A DNA stretch of 45,801 nt from Betaproteobacteria bacterium (GCA_025353085.1 JANXRI010000099.1:1-45801); one strand, 5' to 3'. Counted from the stretch's first letter, positions 1-45,801 are shown. Notes: generated by a model from the sequence alone, not told the origin. A program made the numbers and translations.

Positions 1-134
1 ACTCCCGCATTCCCGGCAAAACGTCAAACCGGGATCAATTCAAAAAACATATTTTCTATGAGGCGCGGCCTTTACTCCGGGACCGGGCTTGTCCAACAAA
101 CGGTTCAGATCGCGGCTCGCTTCGCTCGCGCGAT

Positions 135-1229
135 CTAACCGTAGTCGTTATGCACGCAGGCAACGTCCTGCTCCAACGTCAGGCGCTCAAAGCACACATT
201 ACACGCAATGCATTTGCGGATCGGCGATTTAACCTGGCCGAACGCTTTGAGGCACCAATGCGGATCCGCGTAAAGCGCGCGGCCGACCGACACAAAATCC
301 GTGCAGCCGTCGTGCAGCAGCGCCTCGGCATCCGCCGGATCGACCACGCGGCCGGCGACGAAGACCGGGATGCCGACCGCCTGTTTGACCGGCTTTGCAT
401 AAGGACCGAGGCAGCCGCGCGGGAATGACGGCGGCTGTATGCAGTACTTCGACAACTGCGGGCTTTCATTACTGCCGCCCGACAGATCGAGTGCGGCAAC
501 GCCCGCGCGTTCGAGCCGTTGCGCGAGTTCGACGATCTCGGCTTCGGTGTAGCCACCGTCGACAAACTCCGAAGCGCTCAATCGAATGACCAGCGGAAAA
601 TCCGGCAGCGCCTGCTTGATGCGCTCGATGGTCTCGAGCAGCAGGCGCGCGCGGTTATCGAACGAGCCGCCGTATCGATCGGTGCGCCGGTTGATGCGCG
701 GCGTAAAAAATTGTTGAAACAAATAACCATTGCCCGCGTGAATCTCGACGCCGTCGTAACCGGCCTGCTCCAGGCGCCTTGCCGAGGCGACAAATAATTT
801 CTGAATTTCGATGAGCTCCGGGACGCTCAGCGGCCGCACGGCGTCGCCGGTGTTCGGATTTTGCCACGGCGATGGACCGACCGGCTCCATGTTGAGCACC
901 GAACGGCGCAGCAACGCGCCGCGATGATTCAGTTGCGCGAACACATAACAGTCGTGCGCGTGAATTGCATCGACAATGCTCGCGAGCCCCGGAATGAAGC
1001 GATCGTGATAACAACACAGCGAGTTGTGATGCGGCCGCGCCTGTGCGGTGACGACCATCGCCTCGGTCATGATCATGGCGACGCCGCCGCGCGCGCGCTC
1101 GGCGTAATACAGCTTGTCGCGCGCGGTCGATAAGCCGTCCGTCGTGCTGTAGTTGGTGCCCATGGGCGCCATCACGACACGGTTTTTAAGCCGCAGTGCG
1201 CCTAGTTGGCCGGGCTGTTCGAGCAACAT
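135..1229 (-). CDS. NADH:flavin oxidoreductase, Old Yellow Enzyme family, with C-terminal Cys cluster
   Basis: Translation shows an OYE / 2,4-dienoyl-CoA-reductase N-domain pattern (LKNRVVMAPMGT, HAGNGYLFQQF, RTDRYGGS). It ends CIACNVC-x11-C. Start trimmed to the ATG at 1227-1229 (MLLEQPG...), because the 426-aa track ORF adds an Arg/Ser-rich extension that overlaps the upstream gene. Confidence 0.8.
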   Translation of the reverse strand: MLLEQPGQLGALRLKNRVVMAPMGTNYSTTDGLSTARDKLYYAERARGGVAMIMTEAMVVTAQARPHHNSLCCYHDRFIPGLASIVDAIHAHDCYVFAQLNHRGALLRRSVLNMEPVGPSPWQNPNTGDAVRPLSVPELIEIQKLFVASARRLEQAGYDGVEIHAGNGYLFQQFFTPRINRRTDRYGGSFDNRARLLLETIERIKQALPDFPLVIRLSASEFVDGGYTEAEIVELAQRLERAGVAALDLSGGSNESPQLSKYCIQPPSFPRGCLGPYAKPVKQAVGIPVFVAGRVVDPADAEALLHDGCTDFVSVGRALYADPHWCLKAFGQVKSPIRKCIACNVCFERLTLEQDVACVHNDYG

Positions 1230-1323
1230 GCGACGGTTCCGGTCAAATCCCGCGCCGCGTGCACGCGCGACGAGAGGTAAAACATTTAAAGTTGGCGAGC
1301 CGGCTGGCACCCGGCGACGCCGC

Positions 1324-2307
1324 TCAATCGATGGTCGCGCCGGTGGTCTTGACGACAGCCGTCCATCGGGCGCGATCGTTTTTAACCGTCGCCTTGAACT
1401 GCTCAACCGTTTCACTGCGCGGCGCGTTGCCTAGCGCGATAAGTCTTTGACGAATCGCGGGCGTTTCCAGTGCTTTACGAACCGCGGCGTTAATGGCATT
1501 CGCAATTTGCGGGTCGAGGCTTTTCGGGCCGAACAAGCCGAACCAGGTGTAGCTTTCGAATCCCGGCAGTCCCGCTTCCGCAATGGTCGGTATCTCGGCC
1601 ACTGCATTGACGCGGCTCCTGGTTGACACACCTAACAGGCGCACGCGCCCCGAACGCCAGTGCGGAATAATCGTTTGCACCTGGTTGAAAATGCAGCACA
1701 CGTCGCCTTTGATCACGCCCTGAATTGCTTCGGGGCCGCCTTTGTACGGCACGTGAACCATGTTAAGCCCGGCCTTCGCGTTGAATTCAGCGAAGGCGAG
1801 GTGGGTGCCGGTACCATTGCCAGTCGACGCGTAATTGTATTTGCCCAGATTCGCCTTGACCGTGTCGATGAATTCTTTGACGGTCTTCACGTCGATGACT
1901 TCAGGATTGATCGTAAGCACGTTCGAAACATCGACCAGCGGTGCAATCGGCGTGAAATCCGCTTCAACGTCAAACGGCAGATTTTTATAGAGCGCCGCGT
2001 TCACGCCGTGGGTCGCCGCGGTACCGAGTAACAGCGTGTAGCCGTCGGCGCGCGCTTTCGCCACGTATTCGGAGGCGATATTGCCGCCGGCGCCCGCGCG
2101 GTATTCGGTCACGATGCGTGTATTGAGCGCCTTCTCGATCGACTCCTGCAGCGTGCGGGCAACGACGTCGACACCCGAACCCGCCGGAAATCCCATGACG
2201 AGCGTGATCGGCTTCGATGGCCAATCCTGCGCGAATGTTGAAGCAGTAGCCGATATTATAAAAATTGCAGTGACTAATACCTTCAACGCACGAGGAATCA
2301 TATGCAT
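1324..2307 (-). CDS. Bug family (TctC-like) tripartite tricarboxylate transporter substrate-binding protein
   Basis: Signal peptide (ALKVLVTAIFIISATASTFAQ) followed by the Bug hallmark WPSKPITLVMGFPAGSGVD. Typical ~325 aa length. Start set at the ATG at 2305-2307. Confidence 0.85.
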   Translation of the reverse strand: MHMIPRALKVLVTAIFIISATASTFAQDWPSKPITLVMGFPAGSGVDVVARTLQESIEKALNTRIVTEYRAGAGGNIASEYVAKARADGYTLLLGTAATHGVNAALYKNLPFDVEADFTPIAPLVDVSNVLTINPEVIDVKTVKEFIDTVKANLGKYNYASTGNGTGTHLAFAEFNAKAGLNMVHVPYKGGPEAIQGVIKGDVCCIFNQVQTIIPHWRSGRVRLLGVSTRSRVNAVAEIPTIAEAGLPGFESYTWFGLFGPKSLDPQIANAINAAVRKALETPAIRQRLIALGNAPRSETVEQFKATVKNDRARWTAVVKTTGATID

Positions 2308-2413
2308 GGGAAGTTTCGCTTCACGGAGAAGGGAATTAACTTGCACGAACACCGGCAGCAACTTTATAACCACCGTGCAGATGAAGCAAGCCGATGGATT
2401 TTTTACGCTCTAC

Positions 2414-3496
2414 TTACCGCGTGTCGGCGCCAACGGCATCGGCGACGGACTCGAAGCCGTCCACGCGCAGACGCTCGGCGAGTTCACGCTTGATGCGAAT
2501 GATCAATTCGGGGCCGTGATAGACGAGTGCCGAATACAATTGCACGAGCGACGCGCCGGCGCGAATCTTTGCATAGGCATGCGTGCCGCTGGCAACACCG
2601 CCGCAGCCGATCAACGGCAGGCGGCCACCGGTGAACCGATACATCTCGGTAAGGCAGGTGTTGGCTTTGGCCAGCAACGGCAGTCCGGACAATCCTCCCC
2701 TCTCTTGCGCGTGGCGGCTACGCAACGTCGAAGGCCGGTCGAGCGTGGTGTTGCCGACGATCAGGCCGTCAATTTTTGACGCCAGCGCAACTTCCGCAAT
2801 ATCGCGAATCTCACTCTCTTCGAGGTCCGGTCCGACTTTGACCAGCAATGGCGGCATGCGGCCGCCGTCGACGCACGCGGCCCGCCGCGCGTCCAATACG
2901 CGGCCGATCACTTCCTCGATCTGCGCGCGGCCCTGCAAATCGCGCAAGCCCGGCGTGTTGGGCGACGACAAATTGCACACGAGATAGTCGGCGAGGCCGC
3001 ACACCGCCGCTACGCCTTTTACATAGTCGGCAGCAGCGTCGGTGACATCGCGGTTCTTGCCGACGTTGGCGCCGACGATGCCGCGCGAAATACCGCGCTC
3101 GCGGCGTTTCTTGAGTCGAATTACGAATGCGGCGAGGCCTTTGCTGTTGAAACCAAGGCGGTTGATCACGCCGCCGTCTTCATCGAGCCGAAACAAGCGC
3201 GGTTGCGGATTCCCCGACTGCGGTTCGGGCGTCACCGTGCCCGCTTCGACGAAACCGAATCCCAACGCAAGCATCGCCTCCATCACTTCGGCATCTTTGT
3301 CGAACCCCGCGGCAAGTCCGAGTGGATTGCTGAATTCAAGAGACCATACGCGCGTGGCGAGAATCGGCTCGTCGACGGCGACGCGTGCGCCCGCGAGGCC
3401 ATGTCTGAGCGCCCACAGCGTAGCGCCATGCGCGCGCTCGGGATCAAGCGCGTGCAGCAGCGGACGCGCGACGCGAAACGGAAAATTTGCCATCAA
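2414..3496 (-). CDS. pyrD: Dihydroorotate dehydrogenase (quinone), class 2
   Basis: 360 aa with motifs GFNSKG, VGANVGKN, GLIVGNTT, GGLSG and IGCGGV, plus the N-terminal extension typical of membrane-associated class 2 enzymes. Confidence 0.9.
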   Translation of the reverse strand: MMANFPFRVARPLLHALDPERAHGATLWALRHGLAGARVAVDEPILATRVWSLEFSNPLGLAAGFDKDAEVMEAMLALGFGFVEAGTVTPEPQSGNPQPRLFRLDEDGGVINRLGFNSKGLAAFVIRLKKRRERGISRGIVGANVGKNRDVTDAAADYVKGVAAVCGLADYLVCNLSSPNTPGLRDLQGRAQIEEVIGRVLDARRAACVDGGRMPPLLVKVGPDLEESEIRDIAEVALASKIDGLIVGNTTLDRPSTLRSRHAQERGGLSGLPLLAKANTCLTEMYRFTGGRLPLIGCGGVASGTHAYAKIRAGASLVQLYSALVYHGPELIIRIKRELAERLRVDGFESVADAVGADTR

Positions 3497-3662
3497 TTTG
3501 AATGAGCCGCGGTTGAGATCAAACGAAACGTCGCGCGATATTTGCCGCAGCGCGTGTGCCGGAACGGAAAATCGATTCTGCTACAATCGGCGCAAACTCT
3601 ACACGATGACGCAGCACCGGGCAATGTAACGGCATCGTCATGAATCACCGCGAGGTTCCGCC

Positions 3663-4265
3663 ATGCAACGGCTCATCATCGCCATTACCGGCGCCTCGGG
3701 CGTCATCTACGGCATTCGCGCACTTGAAATATTGCGCCGCGTGCCGGACTTCGAAACGCATTTAATTCTGACGCCGTCGGGCGCGCGGACGATCATCGAA
3801 GAAACCGATTACAGCGTAGCGATGGTGCGCAAACTCGCGCATCACGAGTACAACTACAAAGACATCGGCGCCGCGGTCTCGAGCGGCTCGTTTAAAACCG
3901 CCGGGATGCTGGTGGCGCCCTGCTCCGTCAAGTCACTCAGTGGAATCGCCCATTGCTATAACGACGAGCTGGTCGTGCGCGCCGCTGACGTTTGTCTCAA
4001 AGAGCGCCGGCGCGTCGTTCTCTTGTTCCGTGAAACGCCGCTGCATGCCGGGCACATCGCGCTCATGGACCAGGCGACCCGCAACGGCGCAATCATCATG
4101 CCGCCGGTTCCCGCGTTTTACAGCCGCCCGAAAACGGTCGACGAGCTCGTTGCGCAGACGGTCGGCCGCGCGCTCGATCTGTTCGGCATCGAGGTCAACA
4201 TCGTCAAGCGCTGGACCGAATCGGCGCCCGCGGTGACCGCCGGCAAAAAGCATCGCGCTAAATAG
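3663..4265 (+). CDS. ubiX: Flavin prenyltransferase UbiX (prenylated-FMN synthase)
   Basis: 200 aa. N-terminus LIIAITGASGVIYGIRALEIL and APCSVKSLSGIAHC are typical of the UbiX/Pad1 family. Confidence 0.9.
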   Translation: MQRLIIAITGASGVIYGIRALEILRRVPDFETHLILTPSGARTIIEETDYSVAMVRKLAHHEYNYKDIGAAVSSGSFKTAGMLVAPCSVKSLSGIAHCYNDELVVRAADVCLKERRRVVLLFRETPLHAGHIALMDQATRNGAIIMPPVPAFYSRPKTVDELVAQTVGRALDLFGIEVNIVKRWTESAPAVTAGKKHRAK

Positions 4266-4269
4266 TTCC

Positions 4270-4782
4270 ATGTCGAATGCCGCTACCGGCCCGCGTGATT
4301 CCGCCTTCTGGAGTTTTTCGCTCGGTTTTTATGCGCAGCCCGGCGTGGCCGCTGCGTGTCTTGAGCTGCAGGACAATGCGGGCGCTGATGTCAATGTGAT
4401 GTTCTATGTGTTGTTTCTTGCAACGACGGGGCGGGAGATCAGCCAGGCGGAGGCCGCGCAGATCGATGCATCGATCAAGGCTTGGCGCGAAACCACCGTG
4501 GTACCGCTGAGAACGCTCAGACGCAGACTTAAAATGGGCATCGAGCCGATTGCCGCCGCCGACAGTGAAGCGCTGCGCAGCGCAGTCAAGCGGATCGAAC
4601 TGGAAGCTGAACGCATCGAGCAAGAATGGCTCGAGCGCAGTGTGCCGGCGTCAGTCGGAAGACCGGCCGCATCGCCCCTCGCCGCCGCGCGCGCCAACCT
4701 CGATGCCTGCGGTGCGCTTTGCGGCGGCCTGCCGGCGGCGCCAGTTGAAATTCTGCTCAACGCTTACGCGCGGACGCCGTAG
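4270..4782 (+). CDS. Conserved hypothetical protein, TIGR02444/DUF2390-like
   Basis: 170 aa. The N-terminal FWSFSLGFYAQPGVAAACLELQDNAGADVNVMFYVLFLA matches my memory of this uncharacterised proteobacterial family. Starts 4 nt after the ubiX stop. Confidence 0.6.
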   Translation: MSNAATGPRDSAFWSFSLGFYAQPGVAAACLELQDNAGADVNVMFYVLFLATTGREISQAEAAQIDASIKAWRETTVVPLRTLRRRLKMGIEPIAAADSEALRSAVKRIELEAERIEQEWLERSVPASVGRPAASPLAAARANLDACGALCGGLPAAPVEILLNAYARTP

Positions 4783-4853
4783 CGGTTCGCGGTTCGTGCG
4801 CAACACGAGTCAGATAACATCGACCCGCCCCTTCACAAAACGCAACGGCTCGC
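4701..4853. repeat. Direct repeat copy A (3' end of the TIGR02444-like gene plus a decayed vapC 3' remnant)
   Basis: Aligns without gaps to 5519..5643 over 125 nt, with about 95/125 identical by hand count. It matches again at AAAACGCAACGGCTCGCT after a ~27-28 nt deletion. The minus strand of copy A reads ...SEPLRFVKGRVDVI-stop, a shortened version of the VapC C-terminus ...SEPLRFLTGDSLLQRYSDLVDVV-stop. Confidence 0.75.
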
Positions 4854-5000
4854 TTTGCATGCGCAACCGCGGAAATGAGAGTCGCACATCAACTACAAGC
4901 TTATAAGTCAATTCCTACATCCGTCTCAGTACTACTCTTACGCCTTAATCAAGCGAATATTAATAACATCCGGTTCGCCTCTCGCTTTTAGGAGAATCAA

Positions 5001-5240
5001 ATGTCAGATACCCAGGAAATCAAACCAGAAATGCCGGTTGTTTGCTCGCAAGGTGGTCAATTTGCCACGGTGGATCACATGCAAGGATCCGACATGATCA
5101 AGTTAAAAAAGGATGACTCTGGCCAACATCATTACATTCCCACCAGCTGGGTCACTTCAACTAAAAACGGTCAAGTCCAGATTGATCGTCCCGGTCAGGA
5201 AGCCATGAAGCAATGGTCGGAAAGCCCGACCGCGCACTAA
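5001..5240 (+). CDS. DUF2171-like small protein
   Basis: 79 aa. The core PVVCSQGGQFATVDHMQGSDMIKLKKDD...HHYIPTSWV resembles the DUF2171 family. Good SD (AGGAGAATCAA-ATG). Visibly AT-richer than its surroundings. Followed by a strong terminator. Confidence 0.6.
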   Translation: MSDTQEIKPEMPVVCSQGGQFATVDHMQGSDMIKLKKDDSGQHHYIPTSWVTSTKNGQVQIDRPGQEAMKQWSESPTAH

Positions 5241-5263
5241 ATTCATTGATCGAAGTGGATTAG

Positions 5264-5288
5264 AAAAAGGAGCTTTTGCTCCTTTTTT
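5264..5288. terminator. Rho-independent (bidirectional-type) terminator hairpin
   Basis: AAAAAGGAGC-TTTT-GCTCCTTTTTT. The GGAGC/GCTCC stem (5269-5273 / 5278-5282) is flanked by an A-run and a T-run, 24 nt after the DUF2171 stop. Confidence 0.8.
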
Positions 5289-5301
5289 GCAGGTCAAGAT
5301 C

Positions 5302-5475
5302 CAGAATCGCCTTGTAGCGCCCCTGAAACAGATGGCCAACGCGGTGGTGGCGCCGGTTCGACCACTGCGTATACGAGCCATTGAGTTGGCGCATGCCTTT
5401 GCCAAGATTGGCGTCCGGCGTTTCCACCGGCAAATGATAATGATTGCCCATCAGACGGTAGGCATGCGCACCCAA
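5302..5475 (-). pseudogene. Fragment of a REP-associated tyrosine transposase (RAYT, IS200/Y1 HUH family)
   Basis: GAHAYRLMGNHYHLPVETPDANLGKGMRQLNGSYTQWSNRRHHRVGHLFQGRYKAIL carries the HUH motif (HYH) and the GxLFQGRYK block of RAYT-type proteins. The N-terminal part and the C-terminal catalytic-Tyr helix are missing. The track ORF begins at a TTG and runs out into the terminator sequence. Confidence 0.65.
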
Positions 5476-5518
5476 TTGAAATCCTCAATCACAGCGCCGC
5501 AGCAGCACGCTCAAACCG

Positions 5519-5699
5519 CCATGCCTATGGCGCGCTTTGCGGCGGCCTGCCCGTCGCGCCAATGGAGATTCTGATTAGCGCTTACGCGTTTATCGCGTAG
5601 CCCCTCGCAGTTCTTGCGGAACAACATTCAGACGACATCGACCAGATCTGAATAACGTTGCAGCAATGAGTCGCCCGTTAAAAAACGCAACGGCTCGCT
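5519..5699. repeat. Direct repeat copy B (decayed TIGR02444-like 3' remnant plus the 3' end of the intact vapC)
   Basis: In the frame equivalent to copy A it reads ...HAYGALCGGLPVAPMEILISAYAFIA-stop, against ...DACGALCGGLPAAPVEILLNAYARTP-stop in the intact gene, with the TAG at the same aligned position. Confidence 0.75.
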
Positions 5700-6005
5700 C
5701 ATGGCCTGAGCAATCAATATCCGGTCGAACGGATCGCGCTGCACGTCCGCCAGCCGGGCTACGGCAGCGGCATGGCGCGCAGTGATCGGCAATTCGACGA
5801 ATCCACTGCCCGCAATCGCCCGCACCAGTGCGCCGAGATCAACGTCGAGCTTGCCAAGCGCCTTCTTGATCGTGGCCTCCCAGATGCTGGCGCTGCTGAC
5901 GTAGATCTCGGTCGCGCCGGCAATCGTTGCGCGCGCTGACTTGCCGAGTTGCCTGTCGTCCCTCACGCACCATAGAAAAACATGCGTGTCGAGCAACAAT
6001 CGCAT
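5628..6005 (-). CDS. vapC: Type II toxin, PIN-domain ribonuclease VapC
   Basis: 125 aa. LLLDTHVFLW at the N-terminus and DPFDRILIAQA are typical PIN acidic-residue contexts. Its ATG overlaps the antitoxin stop (ATGA). Confidence 0.85.
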   Translation of the reverse strand: MRLLLDTHVFLWCVRDDRQLGKSARATIAGATEIYVSSASIWEATIKKALGKLDVDLGALVRAIAGSGFVELPITARHAAAVARLADVQRDPFDRILIAQAMSEPLRFLTGDSLLQRYSDLVDVV

Positions 6006-6238
6006 CAGCGGCCCTCGAAGCCGGCCAGCACCTTGTCGTCAAGCGGCGCATCGAAATCTCTGGAGATTTTTATTTTCCCTTTGAGAATGCCGAATTTGCG
6101 CTTCGTTTTATGCGGCACGATCGAAACCAGCTTCGCTGCGGGCTTTCCAGCTTTGGCGATAAGCGTCTCCTCGCCTCTCATCGCGGCATCGACCTTTGAC
6201 AATTGGGTTTTTGCTTCGTGAATGTTGACGGTGGTCAT
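6005..6238 (-). CDS. Type II antitoxin, Phd/YefM family (VapC partner)
   Basis: 77 aa. MTTVNIHEAKTQLSK... and ...IAKAGKPAAKLVSI are characteristic of Phd/YefM-type antitoxins. 4-nt overlap with vapC. Confidence 0.85.
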   Translation of the reverse strand: MTTVNIHEAKTQLSKVDAAMRGEETLIAKAGKPAAKLVSIVPHKTKRKFGILKGKIKISRDFDAPLDDKVLAGFEGR

Positions 6239-6260
6239 AGCGGACGCCTTGATAAAGAAA

Positions 6261-6278
6261 CTTAGTCCGGCTTAGTCC
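6261..6278 (-). promoter_or_regulatory. Tandem 8-bp direct repeat upstream of the antitoxin gene (candidate operator)
   Basis: CTTAGTCC-GG-CTTAGTCC (6261-6268 and 6271-6278), with a 10-bp periodicity, 23-40 nt upstream of the antitoxin start. Confidence 0.3.
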
Positions 6279-6333
6279 ATAGTAAAGTTCATGGTAAACG
6301 AATGATTAGCGTTTTCCTGGAAGAAAAACGAAG

Positions 6334-7014
6334 TCAGGCACCCTGCAACACGCCGTCAACCAATCGCAGGATGCGACTCGCGCGAGCGGCAATCACACCG
6401 TCGTGAGTGGCGATGACCAGGCTGGTATTGAACGCGCGGTTAAGTTCGAGCATTAATTCGAACACGTCTTCGGCGGTCTGGCGGTCGAGGTTGCCGGTCG
6501 GTTCGTCGGCCAGCACGCACGCGGGATTGGTTATCAGCGCGCGCGCGATCGCAACGCGCTGACGCTCGCCGCCGGAGAGCTCCGAGGGCGCATGCTCGAG
6601 CCGGTGGCCGAGTCCAACCTTGCCGAGCATCTCGATGGCGCGCGTCTTCGCTTCGTCCGGCGCCATGCGCCGAATCAAGAGCGGCATCGCCACATTTTCG
6701 ATCGCCGAAAATTCTGGCAGCAGATGATGGAACTGATAGACGAAACCGAGCTGGCGGTTGCGCAATTCGCCGCGGCCGGCTTCATCGAGCGCCTGGATAT
6801 CGCGCCCGCCAATCATTACCGCGCCACTGGTGGCGGCGTCTAACCCGCCGAGCAGATGCAGCAACGTGCTCTTGCCCGACCCCGACGCGCCGACGATTGC
6901 CACATGCTCGCCCTTCGCGACTTCAAGGTTGACGCCGAGCAACACATGCACCTCGACCTTGCCCTGTACGTAGTTTTTGCGCAGGTCGCGGCACGCTAAA
7001 GCGGCATCACTCAT
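6334..7014 (-). CDS. lolD: Lipoprotein-releasing system ATP-binding protein LolD
   Basis: Walker [10 protein letters not shown], signature [15 protein letters not shown], Walker [12 protein letters not shown]. Overlaps the end of the upstream lolC-like permease gene by 8 nt. Confidence 0.9.
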
Positions 7015-8302
7015 AGCGCAGCGCCTCCGCGGGGTTGATCCTGGCCGCGCGGTAACTCGGATAAATCGTCGCGAGCAAACTCACGACGAACGAGAAAAAC
7101 GCGGTCAGCATCACGTCCGACGAGCGCAATTCCGACGGCAGATCGCTGATCTGGTACACGTCTTTCGACAAAAATTTGAAGCCGAACAGGTGCTCGATGA
7201 ACGGCACCACGACATCGACATTCAAGGCGAGCGCAATGCCGGCGGCGATCCCCGCGAGTGTTCCCATCAGTCCGATCAGCGTGCCCTGGATCAGAAAAAT
7301 TTTCATCACGCTGCCGGGGCTCGCGCCGAGCGTGCGCAGGATCGCGATATCAGCTTGCTTGTCCTTGACCGCCATGAAGAGGCTCGACACGATATTGAAC
7401 GCGGCGACTGCAATGATCAGGAATACGATCAAAAACATCATGCGTTTTTCGATGTCGACGGCGCGAAAGAAATTGGCGTTGAGGCGGGTCCAGTCGGTGA
7501 TATATGCGTCGGGACCGAGGCTTTGCGCGAGCTCGCGCGAGACGCGGCCCGCGTCGAACAAATCGCGCAGCTTCAACCGCACGCCGCTGACCTGTTCGCC
7601 CATGCGATAAAGCGTTTGCGCATCCTGCATGTCGACGAACCCCAGGCCCGAGTCGTATTCATAGTGATCGACTGAAAAAATTCCCACCACTGTAAATTGC
7701 CGCAGGCGCGGCATGATTCCGGCAGGCGTCACCTGCCCCTGCGGCGCGATCAACACGACCTTATCGCCGGCGCCCACGCTTAAGGCGCGCGCAAGCTCGA
7801 TGCCGAGCACAATGCCGAACTCGCCAGGCTTCAATGCGGTAAGGCTGCCGGTAGTCATATGCTGCGCAAGATCGGCGACTTTTTCTTCGGCTTCCGGAAT
7901 GATGCCGCGTATATAGGCGCCGCGCACCGTGCCGCCGCTCGATAACAACCCCTGGGCCGTCACGTACGGCGCGGCCGCGACCACTTCGGGGTTTTGTCGC
8001 GATTTGTCGGCGATAGTGCGCCAATCGGCGAGCGTATTCGAGGGACCGGAGATCTGAATGTGCGAAGCGACGCTGAGGATGCGCGTGCGGACCTCGCGTT
8101 GAAAACCGTTCATCACCGACAGCACGGTAATCAGCACGGTGATGCCGAGCGCAATGCCAATCACCGAAACCAGCGAAATAAATGAAATGAAGCGACTGCG
8201 CTGACGTGCCCGCGTGTAACGCAAGCCGATGAAAAGTTCGTAAGGTTGCAAGTGATGATCCACTGGTAAAGAGGAGCGAGTTTGCCATACTGAGCCGATC
8301 AC
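7007..8302 (-). CDS. lolC: Lipoprotein-releasing system transmembrane permease (LolC/LolE family, single copy)
   Basis: [14 protein letters not shown]-terminus, MacB-type periplasmic domain and FtsX-type C-terminal TM bundle. The track start is a GTG at 8302; an in-frame GTG about 13 codons downstream is an alternative. Confidence 0.85.
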
Positions 8303-8354
8303 GCACAGCGCGCTGCGACGCCAATGCTAAACTCAGCCCGGCAAAACTATCGCC

Positions 8355-9383
8355 ATGCACTGCACCCTGCTCATTCCAGATCTGCTGCCGCCCGCCGAAC
8401 TTGGCGCCGAACTATACGCCGGCTTGCGCCTGCCGTTTTTGACGACGGTGCTCGCGCGCGGCACCACGATCCGGCATGCAGCCGTGCCGTTCGAAGACTG
8501 GTTATGCGAGCGCTTTGGTGTCACGCGTCAGCAGGATCATCCGCTTGCGGCGTTGATGCTCAAAGCCGATGACGGCGAACCCGGTTCGCATTACTGGCTG
8601 TGCGCCGAGCCGATTCTACTGCGCGTCGATCGCGACCGCTTAATCGTGGCGGCACGCATCGGCGACTACAACGCCGCCGAAGTTGCCGAATTGATCGCGG
8701 CGCTCAACCAACATTTTAACGCGGATGGCATCGACTTCTGCGCGCCCACGCCGTTGCGCTGGTATCTGCGCACCGGGCGGACGCCGGCACTCGTCACGCA
8801 TTCATTGGCGAGTGCGTTGAATCGCAGCATCAAACATCATTTGCCGCGAGGCGATGATGCGCTGGCCTGGCATGGCGTAATGAACGAAGCGCAAATGATT
8901 CTGCACACCCACCCGGTCAACGAGGCGCGTGAAGCGCGCGGCGCCGCAATCGCCAACAGCATCTGGTTATGGGGCGGCGGCGCCTCCCCGCGTGTTTCGC
9001 TGACGCCTTATGCGGCGATTTGGGGCGGCGGTCCCGTGGTGAGAGCACTCGCGCGCGCCGCAGACATCCCGTACGCCGGGTTACCCGCGAGTGCTTCAGC
9101 GTGGTTAGCCAACGCTGTAGCCGGGCATGCGCTCGTCGTGATTGACGGCGCGGCGAATGCTTTGCGCGATGGCGATATCACAGGCTGGCGCGATCAACTG
9201 TCGGCGATTAATACGCAATGGATACAACCGTTGACGACGGCGTTACGCAATAAAACAATCGACAAGCTCACGCTGATTGCGTGCAACAGCGAAAACCTGC
9301 TTGCCACCAACGTTGAACGAGCCGACCTGTGGCGCCTCTGGCGGCGCGCACGGCCACTCGCCGCCTATGCAGCCAATGCGTGA
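8355..9383 (+). CDS. Conserved uncharacterised protein, RpfE-type (usually annotated regulatory protein or phosphoglycerate-mutase-like)
   Basis: 342 aa. MHCTLLIPDLLPP N-terminus and NSIWLWGGG block. The position directly upstream of recJ-prfB-lysS matches what I recall for RpfE-type genes. Confidence 0.55.
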   Translation: MHCTLLIPDLLPPAELGAELYAGLRLPFLTTVLARGTTIRHAAVPFEDWLCERFGVTRQQDHPLAALMLKADDGEPGSHYWLCAEPILLRVDRDRLIVAARIGDYNAAEVAELIAALNQHFNADGIDFCAPTPLRWYLRTGRTPALVTHSLASALNRSIKHHLPRGDDALAWHGVMNEAQMILHTHPVNEAREARGAAIANSIWLWGGGASPRVSLTPYAAIWGGGPVVRALARAADIPYAGLPASASAWLANAVAGHALVVIDGAANALRDGDITGWRDQLSAINTQWIQPLTTALRNKTIDKLTLIACNSENLLATNVERADLWRLWRRARPLAAYAANA

Positions 9384-11088
9384 GCCCGCGGTGTCGTTGA
9401 ATCTGGCGAGGCGCAACTCACCGCCCGCTGCGGCCAAAGAGCTTTGCGCCGCCGGCTTCCATCCGCTGCTTGCGCAGATTTATGCGTCACGCGGCATCAC
9501 GTCGGCGTTGCAACTGGCCGCCGAAGTTGGCGGCCTGTCGCCGCTCGCGGGTTTGCGCAACGTCGAGCGTATGGCGCAGTTGTTGGCGGATGCAATCGCC
9601 GCCAAACAAAAACTTTTGATCATCGCCGACTATGACTCCGATGGCGCTACCGCTTGCGCGCTCGGCATGCGCGCGCTCGGCGCATTTGGCGCGGTCGTCG
9701 ACTTCCTCGTGCCGAATCGTTTCGAGTATGGCTATGGCCTCACCCCCGAAATCGTGGCGCTCGCGAAGAGGCTCAAGGATCCCGCCATCCTGATCACCGT
9801 CGACAACGGCATTGCGAGCGTCGATGGCGTCGCGGCGGCCAACGCGCTTGGCATGCGCGTGCTGATCACAGACCATCATCTGCCCGGCGCGGTGCTGCCC
9901 GATGCGTGGTGCATCGTTAATCCGAATCAACCGGGCTGCGGCTTTCCAAGTAAAAACCTGGCCGGCGTGGGCGTGATGTTCTATCTGATGCTGGCCCTGC
10001 GCGCCGAGCTTCGCAAGCGAGGCGCTTTTGCGAATAAGCCCGCGCCCAACCTTGGCGCGCTGCTTGACCTGGTCGCGCTCGGCACCGTTGCCGACGTGGT
10101 CAAGCTCGACGATAACAACCGCATTCTCGTGCAGCAGGGATTGCAGCGCATACGCAGCGGCAAAACATGGCCCGGCATTGCCGCCTTGCTGCACATCGCC
10201 GGCCGCGATGCGGCGCGTGCGTCGACCTACGATCTGGGTTTCGTCGTCGGGCCCCGTTTGAACGCCGCCGGCCGCCTCGACGACATGGCAATCGGCATTC
10301 AGTGCCTGATCGCCAACGATGATGGGACGGCCGGGCGCCTGGCGCGCAAGCTCGATGAATTAAACCGCGAGCGCCGCTCGATCGAATCGGATATGCACGA
10401 AAACGCGCTGGCCTCGCTCGCCGCCGTCAAGCCGCAGGACGGCGCCAGCCTGTGCCTCTTCGAACCTGATTGGCACCAGGGCGTGATCGGGATCGTCGCT
10501 TCGCGCCTCAAGGAGCGTTTCCATCGCCCCGTCATTGCCTTTGCCCGCGGCAACGATGGCGAAATCAAAGGTTCGGGCCGCTCGATCGCAGCGCTGCATT
10601 TGCGTGACGCGCTTGATCTCGTCGCCAAACGCGAACCCGAACTCATCCTGCGATTCGGCGGGCATGCCGCCGCAGCGGGCCTCACACTGCGTGAAACTTC
10701 ATTCGGCCGCTTCCGCGCTGAATTCGAAGCGGTGGCGCAAACCCTGTTGACGCCGGCCGACCTTAAACGCGTGATCGAAACCGACGGCGCTTTGCCGGTC
10801 GAGCATTTCACGCTTGACGCAGCGCGCGTGCTGGAGCATCAAGTGTGGGGCCAGGGTTTCGCGGCGCCGACCTTCGACGATGAATTCACCGTTGCACGCC
10901 AGCGTATAGTAGGCGAGCGTCATCTCAAACTGCGCCTGGAGAAGGACGGCCGCGAAGTCGAAGCCATGTTGTTCTCGCATGCAACACCATTGCCGCCGCG
11001 AATCCGCGCCGTCTACCGGCTCGCGACCAATGAGTGGAACGGGACGCAAACGCTGCAGCTCACTATCGAGCATTGGCAAGACGCGTGA
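9367..11088 (+). CDS. recJ: Single-stranded-DNA-specific exonuclease RecJ
   Basis: DHH motifs IIADYDSDGAT, ITVDNGI and ITDHH, plus DHHA1 GGHAAAAG. The track ORF from 9277 overlaps the upstream gene by 107 nt. The likely start is the ATG at 9367 or 9376, the latter inside ATGCGTGA, which overlaps the upstream stop. Confidence 0.9.
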   Translation: MQPMREPAVSLNLARRNSPPAAAKELCAAGFHPLLAQIYASRGITSALQLAAEVGGLSPLAGLRNVERMAQLLADAIAAKQKLLIIADYDSDGATACALGMRALGAFGAVVDFLVPNRFEYGYGLTPEIVALAKRLKDPAILITVDNGIASVDGVAAANALGMRVLITDHHLPGAVLPDAWCIVNPNQPGCGFPSKNLAGVGVMFYLMLALRAELRKRGAFANKPAPNLGALLDLVALGTVADVVKLDDNNRILVQQGLQRIRSGKTWPGIAALLHIAGRDAARASTYDLGFVVGPRLNAAGRLDDMAIGIQCLIANDDGTAGRLARKLDELNRERRSIESDMHENALASLAAVKPQDGASLCLFEPDWHQGVIGIVASRLKERFHRPVIAFARGNDGEIKGSGRSIAALHLRDALDLVAKREPELILRFGGHAAAAGLTLRETSFGRFRAEFEAVAQTLLTPADLKRVIETDGALPVEHFTLDAARVLEHQVWGQGFAAPTFDDEFTVARQRIVGERHLKLRLEKDGREVEAMLFSHATPLPPRIRAVYRLATNEWNGTQTLQLTIEHWQDA

Positions 11089-11185
11089 GTGTTTTAGGTC
11101 GAGCCACCTGTTTGAGGCAAATTCGCAATGAACGTCCTGTATAATCGCGCTTTTTTCGCCCCGACGTCCGTCATAAGAAACCGTC

Positions 11186-12290
11186 ATGGAAGCCGAACAA
11201 CTCAATGCCATAGCACGGCGGCTGCAGGACCTGAGCCAGCGCAACGCCGAGCTGCGGAGGTATCTTTGACTTCGAGGCCAAGCAATTGCGCCTCGCCGAA
11301 GTCGTCAAGCTCGCGGAAGACCCGGCCGTCTGGAACGATCCTAAACGCGCGCAGGAACTAGGCCGCGAGCGCAAAACGCTCGAGTCTCTGGTCGCGACGA
11401 TGGCAAAGCTTGACCAGGACTTGCGCGATACGACTGAACTCTTCGGCATGGCGCGCGGTGAAAGCGACGACCCGACGTTGAACACGATCGAAATCGAAGC
11501 ACGCGGGCTTGAAGAAACGGTCGCCGAGGTCGAATTTCGGCGCATGTTTTCCAATCCGATGGATCCCAACAACTGCTTTGTCGATATTCAGGCCGGCCAG
11601 GGTGGCACCGAAGCGCAGGACTGGACTCAAACGCTCGAGCGCATGTACATGCGCTATTGCGAGCGCAAGGGTTTTCGCGTGGAACTCCTCGAGGAATCAC
11701 CCGGGGATGTTGCCGGACTTAAAAGCGCGGCGCTAAAAGTCACCGGCGATTATGCGTTCGGCCATCTACGGACCGAAACCGGCGTGCACCGGCTCGTGCG
11801 CAAATCGCCGTTCGATTCGAACAACCGGCGCCACACGTCATTCGCGAGCGTGTTCGTTTATCCCGAGATCGACGACACGATTGCAATCGAGATCAACCCC
11901 GCTGACCTGCGCATCGACACGTTTCGCGCGTCCGGCGCCGGCGGCCAGCATATCAACAAGACGGATTCCGCGATCCGCATCACGCATGCGCCGAGCGGCA
12001 TCGTCGTGCAGTGCCAGAGCGACCGTTCGCAGCACCGCAACCGCGCGGAGGCGATGGCCATGCTGAAGGCGCGCCTCTACGAGCTCGAAATCAGGAAACG
12101 CAACGAGGAAAAACAGGCGCTTGAAGATACCAAGACCGATATCGGCTGGGGTCATCAGATCCGCTCGTACGTGCTCGACCAGTCGCGTATCAAGGATCTG
12201 CGCACCAACGTCGAAATCGGCAATACTCAATCGGTACTCGACGGCAATCTCGACGACTTCATCACGGCCAGCCTTAAGCAGGGCATATAA
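11186..12290 (+). CDS. prfB: Peptide chain release factor 2, requires programmed +1 frameshift at 11264-11270
   Basis: Frame 0 reads [30 protein letters not shown]. After skipping T11267 the reading continues [12 protein letters not shown]... into track ORF 11286..12290, which carries the SPF and GGQ motifs. The joined product is about 367 aa. Confidence 0.92.
11256..11270 (+). other. prfB +1 frameshift cassette (internal SD-like GGAGG, slippery CTT, in-frame TGA, C)
   Basis: GGAGG TAT CTT TGA C. This is the same architecture as the classical AGGGGG TAT CTT TGA C site of E. coli prfB. Confidence 0.9.
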
Positions 12291-12302
12291 GGGACTTACC
12301 TC

Positions 12303-13829
12303 ATGAGCGACCAACCCGTCAGCATTAACCCGGACGTTTCGGCAACTCCGGAAGTCGACGAGAATCAAATTATCGCGGAGCGGCGCGCGAAGCTGCAGGC
12401 GCTGCGCGCCAGGGGCAACGCCTACCCGAACCAGTTTCAGCGGGAAAATCTTGTCGGCGATCTGATCGAGAAATACGAGGAGCGCGATCGCGACTGGCTC
12501 GACATGAATCCGGTCGTCGTCAAAGTCGCGGGCCGCATGATGTTGAAGCGGGTGATGGGAAAAGCGAGTTTCGCCCAGTTGCAGGATTCGAGCGGCAGCC
12601 TGCAGCTTTATATCACCGACAGCTATCCGGGCAAGGAACAGCACGCCGACTTCAAACACTATGATACCGGCGACACGCTCGGCGTCGACGGGGTGCTGTT
12701 TAAAACCAAGACCAACGAACTAACCGTGCGCGTGAAGAACCTCGTGATGCTGGCTAAATCGCTGCGGCCGCTGCCCGAAAAATTTCACGGCCTCACCAAC
12801 CAGGAGCAATGCTACCGGCAGCGCTATGTCGACCTGATGATGAATGAAGACACGCGGCTGCGCTTCGTCAAGCGCTCGCGCATCATCCAGGCGATTCGCG
12901 ATTTTTTCATCGCCAAACGCTATCTCGAGGTGGAGACGCCGATGATGCATCCGATTCCGGGCGGCGCCTCGGCGCGGCCGTTTGTCACGCATCACAATGC
13001 GCTCGACATGCAGCTTTACCTGCGCATCGCGCCCGAGCTGTATCTCAAACGGCTGGTCGTCGGCGGCTTCGAAAAGGTATTCGAGATCAACCGCAATTTT
13101 CGCAACGAAGGCATGTCGACGCGCCACAATCCGGAATTCACGATGCTTGAATTCTATTGCGCGCACCGCGATTACAATTACCTGATGACGAACATCGAGA
13201 AGATGATTCGCGTGGTCGCTTTCAACGCGCTGGGTGTCACCGCCATTACCTACCAGGGCCGCGAGATCGATTTGATGAAACCGTATGCGCGGATGACGAT
13301 CATCGAGGCGATCAAAAAATACCACCCTGAGATCACCGATGAAATACTGGCGAGCCGTGAGGCGCTCACCGCCAAACTGAACGAACTTAAAATCGCGATC
13401 CGCCCGCACGACGGCATTCATGCTTTGCAACTGACGCTGTTCGAAAACACGGTTGAGTCGCAATTGTTCGAGCCGACGTTTATTTACCATTATCCCGCCG
13501 AAGTCTCGCCCCTTGCGCGGCGCGACGATGCGCACCCGGAGTTCACCGAGCGCTTCGAGCTCTATGTGGCCGGCCGTGAACTCGCGAACGGATTTTCAGA
13601 ACTCAACGACCCCGAAGACCAGGCCCAACGTTTCCTGGAGCAGTCCCAGCGGAAGGACGCCGGTGATCAGGAGGCGATGCACTACGACGCGGATTACATC
13701 CGTGCGCTGGAATACGGGCTGCCGCCGACCGCCGGCGCCGGCATCGGCATCGACCGGCTCGTCATGCTGTATACCGACAGCGCGAGTATTCGCGATGTCA
13801 TTCTGTTCCCCCAGATGCGCCCAGAGTAA
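12303..13829 (+). CDS. lysS: Lysine--tRNA ligase, class II
   Basis: 508 aa. [20 protein letters not shown] (motif 2 region) and GIGIDRLVM (motif 3 region). Confidence 0.95.
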
Positions 13830-13847
13830 CTGCGCGCGCAAGCCGTC

Positions 13848-15812
13848 ATGACTACTCCACTCTGGCAACCTTCGCAAGCCGCCGTCGACTCGTGCAACAT
13901 GACGGCACTCATGCGTGCGGCCAGGCGCAAATACGGAATCGAACTCGCCAACTATGCGGCGCTTCATGCATGGTCGGTGCGTGAGCCGGCGCAATTTAAC
14001 CGTCTGCTGTGGGAATTTTGCGGTGTCATAGCCGGGCGTCAGGGTGACATCGTACTCGAACACGGTGACCGCATGCCGGGCGCACGCTGGTTTCCGCAAG
14101 CGCAACTTAACTTTGCGGAAAACCTCTTGCGCCGGCGTGACACCGGCGTTGCGATCGAATTCTGGGGCGAGGACCGCGTTAAAAGCAGCGTCACGCATGC
14201 CGGGCTCTATCACGAGGTCTCGCGACTTGCGCAGGCTCTGCGTGCAAGCGGCGTCAAGGCCGGTGATCGTGTCGCGGCTTACATGCCGAACATTCCGGGC
14301 GCCGTGATTGCGATGCTCGCCGCCACCAGCATCGGCGCCATCTGGTCGTCATGCTCGCCGGATTTCGGCGTGCAGGGCGTGCTCGACCGCTTTGGGCAGA
14401 TCGAACCGCGCATACTCTTCAGTGCTGACGGTTACTTTTATAACGGCAAGACAATCGATGTGCGGCTACGGCTCGCGGAGATCGTCGCCGCCTTGCCGTC
14501 GATCGAAAAAGTAATCGTGATTCCGTATACGCAACGTTCGCCGGCGATTGACGCAGTGCCGCGCGCAATCGACGTGCACACGTTCATGGCGCCTTACAAA
14601 GCCCATCCGATCGAGTTTGCGCAACTGCCGTTCAATCATCCGCTTTACATCATGTATTCGTCCGGTACTACGGGGGTGCCGAAGTGCATCGTCCACGGCG
14701 CTGGCGGCACCCTGCTGCAGCATCTGAAAGAACAGGCGATGCACGTTGACCTCAAGCGCGATGATCGCCTGTTTTATTTCACGACCTGCGGCTGGATGAT
14801 GTGGAACTGGCTCGTGTCGGGTCTCGCGACTGGCGCCACCATCGTGCTGTACGACGGCTCGCCGTTCCTGGCCAACGGCACGATATTGTTTGATTTCGCC
14901 GACGCGAGCGGCATGACCGTATTCGGCACGTCGGCCAAATTTATCGACGCGCTCGCGAAGGCCGGCTTGCGCCCCGCGGCAACGCATAAATTAAAAACCC
15001 TGCGCGTCCTGCTGTCGACCGGGTCGCCGCTGGTGCCCGAAGGTTTCGACTATGTTTATCAGCACATCAAACGCGACATCAACCTCGCGTCAATGTCGGG
15101 CGGCACCGATATCATGGGCACGTTTGTGTCAGGCAATCCGCTGCTGCCGGTATGGCGCGGCGAAATCCAGTGCGCGACGCTGGGCATGCAGGTCGAAGTG
15201 TTCGATGACGATGGAAATCCGATACGTGGCGTGAAAGGCGAACTCGTGTGCACCGCACCGTTTCCCTCGATGCCGGTCGGCTTCTGGAACGACCCGGACG
15301 GCAAAAAATATCACGCCGCCTATTTCGAAAAATTTCCGAATGTCTGGTGCCACGGCGATTACGTTGAATGGACCGGGCACGACGGCATGATCATCTATGG
15401 CCGCTCGGATGCGGTTTTAAATCCCGGCGGCGTGCGCATCGGCACCGCGGAAATTTATCGCCAGGTCGAACAGCTCGATGAAATCGTCGAAAGCCTGGTT
15501 ATCGGCCAGGACTGGCCGCCGGTGCAGCCGACTGACGTGCGCATCGTGCTGTTCGTGCGGCTGCGCGATGGCCTCAAGCTCGATGATGCGACCATCGAGC
15601 GGATCAAGCAGCATATCCGCACGACCACGACGCCGCGCCACGTGCCGGCGAAAGTGGTGCAAGTCGACGACATCCCGCGCACCAAGAGCGGCAAGATCGT
15701 CGAGCTCGCCGTGCGCCACGTCGTGCACAACCGGCCGGTGAAAAATCTGGAAGCGCTTGCCAATCCGGAAGCGCTCGAAATGTTTCGCGATCGCGCCGAA
15801 CTGCAGAGTTGA
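13848..15812 (+). CDS. Acetoacetate--CoA ligase (acetoacetyl-CoA synthetase)
   Basis: 654 aa. The N-terminus PLWQPS...LHAWSV.EP..F is typical of acetoacetyl-CoA synthetases. AMP-binding motif [14 protein letters not shown]. Confidence 0.85.
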
Positions 15813-16095
15813 CGCGGTAGTTTAGTTGCATCCGTCGCGCAGCGCCGTCGGCCCGGTCGCGGCACCTTGGTGGTCGGTTTCGTAATTCGAGTGCATACGC
15901 AGGAGGCTAACGCAGGCGCCCTGCCTGATTCGTAAAACGCAGGCGGGCGAAGCGCTTGCGCTACGGGTGTCGCCGCACGTGGCAAGCAGCAATGTGTTCG
16001 GCGCATTGCACCCGGGCCACATTTGGCGCAGCGACAAACTTCAACGCCATCAGAATCAATAGACTCTTATGCGCCACACAGAATGAAACACTACA

Positions 16096-16911
16096 CTAGT
16101 TAACGTTCCAGATCTGCCACCACGGTGCACTTTTGACGCCCTTGCCCGACAAATACTTGCTCTCCGGGAAGTTCGTTTTCATCACGCGCTCGGCGTCGTT
16201 GCGCAAGTCGGCCATGCCGAGTTTGTCGTATGCCTGCACCAGAATCAACAGCCCTTCTTCGTTCGCCGGCGCGTTGGGATAAGTTTTCAGCGCGTATTGC
16301 ACGCGGTTGGCGGCCGCCACGAACGCGCCTCGCTTCATGTAGTACTTCGCGACGTGAACCTCATGCGCGGCGAGAGAATTCACCAGATAACTCATGCGAT
16401 CAGTCGAATCCTGCGCGTATTTGCTGTCGGGAAAACGCGCGACGAGATCGCGAAACGCGTCGAATGATTCACGCGATGACTTGGGATCGCGCTCGGTCAT
16501 GTCCTGCCCGGAGAAGTTACTCGTAAGCTTGCCGAGAATGCCCAGGTCTTCGTTGAAGTTGGCAAGACCCTTCAAATAGTACGCATAGTCGACATTGGGA
16601 TGGTTCGGATGCAACTTGATGAACCGGTCGGCGGCAGCGAGCGCCGAAGTGACGTCTTTGTCCTTGTAATACGCGTAGGCAATTTCAAGCTGCGCCTGCT
16701 GAGCGTAGCGGCCGTACGGATAGCGCGCTTCCAGCTTTTCGTAGAGCTTGATCGCTTTTTCGTAACTGCCTTCGTTTAGATTCGTCTTGGCTTCCGAGTA
16801 CAATTTATTCGCGGACCAGCCGCGGGTTTCATCGTCGTTCTGCGCCGGCAAGAGCCCGCAGCCTGCCAGGCACAGCATCAGAATTAACGCTAAACTTGAA
16901 CGCATAACCAT
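16096..16911 (-). CDS. bamD: Outer membrane protein assembly factor BamD (YfiO/ComL lipoprotein)
   Basis: Lipoprotein signal with lipobox LAGC, TPR-like repeats (YEKAIKLYEKLEARYPYGRYAQQAQL...). Divergent from rluD, as in many proteobacteria. Confidence 0.9.
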   Translation of the reverse strand: MVMRSSLALILMLCLAGCGLLPAQNDDETRGWSANKLYSEAKTNLNEGSYEKAIKLYEKLEARYPYGRYAQQAQLEIAYAYYKDKDVTSALAAADRFIKLHPNHPNVDYAYYLKGLANFNEDLGILGKLTSNFSGQDMTERDPKSSRESFDAFRDLVARFPDSKYAQDSTDRMSYLVNSLAAHEVHVAKYYMKRGAFVAAANRVQYALKTYPNAPANEEGLLILVQAYDKLGMADLRNDAERVMKTNFPESKYLSGKGVKSAPWWQIWNVN

Positions 16912-17902
16912 GATCCTTGCGCGGAAATCGGCAAATTATAACGCATCGTCAACCGTCGACCTTCTGCGACTGGTAGTGCCCGCCAGTTGTGCCGGCCGGC
17001 GTTTAGACCAGGCGTTGTGCCTTTTGTTGCCGCAATTTTCACGCAGCCGGCTCGCGCAGTGGATCCGTGATTGCCGCGTCGAAGTCGACGGTGCTGCAGC
17101 ACTGCCTAAAACCAAAGTATGGGGCGGCGAAAAAGTTTCGGTTGACCCGGTCGCAGACCCTTCGACCACCACCGCCACTGCCGAAGACATCGCGCTTAAC
17201 GTCGTCCATGAAGACGCGGCTGTGCTCGTGATCGCGAAGCCCGCCGGACTTGTCGTGCATCCGGGTCGCGGCAACTGGAGCGGCACGCTTTTGAACGCAC
17301 TGCTCGCGCATGCGCCGCACCTCGCAACCTTGCCGCGCGCCGGCATCGTTCACCGGCTCGACAAGGAAACGAGCGGCTTACTCGTCGTCGCGAAATCGCT
17401 CGAAGCGCAAACGAGCCTGGTACGGCAACTACAGGCGCGGAGCGTGAAGCGCGAGTACCTGGCGCTCGTCCACGGGCGCGTCGCGCGCGATGGCAAAGTC
17501 GAAGCGCCGATCGGCCGCCATCCGGTGCAGCGCACCCGCATGGCGGTGGCGGCGCGGGGCCGCCCTGCCATCACGCATTACGAAGTGCTTAAACATTTTG
17601 CGCATGCGACCCTGTTGCGCTGCCGTCTCGAAACGGGACGCACGCACCAGATACGCGTGCACATGCAGTCGCTCGGCCATCCGCTCGTTGGCGATCCGGT
17701 TTACGGAAAAAAGCGCAGCGCCGACCCGCTGCTCGCGGCGTTCCCGCGCCAGGCGTTACACGCCGAGCGCCTGGAATTCATTCATCCCGCGAGTCTCGAA
17801 CCGGTGTCATGGCAGGCCGCGCCACCAGCCGATCTGCGTATTTTGATCGGCGCCCTCGAAGCGCAGCTAATCAGCGCCCTCGCAGCGCAGCCTTCTCTAT
17901 GA
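16910..17902 (+). CDS. rluD: 23S rRNA pseudouridine synthase RluD
   Basis: S4-like N-domain (GRRLDQAL...LAQWI) and catalytic HRLDKETSGLLVVAK motif. Start uncertain: the first ATG not inside bamD is 16910, and a GTG about 25 codons downstream (...VPASCAGRRLDQ) is possible. Confidence 0.85.
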   Translation: MILARKSANYNASSTVDLLRLVVPASCAGRRLDQALCLLLPQFSRSRLAQWIRDCRVEVDGAAALPKTKVWGGEKVSVDPVADPSTTTATAEDIALNVVHEDAAVLVIAKPAGLVVHPGRGNWSGTLLNALLAHAPHLATLPRAGIVHRLDKETSGLLVVAKSLEAQTSLVRQLQARSVKREYLALVHGRVARDGKVEAPIGRHPVQRTRMAVAARGRPAITHYEVLKHFAHATLLRCRLETGRTHQIRVHMQSLGHPLVGDPVYGKKRSADPLLAAFPRQALHAERLEFIHPASLEPVSWQAAPPADLRILIGALEAQLISALAAQPSL

Positions 17903-18642
17903 ATCCGCCGCACGACTGGATCGTACCCGACTGGCCTGCTCCGCCGGGCGTCGGCAGCCTGATCACCACGCGCAATGGCGGCGTCTCCGTGGGAGCGCAC
18001 CGGAGTTTCAATCTTGGTTTGCGCGCGGACGATGACCCGGTCGCCGTCGCCGCGAACCGCGCAATATTGCGGGCCCACTTACCGCAAGAGCCGGTATGGC
18101 TTAAGCAGGTGCATGGCGCCCGGGTCGTGCGCGCCGACCAAGTGACTGGCGAACCGGAAGCAGACGCTGCGTACACGCGGCAGGCGGCTACTGTCTGCAC
18201 CGTCATGGTCGCCGATTGCCTGCCAGTATTGTTATGCGATACAAACGCGAGCGTCGTCGGCGCTGCGCACGCCGGCTGGCGTGGCTTGAGTAGAGGCGTG
18301 CTCGAAAACACGATTGCGGCGATGAATGTGCCCGCACATGAATTGCTCGCGTTTCTCGGCCCGGCAATTGGTCCGGACGCATTTGAAGTCGGCGCCGACG
18401 TGCGCGACGCCTTTATCGCGGCCGACGCCGCTGCCGCTGCTGCGTTCTCGCCGTTGAGCGAGCGCAAGTGGCTGGCTGACTTATTCCTGCTCGCGCGCCA
18501 GCGTCTCGCTCGTCACGGCGTAAACCGGATATACGGCGGCGGCTTGTGCACGTTTCGAGACGCCGTCCGGTTTTACTCGTATCGGCGCGACAAAACGACC
18601 GGCCGCATGGCGGCCATGATCTGGCTCGCGCCCGCCGGATAA
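17899..18642 (+). CDS. pgeF: Peptidoglycan editing factor PgeF (YfiH / DUF152, laccase-domain protein)
   Basis: ADCLPVLL and HAGWRG motifs. The ATG at 17899 overlaps the rluD stop (ATGA). The classical bamD/rluD/yfiH synteny is present. Confidence 0.85.
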   Translation: MNPPHDWIVPDWPAPPGVGSLITTRNGGVSVGAHRSFNLGLRADDDPVAVAANRAILRAHLPQEPVWLKQVHGARVVRADQVTGEPEADAAYTRQAATVCTVMVADCLPVLLCDTNASVVGAAHAGWRGLSRGVLENTIAAMNVPAHELLAFLGPAIGPDAFEVGADVRDAFIAADAAAAAAFSPLSERKWLADLFLLARQRLARHGVNRIYGGGLCTFRDAVRFYSYRRDKTTGRMAAMIWLAPAG

Positions 18643-18714
18643 ACACAGGAAGTCACGGCGCCTCGTTTATAATGCGCGCCTTTCATCAGGTCACGCACTC
18701 TTGGTGTCATCGAC

Positions 18715-19482
18715 ATGTCAGTAATTGCCTGGATCATCGTCACGAGCCTTATGGGCGGGTTGTTGAGTGTGGCCGCCGCCGCTGCCTTCGCGCTTAACGC
18801 GCGCACGGCGCACGTGCCGATGCTTATCAGTTACGCGGTCGGCGCGCTGCTCGGCGCGGTCTTTCTCGATATCCTGCCGCACGCGTTCTCGATGTCCGGC
18901 AATCCCGAGCACACCGCCGCCACTATTCTCGCCGGCATACTGCTTTTTTTCGTGCTCGAAAAACTGGTGCTCTGGCGGCATTGCCACGAAGAACAATGCG
19001 AAGCGCACGAGGCGCAACCGACCCAGCACGATCACGGCCGCAGTGGCCTGATGATTATGGTCGGCGACACGTTTCATAATTTCGTCGACGGCATTTTGAT
19101 CGCGGCCGCGTTCATGGCCGATGTAAAACTCGGCCTCGTGACGGCGATTGCGATCGTTGCCCACGAAATTCCGCAAGAGGTCGGCGATTTTCTGGTACTG
19201 CTGCATTCCGGCTACAGCAAACGTGCCGCACTGCTGTTCAATGCGCTGTCGAGCCTCGCCATGCTGGTCGGCGGCGTGCTCGCCTATTTTGCGCTGCAGA
19301 GCATGCAGCAATCGATTCCGGCGCTGCTTGCGCTCGCTGCAGCGAGCATGCTGTACGTCGCAGTCGCCGACCTCATTCCGGGTCTGCACCGGCGCCCGGA
19401 AATCAACGCGTCAATCCAGCAGGTCGGTCTGATCTGCACCGGCATCGCCACCATCTGGGGCGTCGGCGCTTTACTCCACTGA
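18715..19482 (+). CDS. ZIP family divalent metal transporter (ZupT-like)
   Basis: 255 aa polytopic protein. His-rich loop (HCHEEQCEAHEAQPTQHDH) and signature HEIPQEVGDF. Confidence 0.85.
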   Translation: MSVIAWIIVTSLMGGLLSVAAAAAFALNARTAHVPMLISYAVGALLGAVFLDILPHAFSMSGNPEHTAATILAGILLFFVLEKLVLWRHCHEEQCEAHEAQPTQHDHGRSGLMIMVGDTFHNFVDGILIAAAFMADVKLGLVTAIAIVAHEIPQEVGDFLVLLHSGYSKRAALLFNALSSLAMLVGGVLAYFALQSMQQSIPALLALAAASMLYVAVADLIPGLHRRPEINASIQQVGLICTGIATIWGVGALLH

Positions 19483-19500
19483 TGGCGCAACGCGCGACGC

Positions 19501-19529
19501 TTGACACCCCCTATACCCAAACGCAGAAT
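19501..19529 (+). promoter_or_regulatory. Candidate sigma70 promoter for phaC
   Basis: TTGACA (19501-19506), 17-nt spacer, CAGAAT (19524-19529), 27 nt upstream of the phaC ATG. Confidence 0.35.
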
Positions 19530-19555
19530 CGTCTTAATCCCGCCCGCACTTCGAC

Positions 19556-21319
19556 ATGAAACAGACCGGTAACAACTTTAATTCGCCGCCCGCATCCGAG
19601 CAGGCCTTGTTCGACGGACTTTCCAATGCGAGCCGGCAATTCGTCGATCGCATCGTCGATTCCATGTCGGCAGCGCAGGGAGCGGATGCGTCCGAGATGT
19701 TGCGCGCTCTCACCGCGGGCCTGAGCAGCGACCAGGCGCGGCGCGGCGAACTGCAAGAACGTTATTACCGCCAACATCTCGAATTGTGGATGAACCTTGC
19801 TCGTGCTGGCGACGAGGCCGCCGCACCGGCGCCGGTCGCGGTACCCGAGCCGGGCGACCGGCGCTTTCATGCGCCGGAATGGAAGTCGCTGCCCTATTTC
19901 GATTACCTCAAACAGGCGTATCTCATCAATTCGCGCTGGCTCACCGACATGGTGGAAGCCACGCAATTGGCCGAGCCCGCGAAAAAGAAGCTGCGGTTCT
20001 TCGCGCACCAGCTCATCGACGCCGCCGCGCCGGCTAATTTCGCATCGACGAATCCTGAGGTGATCAAGCTGGCCGCCGCGACCAAGGGCGAGAGCCTTGC
20101 GCGCGGACTCGAGCACCTGCGTGAAGATGCGCAAAAAGGCCGCATTTCGATGACCGATGAATCGGCGTTCGAAATCGGCCGCAATATCGCGCTGACGCCC
20201 GGCGCAGTCATCTTTGAAAACGACCTGATGCAGTTGATTCAATATACGCCGTCGACCGGGAAAGTTTTCGCGCGCCCGCTGGTGATGGTGCCGCCTTGCA
20301 TTAACAAGTATTACATCCTCGATTTGCAGCCAGACAATTCGTACGTGCGCTACGTGGTCTCACAAGGCTACACGGTGTTTATGGTGTCGTGGCGCAATGT
20401 GCCCGCGAGCATGGGACATCTGACGTGGGATCAGTATGTGGAAGACGGCGTAATCAAGGCACTCGACATCGCGCGCGACGTGTGCGGCGTCGCCCAGGTC
20501 AACGTGCTCGGGTTTTGCGTCGGCGGCACGCTCGTGGGTGCGGCGCTTGCAGTGTTGGCCGCCCGGGGCAACCCGGCGGCGGCGAGCGCGACACTGCTCA
20601 CGACGATGCTCGATTTCAGCGACCCTGGCGATTTATCCGTGTACATTGACGAAGCGTATGTTCGCCAGCGCGAGCGCGACGCCGCGAAAGGCGGCGTATT
20701 GCGCGGGAAAGAACTTGCCATGACTTTTTCGAGCCTGCGCGCCAACGATCTTATCTGGAACTACGTCGTCAATAATTACCTTAAAGGCGCCAACCCGCCG
20801 GCCTTCGACCTCCTGTACTGGAACAGCGACAGCACCAATCTGCCCGGCGCCATGTTCGCTTACTACATCCGCAACACGTACCTCGAAAACAATCTTCGCC
20901 GCCGCGGCAAGCTCACGATGTGCGGCGAGCGCATCGATCTCGAGAGCGTGACAGTCCCGACGTATATTCTGGCGACGCGAGAGGATCATATTGTGCCGTG
21001 GAAGACCGCCTATCAGAGCACCCGGCTACTGGGCGGAGATATTAAATTTGTGCTCGCGAGCAGCGGCCATATTGCGGGCGTCGTCAATCCACCGGCGAAA
21101 AAAAGGCGCAATCACTGGCTTAACACCGGGCTGCCCGCCACTGCGGACGCATGGTTCGCAGAGGCAACCTCGTGTGCGGGAAGTTGGTGGCCTGACTGGA
21201 TAAACTGGCTGGCCGAACATGGCGGCAAAGAGAGCGAAGCGCCGGCGACGCCGGGGAATGAAAACTATCCAGCGCTCGAACCGGCGCCCGGGCGCTATGT
21301 GCGAGAGCGTTGCGATTAA
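19556..21319 (+). CDS. phaC: Class I poly(3-hydroxyalkanoate) synthase PhaC
   Basis: 587 aa. Lipase-box-like GFCVGGT with the catalytic Cys. Conserved PhaC N-terminal region (FHAPEWKSLPYFDYLKQAYL). Confidence 0.9.
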   Translation: MKQTGNNFNSPPASEQALFDGLSNASRQFVDRIVDSMSAAQGADASEMLRALTAGLSSDQARRGELQERYYRQHLELWMNLARAGDEAAAPAPVAVPEPGDRRFHAPEWKSLPYFDYLKQAYLINSRWLTDMVEATQLAEPAKKKLRFFAHQLIDAAAPANFASTNPEVIKLAAATKGESLARGLEHLREDAQKGRISMTDESAFEIGRNIALTPGAVIFENDLMQLIQYTPSTGKVFARPLVMVPPCINKYYILDLQPDNSYVRYVVSQGYTVFMVSWRNVPASMGHLTWDQYVEDGVIKALDIARDVCGVAQVNVLGFCVGGTLVGAALAVLAARGNPAAASATLLTTMLDFSDPGDLSVYIDEAYVRQRERDAAKGGVLRGKELAMTFSSLRANDLIWNYVVNNYLKGANPPAFDLLYWNSDSTNLPGAMFAYYIRNTYLENNLRRRGKLTMCGERIDLESVTVPTYILATREDHIVPWKTAYQSTRLLGGDIKFVLASSGHIAGVVNPPAKKRRNHWLNTGLPATADAWFAEATSCAGSWWPDWINWLAEHGGKESEAPATPGNENYPALEPAPGRYVRERCD

Positions 21320-21398
21320 AGTCGATGCAACCGTCTGCGGACGCTTCGTGATAGGCTGGTTTTTTGCAGTCAGGATTCTATAAACGGAGGAGCAATTT

Positions 21399-22142
21399 AT
21401 GACTCAACGTGTAGCACTCGTCACCGGCGGCATGGGCGGATTGGGCGAGGCCATCTGCATCAAGCTGTCTAAAATGGGATATACCGTCGTCACCACGTAT
21501 TCACCAGGCAACAAGAAGTCCGGCGAGTGGCTCGAGGAAATGAAGAAACAAGGCTACGCGTTTCGCGCAGTACCGGCGGACGTCGGTGACTATGAGGCCT
21601 GCGCCAAAGCAGCCCGGCAGGTCGAACAGGAAGTGGGCGCGATCGACGTGCTCGTCAACAACGCGGGCATCACGCGCGACATGACCTTCAAAAAAATGGG
21701 CAAAGTCGACTGGCAGGCCGTCATGAGCACGAATCTCGACAGCGTGTTCAACATGACCAAGGCGGTGCTGGACGGCATGGTCGATCGCGGCTGGGGTCGC
21801 GTCATCAATGTGTCGTCGGTCAACGGGCAAAAAGGCGCGTTCGGCCAGACCAACTATTCGGCGGCGAAGGCCGGCATGCATGGATTCACCAAGGCCCTTG
21901 CGCTCGAAGTCGCCAAAAAAGGCGTAACCGTCAACACCATCTCGCCCGGCTACATCGGCACCAAGATGGTCATGGCGATTCCCAAGGATGTGCTCGATAC
22001 GAAAATTGTCCCGCAGATTCCGGTCGGCCGGCTGGGCAAACCCGAGGAAGTGGCCGGCCTGGTTGCTTACCTGTGCTCGGACGAAGCGGCATTCGTCACC
22101 GGCGCCAATATCGCGATCAACGGCGGTCAGCACATGCAATAG
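21399..22142 (+). CDS. phaB: Acetoacetyl-CoA reductase PhaB (SDR)
   Basis: 247 aa. TGGMGGLG cofactor motif, YSAAKAG catalytic motif. Strong SD (GGAGGAGCAATTT-ATG). Confidence 0.9.
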   Translation: MTQRVALVTGGMGGLGEAICIKLSKMGYTVVTTYSPGNKKSGEWLEEMKKQGYAFRAVPADVGDYEACAKAARQVEQEVGAIDVLVNNAGITRDMTFKKMGKVDWQAVMSTNLDSVFNMTKAVLDGMVDRGWGRVINVSSVNGQKGAFGQTNYSAAKAGMHGFTKALALEVAKKGVTVNTISPGYIGTKMVMAIPKDVLDTKIVPQIPVGRLGKPEEVAGLVAYLCSDEAAFVTGANIAINGGQHMQ

Positions 22143-22242
22143 CGCAGCGGTGGTATCAACCGCCGCGCTATAATCGTGCAATGCAAAATGCCCTGTTTTC
22201 CGACTATGATCGCGCTACCAAAGTACGCCCCGGGGGCAGGAC

Positions 22243-22881
22243 ATGAGTGAAGCCGTCAGAATCATCAAGAAATACCCGAATCGCCGGCTTTATGACACGA
22301 CGACCAGCATTTACATCACGCTTGCGGACGTGAAGAAACTGGTCCTTGAAAACATCACTTTTAAAGTCGAGGACGCCAAGACCAAAGACGATCTGACGCG
22401 CAGCATTCTGCTGCAGATCATTCTCGAGGAAGAAAGCGGCAACGGCGCGCCGATGTTTTCGAGCGATATGCTATCCAAGATCATCCGCTTCTACGGCAAC
22501 GCGATGCAGGGCATGATGAGTAATTATCTGGAAAAGAACGTGCAGACTTTCGTCGAGATTCAGAAAAAACTGCAGGCCCAGTCGAGCGCGATGTACGGCG
22601 GCACGGCAATGCCCAACCCTGACGCCTATAGTGAATTTCTGAAAATGCAAGGGCCGGCCATTCAGGGCCTCATGGGCAGTTATCTCGAGCAAAGCGCCAA
22701 CTCTTTTCTCGAAATGCAGCAACAGATGAAAAAACAGTCGCGCAATCTGTTCGGCGCATTCCCTTTCCCCAATTTTGCCGCCGCCAATCCCTTTACGCCG
22801 CCGGTGCGGGAAAGCGCCGCCGATCAATCTGAAAGCTCTGCTCCACCCAAGGATGAAGACGGCGATAAAAAAGGCGGCTGA
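22243..22881 (+). CDS. phaR: Polyhydroxyalkanoate synthesis repressor PhaR
   Basis: [13 protein letters not shown]-terminal DNA-binding motif and PHB-granule-binding middle region. Confidence 0.9.
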
Positions 22882-24244
22882 GGCAAGACTGACGGCGACA
22901 AAAACGGCGCCGGAAAAGCAGCGCAAGCGGCCGCCTGCAGCGCCCAGGATCGGATTCGTTTCCCTCGGTTGCCCCAAAGCTCTCGTTGATTCGGAGCGCA
23001 TCCTCACGCAGCTACGGGCCGAGGGATATTTGGTAGCGCCCAGTTATAAGGACGCCGATCTCGTCGTCGTCAACACCTGCGGCTTCATCGACAGCGCGGT
23101 TGAAGAATCGCTTGATGCAATCGGCGAGGCACTGGCTGAAAACGGCAAAGTCATCGTGACGGGTTGTCTCGGCGCGCGCGGCAGCGTCGTCAAGGACGCG
23201 CATCCGCGCGTGCTCGCTGTCACTGGACCGCACGCGACCGACGAGGTCATGCGGGCCGTGCACGCGCACCTGCCGCAACCGCATGATCCGCACACCGACC
23301 TGATCCCGGCGCAAGGAATCAAGCTGACGCCGCGTCATTACGCGTATCTGAAGATCGCGGAAGGCTGCAATCATCGCTGCACTTTTTGCATTATCCCGTC
23401 GATGCGCGGGGATCTCGTGAGCCGCCCGGTCGGCGACGTCATGCAGGAAGCTGAAAACCTCGTGAAGGCCGGCGTTAAAGAACTGCTCGTGATTTCGCAG
23501 GACACCAGTGCCTACGGCGTCGACGTCAAATATCGCACCGGCTTCTGGGGCGGCCGCCCGCTTAAAACCCGCATGACCGAACTTGCGGCCGCACTGGGCG
23601 AACTCGGCGTGTGGGTGCGTCTGCATTATGTCTATCCATACCCGCATGTCGATGAGGTTCTGCCGCTGATGCACGCGGAGAAAATTCTGCCTTACCTCGA
23701 TGTGCCGTTCCAGCACGCGAGCCCGCGCATTCTCAAAGCGATGAAGCGCCCGGCCAATTCCGAGAACAATCTCGCGCGCATCCGGCACTGGCGGGAAATC
23801 TGTCCGGCGCTTACGATCCGCAGTACGTTCATTGTCGGTTTCCCCGGTGAAACCGACGAAGAATTCGAGCAGTTGCTTGAATTCATCGAAGACGCGCAAC
23901 TCGATCGCGTCGGCTGCTTTACGTATTCGCCGGTCGAAGGCGCGACCGCCAATGCACTTGCGCACCACGTGCCCGAAGCGCTCAAGGAAGAACGCAAAGC
24001 CCGTTTCATGGCGGCGCAGGCGATTGTCAGCACCGCGCGACTGGAACGCAAAGTGGGCAAGACTCTGCGCGTGTTGATCGACCATGCCGATGACCACAGC
24101 GTAATCGCGCGCAGCAGCGCCGACGCGCCGGAAATCGACGGCGTCGTGTACCTCAAGCCCGCGCGCGGCCTCGTCGCCGGCGAATTCGCGACCGTACGCG
24201 TAACGCGCTCCAATGAACACGATCTATGGGGCGAAGTGGTCTAA
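22853..24244 (+). CDS. rimO: Ribosomal protein S12 methylthiotransferase RimO
   Basis: [17 protein letters not shown]-terminal domain, radical-SAM CNHRCTFC, C-terminal TRAM domain. The only ATG upstream of the conserved core is 22853, which overlaps phaR by 29 nt. The track ORF start at 22775 is rejected. Confidence 0.85.
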
Positions 24245-24317
24245 CGTCAAGGTAGAGGTAGAGGTCGCGCCCGTATCGGGCGGCGTAGCGAAAAAAAGTC
24301 ACGCACAGAAAGCCATC

Positions 24318-24701
24318 ATGTGGCAACGCATTTTGAGCCGGGCCCGCCAACTCAAAGCTGAAACCATCACGCTGTGGTTCTGCTGTAAACACCCGGCAAC
24401 GCCAATGGCCGCAAAAATTCTGGCGACGATCGTCGTCGCTTACGCGCTCTCGCCAATCGACCTCATACCGGATTTCATTCCGGTGATCGGTTATCTCGAC
24501 GATGTGATCCTGATTCCGATCGGCATCTATTTCACTTTGAAACTGGTTCCGCAGCCGATAATCGACGAGTGCCGCGGCAAAGCTCGCGTCTGGCTCGAAG
24601 CGCGCCAGGCCAAACCGCGTAATTACATGGCGGCCGGCGTGATCGTCATCGTATGGCTATGCCTGCTGTGGTGGGTCTGGCGCTGGTACAAGGGAAGCTG
24701 A
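24318..24701 (+). CDS. DUF1232 (YkvA-like) membrane protein
   Basis: LSPIDLIPDFIPVIGYLDD signature. Start moved to the ATG at 24318, because the track ORF start at 24213 overlaps rimO. Confidence 0.65.
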   Translation: MWQRILSRARQLKAETITLWFCCKHPATPMAAKILATIVVAYALSPIDLIPDFIPVIGYLDDVILIPIGIYFTLKLVPQPIIDECRGKARVWLEARQAKPRNYMAAGVIVIVWLCLLWWVWRWYKGS

Positions 24702-24729
24702 GCGCACCTGCGAGGTCAGGGACCGCGCT

Positions 24730-26655
24730 TTACTCGCGCTCGAAAAACGCGATGACTTCTGCCACTTCACGGGTGCCCTTCATTGAAGGCAGGCTGCGCA
24801 GAATCCGCCGGCCATAACCTTTGCTGAACAGGCGCGGATCGCAAATCATCAGCACGCCGCGATCGGTCTCGTCGCGAATCAGCCGTCCCGCGCCCTGTTT
24901 CAGTGTAATCACCGCCTGCGGCAATTGAAATTCGACGAATGCATTGCGGCCGTCGCGGTTGATCCGCTCGATGCGCGCAGCGAGCAGCGGATCGTCCGGC
25001 GACGCGAACGGCAGCTTGTCGATGACGACGAGCGACAGCGCTTCGCCCCGCACGTCTACGCCCTCCCAAAACGACTGGCTGCCGACGAGCACGGCGTTGC
25101 CAATGCGCCGAAACCGCTCGAGCAACTCGGTGCGCGAACCCTCGCCCTGCATCATGAGCGGGTATTCGAGTCTCCGCTGTGCGAACGCATCTTTCAACAG
25201 TTCACAGCCTTCGCGCATCGCGCGCAAACTCGTGAACAGCATGAACGCACGACCGCCGCTCGCTTCGATCGCAGGCAACGCGGCGGCGACCACGGCCTTT
25301 GTGTAGTCCGGTGTATTGGGTTCGGGCATGCCTTTAGGCACGTAGAGCAGCGCGTTCGCCGAATAATCGAATGGGCTTTCCCATGAATGGGTGACGGCGT
25401 CGGTGAGGCCCATTTGTGCGCGGTAATGACTGAAGTCGCCGCCGACCGACAAGGTCGCCGAAGTAAAAATCCACGACCGTGCATGATCGTTGATTTGGGC
25501 CTGGAAAACTTCCGCGATCGACAGCGGTGTCGCATTCAGATGCAATGCATGGTTGAAGATTTCGAGCCAGCGCACGACTTCGGGATCGTTATGGTCACGC
25601 CAGCGCCGCACGCCGGCCGCTAGCAATTGGCCGCGCTCCCGGCATTTCTCGAGGCCTTCGCTGCGGCCAGCCTGCGTTTCAAGCGTTGCGACGAGGGTAT
25701 CGAGCTGGGCGCAAACCGTTGCGAGCGCCGGCTCGAACTCCCGGTTGCGCGCGAGCGCCTGAAAAGGGAAACGCCCGGTCTCCTCCCGGAATGCGAGACG
25801 CAAATCGCGCGCGGCCTTGTCGAGTGCATGCGCCGCCTCGGGCAACGCGGCAAAATCTTTGGCTGATGCCACCGCCTCGATGCGGGTGTCGCGCGCGAGC
25901 TCGATCAACTGCGACGTTGAAATCGTCTGGCCGAAAAAAAGACTTGCGGTCTCCGGTAACTGGTGCGCTTCGTCGAAAATAATCGTGTTGGCAGCCGGCA
26001 GCAGTTCCGACACGCCTTCATCGCGCAACACGACATCAGCGAAAAACAAGTGATGGTTGACGACCACCACTTCGGCAGCGAGCGCCTGCTTGCGCGCTTC
26101 CATGACGAAACACTTGGCGTAATACCCGCAATCGGAGCCAAGGCAGTTCTCCCGCGTCGAAGTCACATACGACCAGATGGCCGCGTTCTCCGGGACCGCG
26201 GGCAGATCGCTCTTGTCGCCGGTTGCGCTGTTTTTCGCGAAATTGGCGATGATCGGCAGATAGCGCGCATCGTCGCGCGTGGGGAAACGCCCTTCATGCT
26301 GCGCGCGCGCGACGTAGTAATGGCAGACGTAATTCGCGCGCCCTTTGAGCAGCGCAACGGTGACCGGCACTTTCAACGCTTCGCGCACGACGCGGATATC
26401 GCGGTCGAACAACTGATCCTGCAACGTCTTGGTGCCGGTCGAAATAATCACCTTGCCGCCTGACAGCAGCGCGGGCACCAGGTAGGCAAACGTTTTGCCG
26501 GTACCGGTGCCGGCTTCCGCCACCAGTACCGTATTTTTTTCGATTGCGTCGGCGACTGCGCGCGCCATTTCAAGCTGGCCTTCGCGCACGCGAAAAGACT
26601 CGACGGCCAGCGCCAGTGCACCATCGGCAGAAAATATATTATCCAGATCTTGCAA
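24730..26655 (-). CDS. dinG: ATP-dependent DNA helicase, DinG/YoaA (XPD/Rad3-like, Fe-S) family
   Basis: Walker A AGTGTGKT, DEAH box FDEAHQL, Cys cluster between them (C-HYY ... C-LGSDC-GYYAKC). The 641 aa length is closer to YoaA-type members. Confidence 0.85.
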   Translation of the reverse strand: MQDLDNIFSADGALALAVESFRVREGQLEMARAVADAIEKNTVLVAEAGTGTGKTFAYLVPALLSGGKVIISTGTKTLQDQLFDRDIRVVREALKVPVTVALLKGRANYVCHYYVARAQHEGRFPTRDDARYLPIIANFAKNSATGDKSDLPAVPENAAIWSYVTSTRENCLGSDCGYYAKCFVMEARKQALAAEVVVVNHHLFFADVVLRDEGVSELLPAANTIIFDEAHQLPETASLFFGQTISTSQLIELARDTRIEAVASAKDFAALPEAAHALDKAARDLRLAFREETGRFPFQALARNREFEPALATVCAQLDTLVATLETQAGRSEGLEKCRERGQLLAAGVRRWRDHNDPEVVRWLEIFNHALHLNATPLSIAEVFQAQINDHARSWIFTSATLSVGGDFSHYRAQMGLTDAVTHSWESPFDYSANALLYVPKGMPEPNTPDYTKAVVAAALPAIEASGGRAFMLFTSLRAMREGCELLKDAFAQRRLEYPLMMQGEGSRTELLERFRRIGNAVLVGSQSFWEGVDVRGEALSLVVIDKLPFASPDDPLLAARIERINRDGRNAFVEFQLPQAVITLKQGAGRLIRDETDRGVLMICDPRLFSKGYGRRILRSLPSMKGTREVAEVIAFFERE

Positions 26656-26828
26656 GCGGAATCCCGGCCACGTGCGACCGCACGACGTGCTGCCGCGCGA
26701 TTAAAGCGCGAGAGTATAGACGATGCAGACTATGCCGAGCTAATCGAGACATGGGCTGTTTGGCGTACGCGCGATTTTTTGCACGACTGCCGGTATCATG
26801 GACTTCTGTTCACGCGAAAGTCATTGGT

Positions 26829-27311
26829 ATGCCCGGCAGCACTGCCCGCAACTTCAGAATCGGGCTGATTTCCGATACGCACAACGTCATGCGTCCGCAA
26901 GTGCTAACAGCCCTTGCCGGCGTCAAACATATTCTGCACGCGGGCGACATTTGCGACGAACAAGTGCTGACTCAACTGGCCCGAATTGCGCCGGTCACTG
27001 CGGTGCGCGGCAATAACGACCGCGGCGACTGGGCACGCTCAATAAACGTCACCGAGCTGATTGAGATCGGCGGTATTTCGTTGTATATGGTGCACGACAT
27101 TGCCGCTCTCGACATCGACCCGCAAGCTGCCGGCGTGCACGCAGTGATCTACGGTCATTCGCACACGCCGCTGATCGAGGAACGCGCTGGCGTGCTGTTC
27201 GTGAACCCCGGCAGCGCGGGCCCGCGGCGCTTTTCGTTACCGGTATCGGTCGGGTTTCTCGAGGTCAAACGCGGCGCGGTTAGCGCGAGCCTCCAAACGT
27301 TGCAGGTATAG
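26829..27311 (+). CDS. YfcE/MJ0936-family metallophosphoesterase
   Basis: GLISDTHN, GDICD, GNND and GHSH motifs. Start at the ATG at 26829. The upstream part of the 255-aa track ORF is antisense to dinG. Confidence 0.8.
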   Translation: MPGSTARNFRIGLISDTHNVMRPQVLTALAGVKHILHAGDICDEQVLTQLARIAPVTAVRGNNDRGDWARSINVTELIEIGGISLYMVHDIAALDIDPQAAGVHAVIYGHSHTPLIEERAGVLFVNPGSAGPRRFSLPVSVGFLEVKRGAVSASLQTLQV

Positions 27312-27455
27312 CCGTCTTATCTTGCAATTTATGTATCCGACCGATCTCTCTCGTTCGGAATATCCGGTCGACAAATAACTGCTGCGAAGGCGCCGGCGAC
27401 CTGGCGTAAGAAACAAGCGTTTACATTGCAGCGGGCGTCGCCTATAGTCGCGGCG

Positions 27456-27962
27456 ATGAAAATTTCCGCCCAACTCATTGCCGTATTGCTCGCGTTGACC
27501 ACGCCGCCTGTGCTGCCTGCTGATCATCAAGCGCCGGGTGCAACGACCGAATCGCCTTCTGGCGGCAACGGTTATCTCGATCGCGCGCGGGAAATAACGA
27601 TGCAGGCGCTCGGCCTGCTCGGCGTCAATTACAAATGGGGCAGCGCCACACCGGCTCTCGGCTTCGATTGCAGCGGACTTGTCACGCATGTCTTTCGCCA
27701 GGTAACCGGCATCGTGTTGCCGCATAACTCAAAAGACATGAGCAAAGTCGGCGAGAAAGTAGACAGGTCCGATCTGCAGCCAGGCGATCTGGTATTTTTT
27801 AATACGCGCCAGCGTTCGAATTCCCACGTCGGAATTTATATCGGCGAAGAGCGCTTCGTGCATGCGCCGGGGCGCGGGGGCGCAGTTGAAGTCTCGAACA
27901 TGCAGGAAGGCTATTGGAAGAAGCGCTTCAACGGCGCCCGCCGCATGCTGCTCAACGACTGA
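27456..27962 (+). CDS. NlpC/P60 (C40) family peptidoglycan endopeptidase
   Basis: Signal peptide, then YKWGSATPALGFDCSGLV (catalytic Cys) and SHVGIY (His). Confidence 0.85.
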   Translation: MKISAQLIAVLLALTTPPVLPADHQAPGATTESPSGGNGYLDRAREITMQALGLLGVNYKWGSATPALGFDCSGLVTHVFRQVTGIVLPHNSKDMSKVGEKVDRSDLQPGDLVFFNTRQRSNSHVGIYIGEERFVHAPGRGGAVEVSNMQEGYWKKRFNGARRMLLND

Positions 27963-28860
27963 GCGTCTTCTCCGCGATTTTCTGTTTGATCGCGGCGATC
28001 GCCGCCAGTCCTGCTCGCTCGCCTTCGATGATCGCGAGATGACGGTCTTCAAAATTGGTGCTGCGTATGCGCGCCATATCCGGGCGGATGACGACGTCGG
28101 CTTCGGGCAATTCGAATCCCGCGATGCTTTGCCCCATGATCGCAAACGTCTGCAGCATCACGTCGACGCTGTCTTTAGTCTTGCCAAGGCGCGGATTGCT
28201 CGAAATGTAAACCGCAATCACGAGGTCTGCGCCCATCGCGCGCGCAGCACGTACGGGCACCGGGCTCACCAGCCCGCCGTCGACGTACTCGCGCCCGCTG
28301 ATGGTGACCGGCTGAAATACGCCCGGCACGCTGCTCGAGGCACGCACTGCCATGCCGGTGTTACCGGTGCGAAACACGACGGGCTCACCGCTTTGTAAAT
28401 CGGTCGCCACCACTGCCAGCGGCTTGTTAAGTTTTTCTATCGGGCGGTTCTGCACCGCCTGATTGACGAAGTTCTGCATCGCCTCGCCCTTGATGAAACC
28501 GCGGTCCGGCAATGACCAATCGGCGATGATCGTGTCGTCAAGCTGCAATGCGACGCGCTGTAAGTCGAAGCCGCCGTAGCCGCTCGCGTACAACGCCCCA
28601 ACCAGACTGCCCGAGCTTGTGCCAATGACCATGTCCGGCACGATGCCGTGCGACTCGAGCGCTTTGATTACGCCGATGTGCGCAAATCCGCGGGCCGCGC
28701 CGCCGCCCAAAGCGAGGGCGATTTTGGGCACAACCACACGCACTCCCGGTTTCACCGGCAACTCGACGCTCGGGGCGGGCTTTGGTGCCGGCAAATGGCT
28801 TAAAGGCAGGACGCCACAGCCGGCGAATGCGCCCAGCAACATGATCACTGCGAAACGCAC
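27952..28860 (-). CDS. Patatin-like phospholipase (RssA-like), probable lipoprotein
   Basis: GGGAARGFAHIGV oxyanion motif, GTSSGS nucleophile elbow, DGG catalytic Asp. N-terminal LGAFAGC lipobox-like signal. Its 3' end overlaps the convergent NlpC/P60 gene by 11 nt. Confidence 0.85.
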   Translation of the reverse strand: MRFAVIMLLGAFAGCGVLPLSHLPAPKPAPSVELPVKPGVRVVVPKIALALGGGAARGFAHIGVIKALESHGIVPDMVIGTSSGSLVGALYASGYGGFDLQRVALQLDDTIIADWSLPDRGFIKGEAMQNFVNQAVQNRPIEKLNKPLAVVATDLQSGEPVVFRTGNTGMAVRASSSVPGVFQPVTISGREYVDGGLVSPVPVRAARAMGADLVIAVYISSNPRLGKTKDSVDVMLQTFAIMGQSIAGFELPEADVVIRPDMARIRSTNFEDRHLAIIEGERAGLAAIAAIKQKIAEKTLSR

Positions 28861-28979
28861 GATTAACCTTTATCGACGTAATTTGAGAGGGGCCGATTGT
28901 AGCGTCAGTCAATTCGATCTGCGCCTTCGCCTTGACCTGCAATCAACATCCCCGCTGGGCAGTCTAATCGATGCTGCTC

Positions 28980-29008
28980 TTGACAAATGATAATCATTAT
29001 CATTTAAT
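28980..29008 (+). promoter_or_regulatory. Candidate sigma70 promoter of the Fe(III) transporter gene
   Basis: TTGACA (28980-28985), 17-nt spacer, TTTAAT (29003-29008). Confidence 0.5.
28986..29004. promoter_or_regulatory. Fur box
   Basis: AATGATAATCATTATCATT is a perfect 19-bp palindrome around the central C. ACAAATGATAATCATTATC matches the consensus GATAATGATAATCATTATC at 16/19 positions. It fills the promoter spacer. Confidence 0.8.
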
Positions 29009-29068
29009 GCCAGCTCGCGCATTTCCAAATCTGATAAATCTCTGAATAACTATACACTAAACAACAAG

Positions 29069-30157
29069 GTGTTACAAATGATAGTTAATCTATTAAACGA
29101 AGCCCAGATCGTCCGGCGGCACTTGCTGGCTTCGTACTTCGCTCTATTTTTAGTGGCCATGGCGTTGGTCCTGGCCAGGCCCGAGTCGGCATCTGCCCAA
29201 GACAACGTCCTCAATCTTTACTCGGCCCGCCACTACCAGACTGACGAGGCGCTTTACAGCAATTTCTCAAAAGCGACCGGAATCAAGATCAATCTGATCG
29301 AAGGCGGCGAAGACGCGTTGATGGAACGAATTCGCAATGAAGGCGTCAACAGCCCGGCCGACGTGTTCATCACGGTCGATGTCGGTCGCTTATGGCGCGC
29401 CGAACAGATGGGCCTGTTTGCACCCGTCAAATCGAAGACACTCGAGTCGCGTATCCCGGCCAACTATCGCGATCCGGACGGCAACTGGTTTGGCTTCTCA
29501 CGGCGGGCCCGCATCATCGTTTATAACAAGGCGACACTCAAAGCCGGTGATATCGCAAATTATGAAGACCTCGCCGATCCCAAATACAAGGGCCGCGTTT
29601 GCACGCGCTCGGGGAGTCATGTTTACAACTTGTCTTTAATGGGATCGATCATCGGCGCGCTCGGCGAAGAGAAGGCCGAAGCGTGGGCGAAAGGTGTTGC
29701 GACCAATCTCGCGCGCCCGCCGAAGGGTGGCGACACGGATCAACTGAAGGCGGTCGCGGCAGGTGAATGCGACATTGCGGTCAGCAACACTTATTACTTC
29801 GCACGGCTACTGCGCTCCGATAAGGCGGACGAACGCGAACTTGCCGACAAACTCGGCGTGGTATTCCCGAATCAAACCGGCCGCGGGACGCATGTCAACA
29901 TTTCAGGCGGCGGCATGCTCAAGCACGCGCCGCACAAGGAAGCCGCGGTCAGGTTTCTCGAGTATTTGACGAGTAACGAAGCGCAGGTTTACTTTGCCGA
30001 CGGCAATAACGAATGGCCCGTGGTGCCGAATATCGCCACCAGCAATCCGGCTTTAAAAGCGATGGGCAACTTCAAAGCCGAAACGCTCAACATTGCAACC
30101 ATCGGTAAAAATCAGCCGGTCGCGCAGAAAATATTCGATCGCGTCGGCTACAGGTAA
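29069..30157 (+). CDS. fbpA: Fe(3+) ABC transporter periplasmic substrate-binding protein (FbpA/AfuA type)
   Basis: Signal peptide, then NVLNLYSARHYQTDEALY..., typical of ferric-binding proteins. Fur box upstream. Start is the GTG at 29069 or the ATG at 29078. Confidence 0.8.
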   Translation: MLQMIVNLLNEAQIVRRHLLASYFALFLVAMALVLARPESASAQDNVLNLYSARHYQTDEALYSNFSKATGIKINLIEGGEDALMERIRNEGVNSPADVFITVDVGRLWRAEQMGLFAPVKSKTLESRIPANYRDPDGNWFGFSRRARIIVYNKATLKAGDIANYEDLADPKYKGRVCTRSGSHVYNLSLMGSIIGALGEEKAEAWAKGVATNLARPPKGGDTDQLKAVAAGECDIAVSNTYYFARLLRSDKADERELADKLGVVFPNQTGRGTHVNISGGGMLKHAPHKEAAVRFLEYLTSNEAQVYFADGNNEWPVVPNIATSNPALKAMGNFKAETLNIATIGKNQPVAQKIFDRVGYR

Positions 30158-30211
30158 ACCAGCGGCACTTATTTTGAGCGTTTCATAATTGATGATAGGT
30201 TGAACGCTCAT

Positions 30212-30246
30212 CCCTCACCCCGGGCCTCCCAAAGGGCGAGGGTGAG
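30212..30246. repeat. GC-rich REP-like palindromic unit
   Basis: CCCTCACCC-CGGGCCTCCCAAAGGGC-GAGGGTGAG. CTCACCC (30214-30220) pairs with GGGTGAG (30240-30246). Its composition and the CCTCCC..AAGGG core resemble the units at 45650-45766. Confidence 0.35.
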
Positions 30247-30251
30247 AATGG

Positions 30252-30277
30252 CACTAATTCGCTGTCGCGAATTAGTG
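30252..30277. terminator. Perfect 11-bp hairpin between the convergent fbpA and fbpB genes
   Basis: CACTAATTCGC-TGTC-GCGAATTAGTG. There is no U-tract on either strand, so a terminator function is only presumed. Confidence 0.35.
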
Positions 30278-30282
30278 AAAGA

Positions 30283-32001
30283 TCAATAACCAGCCGGAGC
30301 TTTTTTACGCCGTTCCACCGGCTTGCGGCCGACGCCGGTGCGGGCGATTCGCCGTGACAGCACAATGAGCGGCAACAGGCTTACCGCCACAATCGCCAGC
30401 GCCGAAGTAGACGCTTCGGCGAGCCGCTCATCAGCCGCGAGGTTGTAGGCCTGCACGGCGAGCGTGTCGAAATTGAACGGCCGCATGACAAATGTCGCGG
30501 GCAGTTCCTTCATCACGTCCACAAACACGAGCAACGCGGCGGTCAACAAGCTGCCGCGCATCAGCGGCCCGTGCACTTTAACGAGCGTGCCGAGAGGACC
30601 AACACCAAGTGACCGCGCCGCTTCATCCATGCTCGGCGTGATTTTGGTCAGTCCCGCTTCCACGGTCTGCAGCGCGACAGTGAGAAAGCGCACCAGGTAT
30701 GCATAGACCAGCGCGGCAATACTTCCCGTCAGCAGCAGCCCGGTGCTGATATCGAAGTTTGCGCGCATCCACGCGTCGATTGCATTGTCGAGACGCGCCA
30801 CGGGTACCAATATTCCGATCGCGATGACTGCGCCCGGAATCGCATAGCCAAGGCCCGCGATACGGTTGGCTGCCTGCACCGCAGGTCCCGGCCGCAGGCG
30901 CATCGCGTACGCCATGACCAGCGCGAGCACTACGGCAGCGACCGCAGTGACGCCGGCAAGCGTAAAACTATTGAGCGTCAACGTGACGAAGCGGGCGCCG
31001 AAATGCGCGTCGCCGTCGGTAAGCGCCATCCGCAACAGCAAAAGGGTCGGCAACAGGAAGCCGAGCAGCAACGGTATGCAACAAATGGTCGTCGCGCTCC
31101 ACGCGGCGATTCCGTGCAGTTGAAAACGCGCATTGCGCCGGCGGCCGGCGCCGTCGTAATACCGTGCGCGGCCGCGGCTCCAGCGTTCAAGCACGAGTAT
31201 CAGCACGACGAAACCGAGCAACAGTGCGCAGAGCTGCGCCGCGGCGACCCGATCGCCCATCGAAAGCCAGGCGCGGTATATCCCGGTCGTGAATGTCGGC
31301 ACCGCGAAATAGGACACCGTGCCGAAATCCGCGAGCGTCTCCATCAGCGCAAGCGTCGTGCCGGCGACGATCGCAGGCCGTGCCAGCGGCAATGCAATGC
31401 GAAAAAAACTTCCCCATGCGCCGTAGCCGAGCGTGCGCCCGACTTCGATGATGCCGATCGATTGCTCCAGAAACGCCGCGCGCACCACCAGATATACATA
31501 GGGATAAAGCACCAGTCCCAACATGACAATGGCGCCGCCGACGGAACGGATTTCCGGAAACCAGTAATCGCGTGCATGCCATCCCGCCACTACCCGCAAC
31601 CAGGTCTGAATCGGACCGGTGAATTGCAAGAGATCTGTATACGCGTAGGCCATGATGTAAGCGGGCATCGCCAGCGGCAGTATCAGTGTCCACTCAAACA
31701 TGCGCTGACCCGGGAAGCGGCATGTCGTCACAAGCCATGCCGTGGAAACGCCGCCGAACACGACCATGACGCTGACACCGGCCAGCAACCACAAGGTGTT
31801 CGCGATGTATTCCGGCAGTACCGTTGCAGCAAGATGCGACCACGCGCCCTGCCCCGGCAAAAAAATATTCGCGAGCACGACCACTACGGGTACCGCCAGC
31901 AGCGTCGCAATCAGCGTCGCGAGTATCGGTAATGCTCCGGCATGGCGTGAGCCGGGGCCGCCAGGCGCCGAACGTCGCCCCATCGCGATTGCTTCGTTCA
32001 T
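30283..32001 (-). CDS. fbpB: Fe(3+) ABC transporter permease (FbpB type, duplicated permease domains)
   Basis: 572 aa polytopic protein with two tandem MalFG-type permease halves, the length and architecture typical of FbpB/AfuB. Confidence 0.8.
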   Translation of the reverse strand: MNEAIAMGRRSAPGGPGSRHAGALPILATLIATLLAVPVVVVLANIFLPGQGAWSHLAATVLPEYIANTLWLLAGVSVMVVFGGVSTAWLVTTCRFPGQRMFEWTLILPLAMPAYIMAYAYTDLLQFTGPIQTWLRVVAGWHARDYWFPEIRSVGGAIVMLGLVLYPYVYLVVRAAFLEQSIGIIEVGRTLGYGAWGSFFRIALPLARPAIVAGTTLALMETLADFGTVSYFAVPTFTTGIYRAWLSMGDRVAAAQLCALLLGFVVLILVLERWSRGRARYYDGAGRRRNARFQLHGIAAWSATTICCIPLLLGFLLPTLLLLRMALTDGDAHFGARFVTLTLNSFTLAGVTAVAAVVLALVMAYAMRLRPGPAVQAANRIAGLGYAIPGAVIAIGILVPVARLDNAIDAWMRANFDISTGLLLTGSIAALVYAYLVRFLTVALQTVEAGLTKITPSMDEAARSLGVGPLGTLVKVHGPLMRGSLLTAALLVFVDVMKELPATFVMRPFNFDTLAVQAYNLAADERLAEASTSALAIVAVSLLPLIVLSRRIARTGVGRKPVERRKKAPAGY

Positions 32002-32112
32002 GCCGGATTTTTCATTTTGTTTTTGTCAATCTCGTCATGACGCTGCGCAGTGTAGCAAAGCCGTTCACGAGCGGCAAAGCGCGCCGAACGTGAGCCGCTA
32101 TAATGCCCGCAC

Positions 32113-33189
32113 ATGAATCCCGACAGTTCATCCCATGCGAGTGCTGGTCACAATGTAATTGCGCTCGATAACGTAACCCAGTTTTATGGGACCAACCGGG
32201 TGCTGGCCGGCATCTCATTCGCTTTAAAGCGCGGTGAAATCGGTTGCCTGCTCGGTGCCAGCGGTTGCGGCAAAACCACTGTGTTGCGATGTATTGCAGG
32301 TTTCGAAGCAGTCGCCGGCGGCGAAATCCGCTTGAACGACAAGTTGGTCAGTGCGCCCGCCTTCAGCGCGCCGACGGAGCAGCGACGCGTGGGCATGGTC
32401 TTTCAGGATTACGCGTTGTTTCCACATCTCGATGTCGCCGCCAATATCGCATTCGGCTTGCATGCCAGGGAGCGGGCCAAGCGTGAGCGCCGCGTCGCTG
32501 AACTGCTCGAGACCGTCGGCCTCGCCAATGCAGGGTCGAGGTTTCCGCATGAATTATCCGGCGGCCAGCAACAACGCGTCGCACTCGCGCGCGCACTGGC
32601 GCCGGAACCTGAACTGTTATTGCTAGACGAGCCTTTTTCGAATCTGGACGTTGAATTGCGCGAGCGATTGAGCCTTGAAGTTCGCGACATTCTGAAACAT
32701 CAGAACGCCACCGCGATTCTCGTCACACACGACCAGCATGAAGCTTTCAATATCGCCGATGTGGTCGGCATCCTCGCCAATGGCAAGCTCGAACAGTGGG
32801 ACACTCCGTACAATCTTTATCATGAGCCCGCCACGCGCTTCGTCGCCGATTTCATCGGTCAGGGGACGCTGCTTCCGGGCACGGTAGTCGGCGAACAGCG
32901 CGTAGAACTCGAGCTTGGGATATTTCAGGCGACCATTCCGGCCGACTGGCCACGCGGCGCGCCGGTCGATGTGTTGCTGCGGCCCGACGACATTCTGCAC
33001 GACGACGCGGCCGGTTTGCGCGCGGAGGTTTTGCATAAGGCGTTCCGCGGCGCCGAATTCCTCTATACGCTGCGGCTACCCACTGGCGGCCTTGTGATGT
33101 CGCTGGTGCCGAGTCATCACAACCATGCGATCGGTGAAAAAATCGGCATCCGCCTGGAGATCGATCACCTGGTCGCATTCCTCCGCTGA
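32113..33189 (+). CDS. fbpC: Fe(3+) ABC transporter ATP-binding protein (FbpC type)
   Basis: Walker A GASGCGKTT, signature LSGGQQQRVALARAL, Walker B LLLDEPFSNLD, C-terminal TOBE-like regulatory domain. Confidence 0.85.
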   Translation: MNPDSSSHASAGHNVIALDNVTQFYGTNRVLAGISFALKRGEIGCLLGASGCGKTTVLRCIAGFEAVAGGEIRLNDKLVSAPAFSAPTEQRRVGMVFQDYALFPHLDVAANIAFGLHARERAKRERRVAELLETVGLANAGSRFPHELSGGQQQRVALARALAPEPELLLLDEPFSNLDVELRERLSLEVRDILKHQNATAILVTHDQHEAFNIADVVGILANGKLEQWDTPYNLYHEPATRFVADFIGQGTLLPGTVVGEQRVELELGIFQATIPADWPRGAPVDVLLRPDDILHDDAAGLRAEVLHKAFRGAEFLYTLRLPTGGLVMSLVPSHHNHAIGEKIGIRLEIDHLVAFLR

Positions 33190-33219
33190 TACTTCATCCG
33201 CCGATACTTTAAATCACTG

Positions 33220-34254
33220 TCAGAAACGCTCGGCGGCGCGCAAGCCGCGCAATTCCTGCGCGAGCTCGTACACGGCCAACGCATAGTTGACGCTGCGGTT
33301 ATAGCGCGTGATGACGTAAAAATTGTTGAACCCCATCCAGTAGCGCGTGCCCGCCTCCGTTTCCGCCGAGAACACGGCGGCCTTCATATCGTCCGCAACA
33401 AGATAGCTGGGTGAAGCGCCCGTGCGCTTGATAGCGCCCACCGTCGTATGCGGAAGGATGCCGCGCTCGACCAACGCTCTGAATTCATCGCTGACCGGCT
33501 CGGCTGATTGCTCGATCGCCGCCAATACCGGCTCGCCCGCCTGCCAGCCGTAGCTCTTGTAGTAATTTGCGATGCTGCCGATCGCATCGCCATGGTTCCA
33601 TAAATCGCGTTTGCCGTCGCCGTCGAGATCCACCGCGTAACGGCGATAACTGCTCGGCAGAAACTGCGGGACGCCGAGCGCCCCGGCATAGGAACCTTTG
33701 ATTTGCAGAGGGTCGGTGTCCAGTTCCCGCGCGAGCAGCAGGAACTCGCCCAGTTCGCTGCGAAACCGCTCGGCGCGCGGCGGATAATTAAACGCGAGCG
33801 TGAAGAGCGCATTGAAGACATTGACTTTGCCGACGAGCCGGCCGTAAAACGACTCGATGCCGACTGTCGCAACCAGAAATTCCTCAGGTACGCCGGTCTC
33901 CGCGCTCGCCTGTGCAAGCAGCGCCGCATAGCGCCGCCAATACGCAATGCCACCGTCGATGCGCGCCGGGTTGACATGACTCGTGCGAAATACATGCCAT
34001 GGCAACGCGGTCGTCGGGCTGGCCATCGCCTTCAATATGCCGTGCTGGACGCGCGCCTGCGCAAACCAAATTTGCAATTGACGGCGGTCGAATTGGTGTT
34101 CGGACGAAAACTGGTCGATGAAAGCCGTTACTTCGGGATCGAGCGTGCCGGCCTGAACTTGACCGAAGGGCGGAATCAACGACACGCCAAGCGCGCACAC
34201 GATCACCGTGCATTGCAAAAACAATTTTAGATTATCAAACCACGTCGCTTGCAT
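33220..34254 (-). CDS. mltB: Lytic murein transglycosylase B family
   Basis: ATVGIESFYGR and GALGVPQFLPSSY motifs, N-terminal signal sequence. Confidence 0.85.
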   Translation of the reverse strand: MQATWFDNLKLFLQCTVIVCALGVSLIPPFGQVQAGTLDPEVTAFIDQFSSEHQFDRRQLQIWFAQARVQHGILKAMASPTTALPWHVFRTSHVNPARIDGGIAYWRRYAALLAQASAETGVPEEFLVATVGIESFYGRLVGKVNVFNALFTLAFNYPPRAERFRSELGEFLLLARELDTDPLQIKGSYAGALGVPQFLPSSYRRYAVDLDGDGKRDLWNHGDAIGSIANYYKSYGWQAGEPVLAAIEQSAEPVSDEFRALVERGILPHTTVGAIKRTGASPSYLVADDMKAAVFSAETEAGTRYWMGFNNFYVITRYNRSVNYALAVYELAQELRGLRAAERF

Positions 34255-34356
34255 GCGTCGATTGTAAACGCACTGACGCTCGAATTGTCACGCGACGGCG
34301 GTATAAATCCAGGGCCACTGCACCGTGAACATTTTGCCCACTACCAAAGAATCGAG

Positions 34357-35394
34357 CTATAGCGCTTTGAGCGAGTCGATGACTTTGCGATCGAACACGA
34401 GCCCCTCGCTACGCCGCCGCTCGCGTTCGCGAAACGCGCGCTCGGAAGGAATGCGGATTTCATCGACCCCGGGACGGCGCGGCGTGGCCTTGATCGATTC
34501 GACGAGGTCGGCCATCTGCTGCGGAAATTCACCGCCCGGGAGCATTAGGTGGGGATCGATGACGAAAAGTAGAAAGCCGTAATCCTGCACCTTGCCATCG
34601 GCGAGCGCCGCGCCCGCAAGCAGACCGAGCGCCTGTACGGCGAACGACAGCCCGGCGCCTTTATGTCCGCCGAACGGCACCCAGCCGCCTTTGAGCGCGG
34701 CAGTGGCGTCGCGCGTCGGGTTGCCTTCGGCGTCGAAAGCAATACCTTCCGGCAATTCCTGACCGATGTGCGCGAACAGCTGAATTTCGCCCACCATGAT
34801 CGACGCTGTGCCCATGTCGTAAATGACCGGGCCATTTACCGAGGGAAAGCCAAAGCACAGCGGATTGGTGCCGAACGCGGGCTTGGTGCCGCCGATCGGC
34901 AACACGCGCGGTTTGGCGCTCGCCGCATGGATGCCGACGAGCCCCTCCTTCGCGATCATCTCCACGAAGTAAGCGTTGCGTCCGCTGTAATAACTGTTGT
35001 ACACGCCCACTGAGGCGATGCCGCTCGTCCTGGCTTTTTTGATCGCGAGTCGGGTCGCATGATAGACGGACACGTAGCCGACGTTGTTGCCGCCATCGAT
35101 CAACGCCGACAGCGGCGTCTCGTGCACGATTTTGATGGGCCGCCTTTCCTTGCGCGTTTTTTCATCGCCGGCGATCGCCAATATGCGCGGCAGGCTCGCG
35201 AACCGGTAGCCGCACAACGCGTTGTCGATCAACTGGTCGGTAATGATCTGCGCGTCTTCCACCGAGTAGCCGATGCGGGAAAGCGCACCTTTGGCGAGTT
35301 CGGACGCGGCGGCAGGCGACATACGCACGGTGTCCGGCGTATCGGCGTCGAGCAATGCGCCCGGCACCGGTTTGAAACTGGCAACTTCAGTCAT
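34357..35394 (-). CDS. Ldh_2 family (type 2 malate/L-lactate dehydrogenase-like) oxidoreductase
   Basis: About 345 aa. The overall pattern (GYRFASLPR..., FGTNP, GHKGAGLS) fits the Ldh_2 family, which includes ureidoglycolate and sulfolactate dehydrogenases and cyclic imine-carboxylate reductases. The ATG at 35394 has a GGAAG SD 7 nt upstream. Confidence 0.75.
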   Translation of the reverse strand: MTEVASFKPVPGALLDADTPDTVRMSPAAASELAKGALSRIGYSVEDAQIITDQLIDNALCGYRFASLPRILAIAGDEKTRKERRPIKIVHETPLSALIDGGNNVGYVSVYHATRLAIKKARTSGIASVGVYNSYYSGRNAYFVEMIAKEGLVGIHAASAKPRVLPIGGTKPAFGTNPLCFGFPSVNGPVIYDMGTASIMVGEIQLFAHIGQELPEGIAFDAEGNPTRDATAALKGGWVPFGGHKGAGLSFAVQALGLLAGAALADGKVQDYGFLLFVIDPHLMLPGGEFPQQMADLVESIKATPRRPGVDEIRIPSERAFRERERRRSEGLVFDRKVIDSLKAL

Positions 35395-35531
35395 GCGCGA
35401 CTTCCAATGTTCATTGCGGGACGCGTGATTATAAACGCCGCGCATGGCGAGCTGCGATTCCGGCGCGTCGAATCGCTTATAATTCTTGATCCGCCAGCCG
35501 CACCAGCCGCATTAAAAAGAGAAATTCCAAC

Positions 35532-36008
35532 GTGCAGATTAACTTTACGCTCAACGGAGATCCGGTTGAAATACGACTGAAAAATGGCGACCGTCTGCTC
35601 GTGGACGTGTTGCGCGAAGACCTGCAACTCACCGGCACCAAACATGGCTGCGGCATCGGCGCCTGCGGCACGTGCACCGTGATCGTCGACAGTTTGCCCG
35701 TCGCTTCATGTCTCCAGCTCGCAGCGCTCGTCGACGGCTGCGACGTGCGCACGATCGAAGGCCTCGCCGGCAGCGCGTCGCTGCACGTCGTGCAGCAAGC
35801 GTTTATCAATCAGGCGGCGATGCAATGCGGGATCTGCACGCCTGGCCATGTGATGGCCGCGTGCGCGCTGCTCGAAAAAACGCCGGCGCCGACCGACGCG
35901 CAAATTCGCACCAGCGTCGAAAGCGTGTATTGCCGATGCACGGGCTATGTGCGCATCGAGGCGGCGTATCGCGAAGCCGTCGCGCTCGCCAACCCGGCGC
36001 GCCCATGA
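35532..36008 (+). CDS. (2Fe-2S)-binding small subunit of a xanthine-dehydrogenase-family molybdenum hydroxylase (CoxS-like)
   Basis: 158 aa. Plant-type cluster motif GCGIGACGTC, plus the second cluster motifs CGICTPG and CRCTGY. GTG start. Confidence 0.9.
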   Translation: MQINFTLNGDPVEIRLKNGDRLLVDVLREDLQLTGTKHGCGIGACGTCTVIVDSLPVASCLQLAALVDGCDVRTIEGLAGSASLHVVQQAFINQAAMQCGICTPGHVMAACALLEKTPAPTDAQIRTSVESVYCRCTGYVRIEAAYREAVALANPARP

Positions 36009-39000
36009 ATCAGCGCGACCGAAATGTTCGCCCGGCGGAAAGCCTGTTGGTGGTGGGCAAAGATGTGCCGCGCACCGACGCGATACCCAAGGTCACCGGC
36101 GCCGCGCAATACGTGGCCGATCTGCATATGCCCGGCATGCTGCATGCGGCGGTGCTGCGCAGTCCGCACCCGCATGCGCGCATTCTTGATATAGACACGA
36201 CCGCGGCCGCTGCGCTGCCCGGCGTCAAGGCCGTGATTACCGGCGCTGACACGGCGCGCAAAAAATGGGGTTGTTTCCGGCCCGACCTTTACCCGCTCGC
36301 GATCGACAAAGTGCGGTACGTCGGCGACGAAGTTGCCGCAGTGGCCGCGCGCGACCCGGAAACCGCGCGGGCGGCGGTCGACCTGATCAAAGTGGACTAT
36401 GAGATATTGCCGGCAGTGTTGTCGATGGATGCGGCCATCGAAGCCGGCGCGCCGCTCGTGCACGACGATACCGAAGGCAATATCGCTCATCATTTTTCGT
36501 TTGAGCGTGGCGACGTCGATGGCGGCTTCAAAGCCAGCGCTGTCATTGTCGAAGGAACCTGGCAAAGCGCGCGCCAGTGGCACACCTCGCTTGAAACGAT
36601 CGGTTGTGTTGCGCAGTGGACGGCCGACCGCGTTTCGCTGTGGTGCAATACTCAGACGCCCTTCCTGGCACGCGGCCGTTATGCGATCGCGCTTGGACTG
36701 CCGGAGAGCAAGGTGCGCGTCGTGCAAACGGAGGTCGGCGGCGGCTTCGGCGGCAAGTCCGGCGACGACAACGCATCGGTAATCTGCGCGCTGCTCGCGA
36801 AGAAATCCGGTAAGCCGGTCAAACTGATACACACACGCGAAGAAGAGTTTCTCGCGAGTCATCCGCGCATGCCGATGCGCTACCGGGTGCGCCTGGGTTT
36901 CTCGCGCGATGGCCATATCAAGGCCAAGGAAATCAAGATGCTCGCCGACAACGGCGCCTATACCGGCAAGTCGCAGGCGATTCTCGGCGCCGCGACCGTG
37001 CGACACGACGCGCTGTACAAATATCCTTGTGCGCGTGCCGATTCGACGCTGGTCTATACGAACCTCGTACCCACTGGGGCGTTTCGGGGTTTCGGCAATC
37101 CATCCGCCGATTGGGCCGTCGAGCAGTGCTGGGATCTCGCCGCGGAAAAACTCGGCATGGATGTCGTCGACCTGTTGCGCCTCAATGCCGTGGAGCCGGG
37201 TGACGTGTCCCCGCACAATCACAAGATCACAAGCTGCGAATTGAAGCAGTGCATCGATCTATCCGCGCACATGATTGGCTGGAAAAAGAAGCGCGCCTTG
37301 CGCACGCCCAATCGCGGACTCGGCATCGGCTGCAGCGTGCATGTCAACGGCCGGCGCAGTTTCGGCGACTGGGATGGCAGCGCTGCGATCGTGCGCATCA
37401 ACGACGACGGCCGCGCCACCATTATTACCGGCGAAGGCGAAATCGGTCAGGGCACGTTAACGGTGTTGCGCCAGATTGCCGCCGAAGAACTGGGTCTTCC
37501 GTACGAGGACGTGGATATCACGCGCCCCGACACCGACGTCCAACCTTACGCGCTCGGCGCGCTGGCGAGCCGCGTCACTTACGTCGCGGGCAACGCGGTG
37601 CAACGCGCCGCGGCGGCCGCGTTGAAACAACTGCTCGAGGCCGCGTCGGCGCAGTTCAAGCTCCCGCCCGATGAATTGACCGTGATCAACGGCGAAGTCG
37701 GCCCGCGGCGCGGGCGCGAAACCGATTTCAAGCCGGTTGCCGCAGTCGTGCGCGCGCACATCTATCAGCCGAACGGCCAGCCCATTATCGGGGTCGGAAA
37801 TTTCGATAATCCTTCAGAGTTTCCCGACCACAGCCGCTACGGCAATGAATCCGGCGCCTATAATTTTGCGGCGCAGACAGCGGAAGTCGAAGTCGATCGT
37901 GCGACCGGCAGAGTCACGGTGCTCGAAATCGCGTGCGCGGTCGATTGCGGCACCGTCATTCATCCGGCCGCCGCCGAAGGTCAGGTCACCGGAGCAGTCA
38001 CGCAGGGTCTGGGCCTCGCCGTAACCGAATACTTCGACTGGCATAACGGCGTGCCAACCGATCCCAATCTCAAGGATTATCCGCTGCCATCGGCGGCGAT
38101 GATGCCCAGGATACACGTTGCATTCGCCGATTCTTACGAGCCGTCAGGTCCATATGGCGCCAAAGGCCTCGGCGAAATCGGTCTCGATGCGGTACCCGCT
38201 GCGATTGCCAATGCGATTGCCGATGCGGTCGGCGTGCGCATCACCGAACTGCCGATCACCGCCGAAAAAATTTACCGCGCGCTGCATCCGGAACTGTTCG
38301 TTAACGAAGACAAGTCCGCCGCCGCTACGCCGAAAGGTTCGGTGTGGACGCGCCTGATGGCCGGCAAACCATCGGGCGCACGGCCGCCGCAAGCCGAATT
38401 CATATTCGCGAAAAGCGTTGACGAGGTTGTCGCCGCACTCGCCGCGGGGGATGCCGCCATCGTCGCGGGCGGCATGTCGCACGCCGTGCGCCGCGAGCGC
38501 ACCGGGTTCGCGCAGGCGAAGCGACTGATTGCGGTCGCGCGCGTGCCGGAACTCAAAGAATTGTCACTCGACGCACGCGGCGTATTGCGGGCGAACGCCG
38601 CCGTTTCCCTGCAAGCGCTGTATGACGACCTTAGCATTCGCAAAAACTGGCAGGCGCTCGACGAGGCGCTCGCGGCGGTCGGCATCGTGCGCTTGCGCCG
38701 CATGATCACAATCGGTGGCAGCCTGGGTCCGCTCATCGGCGGTTTCGACTTGCCGGTCGCGCTGCTCGCACTTAACTGTCGCGCAACGGTCGCCGGCCCT
38801 GGCGGACGACGCGTTGCGACATTGCCCGAACTCTTCGAAAAGCGCATCACCAAAGTCGAAATGGTCATCGGCATCGAGGTCGATCCGTTGCCGGCGCATA
38901 CCGGTTCCTCGTTCTTCAAATACATGGCGCGCAACGTGCTGGAGATTCCAACCGTCAATACCGCGGCGTCGGTAACCGTCGATGCCGACGGCATATGCCA

Positions 39001-39235
39001 ACACGCGCGCGTCGTGGTGGGCTCCGTCAGCTGGAAACCCGTCATTCTCGAACCGCGCGAACTGATTGGAAAAACATTCGACGACGCGCTCGTGCGCCGC
39101 TCCGTGCAAGCCGTGCGGACTCTCGCGCAACCGATGGCAGACGTGCGCGGCTCGGTTGCATACAAGCGCGAAATGGCGGTCGAGTTTGCAACGCGCGCAC
39201 TGCTGACCGCCTGGCAGCGCGCCCGGCAATCTTGA
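36005..39235 (+). CDS. Molybdopterin-binding large subunit (CoxL/XdhB-like) fused to a C-terminal FAD-binding medium-subunit domain (CoxM-like)
   Basis: The ATG at 36005 overlaps the small-subunit stop (ATGA). Residues ~1-765 carry the a/b-hammerhead and MoCo domains (KVTGAAQYVADL, EVGGGFGGKS, GPYGAKGLGE). After a ~30-aa linker, residues ~797-1076 carry FAD_binding_5 / CO-DH-flavoprotein-C features (FIFAKSVDEVV, VAGGMSH, TIGGSLG, VRGSVAYKREM). One uninterrupted frame in the ORF track. Confidence 0.85.
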   Translation: MNQRDRNVRPAESLLVVGKDVPRTDAIPKVTGAAQYVADLHMPGMLHAAVLRSPHPHARILDIDTTAAAALPGVKAVITGADTARKKWGCFRPDLYPLAIDKVRYVGDEVAAVAARDPETARAAVDLIKVDYEILPAVLSMDAAIEAGAPLVHDDTEGNIAHHFSFERGDVDGGFKASAVIVEGTWQSARQWHTSLETIGCVAQWTADRVSLWCNTQTPFLARGRYAIALGLPESKVRVVQTEVGGGFGGKSGDDNASVICALLAKKSGKPVKLIHTREEEFLASHPRMPMRYRVRLGFSRDGHIKAKEIKMLADNGAYTGKSQAILGAATVRHDALYKYPCARADSTLVYTNLVPTGAFRGFGNPSADWAVEQCWDLAAEKLGMDVVDLLRLNAVEPGDVSPHNHKITSCELKQCIDLSAHMIGWKKKRALRTPNRGLGIGCSVHVNGRRSFGDWDGSAAIVRINDDGRATIITGEGEIGQGTLTVLRQIAAEELGLPYEDVDITRPDTDVQPYALGALASRVTYVAGNAVQRAAAAALKQLLEAASAQFKLPPDELTVINGEVGPRRGRETDFKPVAAVVRAHIYQPNGQPIIGVGNFDNPSEFPDHSRYGNESGAYNFAAQTAEVEVDRATGRVTVLEIACAVDCGTVIHPAAAEGQVTGAVTQGLGLAVTEYFDWHNGVPTDPNLKDYPLPSAAMMPRIHVAFADSYEPSGPYGAKGLGEIGLDAVPAAIANAIADAVGVRITELPITAEKIYRALHPELFVNEDKSAAATPKGSVWTRLMAGKPSGARPPQAEFIFAKSVDEVVAALAAGDAAIVAGGMSHAVRRERTGFAQAKRLIAVARVPELKELSLDARGVLRANAAVSLQALYDDLSIRKNWQALDEALAAVGIVRLRRMITIGGSLGPLIGGFDLPVALLALNCRATVAGPGGRRVATLPELFEKRITKVEMVIGIEVDPLPAHTGSSFFKYMARNVLEIPTVNTAASVTVDADGICQHARVVVGSVSWKPVILEPRELIGKTFDDALVRRSVQAVRTLAQPMADVRGSVAYKREMAVEFATRALLTAWQRARQS

Positions 39236-39253
39236 CTACCCCGGAGTACCTGC

Positions 39254-40093
39254 ATGGCCGGCCCCACCGAAGGACAATTCACCACTGCCGACGGCTGTGT
39301 GATCGCATATACACTGCAAGCGCACGCCGACTCCAGCGCACCGCGCGTCGCGCTCATCCATTCGCTGGCACTCGATCGCAGCGTCTGGAATGGCGTCGTG
39401 GCTGAACTCGCGCCGCATGCTTCGATACTCGCTTACGACTGTCGAGGCCACGGCCGCAGTTCGCCAGTCACGATGCGCTACACCGCCGATTTATTTGCGG
39501 ACGATCTCGGGCAGTTGATGGACCACGTCGGTTGGCCCGCTGCTACGGTTGCCGGTTGCTCGATGGGTGGTTGCGTCGCACAAGCGTTCGCCGCCAATTA
39601 TGCAGAGCGCACTCAAGGCGCCTGCCTCATCGATACCACTGCATGGTACGGCGCCGATGCGCCGGCGAAGTGGCGCGAGCGCGCGGCGACCGCGATCGCA
39701 AAGGGCATGGGCGCGCTGATCGATTTCCAGGTCACGCGCTGGTTTACCGATGCGTTTCGCGCCACGCATGGCGAAACAATCGCGGCGCTGACCGCAGTAT
39801 TTCTCGCGAATGACGTACGCTGCTACGAGCGCACGTGCGAAATGCTCGGCACGGAAGACCTGCGACCGCTGCTCACATCGATCAAGGCGCCCACCGCTGT
39901 CGTCGTCGGCGCGGAAGACTACGCCACGCCCATCAGCATGGCCGAGGCGCTGCATCAGTCGATCCCGCAGTCGACGCTCACCGTCATCGCGCAGGGCCGG
40001 CATATCACGCCGGCGGAATGTCCGCGCGAAATTGCGCGCGAGTTGAAGAAGCTGCTCAACATTCAGCTATGCACTTTAGCGGGGACGCTGTGA
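39254..40093 (+). CDS. Alpha/beta-fold hydrolase, 3-oxoadipate enol-lactonase (PcaD)-like
   Basis: 279 aa. HSLALDRSVW N-terminal block, nucleophile elbow GCSMGG, C-terminal ...GRHITPAECP with the His. GGAG SD 8 nt upstream. Confidence 0.8.
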   Translation: MAGPTEGQFTTADGCVIAYTLQAHADSSAPRVALIHSLALDRSVWNGVVAELAPHASILAYDCRGHGRSSPVTMRYTADLFADDLGQLMDHVGWPAATVAGCSMGGCVAQAFAANYAERTQGACLIDTTAWYGADAPAKWRERAATAIAKGMGALIDFQVTRWFTDAFRATHGETIAALTAVFLANDVRCYERTCEMLGTEDLRPLLTSIKAPTAVVVGAEDYATPISMAEALHQSIPQSTLTVIAQGRHITPAECPREIARELKKLLNIQLCTLAGTL

Positions 40094-41052
40094 ACCCAAA
40101 CCGTTTCGTTGCGCTTCTCATTATTATTTGTGGAACGAACCGCGCGTCGGCGCAGCACTATCCGGCCGGCCCGGTGCGCGTCGTCGTGCCCTTCCCGGCC
40201 GGTGGTGGCGTCGACAGCGCCGGCCGCCTGCTCACGGCTAAGCTCACTGAAAGCTTCGGCAAATCGTTCGTCATCGAGAACCGCGGCGGCGCCAACGGCA
40301 ATATCGGCACTGAAGTCGTCGCCAGGTCCGCAAAAGACGGCTATACGCTGCTGTTTACCGGCGCGGGCTTCGTGACCAATCCAAGCCTGTATGCAAAAGT
40401 GCCGTACGACGCCGTCAAAGATTTCGAGCCCATCAGCCTGATGGCGCTGGGCCCCAATGTGCTGGTCGTGCATCCTTCGTTGCCGGTGAAAACCGTCAAA
40501 GACCTTATCGCGCTTGCCAAAGCGCAGCCCGGTGCGGTCGGCTTTGCGGGATCCGGCAGCGGCAGCACGCCGCATCTCGCCGGCGAACTATTCAACACAC
40601 TGGCCGGCGTGCACATGGTGCATATACCTTATCGCGGTTCCGGCCCGGCGATGATAGGGTTGCTCAGCGGCGAAACGCCGGTGATGTTCCTGCCGGCGAT
40701 CAATGCAGGGCCGCATGTTAAAGCGGGTCGTCTGCGCGCGATCGCTGTTACGAGTCGAGCGCGCCTCGCTTCGATGTCCGAGCTGCCGACAGTCGCCGAG
40801 GCGGGACTTAAGGGTTATGAATCGAGTCAGTGGTATGGCTTGCTCGCGCCGGCCGGTACTGCCGACGACATCCTGAATTCGTTGAGTTCGCAAGTCGTCA
40901 GGATCATGCAAACGCCGGACATGCAACAACGCATGCATAACGATGGCATAGTGCCGGTCGGCAATTCGCGCCAGCAGTTTGCGTCTTACATCAAAGCGGA
41001 GCTCGTCAAATGGGCCGATGTCATCAAGCGATCGGCCGCGCGCATCGATTGA
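40090..41052 (+). CDS. Bug family (TctC-like) substrate-binding protein
   Basis: The GTG at 40090 overlaps the hydrolase stop (GTGA). Signal peptide, then YPAGPVRVVVPFPAGGGVD. Confidence 0.85.
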   Translation: MNPNRFVALLIIICGTNRASAQHYPAGPVRVVVPFPAGGGVDSAGRLLTAKLTESFGKSFVIENRGGANGNIGTEVVARSAKDGYTLLFTGAGFVTNPSLYAKVPYDAVKDFEPISLMALGPNVLVVHPSLPVKTVKDLIALAKAQPGAVGFAGSGSGSTPHLAGELFNTLAGVHMVHIPYRGSGPAMIGLLSGETPVMFLPAINAGPHVKAGRLRAIAVTSRARLASMSELPTVAEAGLKGYESSQWYGLLAPAGTADDILNSLSSQVVRIMQTPDMQQRMHNDGIVPVGNSRQQFASYIKAELVKWADVIKRSAARID

Positions 41053-41181
41053 GCGGAATCGTAATTAGAGCGCAACATGAAAGCAGCGCAGGCGACTCGC
41101 CTGCATTCGTTGACACAGCAGGCGCGTCGCCTGCGCTACGCTTATTCTGAAATGCGCTTTCGATATATCAAGGCCTGCCGC

Positions 41182-42165
41182 ATGACCAAATTCCGCCTGC
41201 GTTCCATCATTGAGTTTTCGACTGGCGTTGGCGTGCTGATGCTGGCCCATGCCACTAGCGTGGCCGCACAGGCCTATCCGGCCAAGCCGCTGCGTATCAT
41301 CGTGCCGCAAAGTGCCGGCGGTTCGACTGATCTCGTCGCGCGCCCGCTCGCGAAGAAACTCGCCGACGCGCTCGGTCAATCCGTCGTCGTCGACAATAGG
41401 CCCGGCGCCGGCAGCGTGATCGGCACCGATCTCGTGGCCAAAGCCGGGCCCGACGGTTACACGCTATTGGCAGTCGCTGCGTCGGTCACGATGAGCCCGA
41501 GTCTTTATAAACTCCCGTTCGATCCAGTTCGTGACCTCGCCGCAATCAGCCAGCTCACCTCACTTCCCAATCTGCTTGTCATCCATCCGTCTCTGCCGGT
41601 TAACGCCGTCGCGGAATTCATCGCGTTCGCAAAAGCGCGGCCCAACCAGCTTAACTTCGGCTCGAGCGGTGTCGCCACCGGCACGCATTTATCGATGGAG
41701 TTGCTCAAGTACATGACCGGTATCAGACTGGTGCACGTGCCATATAAGGGGGGCTCGTTGAACGTCAACGCGCTGATCGCCGGCGAAACACAGGTGAATT
41801 TTTCGACCATTTCGACCGCGTTGCCGCACGTCAAAACGGGGCGCTTGCGCGCGCTCGCGGTGTCTACGGCGAAGCGCTCAGCGGCTGCGCCCGACGTGCC
41901 GACCATCGCCGAGAGCGGCGTCAAGGATTACGATTACTCGTCGTGGATAGGCTTGCTCGCACCGGCCAAAACACCGGCAGCCATCATTGCGCGACTCAAT
42001 GCCGAAGCGGTGAAAGCGATCCGCACGCCCGATATGAAAGCGATACTCGCGGTTGAAGCGTCGGAGCCGGTCGGCACTTCACCGGCGGAATTTGGCGCGC
42101 TCATGCAGATGGAAGTCGCGCGCTGGCTGAAGGTGGTCAAGGCGGCGGGAATTAAAGGGGATTGA
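41182..42165 (+). CDS. Bug family (TctC-like) substrate-binding protein
   Basis: Signal peptide (GVGVLMLAHATSVAAQA), then YPAKPLRIIVPQSAGGSTD. Start at the ATG at 41182. Confidence 0.85.
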   Translation: MTKFRLRSIIEFSTGVGVLMLAHATSVAAQAYPAKPLRIIVPQSAGGSTDLVARPLAKKLADALGQSVVVDNRPGAGSVIGTDLVAKAGPDGYTLLAVAASVTMSPSLYKLPFDPVRDLAAISQLTSLPNLLVIHPSLPVNAVAEFIAFAKARPNQLNFGSSGVATGTHLSMELLKYMTGIRLVHVPYKGGSLNVNALIAGETQVNFSTISTALPHVKTGRLRALAVSTAKRSAAAPDVPTIAESGVKDYDYSSWIGLLAPAKTPAAIIARLNAEAVKAIRTPDMKAILAVEASEPVGTSPAEFGALMQMEVARWLKVVKAAGIKGD

Positions 42166-42207
42166 GGATTGAAATGCCGCTATCCCCCGATCCTCAATCC
42201 TCGCGCC

Positions 42208-43845
42208 TCAATCCTGCCCTTCAGGCCTGAACTTTGTTTCCGGTTTGACCCCTTTACGTTGCAGCTTTTCGGAGACCCGGCCATTGTCGAGATAATCGCC
42301 CGCCACCGCGCGCCTGGCAGCATCCTCCCACTGCGGCGACCAGTCGCCTTGCGGCTCGCCAAACCACGGGGATTGCGGACGCAGCTTCGGCAGACCCAGT
42401 TCGTCCCATAATTGGTGCGCGCGTTCCATGTATTCGCGGCGCGGCAGTGCAAGCGGCGGCAATTCTTCCTTCATCGTCGCGTCCATCAGGAGCGTCGCAT
42501 CTGCGCGTTCAGCCTCGTGCTCGCGCTCCGGGCCGTGGCCCGGGCTGCGGTACGGCAGCACTTGCAGATCGCTTGCCGGATTCATGCGAAACGCGATTGC
42601 CCACAACAGAGCATCGGAATTATCGGCATCGATATCTTCGTTCACCGCCACGCAGATTTTCCCGCAGTCGGCCCTGAATGAAGCGGCGCCGTAAAGCGCT
42701 CGCCACACTTCGGTGCGCGGGGTGTCTTTCTCGAGGGTGATTATGCAGATGCGGCGCAATGCCGTCATGCGCTCGTGCAGCGTGACGCGTTTGACCCCGC
42801 GTATGCCGAGCGTATTTCTCAGGTGAGAGAGAAACATCGGTTCGTACGCAACGCGTTTCATCGCGCTCGATTCGCTCGGCGTGACCTGGCTTAAGTACGA
42901 AACGACGATCGCATGCCGGCGGTGCGTAATTGCCGTCACGCGCATCGGAATGTTGAATTCTTCGAGTGCGACGTGGCCATGCGATTCGCCGAACGGGCCC
43001 TCCGGCTCGACGCTCTCGGTATCGAGATAGCCTTCGATTACAATCTCCGCTTCGGCCGGCACCATCAAATCGACCGTGCGTGCGCGCACGATGTTGATCG
43101 GCGCGCCCGCGAGCCCGCCGGCAACGCCGATCTCATCGACATCGATCGGCAGCTTCTGCGGCGCGACAAACGCCACGCATGGCGGGCCGCCGAGCACGAT
43201 CGCGCACGGCATCGTCTTATCGCCGCGTTGCTGATGCTTGACGTAATGCCGGTAGCCGCCCGCTCCGCCCACGCGGGTCGCCATGCGCACGACCAGCCGG
43301 TCTGACGCCTTGAGCGCCGCGCGGTAGGTGCCATGGTTTTGCACACCCGTATCCGGATCGCGCGTGATGACGTTCGTCGCGGTCAGCGTCGGTGCGCTGT
43401 CGAATCCCGGCGTCGAAATCGGAATGGGCAGACTGTCGAGTCCCTGTCCGAACCCCAGCAAAGCCTCGCCTTCGATTACGACCTCCTGACAAACCGCGGC
43501 GGCGACTATACGCGGCGCAATCGGGTTTGCAATCGCATGGTCCCACCGCGCCTGCACTTCGTCTGCCTTGCAGCGCATGCCGAGACAATAAATTTCGCGA
43601 TTGCCCGCGAGCGCGCCAACGACCACCGGAAATGCATACTTGCGGCCGCGGCCGTCGATGACGTTCGTAAACAGGAAGGCCTTGCGCTCATGCTCCTCGA
43701 TGCCGCCGACAAACTGCCAGCGCATGAGCGGATGAAGCTGCGCGTCCTTGTCGACGGCGCGGTCGATGGTCAGCAGCAATCCCCGCTGCTTCAGACCCTC
43801 GAGATGCTCATGCAGGTCGGGATAACCCGGTGTTGCTTTGGCCAT
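42208..43845 (-). CDS. UbiD-family (prenylated-FMN-dependent) reversible decarboxylase with extended C-terminus
   Basis: 545 aa from the ATG at 43845. UbiD signature EGPFGESHGH and family-wide layout. The Trp-rich and charged C-terminal tail (LWDELGLPKLRPQSPWFGEPQGDWSPQWEDAA...KPETKFRPEGQD) extends beyond the ~490-aa canonical size. Confidence 0.85.
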   Translation of the reverse strand: MAKATPGYPDLHEHLEGLKQRGLLLTIDRAVDKDAQLHPLMRWQFVGGIEEHERKAFLFTNVIDGRGRKYAFPVVVGALAGNREIYCLGMRCKADEVQARWDHAIANPIAPRIVAAAVCQEVVIEGEALLGFGQGLDSLPIPISTPGFDSAPTLTATNVITRDPDTGVQNHGTYRAALKASDRLVVRMATRVGGAGGYRHYVKHQQRGDKTMPCAIVLGGPPCVAFVAPQKLPIDVDEIGVAGGLAGAPINIVRARTVDLMVPAEAEIVIEGYLDTESVEPEGPFGESHGHVALEEFNIPMRVTAITHRRHAIVVSYLSQVTPSESSAMKRVAYEPMFLSHLRNTLGIRGVKRVTLHERMTALRRICIITLEKDTPRTEVWRALYGAASFRADCGKICVAVNEDIDADNSDALLWAIAFRMNPASDLQVLPYRSPGHGPEREHEAERADATLLMDATMKEELPPLALPRREYMERAHQLWDELGLPKLRPQSPWFGEPQGDWSPQWEDAARRAVAGDYLDNGRVSEKLQRKGVKPETKFRPEGQD

Positions 43846-44117
43846 TGGTGTTCCCGATAAAAAAGGAGAAAGCACGCCATGCTGTCTGTCGTGCGCGCGC
43901 TATTTGTGAGGGGCGCGATTGTTTTGTTTGCCGAGAGCAGTCTAACGCGAACCGGAGCGCATCTCAAATGAGGCGTCGATCCGCAAGCACGCCGTGACCT
44001 GCGGCCGGCAGCCACGCCGTTAAACCCGCGCGATGCCATGCGCCAGGAGAAGCGAATCGTTGACGGGCGCGGCGGGCGCAGGGCTCGCGCTCCGGAGACG
44101 CGCGGGCGATGCAACGC

Positions 44118-45194
44118 TCACTTACGCCGAAACGGCGCCGCCAGCGGTTCGCCGATAAAGATTCCCTGCCCCGGCATTTGCACGCTTTTCCAGTACGCTT
44201 CGATCAACGTTTCGCCCTGCAGGTAATACGCGATCGCGATCGCCGGATGCGGAAATTTCTGCGCGATGTTGCACGGCTCGACGACAGTGCCATAACTGCC
44301 GGTTGCGCCGGCCTCCAGCCAGCGCACCGCACTCATCTGCCCGCTGTCGATCGATAACATGCCGCCGCCTGAAGTCAGGTGATCGGCGATGGCGCCCGGC
44401 AGAAAGTGCAGCGTTTCAAGTGACTCCACCCATTGCCGGCCGATAAAGTAAAACAACACGTCCTTCGCGTCCTTGAGCGACTCCTGCCCGAGAGTTCGCA
44501 CTTGCAGCCGCCCCTTCAGCATCTTTTCGACCAGCGGATAGCTCCCGGCGCGCACGCCGCGCGATCTGTCCCAGGCCGACACCAGATAAGCTGTGCCTGC
44601 GGGTTTGGTTCCATCGGATGCGACGCCACGCGCCACGACTTCAAGACTCTCGAAGCCCAGATTAGCCAATGCGAGCCGCTGTTGCCACGTCGGCACCATG
44701 GTGACCAGCGTGTCATTGTGAAATCGCCGCAGGTATCCGAGTACTGCTCTGCGCAACCAACCGACGCCATAGTGCCGGCTGTAGGCGTGGAAGTTTGTGC
44801 GAAAGTCCGAGGTCACCGGCAATTTCAATTTTTTTGCTGCCTTCAGGGCTGACCACCCGAGCGGCCCCTCGGTGACAATGTGGACCAGATCCGGCGGCTG
44901 GCGCGACCATAGTTCAAGCAGCGAGGCTTGCGCGGGCAAACCAAATTTCAACCCGGGATAGCGCGGCAGCGGCAATCCGCGCACCAACACGTCTTCGGGC
45001 GCACACCGTCCCGCGCGATTTCCATCGCAGTCCTGGCGCGGCCGCACTAATTGAATAGTGTGACCGCGCGCACGCAGTCCGCCGACAAAGTGCGAAACAC
45101 TCAAAGAAACGCCGTTAATTTCGGGAGGGTACGTCTCCGTAACAAAGGCGATTCGCAGTGATTTTCCATAAGGCATTGTTACTTGCTCGACCAT
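44118..45194 (-). CDS. Chimeric ORF: GT4 glycosyltransferase N-terminal domain fused to a TIGR03790-like C-terminal domain (possibly a fusion pseudogene)
   Basis: Residues ~1-192 (RIAFVTETYPPEINGVS..., HIVTEGPLGW, ...VVARGV) look like Glyco_trans_4. The Glycos_transf_1 catalytic half is absent. Residues ~200-358 (HLTSGGG, WLEAGATGSYGTVVEPC, FIGEPLAAPF) resemble an unrelated uncharacterised family. Confidence 0.6.
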   Translation of the reverse strand: MVEQVTMPYGKSLRIAFVTETYPPEINGVSLSVSHFVGGLRARGHTIQLVRPRQDCDGNRAGRCAPEDVLVRGLPLPRYPGLKFGLPAQASLLELWSRQPPDLVHIVTEGPLGWSALKAAKKLKLPVTSDFRTNFHAYSRHYGVGWLRRAVLGYLRRFHNDTLVTMVPTWQQRLALANLGFESLEVVARGVASDGTKPAGTAYLVSAWDRSRGVRAGSYPLVEKMLKGRLQVRTLGQESLKDAKDVLFYFIGRQWVESLETLHFLPGAIADHLTSGGGMLSIDSGQMSAVRWLEAGATGSYGTVVEPCNIAQKFPHPAIAIAYYLQGETLIEAYWKSVQMPGQGIFIGEPLAAPFRRK

Positions 45195-45667
45195 ATCGGC
45201 CGGCTGACTGGCGGAATGCCCGCCTCGCCGATACGATTTTTTGCATCGCTAGAATAAAATAAACCCGGCCGATTCTGTCTCAGCGGTGGACTCTATCTGC
45301 TGTAGGATTCGACTTACACAGTCATCAACCGGCAAATCCTACATGCGCCCTTTCCAAAGGTGTTCGGTCGTGATGATGATCGTCCGTTAGTCCGCAGCTA
45401 CCATAAGTAAACGTCTCACGCATTGGCTCGTTGCACTCAAGCTTTGATTGCTGATGGCAGTGAGGGACTGCGGACGGTGCTAAACTGACGCTGGCAAAAA
45501 AGTACGCAACACCAACACGGTGGACCCCCGTCCGACGCCCGCTTCGCCGAGGCGCGCCGCATCATCCAGGGAGTCGTTTCGTTTATGTCGAAGCTTTCGG
45601 TAGACGCTCAGTTGGGCGCTAGTGTGGTGCTTCGCAATTAACGAGACATTCCCTCCCCTTCAAGGGC

Positions 45668-45719
45668 CAGGGTGGGGATGGGGTGACATTTGGGCGCCAT
45701 TCCCCCATCCCCCTCCCTG
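45668..45719. repeat. GC-rich REP-like hairpin
   Basis: CAGGGTGGGGATGGGG - 19 nt - CCCCATCCCCCTCCCTG. The 10-bp core GGGGATGGGG (45674-45683) / CCCCATCCCC (45703-45712) is perfect. Confidence 0.45.
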
Positions 45720-45744
45720 ATGCCCCCTCGCCACTGCGCTTGCT

Positions 45745-45763
45745 CTCCCCCTTGAAGGGGGAG
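45745..45763. repeat. GC-rich REP-like hairpin
   Basis: CTCCCCC-TTGAA-GGGGGAG, a perfect 7-bp stem. It is related to CCTCCCCTTCAAGGG at 45652-45666. Confidence 0.45.
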
Positions 45764-45801
45764 GAGTTTCGCTATTACCGTGCCGATGTATAAGTGCCGT
45801 A

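Follow-up and report, generated by a model that had tools for sequence, protein, structure and literature searches.

Between positions 34357 and 43875 of a betaproteobacterial contig, a preliminary description had placed seven genes for an unassigned catabolic pathway, which raises the question whether these genes act together and, if so, on which compound. The window analyzed here is the whole stretch of 45,801 nucleotides. Our reading, which we hold to be reasonably probable, is that the genes belong to a 'funnel' module, conserved among bacteria, which would act on an aromatic or heteroaromatic carboxylic acid through uptake, hydroxylation with water, decarboxylation and hydrolytic ring opening.

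ORF prediction, Pfam searches and inspection of the gene junctions recovered all seven genes where they had been placed and coupled as described (Table 1), and alignment with ten homologues puts the start of UbiD at 43845 rather than 43875. The tight coupling of the five plus-strand genes can be read directly in the sequence: the stop codon of the 2Fe-2S gene overlaps the start of the Mo-FAD gene (ATGA, 36005–36008), the hydrolase gene follows after 18 nt with GGAG ahead of its ATG, hydrolase and Bug1 overlap by GTGA (40090–40093), and 129 nt separate Bug1 from Bug2. The repeat in the latter spacer has 95% complementary arms and a 13-nt loop, and possibly forms an intra-operon hairpin. Bug2 and UbiD are convergent and 42 nt apart, and the repeat in their gap resembles a terminator hairpin without a T-run. 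The flanks are unrelated housekeeping genes, MltB (33220–34254) and a chimeric GT4/TIGR03790 ORF (44118–45194). The cluster had been said to contain no regulator and no TctA/TctB, and this extends to the window, as judged by Pfam scans of selected ORFs of at least ~170 aa and, for TctA/TctB, also by tblastn with a TctA query. The window encodes no TPP enzyme or ring-cleavage enzyme, and a 342-aa ORF (8355–9383) had no Pfam match.

Table 1. Features of the cluster and of the distal ubiX locus in the window.
Feature	Position	Strand	Evidence
Ldh_2-family dehydrogenase	34357-35445	-	PF02615, 271 bits
[2Fe-2S] small subunit, XDH-family molybdenum hydroxylase	35532-36008	+	Pfam Fer2 and Fer2_2
Fused Mo-FAD subunit, 1076 aa	36005-39235	+	five Pfam domains
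PcaD-like alpha/beta hydrolase	39254-40093	+	Abhydrolase_1
Bug/TctC periplasmic solute receptor 1 (Bug1)	40090-41052	+	PF03401, 240 bits
20-nt inverted repeat, Bug1-Bug2 spacer	41085-41137	.	repeat search
Bug/TctC periplasmic solute receptor 2 (Bug2)	41182-42165	+	PF03401, 270 bits
11-nt perfect inverted repeat, Bug2/UbiD gap	42159-42200	.	repeat search
UbiD-family decarboxylase, 545 aa	42208-43845	-	Pfam UbiD, UbiD_C, UbiD_N
UbiX flavin prenyltransferase	3663-4265	+	NCBIfam UbiX, 251 bits
TIGR02444/DUF2390 protein	4270-4782	+	TIGR02444, 108 bits

These genes are not neighbours by chance: their co-localisation is conserved across genomes, contrary to the refuting case named in the preliminary description, in which orthologues would lie apart. 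Among betaproteobacterial loci with at least 8 kb of sequence beyond UbiD, a UbiD orthologue lies less than 10 kb from an orthologous Mo-FAD gene in 10 of 10 genomes, and a reciprocal scan of metagenomes, covering 13 Mo-FAD loci that extend at least 8 kb downstream, found UbiD at 9 of them. The 2Fe-2S orthologues (71–88% identical) adjoin Mo-FAD in these relatives, and the Mo-FAD fusion is kept in every orthologue seen at full length. Of the seven-gene unit proposed earlier, five genes stand as the core (the 2Fe-2S and fused Mo-FAD subunits, the Bug receptor(s) and the convergent UbiD), whereas the hydrolase is dispensable and Ldh_2 is restricted to the nearest relatives, with Mo-FAD at least 84% identical. 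It could be argued that the Mo-FAD/hydrolase/Bug operon, UbiD and, above all, Ldh_2 serve independent functions and were co-inherited in this lineage: UbiD is encoded on the opposite strand, it occurs without Mo-FAD within 10 kb at two betaproteobacterial loci (L171 and L173), it is more than 10 kb away or absent at the remaining 4 of 13 Mo-FAD loci, and the position of Ldh_2 varies. We consider this very improbable, as UbiD remains paired with an XDH-family enzyme in both Beta- and Alphaproteobacteria despite a changed Mo subunit type and gene order, a persistence that would make little sense unless the two were functionally linked. The alphaproteobacterial (Alpha-type) clusters pair the same UbiD clade (55–67% identity) with a different XDH-type enzyme, add UbiX, TIGR02444, a TPP enzyme, the hydrolase and TctABC, and have UbiD, a second Mo subunit gene, GntR and UbiX adjacent and co-oriented.

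The cytoplasmic XDH-family enzyme joins a 2Fe-2S subunit to an unusual Mo-FAD fusion. Both four-Cys motifs are readable in the translated 2Fe-2S subunit, and the Mo-FAD subunit carries GGGFGGK and AKGLGE motifs. Its Pfam domains (Ald_Xan_dh_C, MoCoBD_1, MoCoBD_2, FAD_binding_5 and CO_deh_flav_C) are ordered Mo, then FAD. The best solved relative of the Mo domain is the alpha subunit of 4-hydroxybenzoyl-CoA reductase (4-HBCR, HcrCAB; PDB 1rm6; 36% identity, 407–425 bits), an enzyme of the same XDH family that likewise has a separate 2Fe-2S subunit. However, the NCBIfam equivalogs for 4-HBCR all scored far under their cut-offs, and the FAD part has 2 Cys in total, so that the [4Fe-4S] insert seen in 4-HBCR beta (HcrB), which is Cys-rich, is missing; moreover, the cluster contains no CoA ligase and its context is of an aerobic type. 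A higher score was obtained with the L subunit of a lumazine-type cluster of Sinorhizobium meliloti (39% identity, 492 bits), and identity to HmfA is 31%, which places the Mo domain further from HmfA than from subunits of the lumazine and 4-HBCR types.

In lumazine/pterin cluster I of Cupriavidus sp. LA-1, which comprises LuDH, DHLI, XCDC and UbiX, lumazine dehydrogenase yields 6,7-dihydroxylumazine, which is converted to xanthine-8-carboxylate and, by a UbiD-type decarboxylase, to xanthine (Doi et al., 2025; PMC12391406). A syntenic locus on S. meliloti pSymB (L178) provided the sequences to represent this cluster, and the large subunit encoded there is the best match of a characterized type found for the Mo domain of the window. 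As both clusters combine, for catabolism in Proteobacteria, a water-oxygen XDH-family hydroxylase with a prFMN/UbiD-family decarboxylase, a logic described in Burkholderiales (PMC12391406), the locus could be a divergent lumazine cluster in which the alpha/beta hydrolase replaces an amidohydrolase-type isomerase. This we regard as extremely improbable: the UbiD proteins are only 26% identical and of different clades, the selected ORFs of the window include no 6,7-dihydroxylumazine isomerase (DHLI alpha/beta) pair, GTPase, pterin deaminase or nucleobase transporter, and paired Amidohydro_2 genes were never seen in orthologous clusters. The window instead has fused Mo and FAD parts, a PcaD-like hydrolase, and Bug receptors, which favour a carboxylate rather than lumazine. 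Identity with the 2025 cluster was rejected on the UbiD value and the missing isomerase, GTPase and deaminase.

The window UbiD shares the motifs QNHGTYR, DE and EPEGPFGE with HmfF and E. coli UbiD and carries a conserved C-terminal extension of ~100 aa. Its closest solved relative is the FDCA decarboxylase HmfF (PtHmfF, ~30% identity), C. necator HmfF is 31% identical, and AnInD (PDB 7p9q), a UbiD-family indole-3-carboxylate decarboxylase, reached only 59 bits. It represents a new, uncharacterized clade of the prFMN-dependent family, remote from every characterized UbiD. Amending the earlier reading, a UbiX gene is present in the window ~30 kb upstream of the cluster, scoring above the NCBIfam cut-off and 54% identical to UbiX of the Alpha-type clusters; this distal, housekeeping-context UbiX probably supplies the prFMN. 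The TIGR02444 gene directly downstream also scores above its cut-off, and of 23 loci with both genes, 19 have them side by side.

The hmf furan pathway had been named as the closest precedent, a view that we cannot maintain: HmfA and HmfF are both only 31% identical to the window proteins, under the 45% that the hmf survey required for accepting HmfA homologues, and by sequence lumazine cluster I is closer for the Mo subunit (not for UbiD). Identity with hmf was rejected on the 31% values. The canonical hmf cluster used for comparison, that of C. necator NH9 pENH92 (L174), represents a pathway with the furoyl-CoA dehydrogenase HmfABC and the FDCA decarboxylase HmfFG. As in our cluster, a Mo hydroxylase, a UbiD decarboxylase and a TctC receptor (HmfH') occur together, and lactone-forming hmf chemistry would suit the PcaD-like hydrolase; in contrast, hmfA, hmfB and hmfC are separate genes, and our cluster lacks HmfD (the absent CoA ligase noted earlier), HmfE, the GMC oxidoreductase and an adjacent UbiX. 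As the preliminary description had stated, there is no one-to-one match to nic, pic or hmf, and the cluster is not identical to the dip cluster either; it matches no characterized pathway.

The best NCBIfam match of the hydrolase is PcaD (201 bits; cut-off 256), its best PDB match is the 3-oxoadipate enol-lactonase 2xua, and a GCSMGG nucleophile elbow is present, which together suggest a putative lactone/lactam or ester hydrolase of the Ser-Asp-His type. It adjoins Mo-FAD in most orthologous loci and is absent from five (L002, L007, L011, L102 and L108), and the Alpha-type copies are 44–55% identical; it is therefore a frequent yet dispensable part of the module. These features allow for a CoA-independent furan or pyrone pathway. 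Here, UbiD would convert 2,5-furandicarboxylate to 2-furoate, and C5 hydroxylation by the Mo enzyme would give a butenolide, the enol-lactone of 2-oxoglutarate, which the enol-lactonase would open to 2-oxoglutarate. Alphaproteobacteria would instead use a PcaC-like decarboxylase and then the lactonase, with succinate semialdehyde as the product, and a pyrone version would lead from 2-pyrone-4,6-dicarboxylate to aconitate. Such a route reaches central metabolism with a minimal gene set, agrees with a UbiD whose closest solved relative is HmfF, the shared TctC receptor and a hydrolase related to a furanone hydrolase, and would tolerate loss of the hydrolase if the lactone or anhydride is labile. 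In the Alpha-type clusters, a PcaC-like protein is encoded directly upstream of UbiD (136 bits; cut-off 156), and the Mo subunits are closest to HmfA (35%). We nevertheless consider the furan/pyrone route rather unlikely, given the low identity to HmfF and HmfA and the affinities of the window Mo domain, and because 2-oxoglutarate requires no further dedicated enzymes, leaving the TPP enzyme, ACMSD-like decarboxylase, gentisate dioxygenase and 2-hydroxyacid dehydrogenases of related clusters without a role.

For Ldh_2, every NCBIfam equivalog scores far under its cut-off, and the best PDB matches are a type-2 malate dehydrogenase and sulfolactate dehydrogenase. Homologues are ~345 aa long, and translation may therefore start at the second ATG (35397). 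The product is predicted to be an NAD(P)-dependent 2-hydroxyacid/2-oxoacid (or cyclic imine) dehydrogenase and a lineage-specific accessory, and it may be a mere neighbour of the module: it is adjacent and divergent only in the window and five other loci (L001, L090, L142, L151 and L160), is displaced to the end of another operon ~6 kb away in L093/L094, and has a 53% identical copy near UbiD in L173. Its place in variant clusters is taken by a TPP enzyme that is nearest, among solved structures and in NCBIfam, to benzoylformate decarboxylases, by an ACMSD-like decarboxylase, by other 2-hydroxyacid dehydrogenases or by gentisate 1,2-dioxygenase. With FMN_dh dehydrogenases near the core in L090 and L177 and PanE-like reductases in L108 and L171, a 2-oxo/2-hydroxy-acid theme recurs, in favour of the funnel module. 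The variants recall MdlB/MdlC in their TPP enzyme and FMN-dependent or other 2-hydroxyacid dehydrogenases, as the window hydrolase and the Alpha-type clusters recall PcaD and PcaC; however, all scores are under equivalog cut-offs and the remaining pca and mdl genes are absent; these resemblances are at the family level only.

Other variants point to benzene rings. L006 and L172 co-transcribe a bona fide gentisate 1,2-dioxygenase with Mo-FAD, and L004 and L102/103 encode one as well; variants also hold an anthranilate/benzoate-type Rieske oxygenase, PhtC-like class II aldolase-type and Amidohydro_2 decarboxylases, as many as five TctC genes and a TctA-TctB fusion. The gentisate and Rieske enzymes, like the ACMSD-like decarboxylase, count in favour of the funnel module too. 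In L021/L023, UbiD adjoins a phenol-hydroxylase-type monooxygenase, a gentisate/5-aminosalicylate-dioxygenase-like protein, an FAH-family hydrolase and an extradiol dioxygenase, without a Mo enzyme. The substrate could accordingly be an electron-poor benzene di- or tricarboxylate (isophthalate/phthalate type or benzene polycarboxylates), hydroxylated with water by the Mo enzyme (e.g., isophthalate to 4-hydroxyisophthalate), after which UbiD would act on the carboxyl group in para position to the introduced hydroxyl, and its removal would give salicylate or 3-hydroxybenzoate for the gentisate pathway. That 4-HBCR acts on a benzene ring, and that a terephthalate-binding protein (8hka) is the best PDB match of Bug2, would fit this route. 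We judge it distinctly unlikely, as the hydrolase, TPP enzyme and Ldh_2 would have no obvious role, the gentisate genes occur in a minority of variants and may belong to mosaic aromatic islands, and we know of no XDH-family enzyme that hydroxylates a free benzenecarboxylate. The Bug receptors (42% identical to each other) do not decide the matter, for their PDB scores are nearly equal across unrelated ligands; Bug1 matches Bug27, BugE and the terephthalate-binding TBP similarly well. The transporters accompanying the UbiD clade elsewhere (TTT, an LctP-like permease and a probable TRAP system, the latter assigned from gene sizes and order only) do lend support to a carboxylate substrate.

For the funnel module, hydroxylation, decarboxylation and hydrolysis are the natural interpretation. 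The Bug receptors would capture the acid for import through TctAB encoded elsewhere. UbiD, charged with UbiX-made prFMN, would strip a ring carboxyl group and, in either order, the Mo enzyme would hydroxylate an electron-poor ring carbon with oxygen from water, passing electrons from 2Fe-2S via FAD to NAD+ or quinone. Tautomerisation of the hydroxylated ring would yield a lactam or lactone, and its opening by the PcaD-like hydrolase a 2-oxo acid, to be reduced or oxidised by Ldh_2 in the lineage of the window and decarboxylated by the benzoylformate-decarboxylase-like TPP enzyme elsewhere. Some observations count against this scheme: the UbiD is remote from all characterized ones, UbiD copies stand without Mo-FAD within 10 kb in L171 and L173, several orthologous clusters lack the hydrolase, Ldh_2 may be a mere neighbour, and the window is without TPP enzyme, ring-cleavage enzyme, TctAB and regulator.

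Candidate substrates are indole-type, furan/pyrone-type or polycarboxybenzene acids. The N- or O-heterocyclic substrate proposed earlier stays one option, but the gentisate, Rieske, benzoylformate-decarboxylase-like and ACMSD-like enzymes of relatives point to benzenoid or anthranilate-type products downstream. The single most likely instance, though still a doubtful one, is an indole-type acid: indole-3-carboxylate would be decarboxylated to indole by UbiD and oxidised by the Mo enzyme to oxindole and isatin, and the hydrolase would convert isatin to isatinate, which leads to anthranilate. Indole-oxindole-isatin-anthranilate and indole-isatin-anthranilate-gentisate routes have been described, their genes not being known (PMC6221969). 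The existence of AnInD within the UbiD family also speaks for this instance, and the similarity of the Mo domain to a lumazine-dehydrogenase-type subunit provides a link to N-heterocycle hydroxylases. Against this instance, known isatin hydrolases belong to a different fold family from the PcaD-like hydrolase, and against the main scheme, PcaC/PcaD-like proteins suit furanone chemistry better than lactam chemistry. Relatives of the UbiD occur in at least 590 species-level genomes, and carriers of the module include many soil, freshwater and marine bacteria.

The seven genes of the cluster were identified from the ORF table, the translations and Pfam/NCBIfam scans, and every gene named in the preliminary description was found.

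Genes of the catabolic cluster, with their positions in the window and the matches or domains by which they were identified
Gene	Position	Strand	Identification
Ldh_2	34357-35445	-	PF02615, 271 bits
2Fe-2S subunit	35532-36008	+	Fer2, Fer2_2
Fused Mo-FAD subunit, 1076 aa	36005-39235	+	XDH-family Mo-binding domains, then FAD-binding domains
PcaD-like alpha/beta hydrolase	39254-40093	+	PcaD 201 bits, cut-off 256
TctC/Bug receptor 1	40090-41052	+	PF03401
TctC/Bug receptor 2	41182-42165	+	PF03401
UbiD	42208-43875 (as first called)	-	UbiD N, Rift-related and C domains

When UbiD is aligned with ten homologues, its start shifts to position 43845, giving a protein of 545 aa. Base-by-base reading of the junctions revealed an ATGA overlap at 36005-36008, an 18-nt gap with GGAG ahead of the hydrolase start, a GTGA overlap at 40090-40093 and a gap of 129 nt between the two genes for the periplasmic Bug receptors. 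The convergent gap between the second of these and ubiD measures 42 nt and contains an 11-nt perfect inverted repeat. Scans for consensus promoters and terminators gave no signal above shuffled expectation. The spacer between the Bug genes holds a 20-nt inverted repeat (41085-41137, 95% complementary, 13-nt loop), which may form an intra-operon hairpin setting the relative expression of both receptors.

The domain content of the Mo-FAD subunit (Ald_Xan_dh_C, two MoCoBD and FAD_binding_5/CO_deh_flav_C in Pfam) places the enzyme in the XDH/CODH family, as do both Cys motifs, for two [2Fe-2S] clusters, in the translation of the small subunit. The active-site motifs QTEVGGGFGGKS and GAKGLGE of the Mo-FAD subunit align with those of 4-hydroxybenzoyl-CoA reductase (4-HBCR) and HmfA; we take them to be the GGGFGGK loop and the C-terminal catalytic glutamate (G-x-G-E). 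UbiD has, besides its three family domains, the N-x-G-x-Y-R, D-E and E-x-E-G-P-F-G-E motifs that mark it as a genuine family member, with the conserved metal/prFMN and acid-base motifs present; the residues presumably act as in Fdc1 and UbiD. A UbiX gene (3663-4265), whose product probably supplies prFMN to the decarboxylase, is present in the window.

Close relatives of UbiD number in the thousands in public data, and a scan with one genome per GTDB species found a relative in at least 590 genomes, among them SAR116-type marine bacteria, Xanthobacteraceae, rhizobia and many uncultured Burkholderiales. The best 120 relatives are 79-90% identical and derive mainly from uncultured Betaproteobacteria; across the clade, identity is 74-90% within the Betaproteobacteria and 55-67% between classes. 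Protein databases give its members generic names only ('UbiD family decarboxylase', 'vdcc protein'). We called and clustered the genes in the best 80 UbiD-anchored loci and searched them by tblastn with the window proteins. All ten distinct betaproteobacterial loci with a UbiD 74-89% identical and at least 8 kb of sequence past it have a fused Mo-FAD orthologue, 72-84% identical, that is transcribed convergently with ubiD. The reciprocal scan of metagenomes, anchored on Mo-FAD, returned 80 loci, and UbiD was found in 9 of the 13 with an orthologue of at least 71% identity and at least 8 kb downstream. Co-localisation from either anchor goes against the scattering of orthologues that would have refuted the preliminary reading. 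Two betaproteobacterial UbiD copies (comparison loci L171 and L173) have no Mo-FAD gene within 10 kb.

Within the Betaproteobacteria, the invariant set comprises the 2Fe-2S gene, the fused Mo-FAD gene, one to several Bug genes and ubiD. The hydrolase gene lies downstream of Mo-FAD in most loci and is missing from L002, L007, L011, L096, L102-L105 and L108. An adjacent, divergent Ldh_2 gene is confined to the window and its nearest relatives (L001, L090, L142, L151, L160); in L093/L094 it lies approximately 6 kb off as the last gene of an operon that also contains an ABC transporter, a thiolase-like gene and an OB-fold gene, and a TetR gene stands immediately upstream of the 2Fe-2S gene. The proposed seven-gene unit therefore reduces to five genes with variable accessories, Ldh_2 being a lineage-specific addition.

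These accessories define several locus types. In the TPP type (L012, L013, L015, L106, L111, L112, L114 and L120, with the flank ending before UbiD in L111 and L120) the order is 2Fe-2S, Mo-FAD, hydrolase, Amidohydro_2, Bug, TPP enzyme, Bug, (Usp), UbiD. The nearest solved and NCBIfam relatives of the TPP enzyme are benzoylformate decarboxylases (BFD-like), and the Amidohydro_2 protein resembles ACMSD, scoring 171 bits against the human enzyme. In the gentisate type, complete in L006 and L172, 2Fe-2S and Mo-FAD are followed in order by the hydrolase (not always present), two Bug genes, a class II aldolase-type protein, gentisate 1,2-dioxygenase, a Sir2-like protein and UbiD; the dioxygenase exceeds the cut-off of TIGR02272 with 453 bits. 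This type is partial in L102/103, which have no hydrolase or aldolase, and in L004, where UbiD stands beside Rieske genes and Mo-FAD approximately 10 kb off; L004, L006 and L172 also encode a benzoate/anthranilate-type Rieske oxygenase. A CoA type (L007, L011) carries MFS, NDP-forming acyl-CoA synthetase, acyl-CoA dehydrogenase and SDR genes immediately upstream of ubiD. The closest metagenomic relative, L090, is fully syntenic with the window and has an extra FMN-dependent 2-hydroxyacid dehydrogenase between the Bug genes and ubiD, and a PanE-like reductase occurs in L108 and L171. A Sir2/CobB-type NAD-dependent deacylase gene adjoins ubiD in L004, L006, L031, L102/103, L108, L171 and L172; L001, L090 and L091 have a YCII-domain gene in this neighbouring position, and the TPP-type clusters have a Usp gene there.

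The same UbiD clade, at 55-67% identity, occurs in Xanthobacteraceae, Rhizobiaceae, Rhodobacterales and SAR116-type genomes. In these alphaproteobacterial (Alpha-type) loci UbiD adjoins a three-subunit CoxLMS-type XDH enzyme that is 28-33% identical to Mo-FAD, frequently with a second Mo subunit gene. Common companions are UbiX, a TIGR02444/DUF2390 protein, a PcaC-like CMD protein, a BFD-like TPP enzyme, a GntR regulator and a hydrolase 44-55% identical to that of the window. Transporters, also common, are of the tripartite tricarboxylate (TTT), NMT1-type ABC or LctP-like kind; the marine loci L017/L018 have an apparent TRAP system, judged from gene sizes and order only. In L021/L023 UbiD lies beside a two-component phenol-hydroxylase-type monooxygenase, an extradiol dioxygenase and an FAH-family hydrolase, with a gentisate/5-aminosalicylate-dioxygenase-like protein also nearby. 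Cultured carriers include Sinorhizobium fredii NGR234 (pNGR234b, about 183-215 kb), Neorhizobium petrolearium, Phyllobacterium endophyticum, Oceanicola granulosus HTCC2516 and Devosia enhydra, the last with two TPP genes and an FMN_dh gene. The betaproteobacterium P. caribensis MBA4 has UbiX, UbiD, the hydrolase and a Mo enzyme at its locus, a gene content that gives no clue to the substrate. Low-identity UbiD matches on Paracoccus and Ruegeria plasmids were set aside as ubiquinone-type UbiD/UbiX beside UbiU/V/T-like (U32 peptidase, SCP2) genes; the same reading probably applies to a plasmid UbiD of Ensifer adhaerens, where three unannotated ORFs of matching sizes lie upstream. The association of UbiD, hydroxylase, hydrolase and 2-oxoacid enzyme thus outlasts replacement of the families involved, which we take as the strongest evidence that they serve one pathway.

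The preliminary description had named the hmf furan pathway as the closest precedent. The nearest solved relative of UbiD is indeed the FDCA decarboxylase HmfF (123 bits, approximately 30% identity), followed by an unnamed UbiD (7pda) and E. coli UbiD, with AroY, VdcC, HudA, Pcd and InD farther off. As reference we used the canonical cluster on pENH92 of Cupriavidus necator NH9 (LysR, hmfF, hmfG, a TctC gene and a GMC oxidoreductase, with hmfABC further along), to which the window proteins are 31% identical for HmfA and 31% for HmfF. A survey of hmf clusters accepted HmfA homologues at 45% identity or more (PMC8091172). Translations and Pfam revealed neither an HmfD CoA ligase nor HmfE in the cluster, and membership of the hmf pathway was rejected on these grounds. 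A CoA-independent route for furan or pyrone carboxylates would fit part of the evidence, as it would explain why UbiD shows affinity to HmfF, why lactone enzymes of PcaD-like and PcaC-like type are present, and why the gene set is minimal.

A nearer precedent than hmf, missed in the preliminary description, is lumazine/pterin cluster I of Cupriavidus sp. LA-1, in which a Mo lumazine dehydrogenase and a pair of Amidohydro_2 isomerase genes occur together with UbiX and a UbiD-type xanthine-8-carboxylate decarboxylase (PMC12391406). The comparison was made by proxy, with the syntenic cluster on Sinorhizobium meliloti pSymB (L178, CP140883.1 1561036-1582079) standing in for the LA-1 genes, including that of the decarboxylase, LA1_0150 (AP031387). 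L178 has the described layout: two amidohydrolases, UbiD, UbiX, an NCS2 nucleobase transporter, a GTPase, XDH L/S/M, GntR and, lastly, another gene of the amidohydrolase family. This last one is possibly a deaminase, to judge from the cytosine-deaminase-like gene reported for Rhizobiales (PMC12391406), and since the gene content matches cluster I, S. meliloti is predicted to degrade lumazine or pterins. The Mo domain of the window is 39% identical to the pSymB L subunit (492 bits, BLASTP), against 36% for 4-HBCR alpha (407 bits) and 31% for both the Alpha-type Mo subunits and HmfA in like-for-like searches. Assignment to the XCDC/lumazine group was nevertheless rejected: UbiD is only 26% identical to its pSymB counterpart, the DHLI alpha/beta isomerase pair, LA1_0143-type GTPase, pterin deaminase and nucleobase transporter are absent from cluster and window, and Amidohydro_2 has no match anywhere in the window.

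Identity as 4-HBCR was rejected at 624 bits against an equivalog cut-off of 995, with no CoA ligase in the cluster; the 4-HBCR FAD subunit contains a [4Fe-4S] insert, which the FAD part of the window protein must lack because it has only two cysteines. Conversion of electron-poor benzene polycarboxylates to gentisate would account for the affinity to 4-HBCR, the many decarboxylase types and the tricarboxylate transporters, and likewise fits part of the evidence. The hydrolase was rejected as 3-oxoadipate enol-lactonase, its PcaD score lying below the cut-off and pca genes being absent from the window, and also as a HOD/QDO-type cofactor-less dioxygenase, none of which was among its PDB matches at E <=1e-10. 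The PDB matches of the Bug receptors are spread too evenly to infer a ligand. The dipicolinate (dip) cluster was dismissed because it is Moco-independent and monooxygenase-based: the dip paper describes that deletion of Moco genes leaves dipicolinate degradation working, and the DipD monooxygenase and DipR regulator have no counterpart in our cluster, which contains no monooxygenase or GntR gene. Literature searches on UbiD with Mo, TTT, gentisate or isophthalate yielded no description of this gene set, and one on quinolinate nothing useful.

The preliminary view, of a catabolic cluster that acts on some aromatic or heteroaromatic carboxylate and has no assigned pathway, is essentially right, and its preference for a heterocycle stays hypothetical. 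The cluster combines a known logic (Mo hydroxylase and UbiD decarboxylase) with an unusual fused Mo-FAD subunit. Beyond the observed families, motifs, operon structure, conservation and UbiX in the window, we infer a scheme of five steps. The Bug receptors would capture the carboxylate; UbiD with prFMN would decarboxylate it, before or after the Mo enzyme uses water to hydroxylate an electron-poor ring carbon; the PcaD-like hydrolase would open the resulting lactam or lactone; and the 2-oxo or 2-hydroxy acid would be processed by Ldh_2 here, and by the TPP enzyme, FMN_dh or PanE-like proteins elsewhere. We regard this general scheme of capture, decarboxylation, hydroxylation and hydrolysis as on balance probable.

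Among the substrate classes, indole-type acids are ranked slightly first, although only as a tentative candidate. Indole-3-carboxylate would be converted through indole, oxindole, isatin and isatinate, an arylglyoxylate, to anthranilate, and this in turn to gentisate or 3-hydroxyanthranilate. Such a route would explain the BFD-like enzyme, the 2-hydroxyacid dehydrogenases, the anthranilate/benzoate-type oxygenase, the gentisate dioxygenase and the ACMSD-like protein, as well as the affinity of the Mo domain to an N-heterocycle hydroxylase. It agrees with indole/oxindole/isatin routes that are defined by metabolites and whose genes are not known (PMC6221969). In its most explicit form, the module would be an oxygen-independent indolic route in which UbiD decarboxylates an indole carboxylate, Mo-FAD hydroxylates C2 (and C3) of indole with water to form oxindole and isatin, and the hydrolase yields isatinate, which would pass to anthranilate and then gentisate; this we consider a shade more doubtful than the substrate class. 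If true, it would provide the genes of pathways that have been recognised since the 1980s by their metabolites alone. More generally, the module would be a new pathway, widespread among soil, freshwater and marine Proteobacteria, for an abundant aromatic acid of natural origin.

The UbiD clade is uncharacterised and very widespread, and none of its members has an assigned substrate. The regularity with which it partners XDH-family hydroxylases, BFD-like TPP enzymes and PcaD-like hydrolases points to a route for a common natural aromatic acid that has so far gone unrecognised and makes little use of oxygenases. Identification of the substrate would define a new UbiD specificity, useful for biocatalysis by reversible carboxylation, characterize a new fused Mo-FAD hydroxylase architecture, and possibly provide the missing oxindole/isatin genes of indole degradation or a CoA-independent furan route. 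As S. fredii NGR234, O. granulosus HTCC2516, D. enhydra and P. endophyticum are genetically tractable, the question is directly testable.

Housekeeping genes border the cluster at both ends, namely MltB and an EPS-type glycosyltransferase, and the remaining window is core chromosome (pyrD, lolCDE, recJ, prfB, lysS, bamD, phaCBR, an iron ABC transporter). Among the scanned window ORFs the sole DNA-binding regulator is the unrelated PhaR, and TctA/TctB are absent; a fused TctA-TctB gene occurs in the relatives L172 and L175. Besides the two TctC genes of the cluster there is a third at 1324-2373, whose product is 37% identical to the second Bug receptor. It is overlapped by the gene of an OYE-family NADH:flavin oxidoreductase with a C-terminal Cys-rich motif (135-2373 together, minus strand), and the pair adjoins pyrD as another orphan Bug-linked unit.

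The window UbiX gene lies directly beside a TIGR02444/DUF2390 gene (4270-4782), and the two are adjacent in 19 of the 23 loci holding both. The pair also occurs at L039, L085, L170, L175 and L179, in contexts that range from housekeeping (beside pyrD in the window) through Alpha-type catabolic clusters to the vicinity of another UbiD/UbiX cluster. The latter, on S. meliloti pSymA (L179, CP140947.1 1361003-1382043), is a further uncharacterised cluster of HutC, UbiD, UbiX, Asp/Glu-racemase-family and FAD oxidoreductase genes, with a TPP enzyme, an aldehyde dehydrogenase and the TIGR02444 gene nearby. Adjacency across such differing contexts suggests a role of the TIGR02444 protein tied to UbiX or prFMN.

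The prfB (RF-2) ORF (11286-12290, plus strand) starts at TTG and encodes only 334 aa, consistent with the usual programmed +1 frameshift upstream. At the cluster edge, the ORF at 44118-45194 (minus strand) is chimeric, with a GT4 glycosyltransferase domain at the N terminus (residues 26-191) and, joined to it, the C-terminal portion of a protein of the TIGR03790 family (residues 185-338); its L090 counterpart aligns across 198 residues only, suggesting a deletion or fusion. An iron-type ABC transporter (SBP, fused permease, ATPase; 29069-33189) separates the patatin gene from MltB in the window, and in the syntenic loci L001 and L090 the patatin gene directly abuts MltB, a difference that represents a local insertion or deletion beside the cluster.
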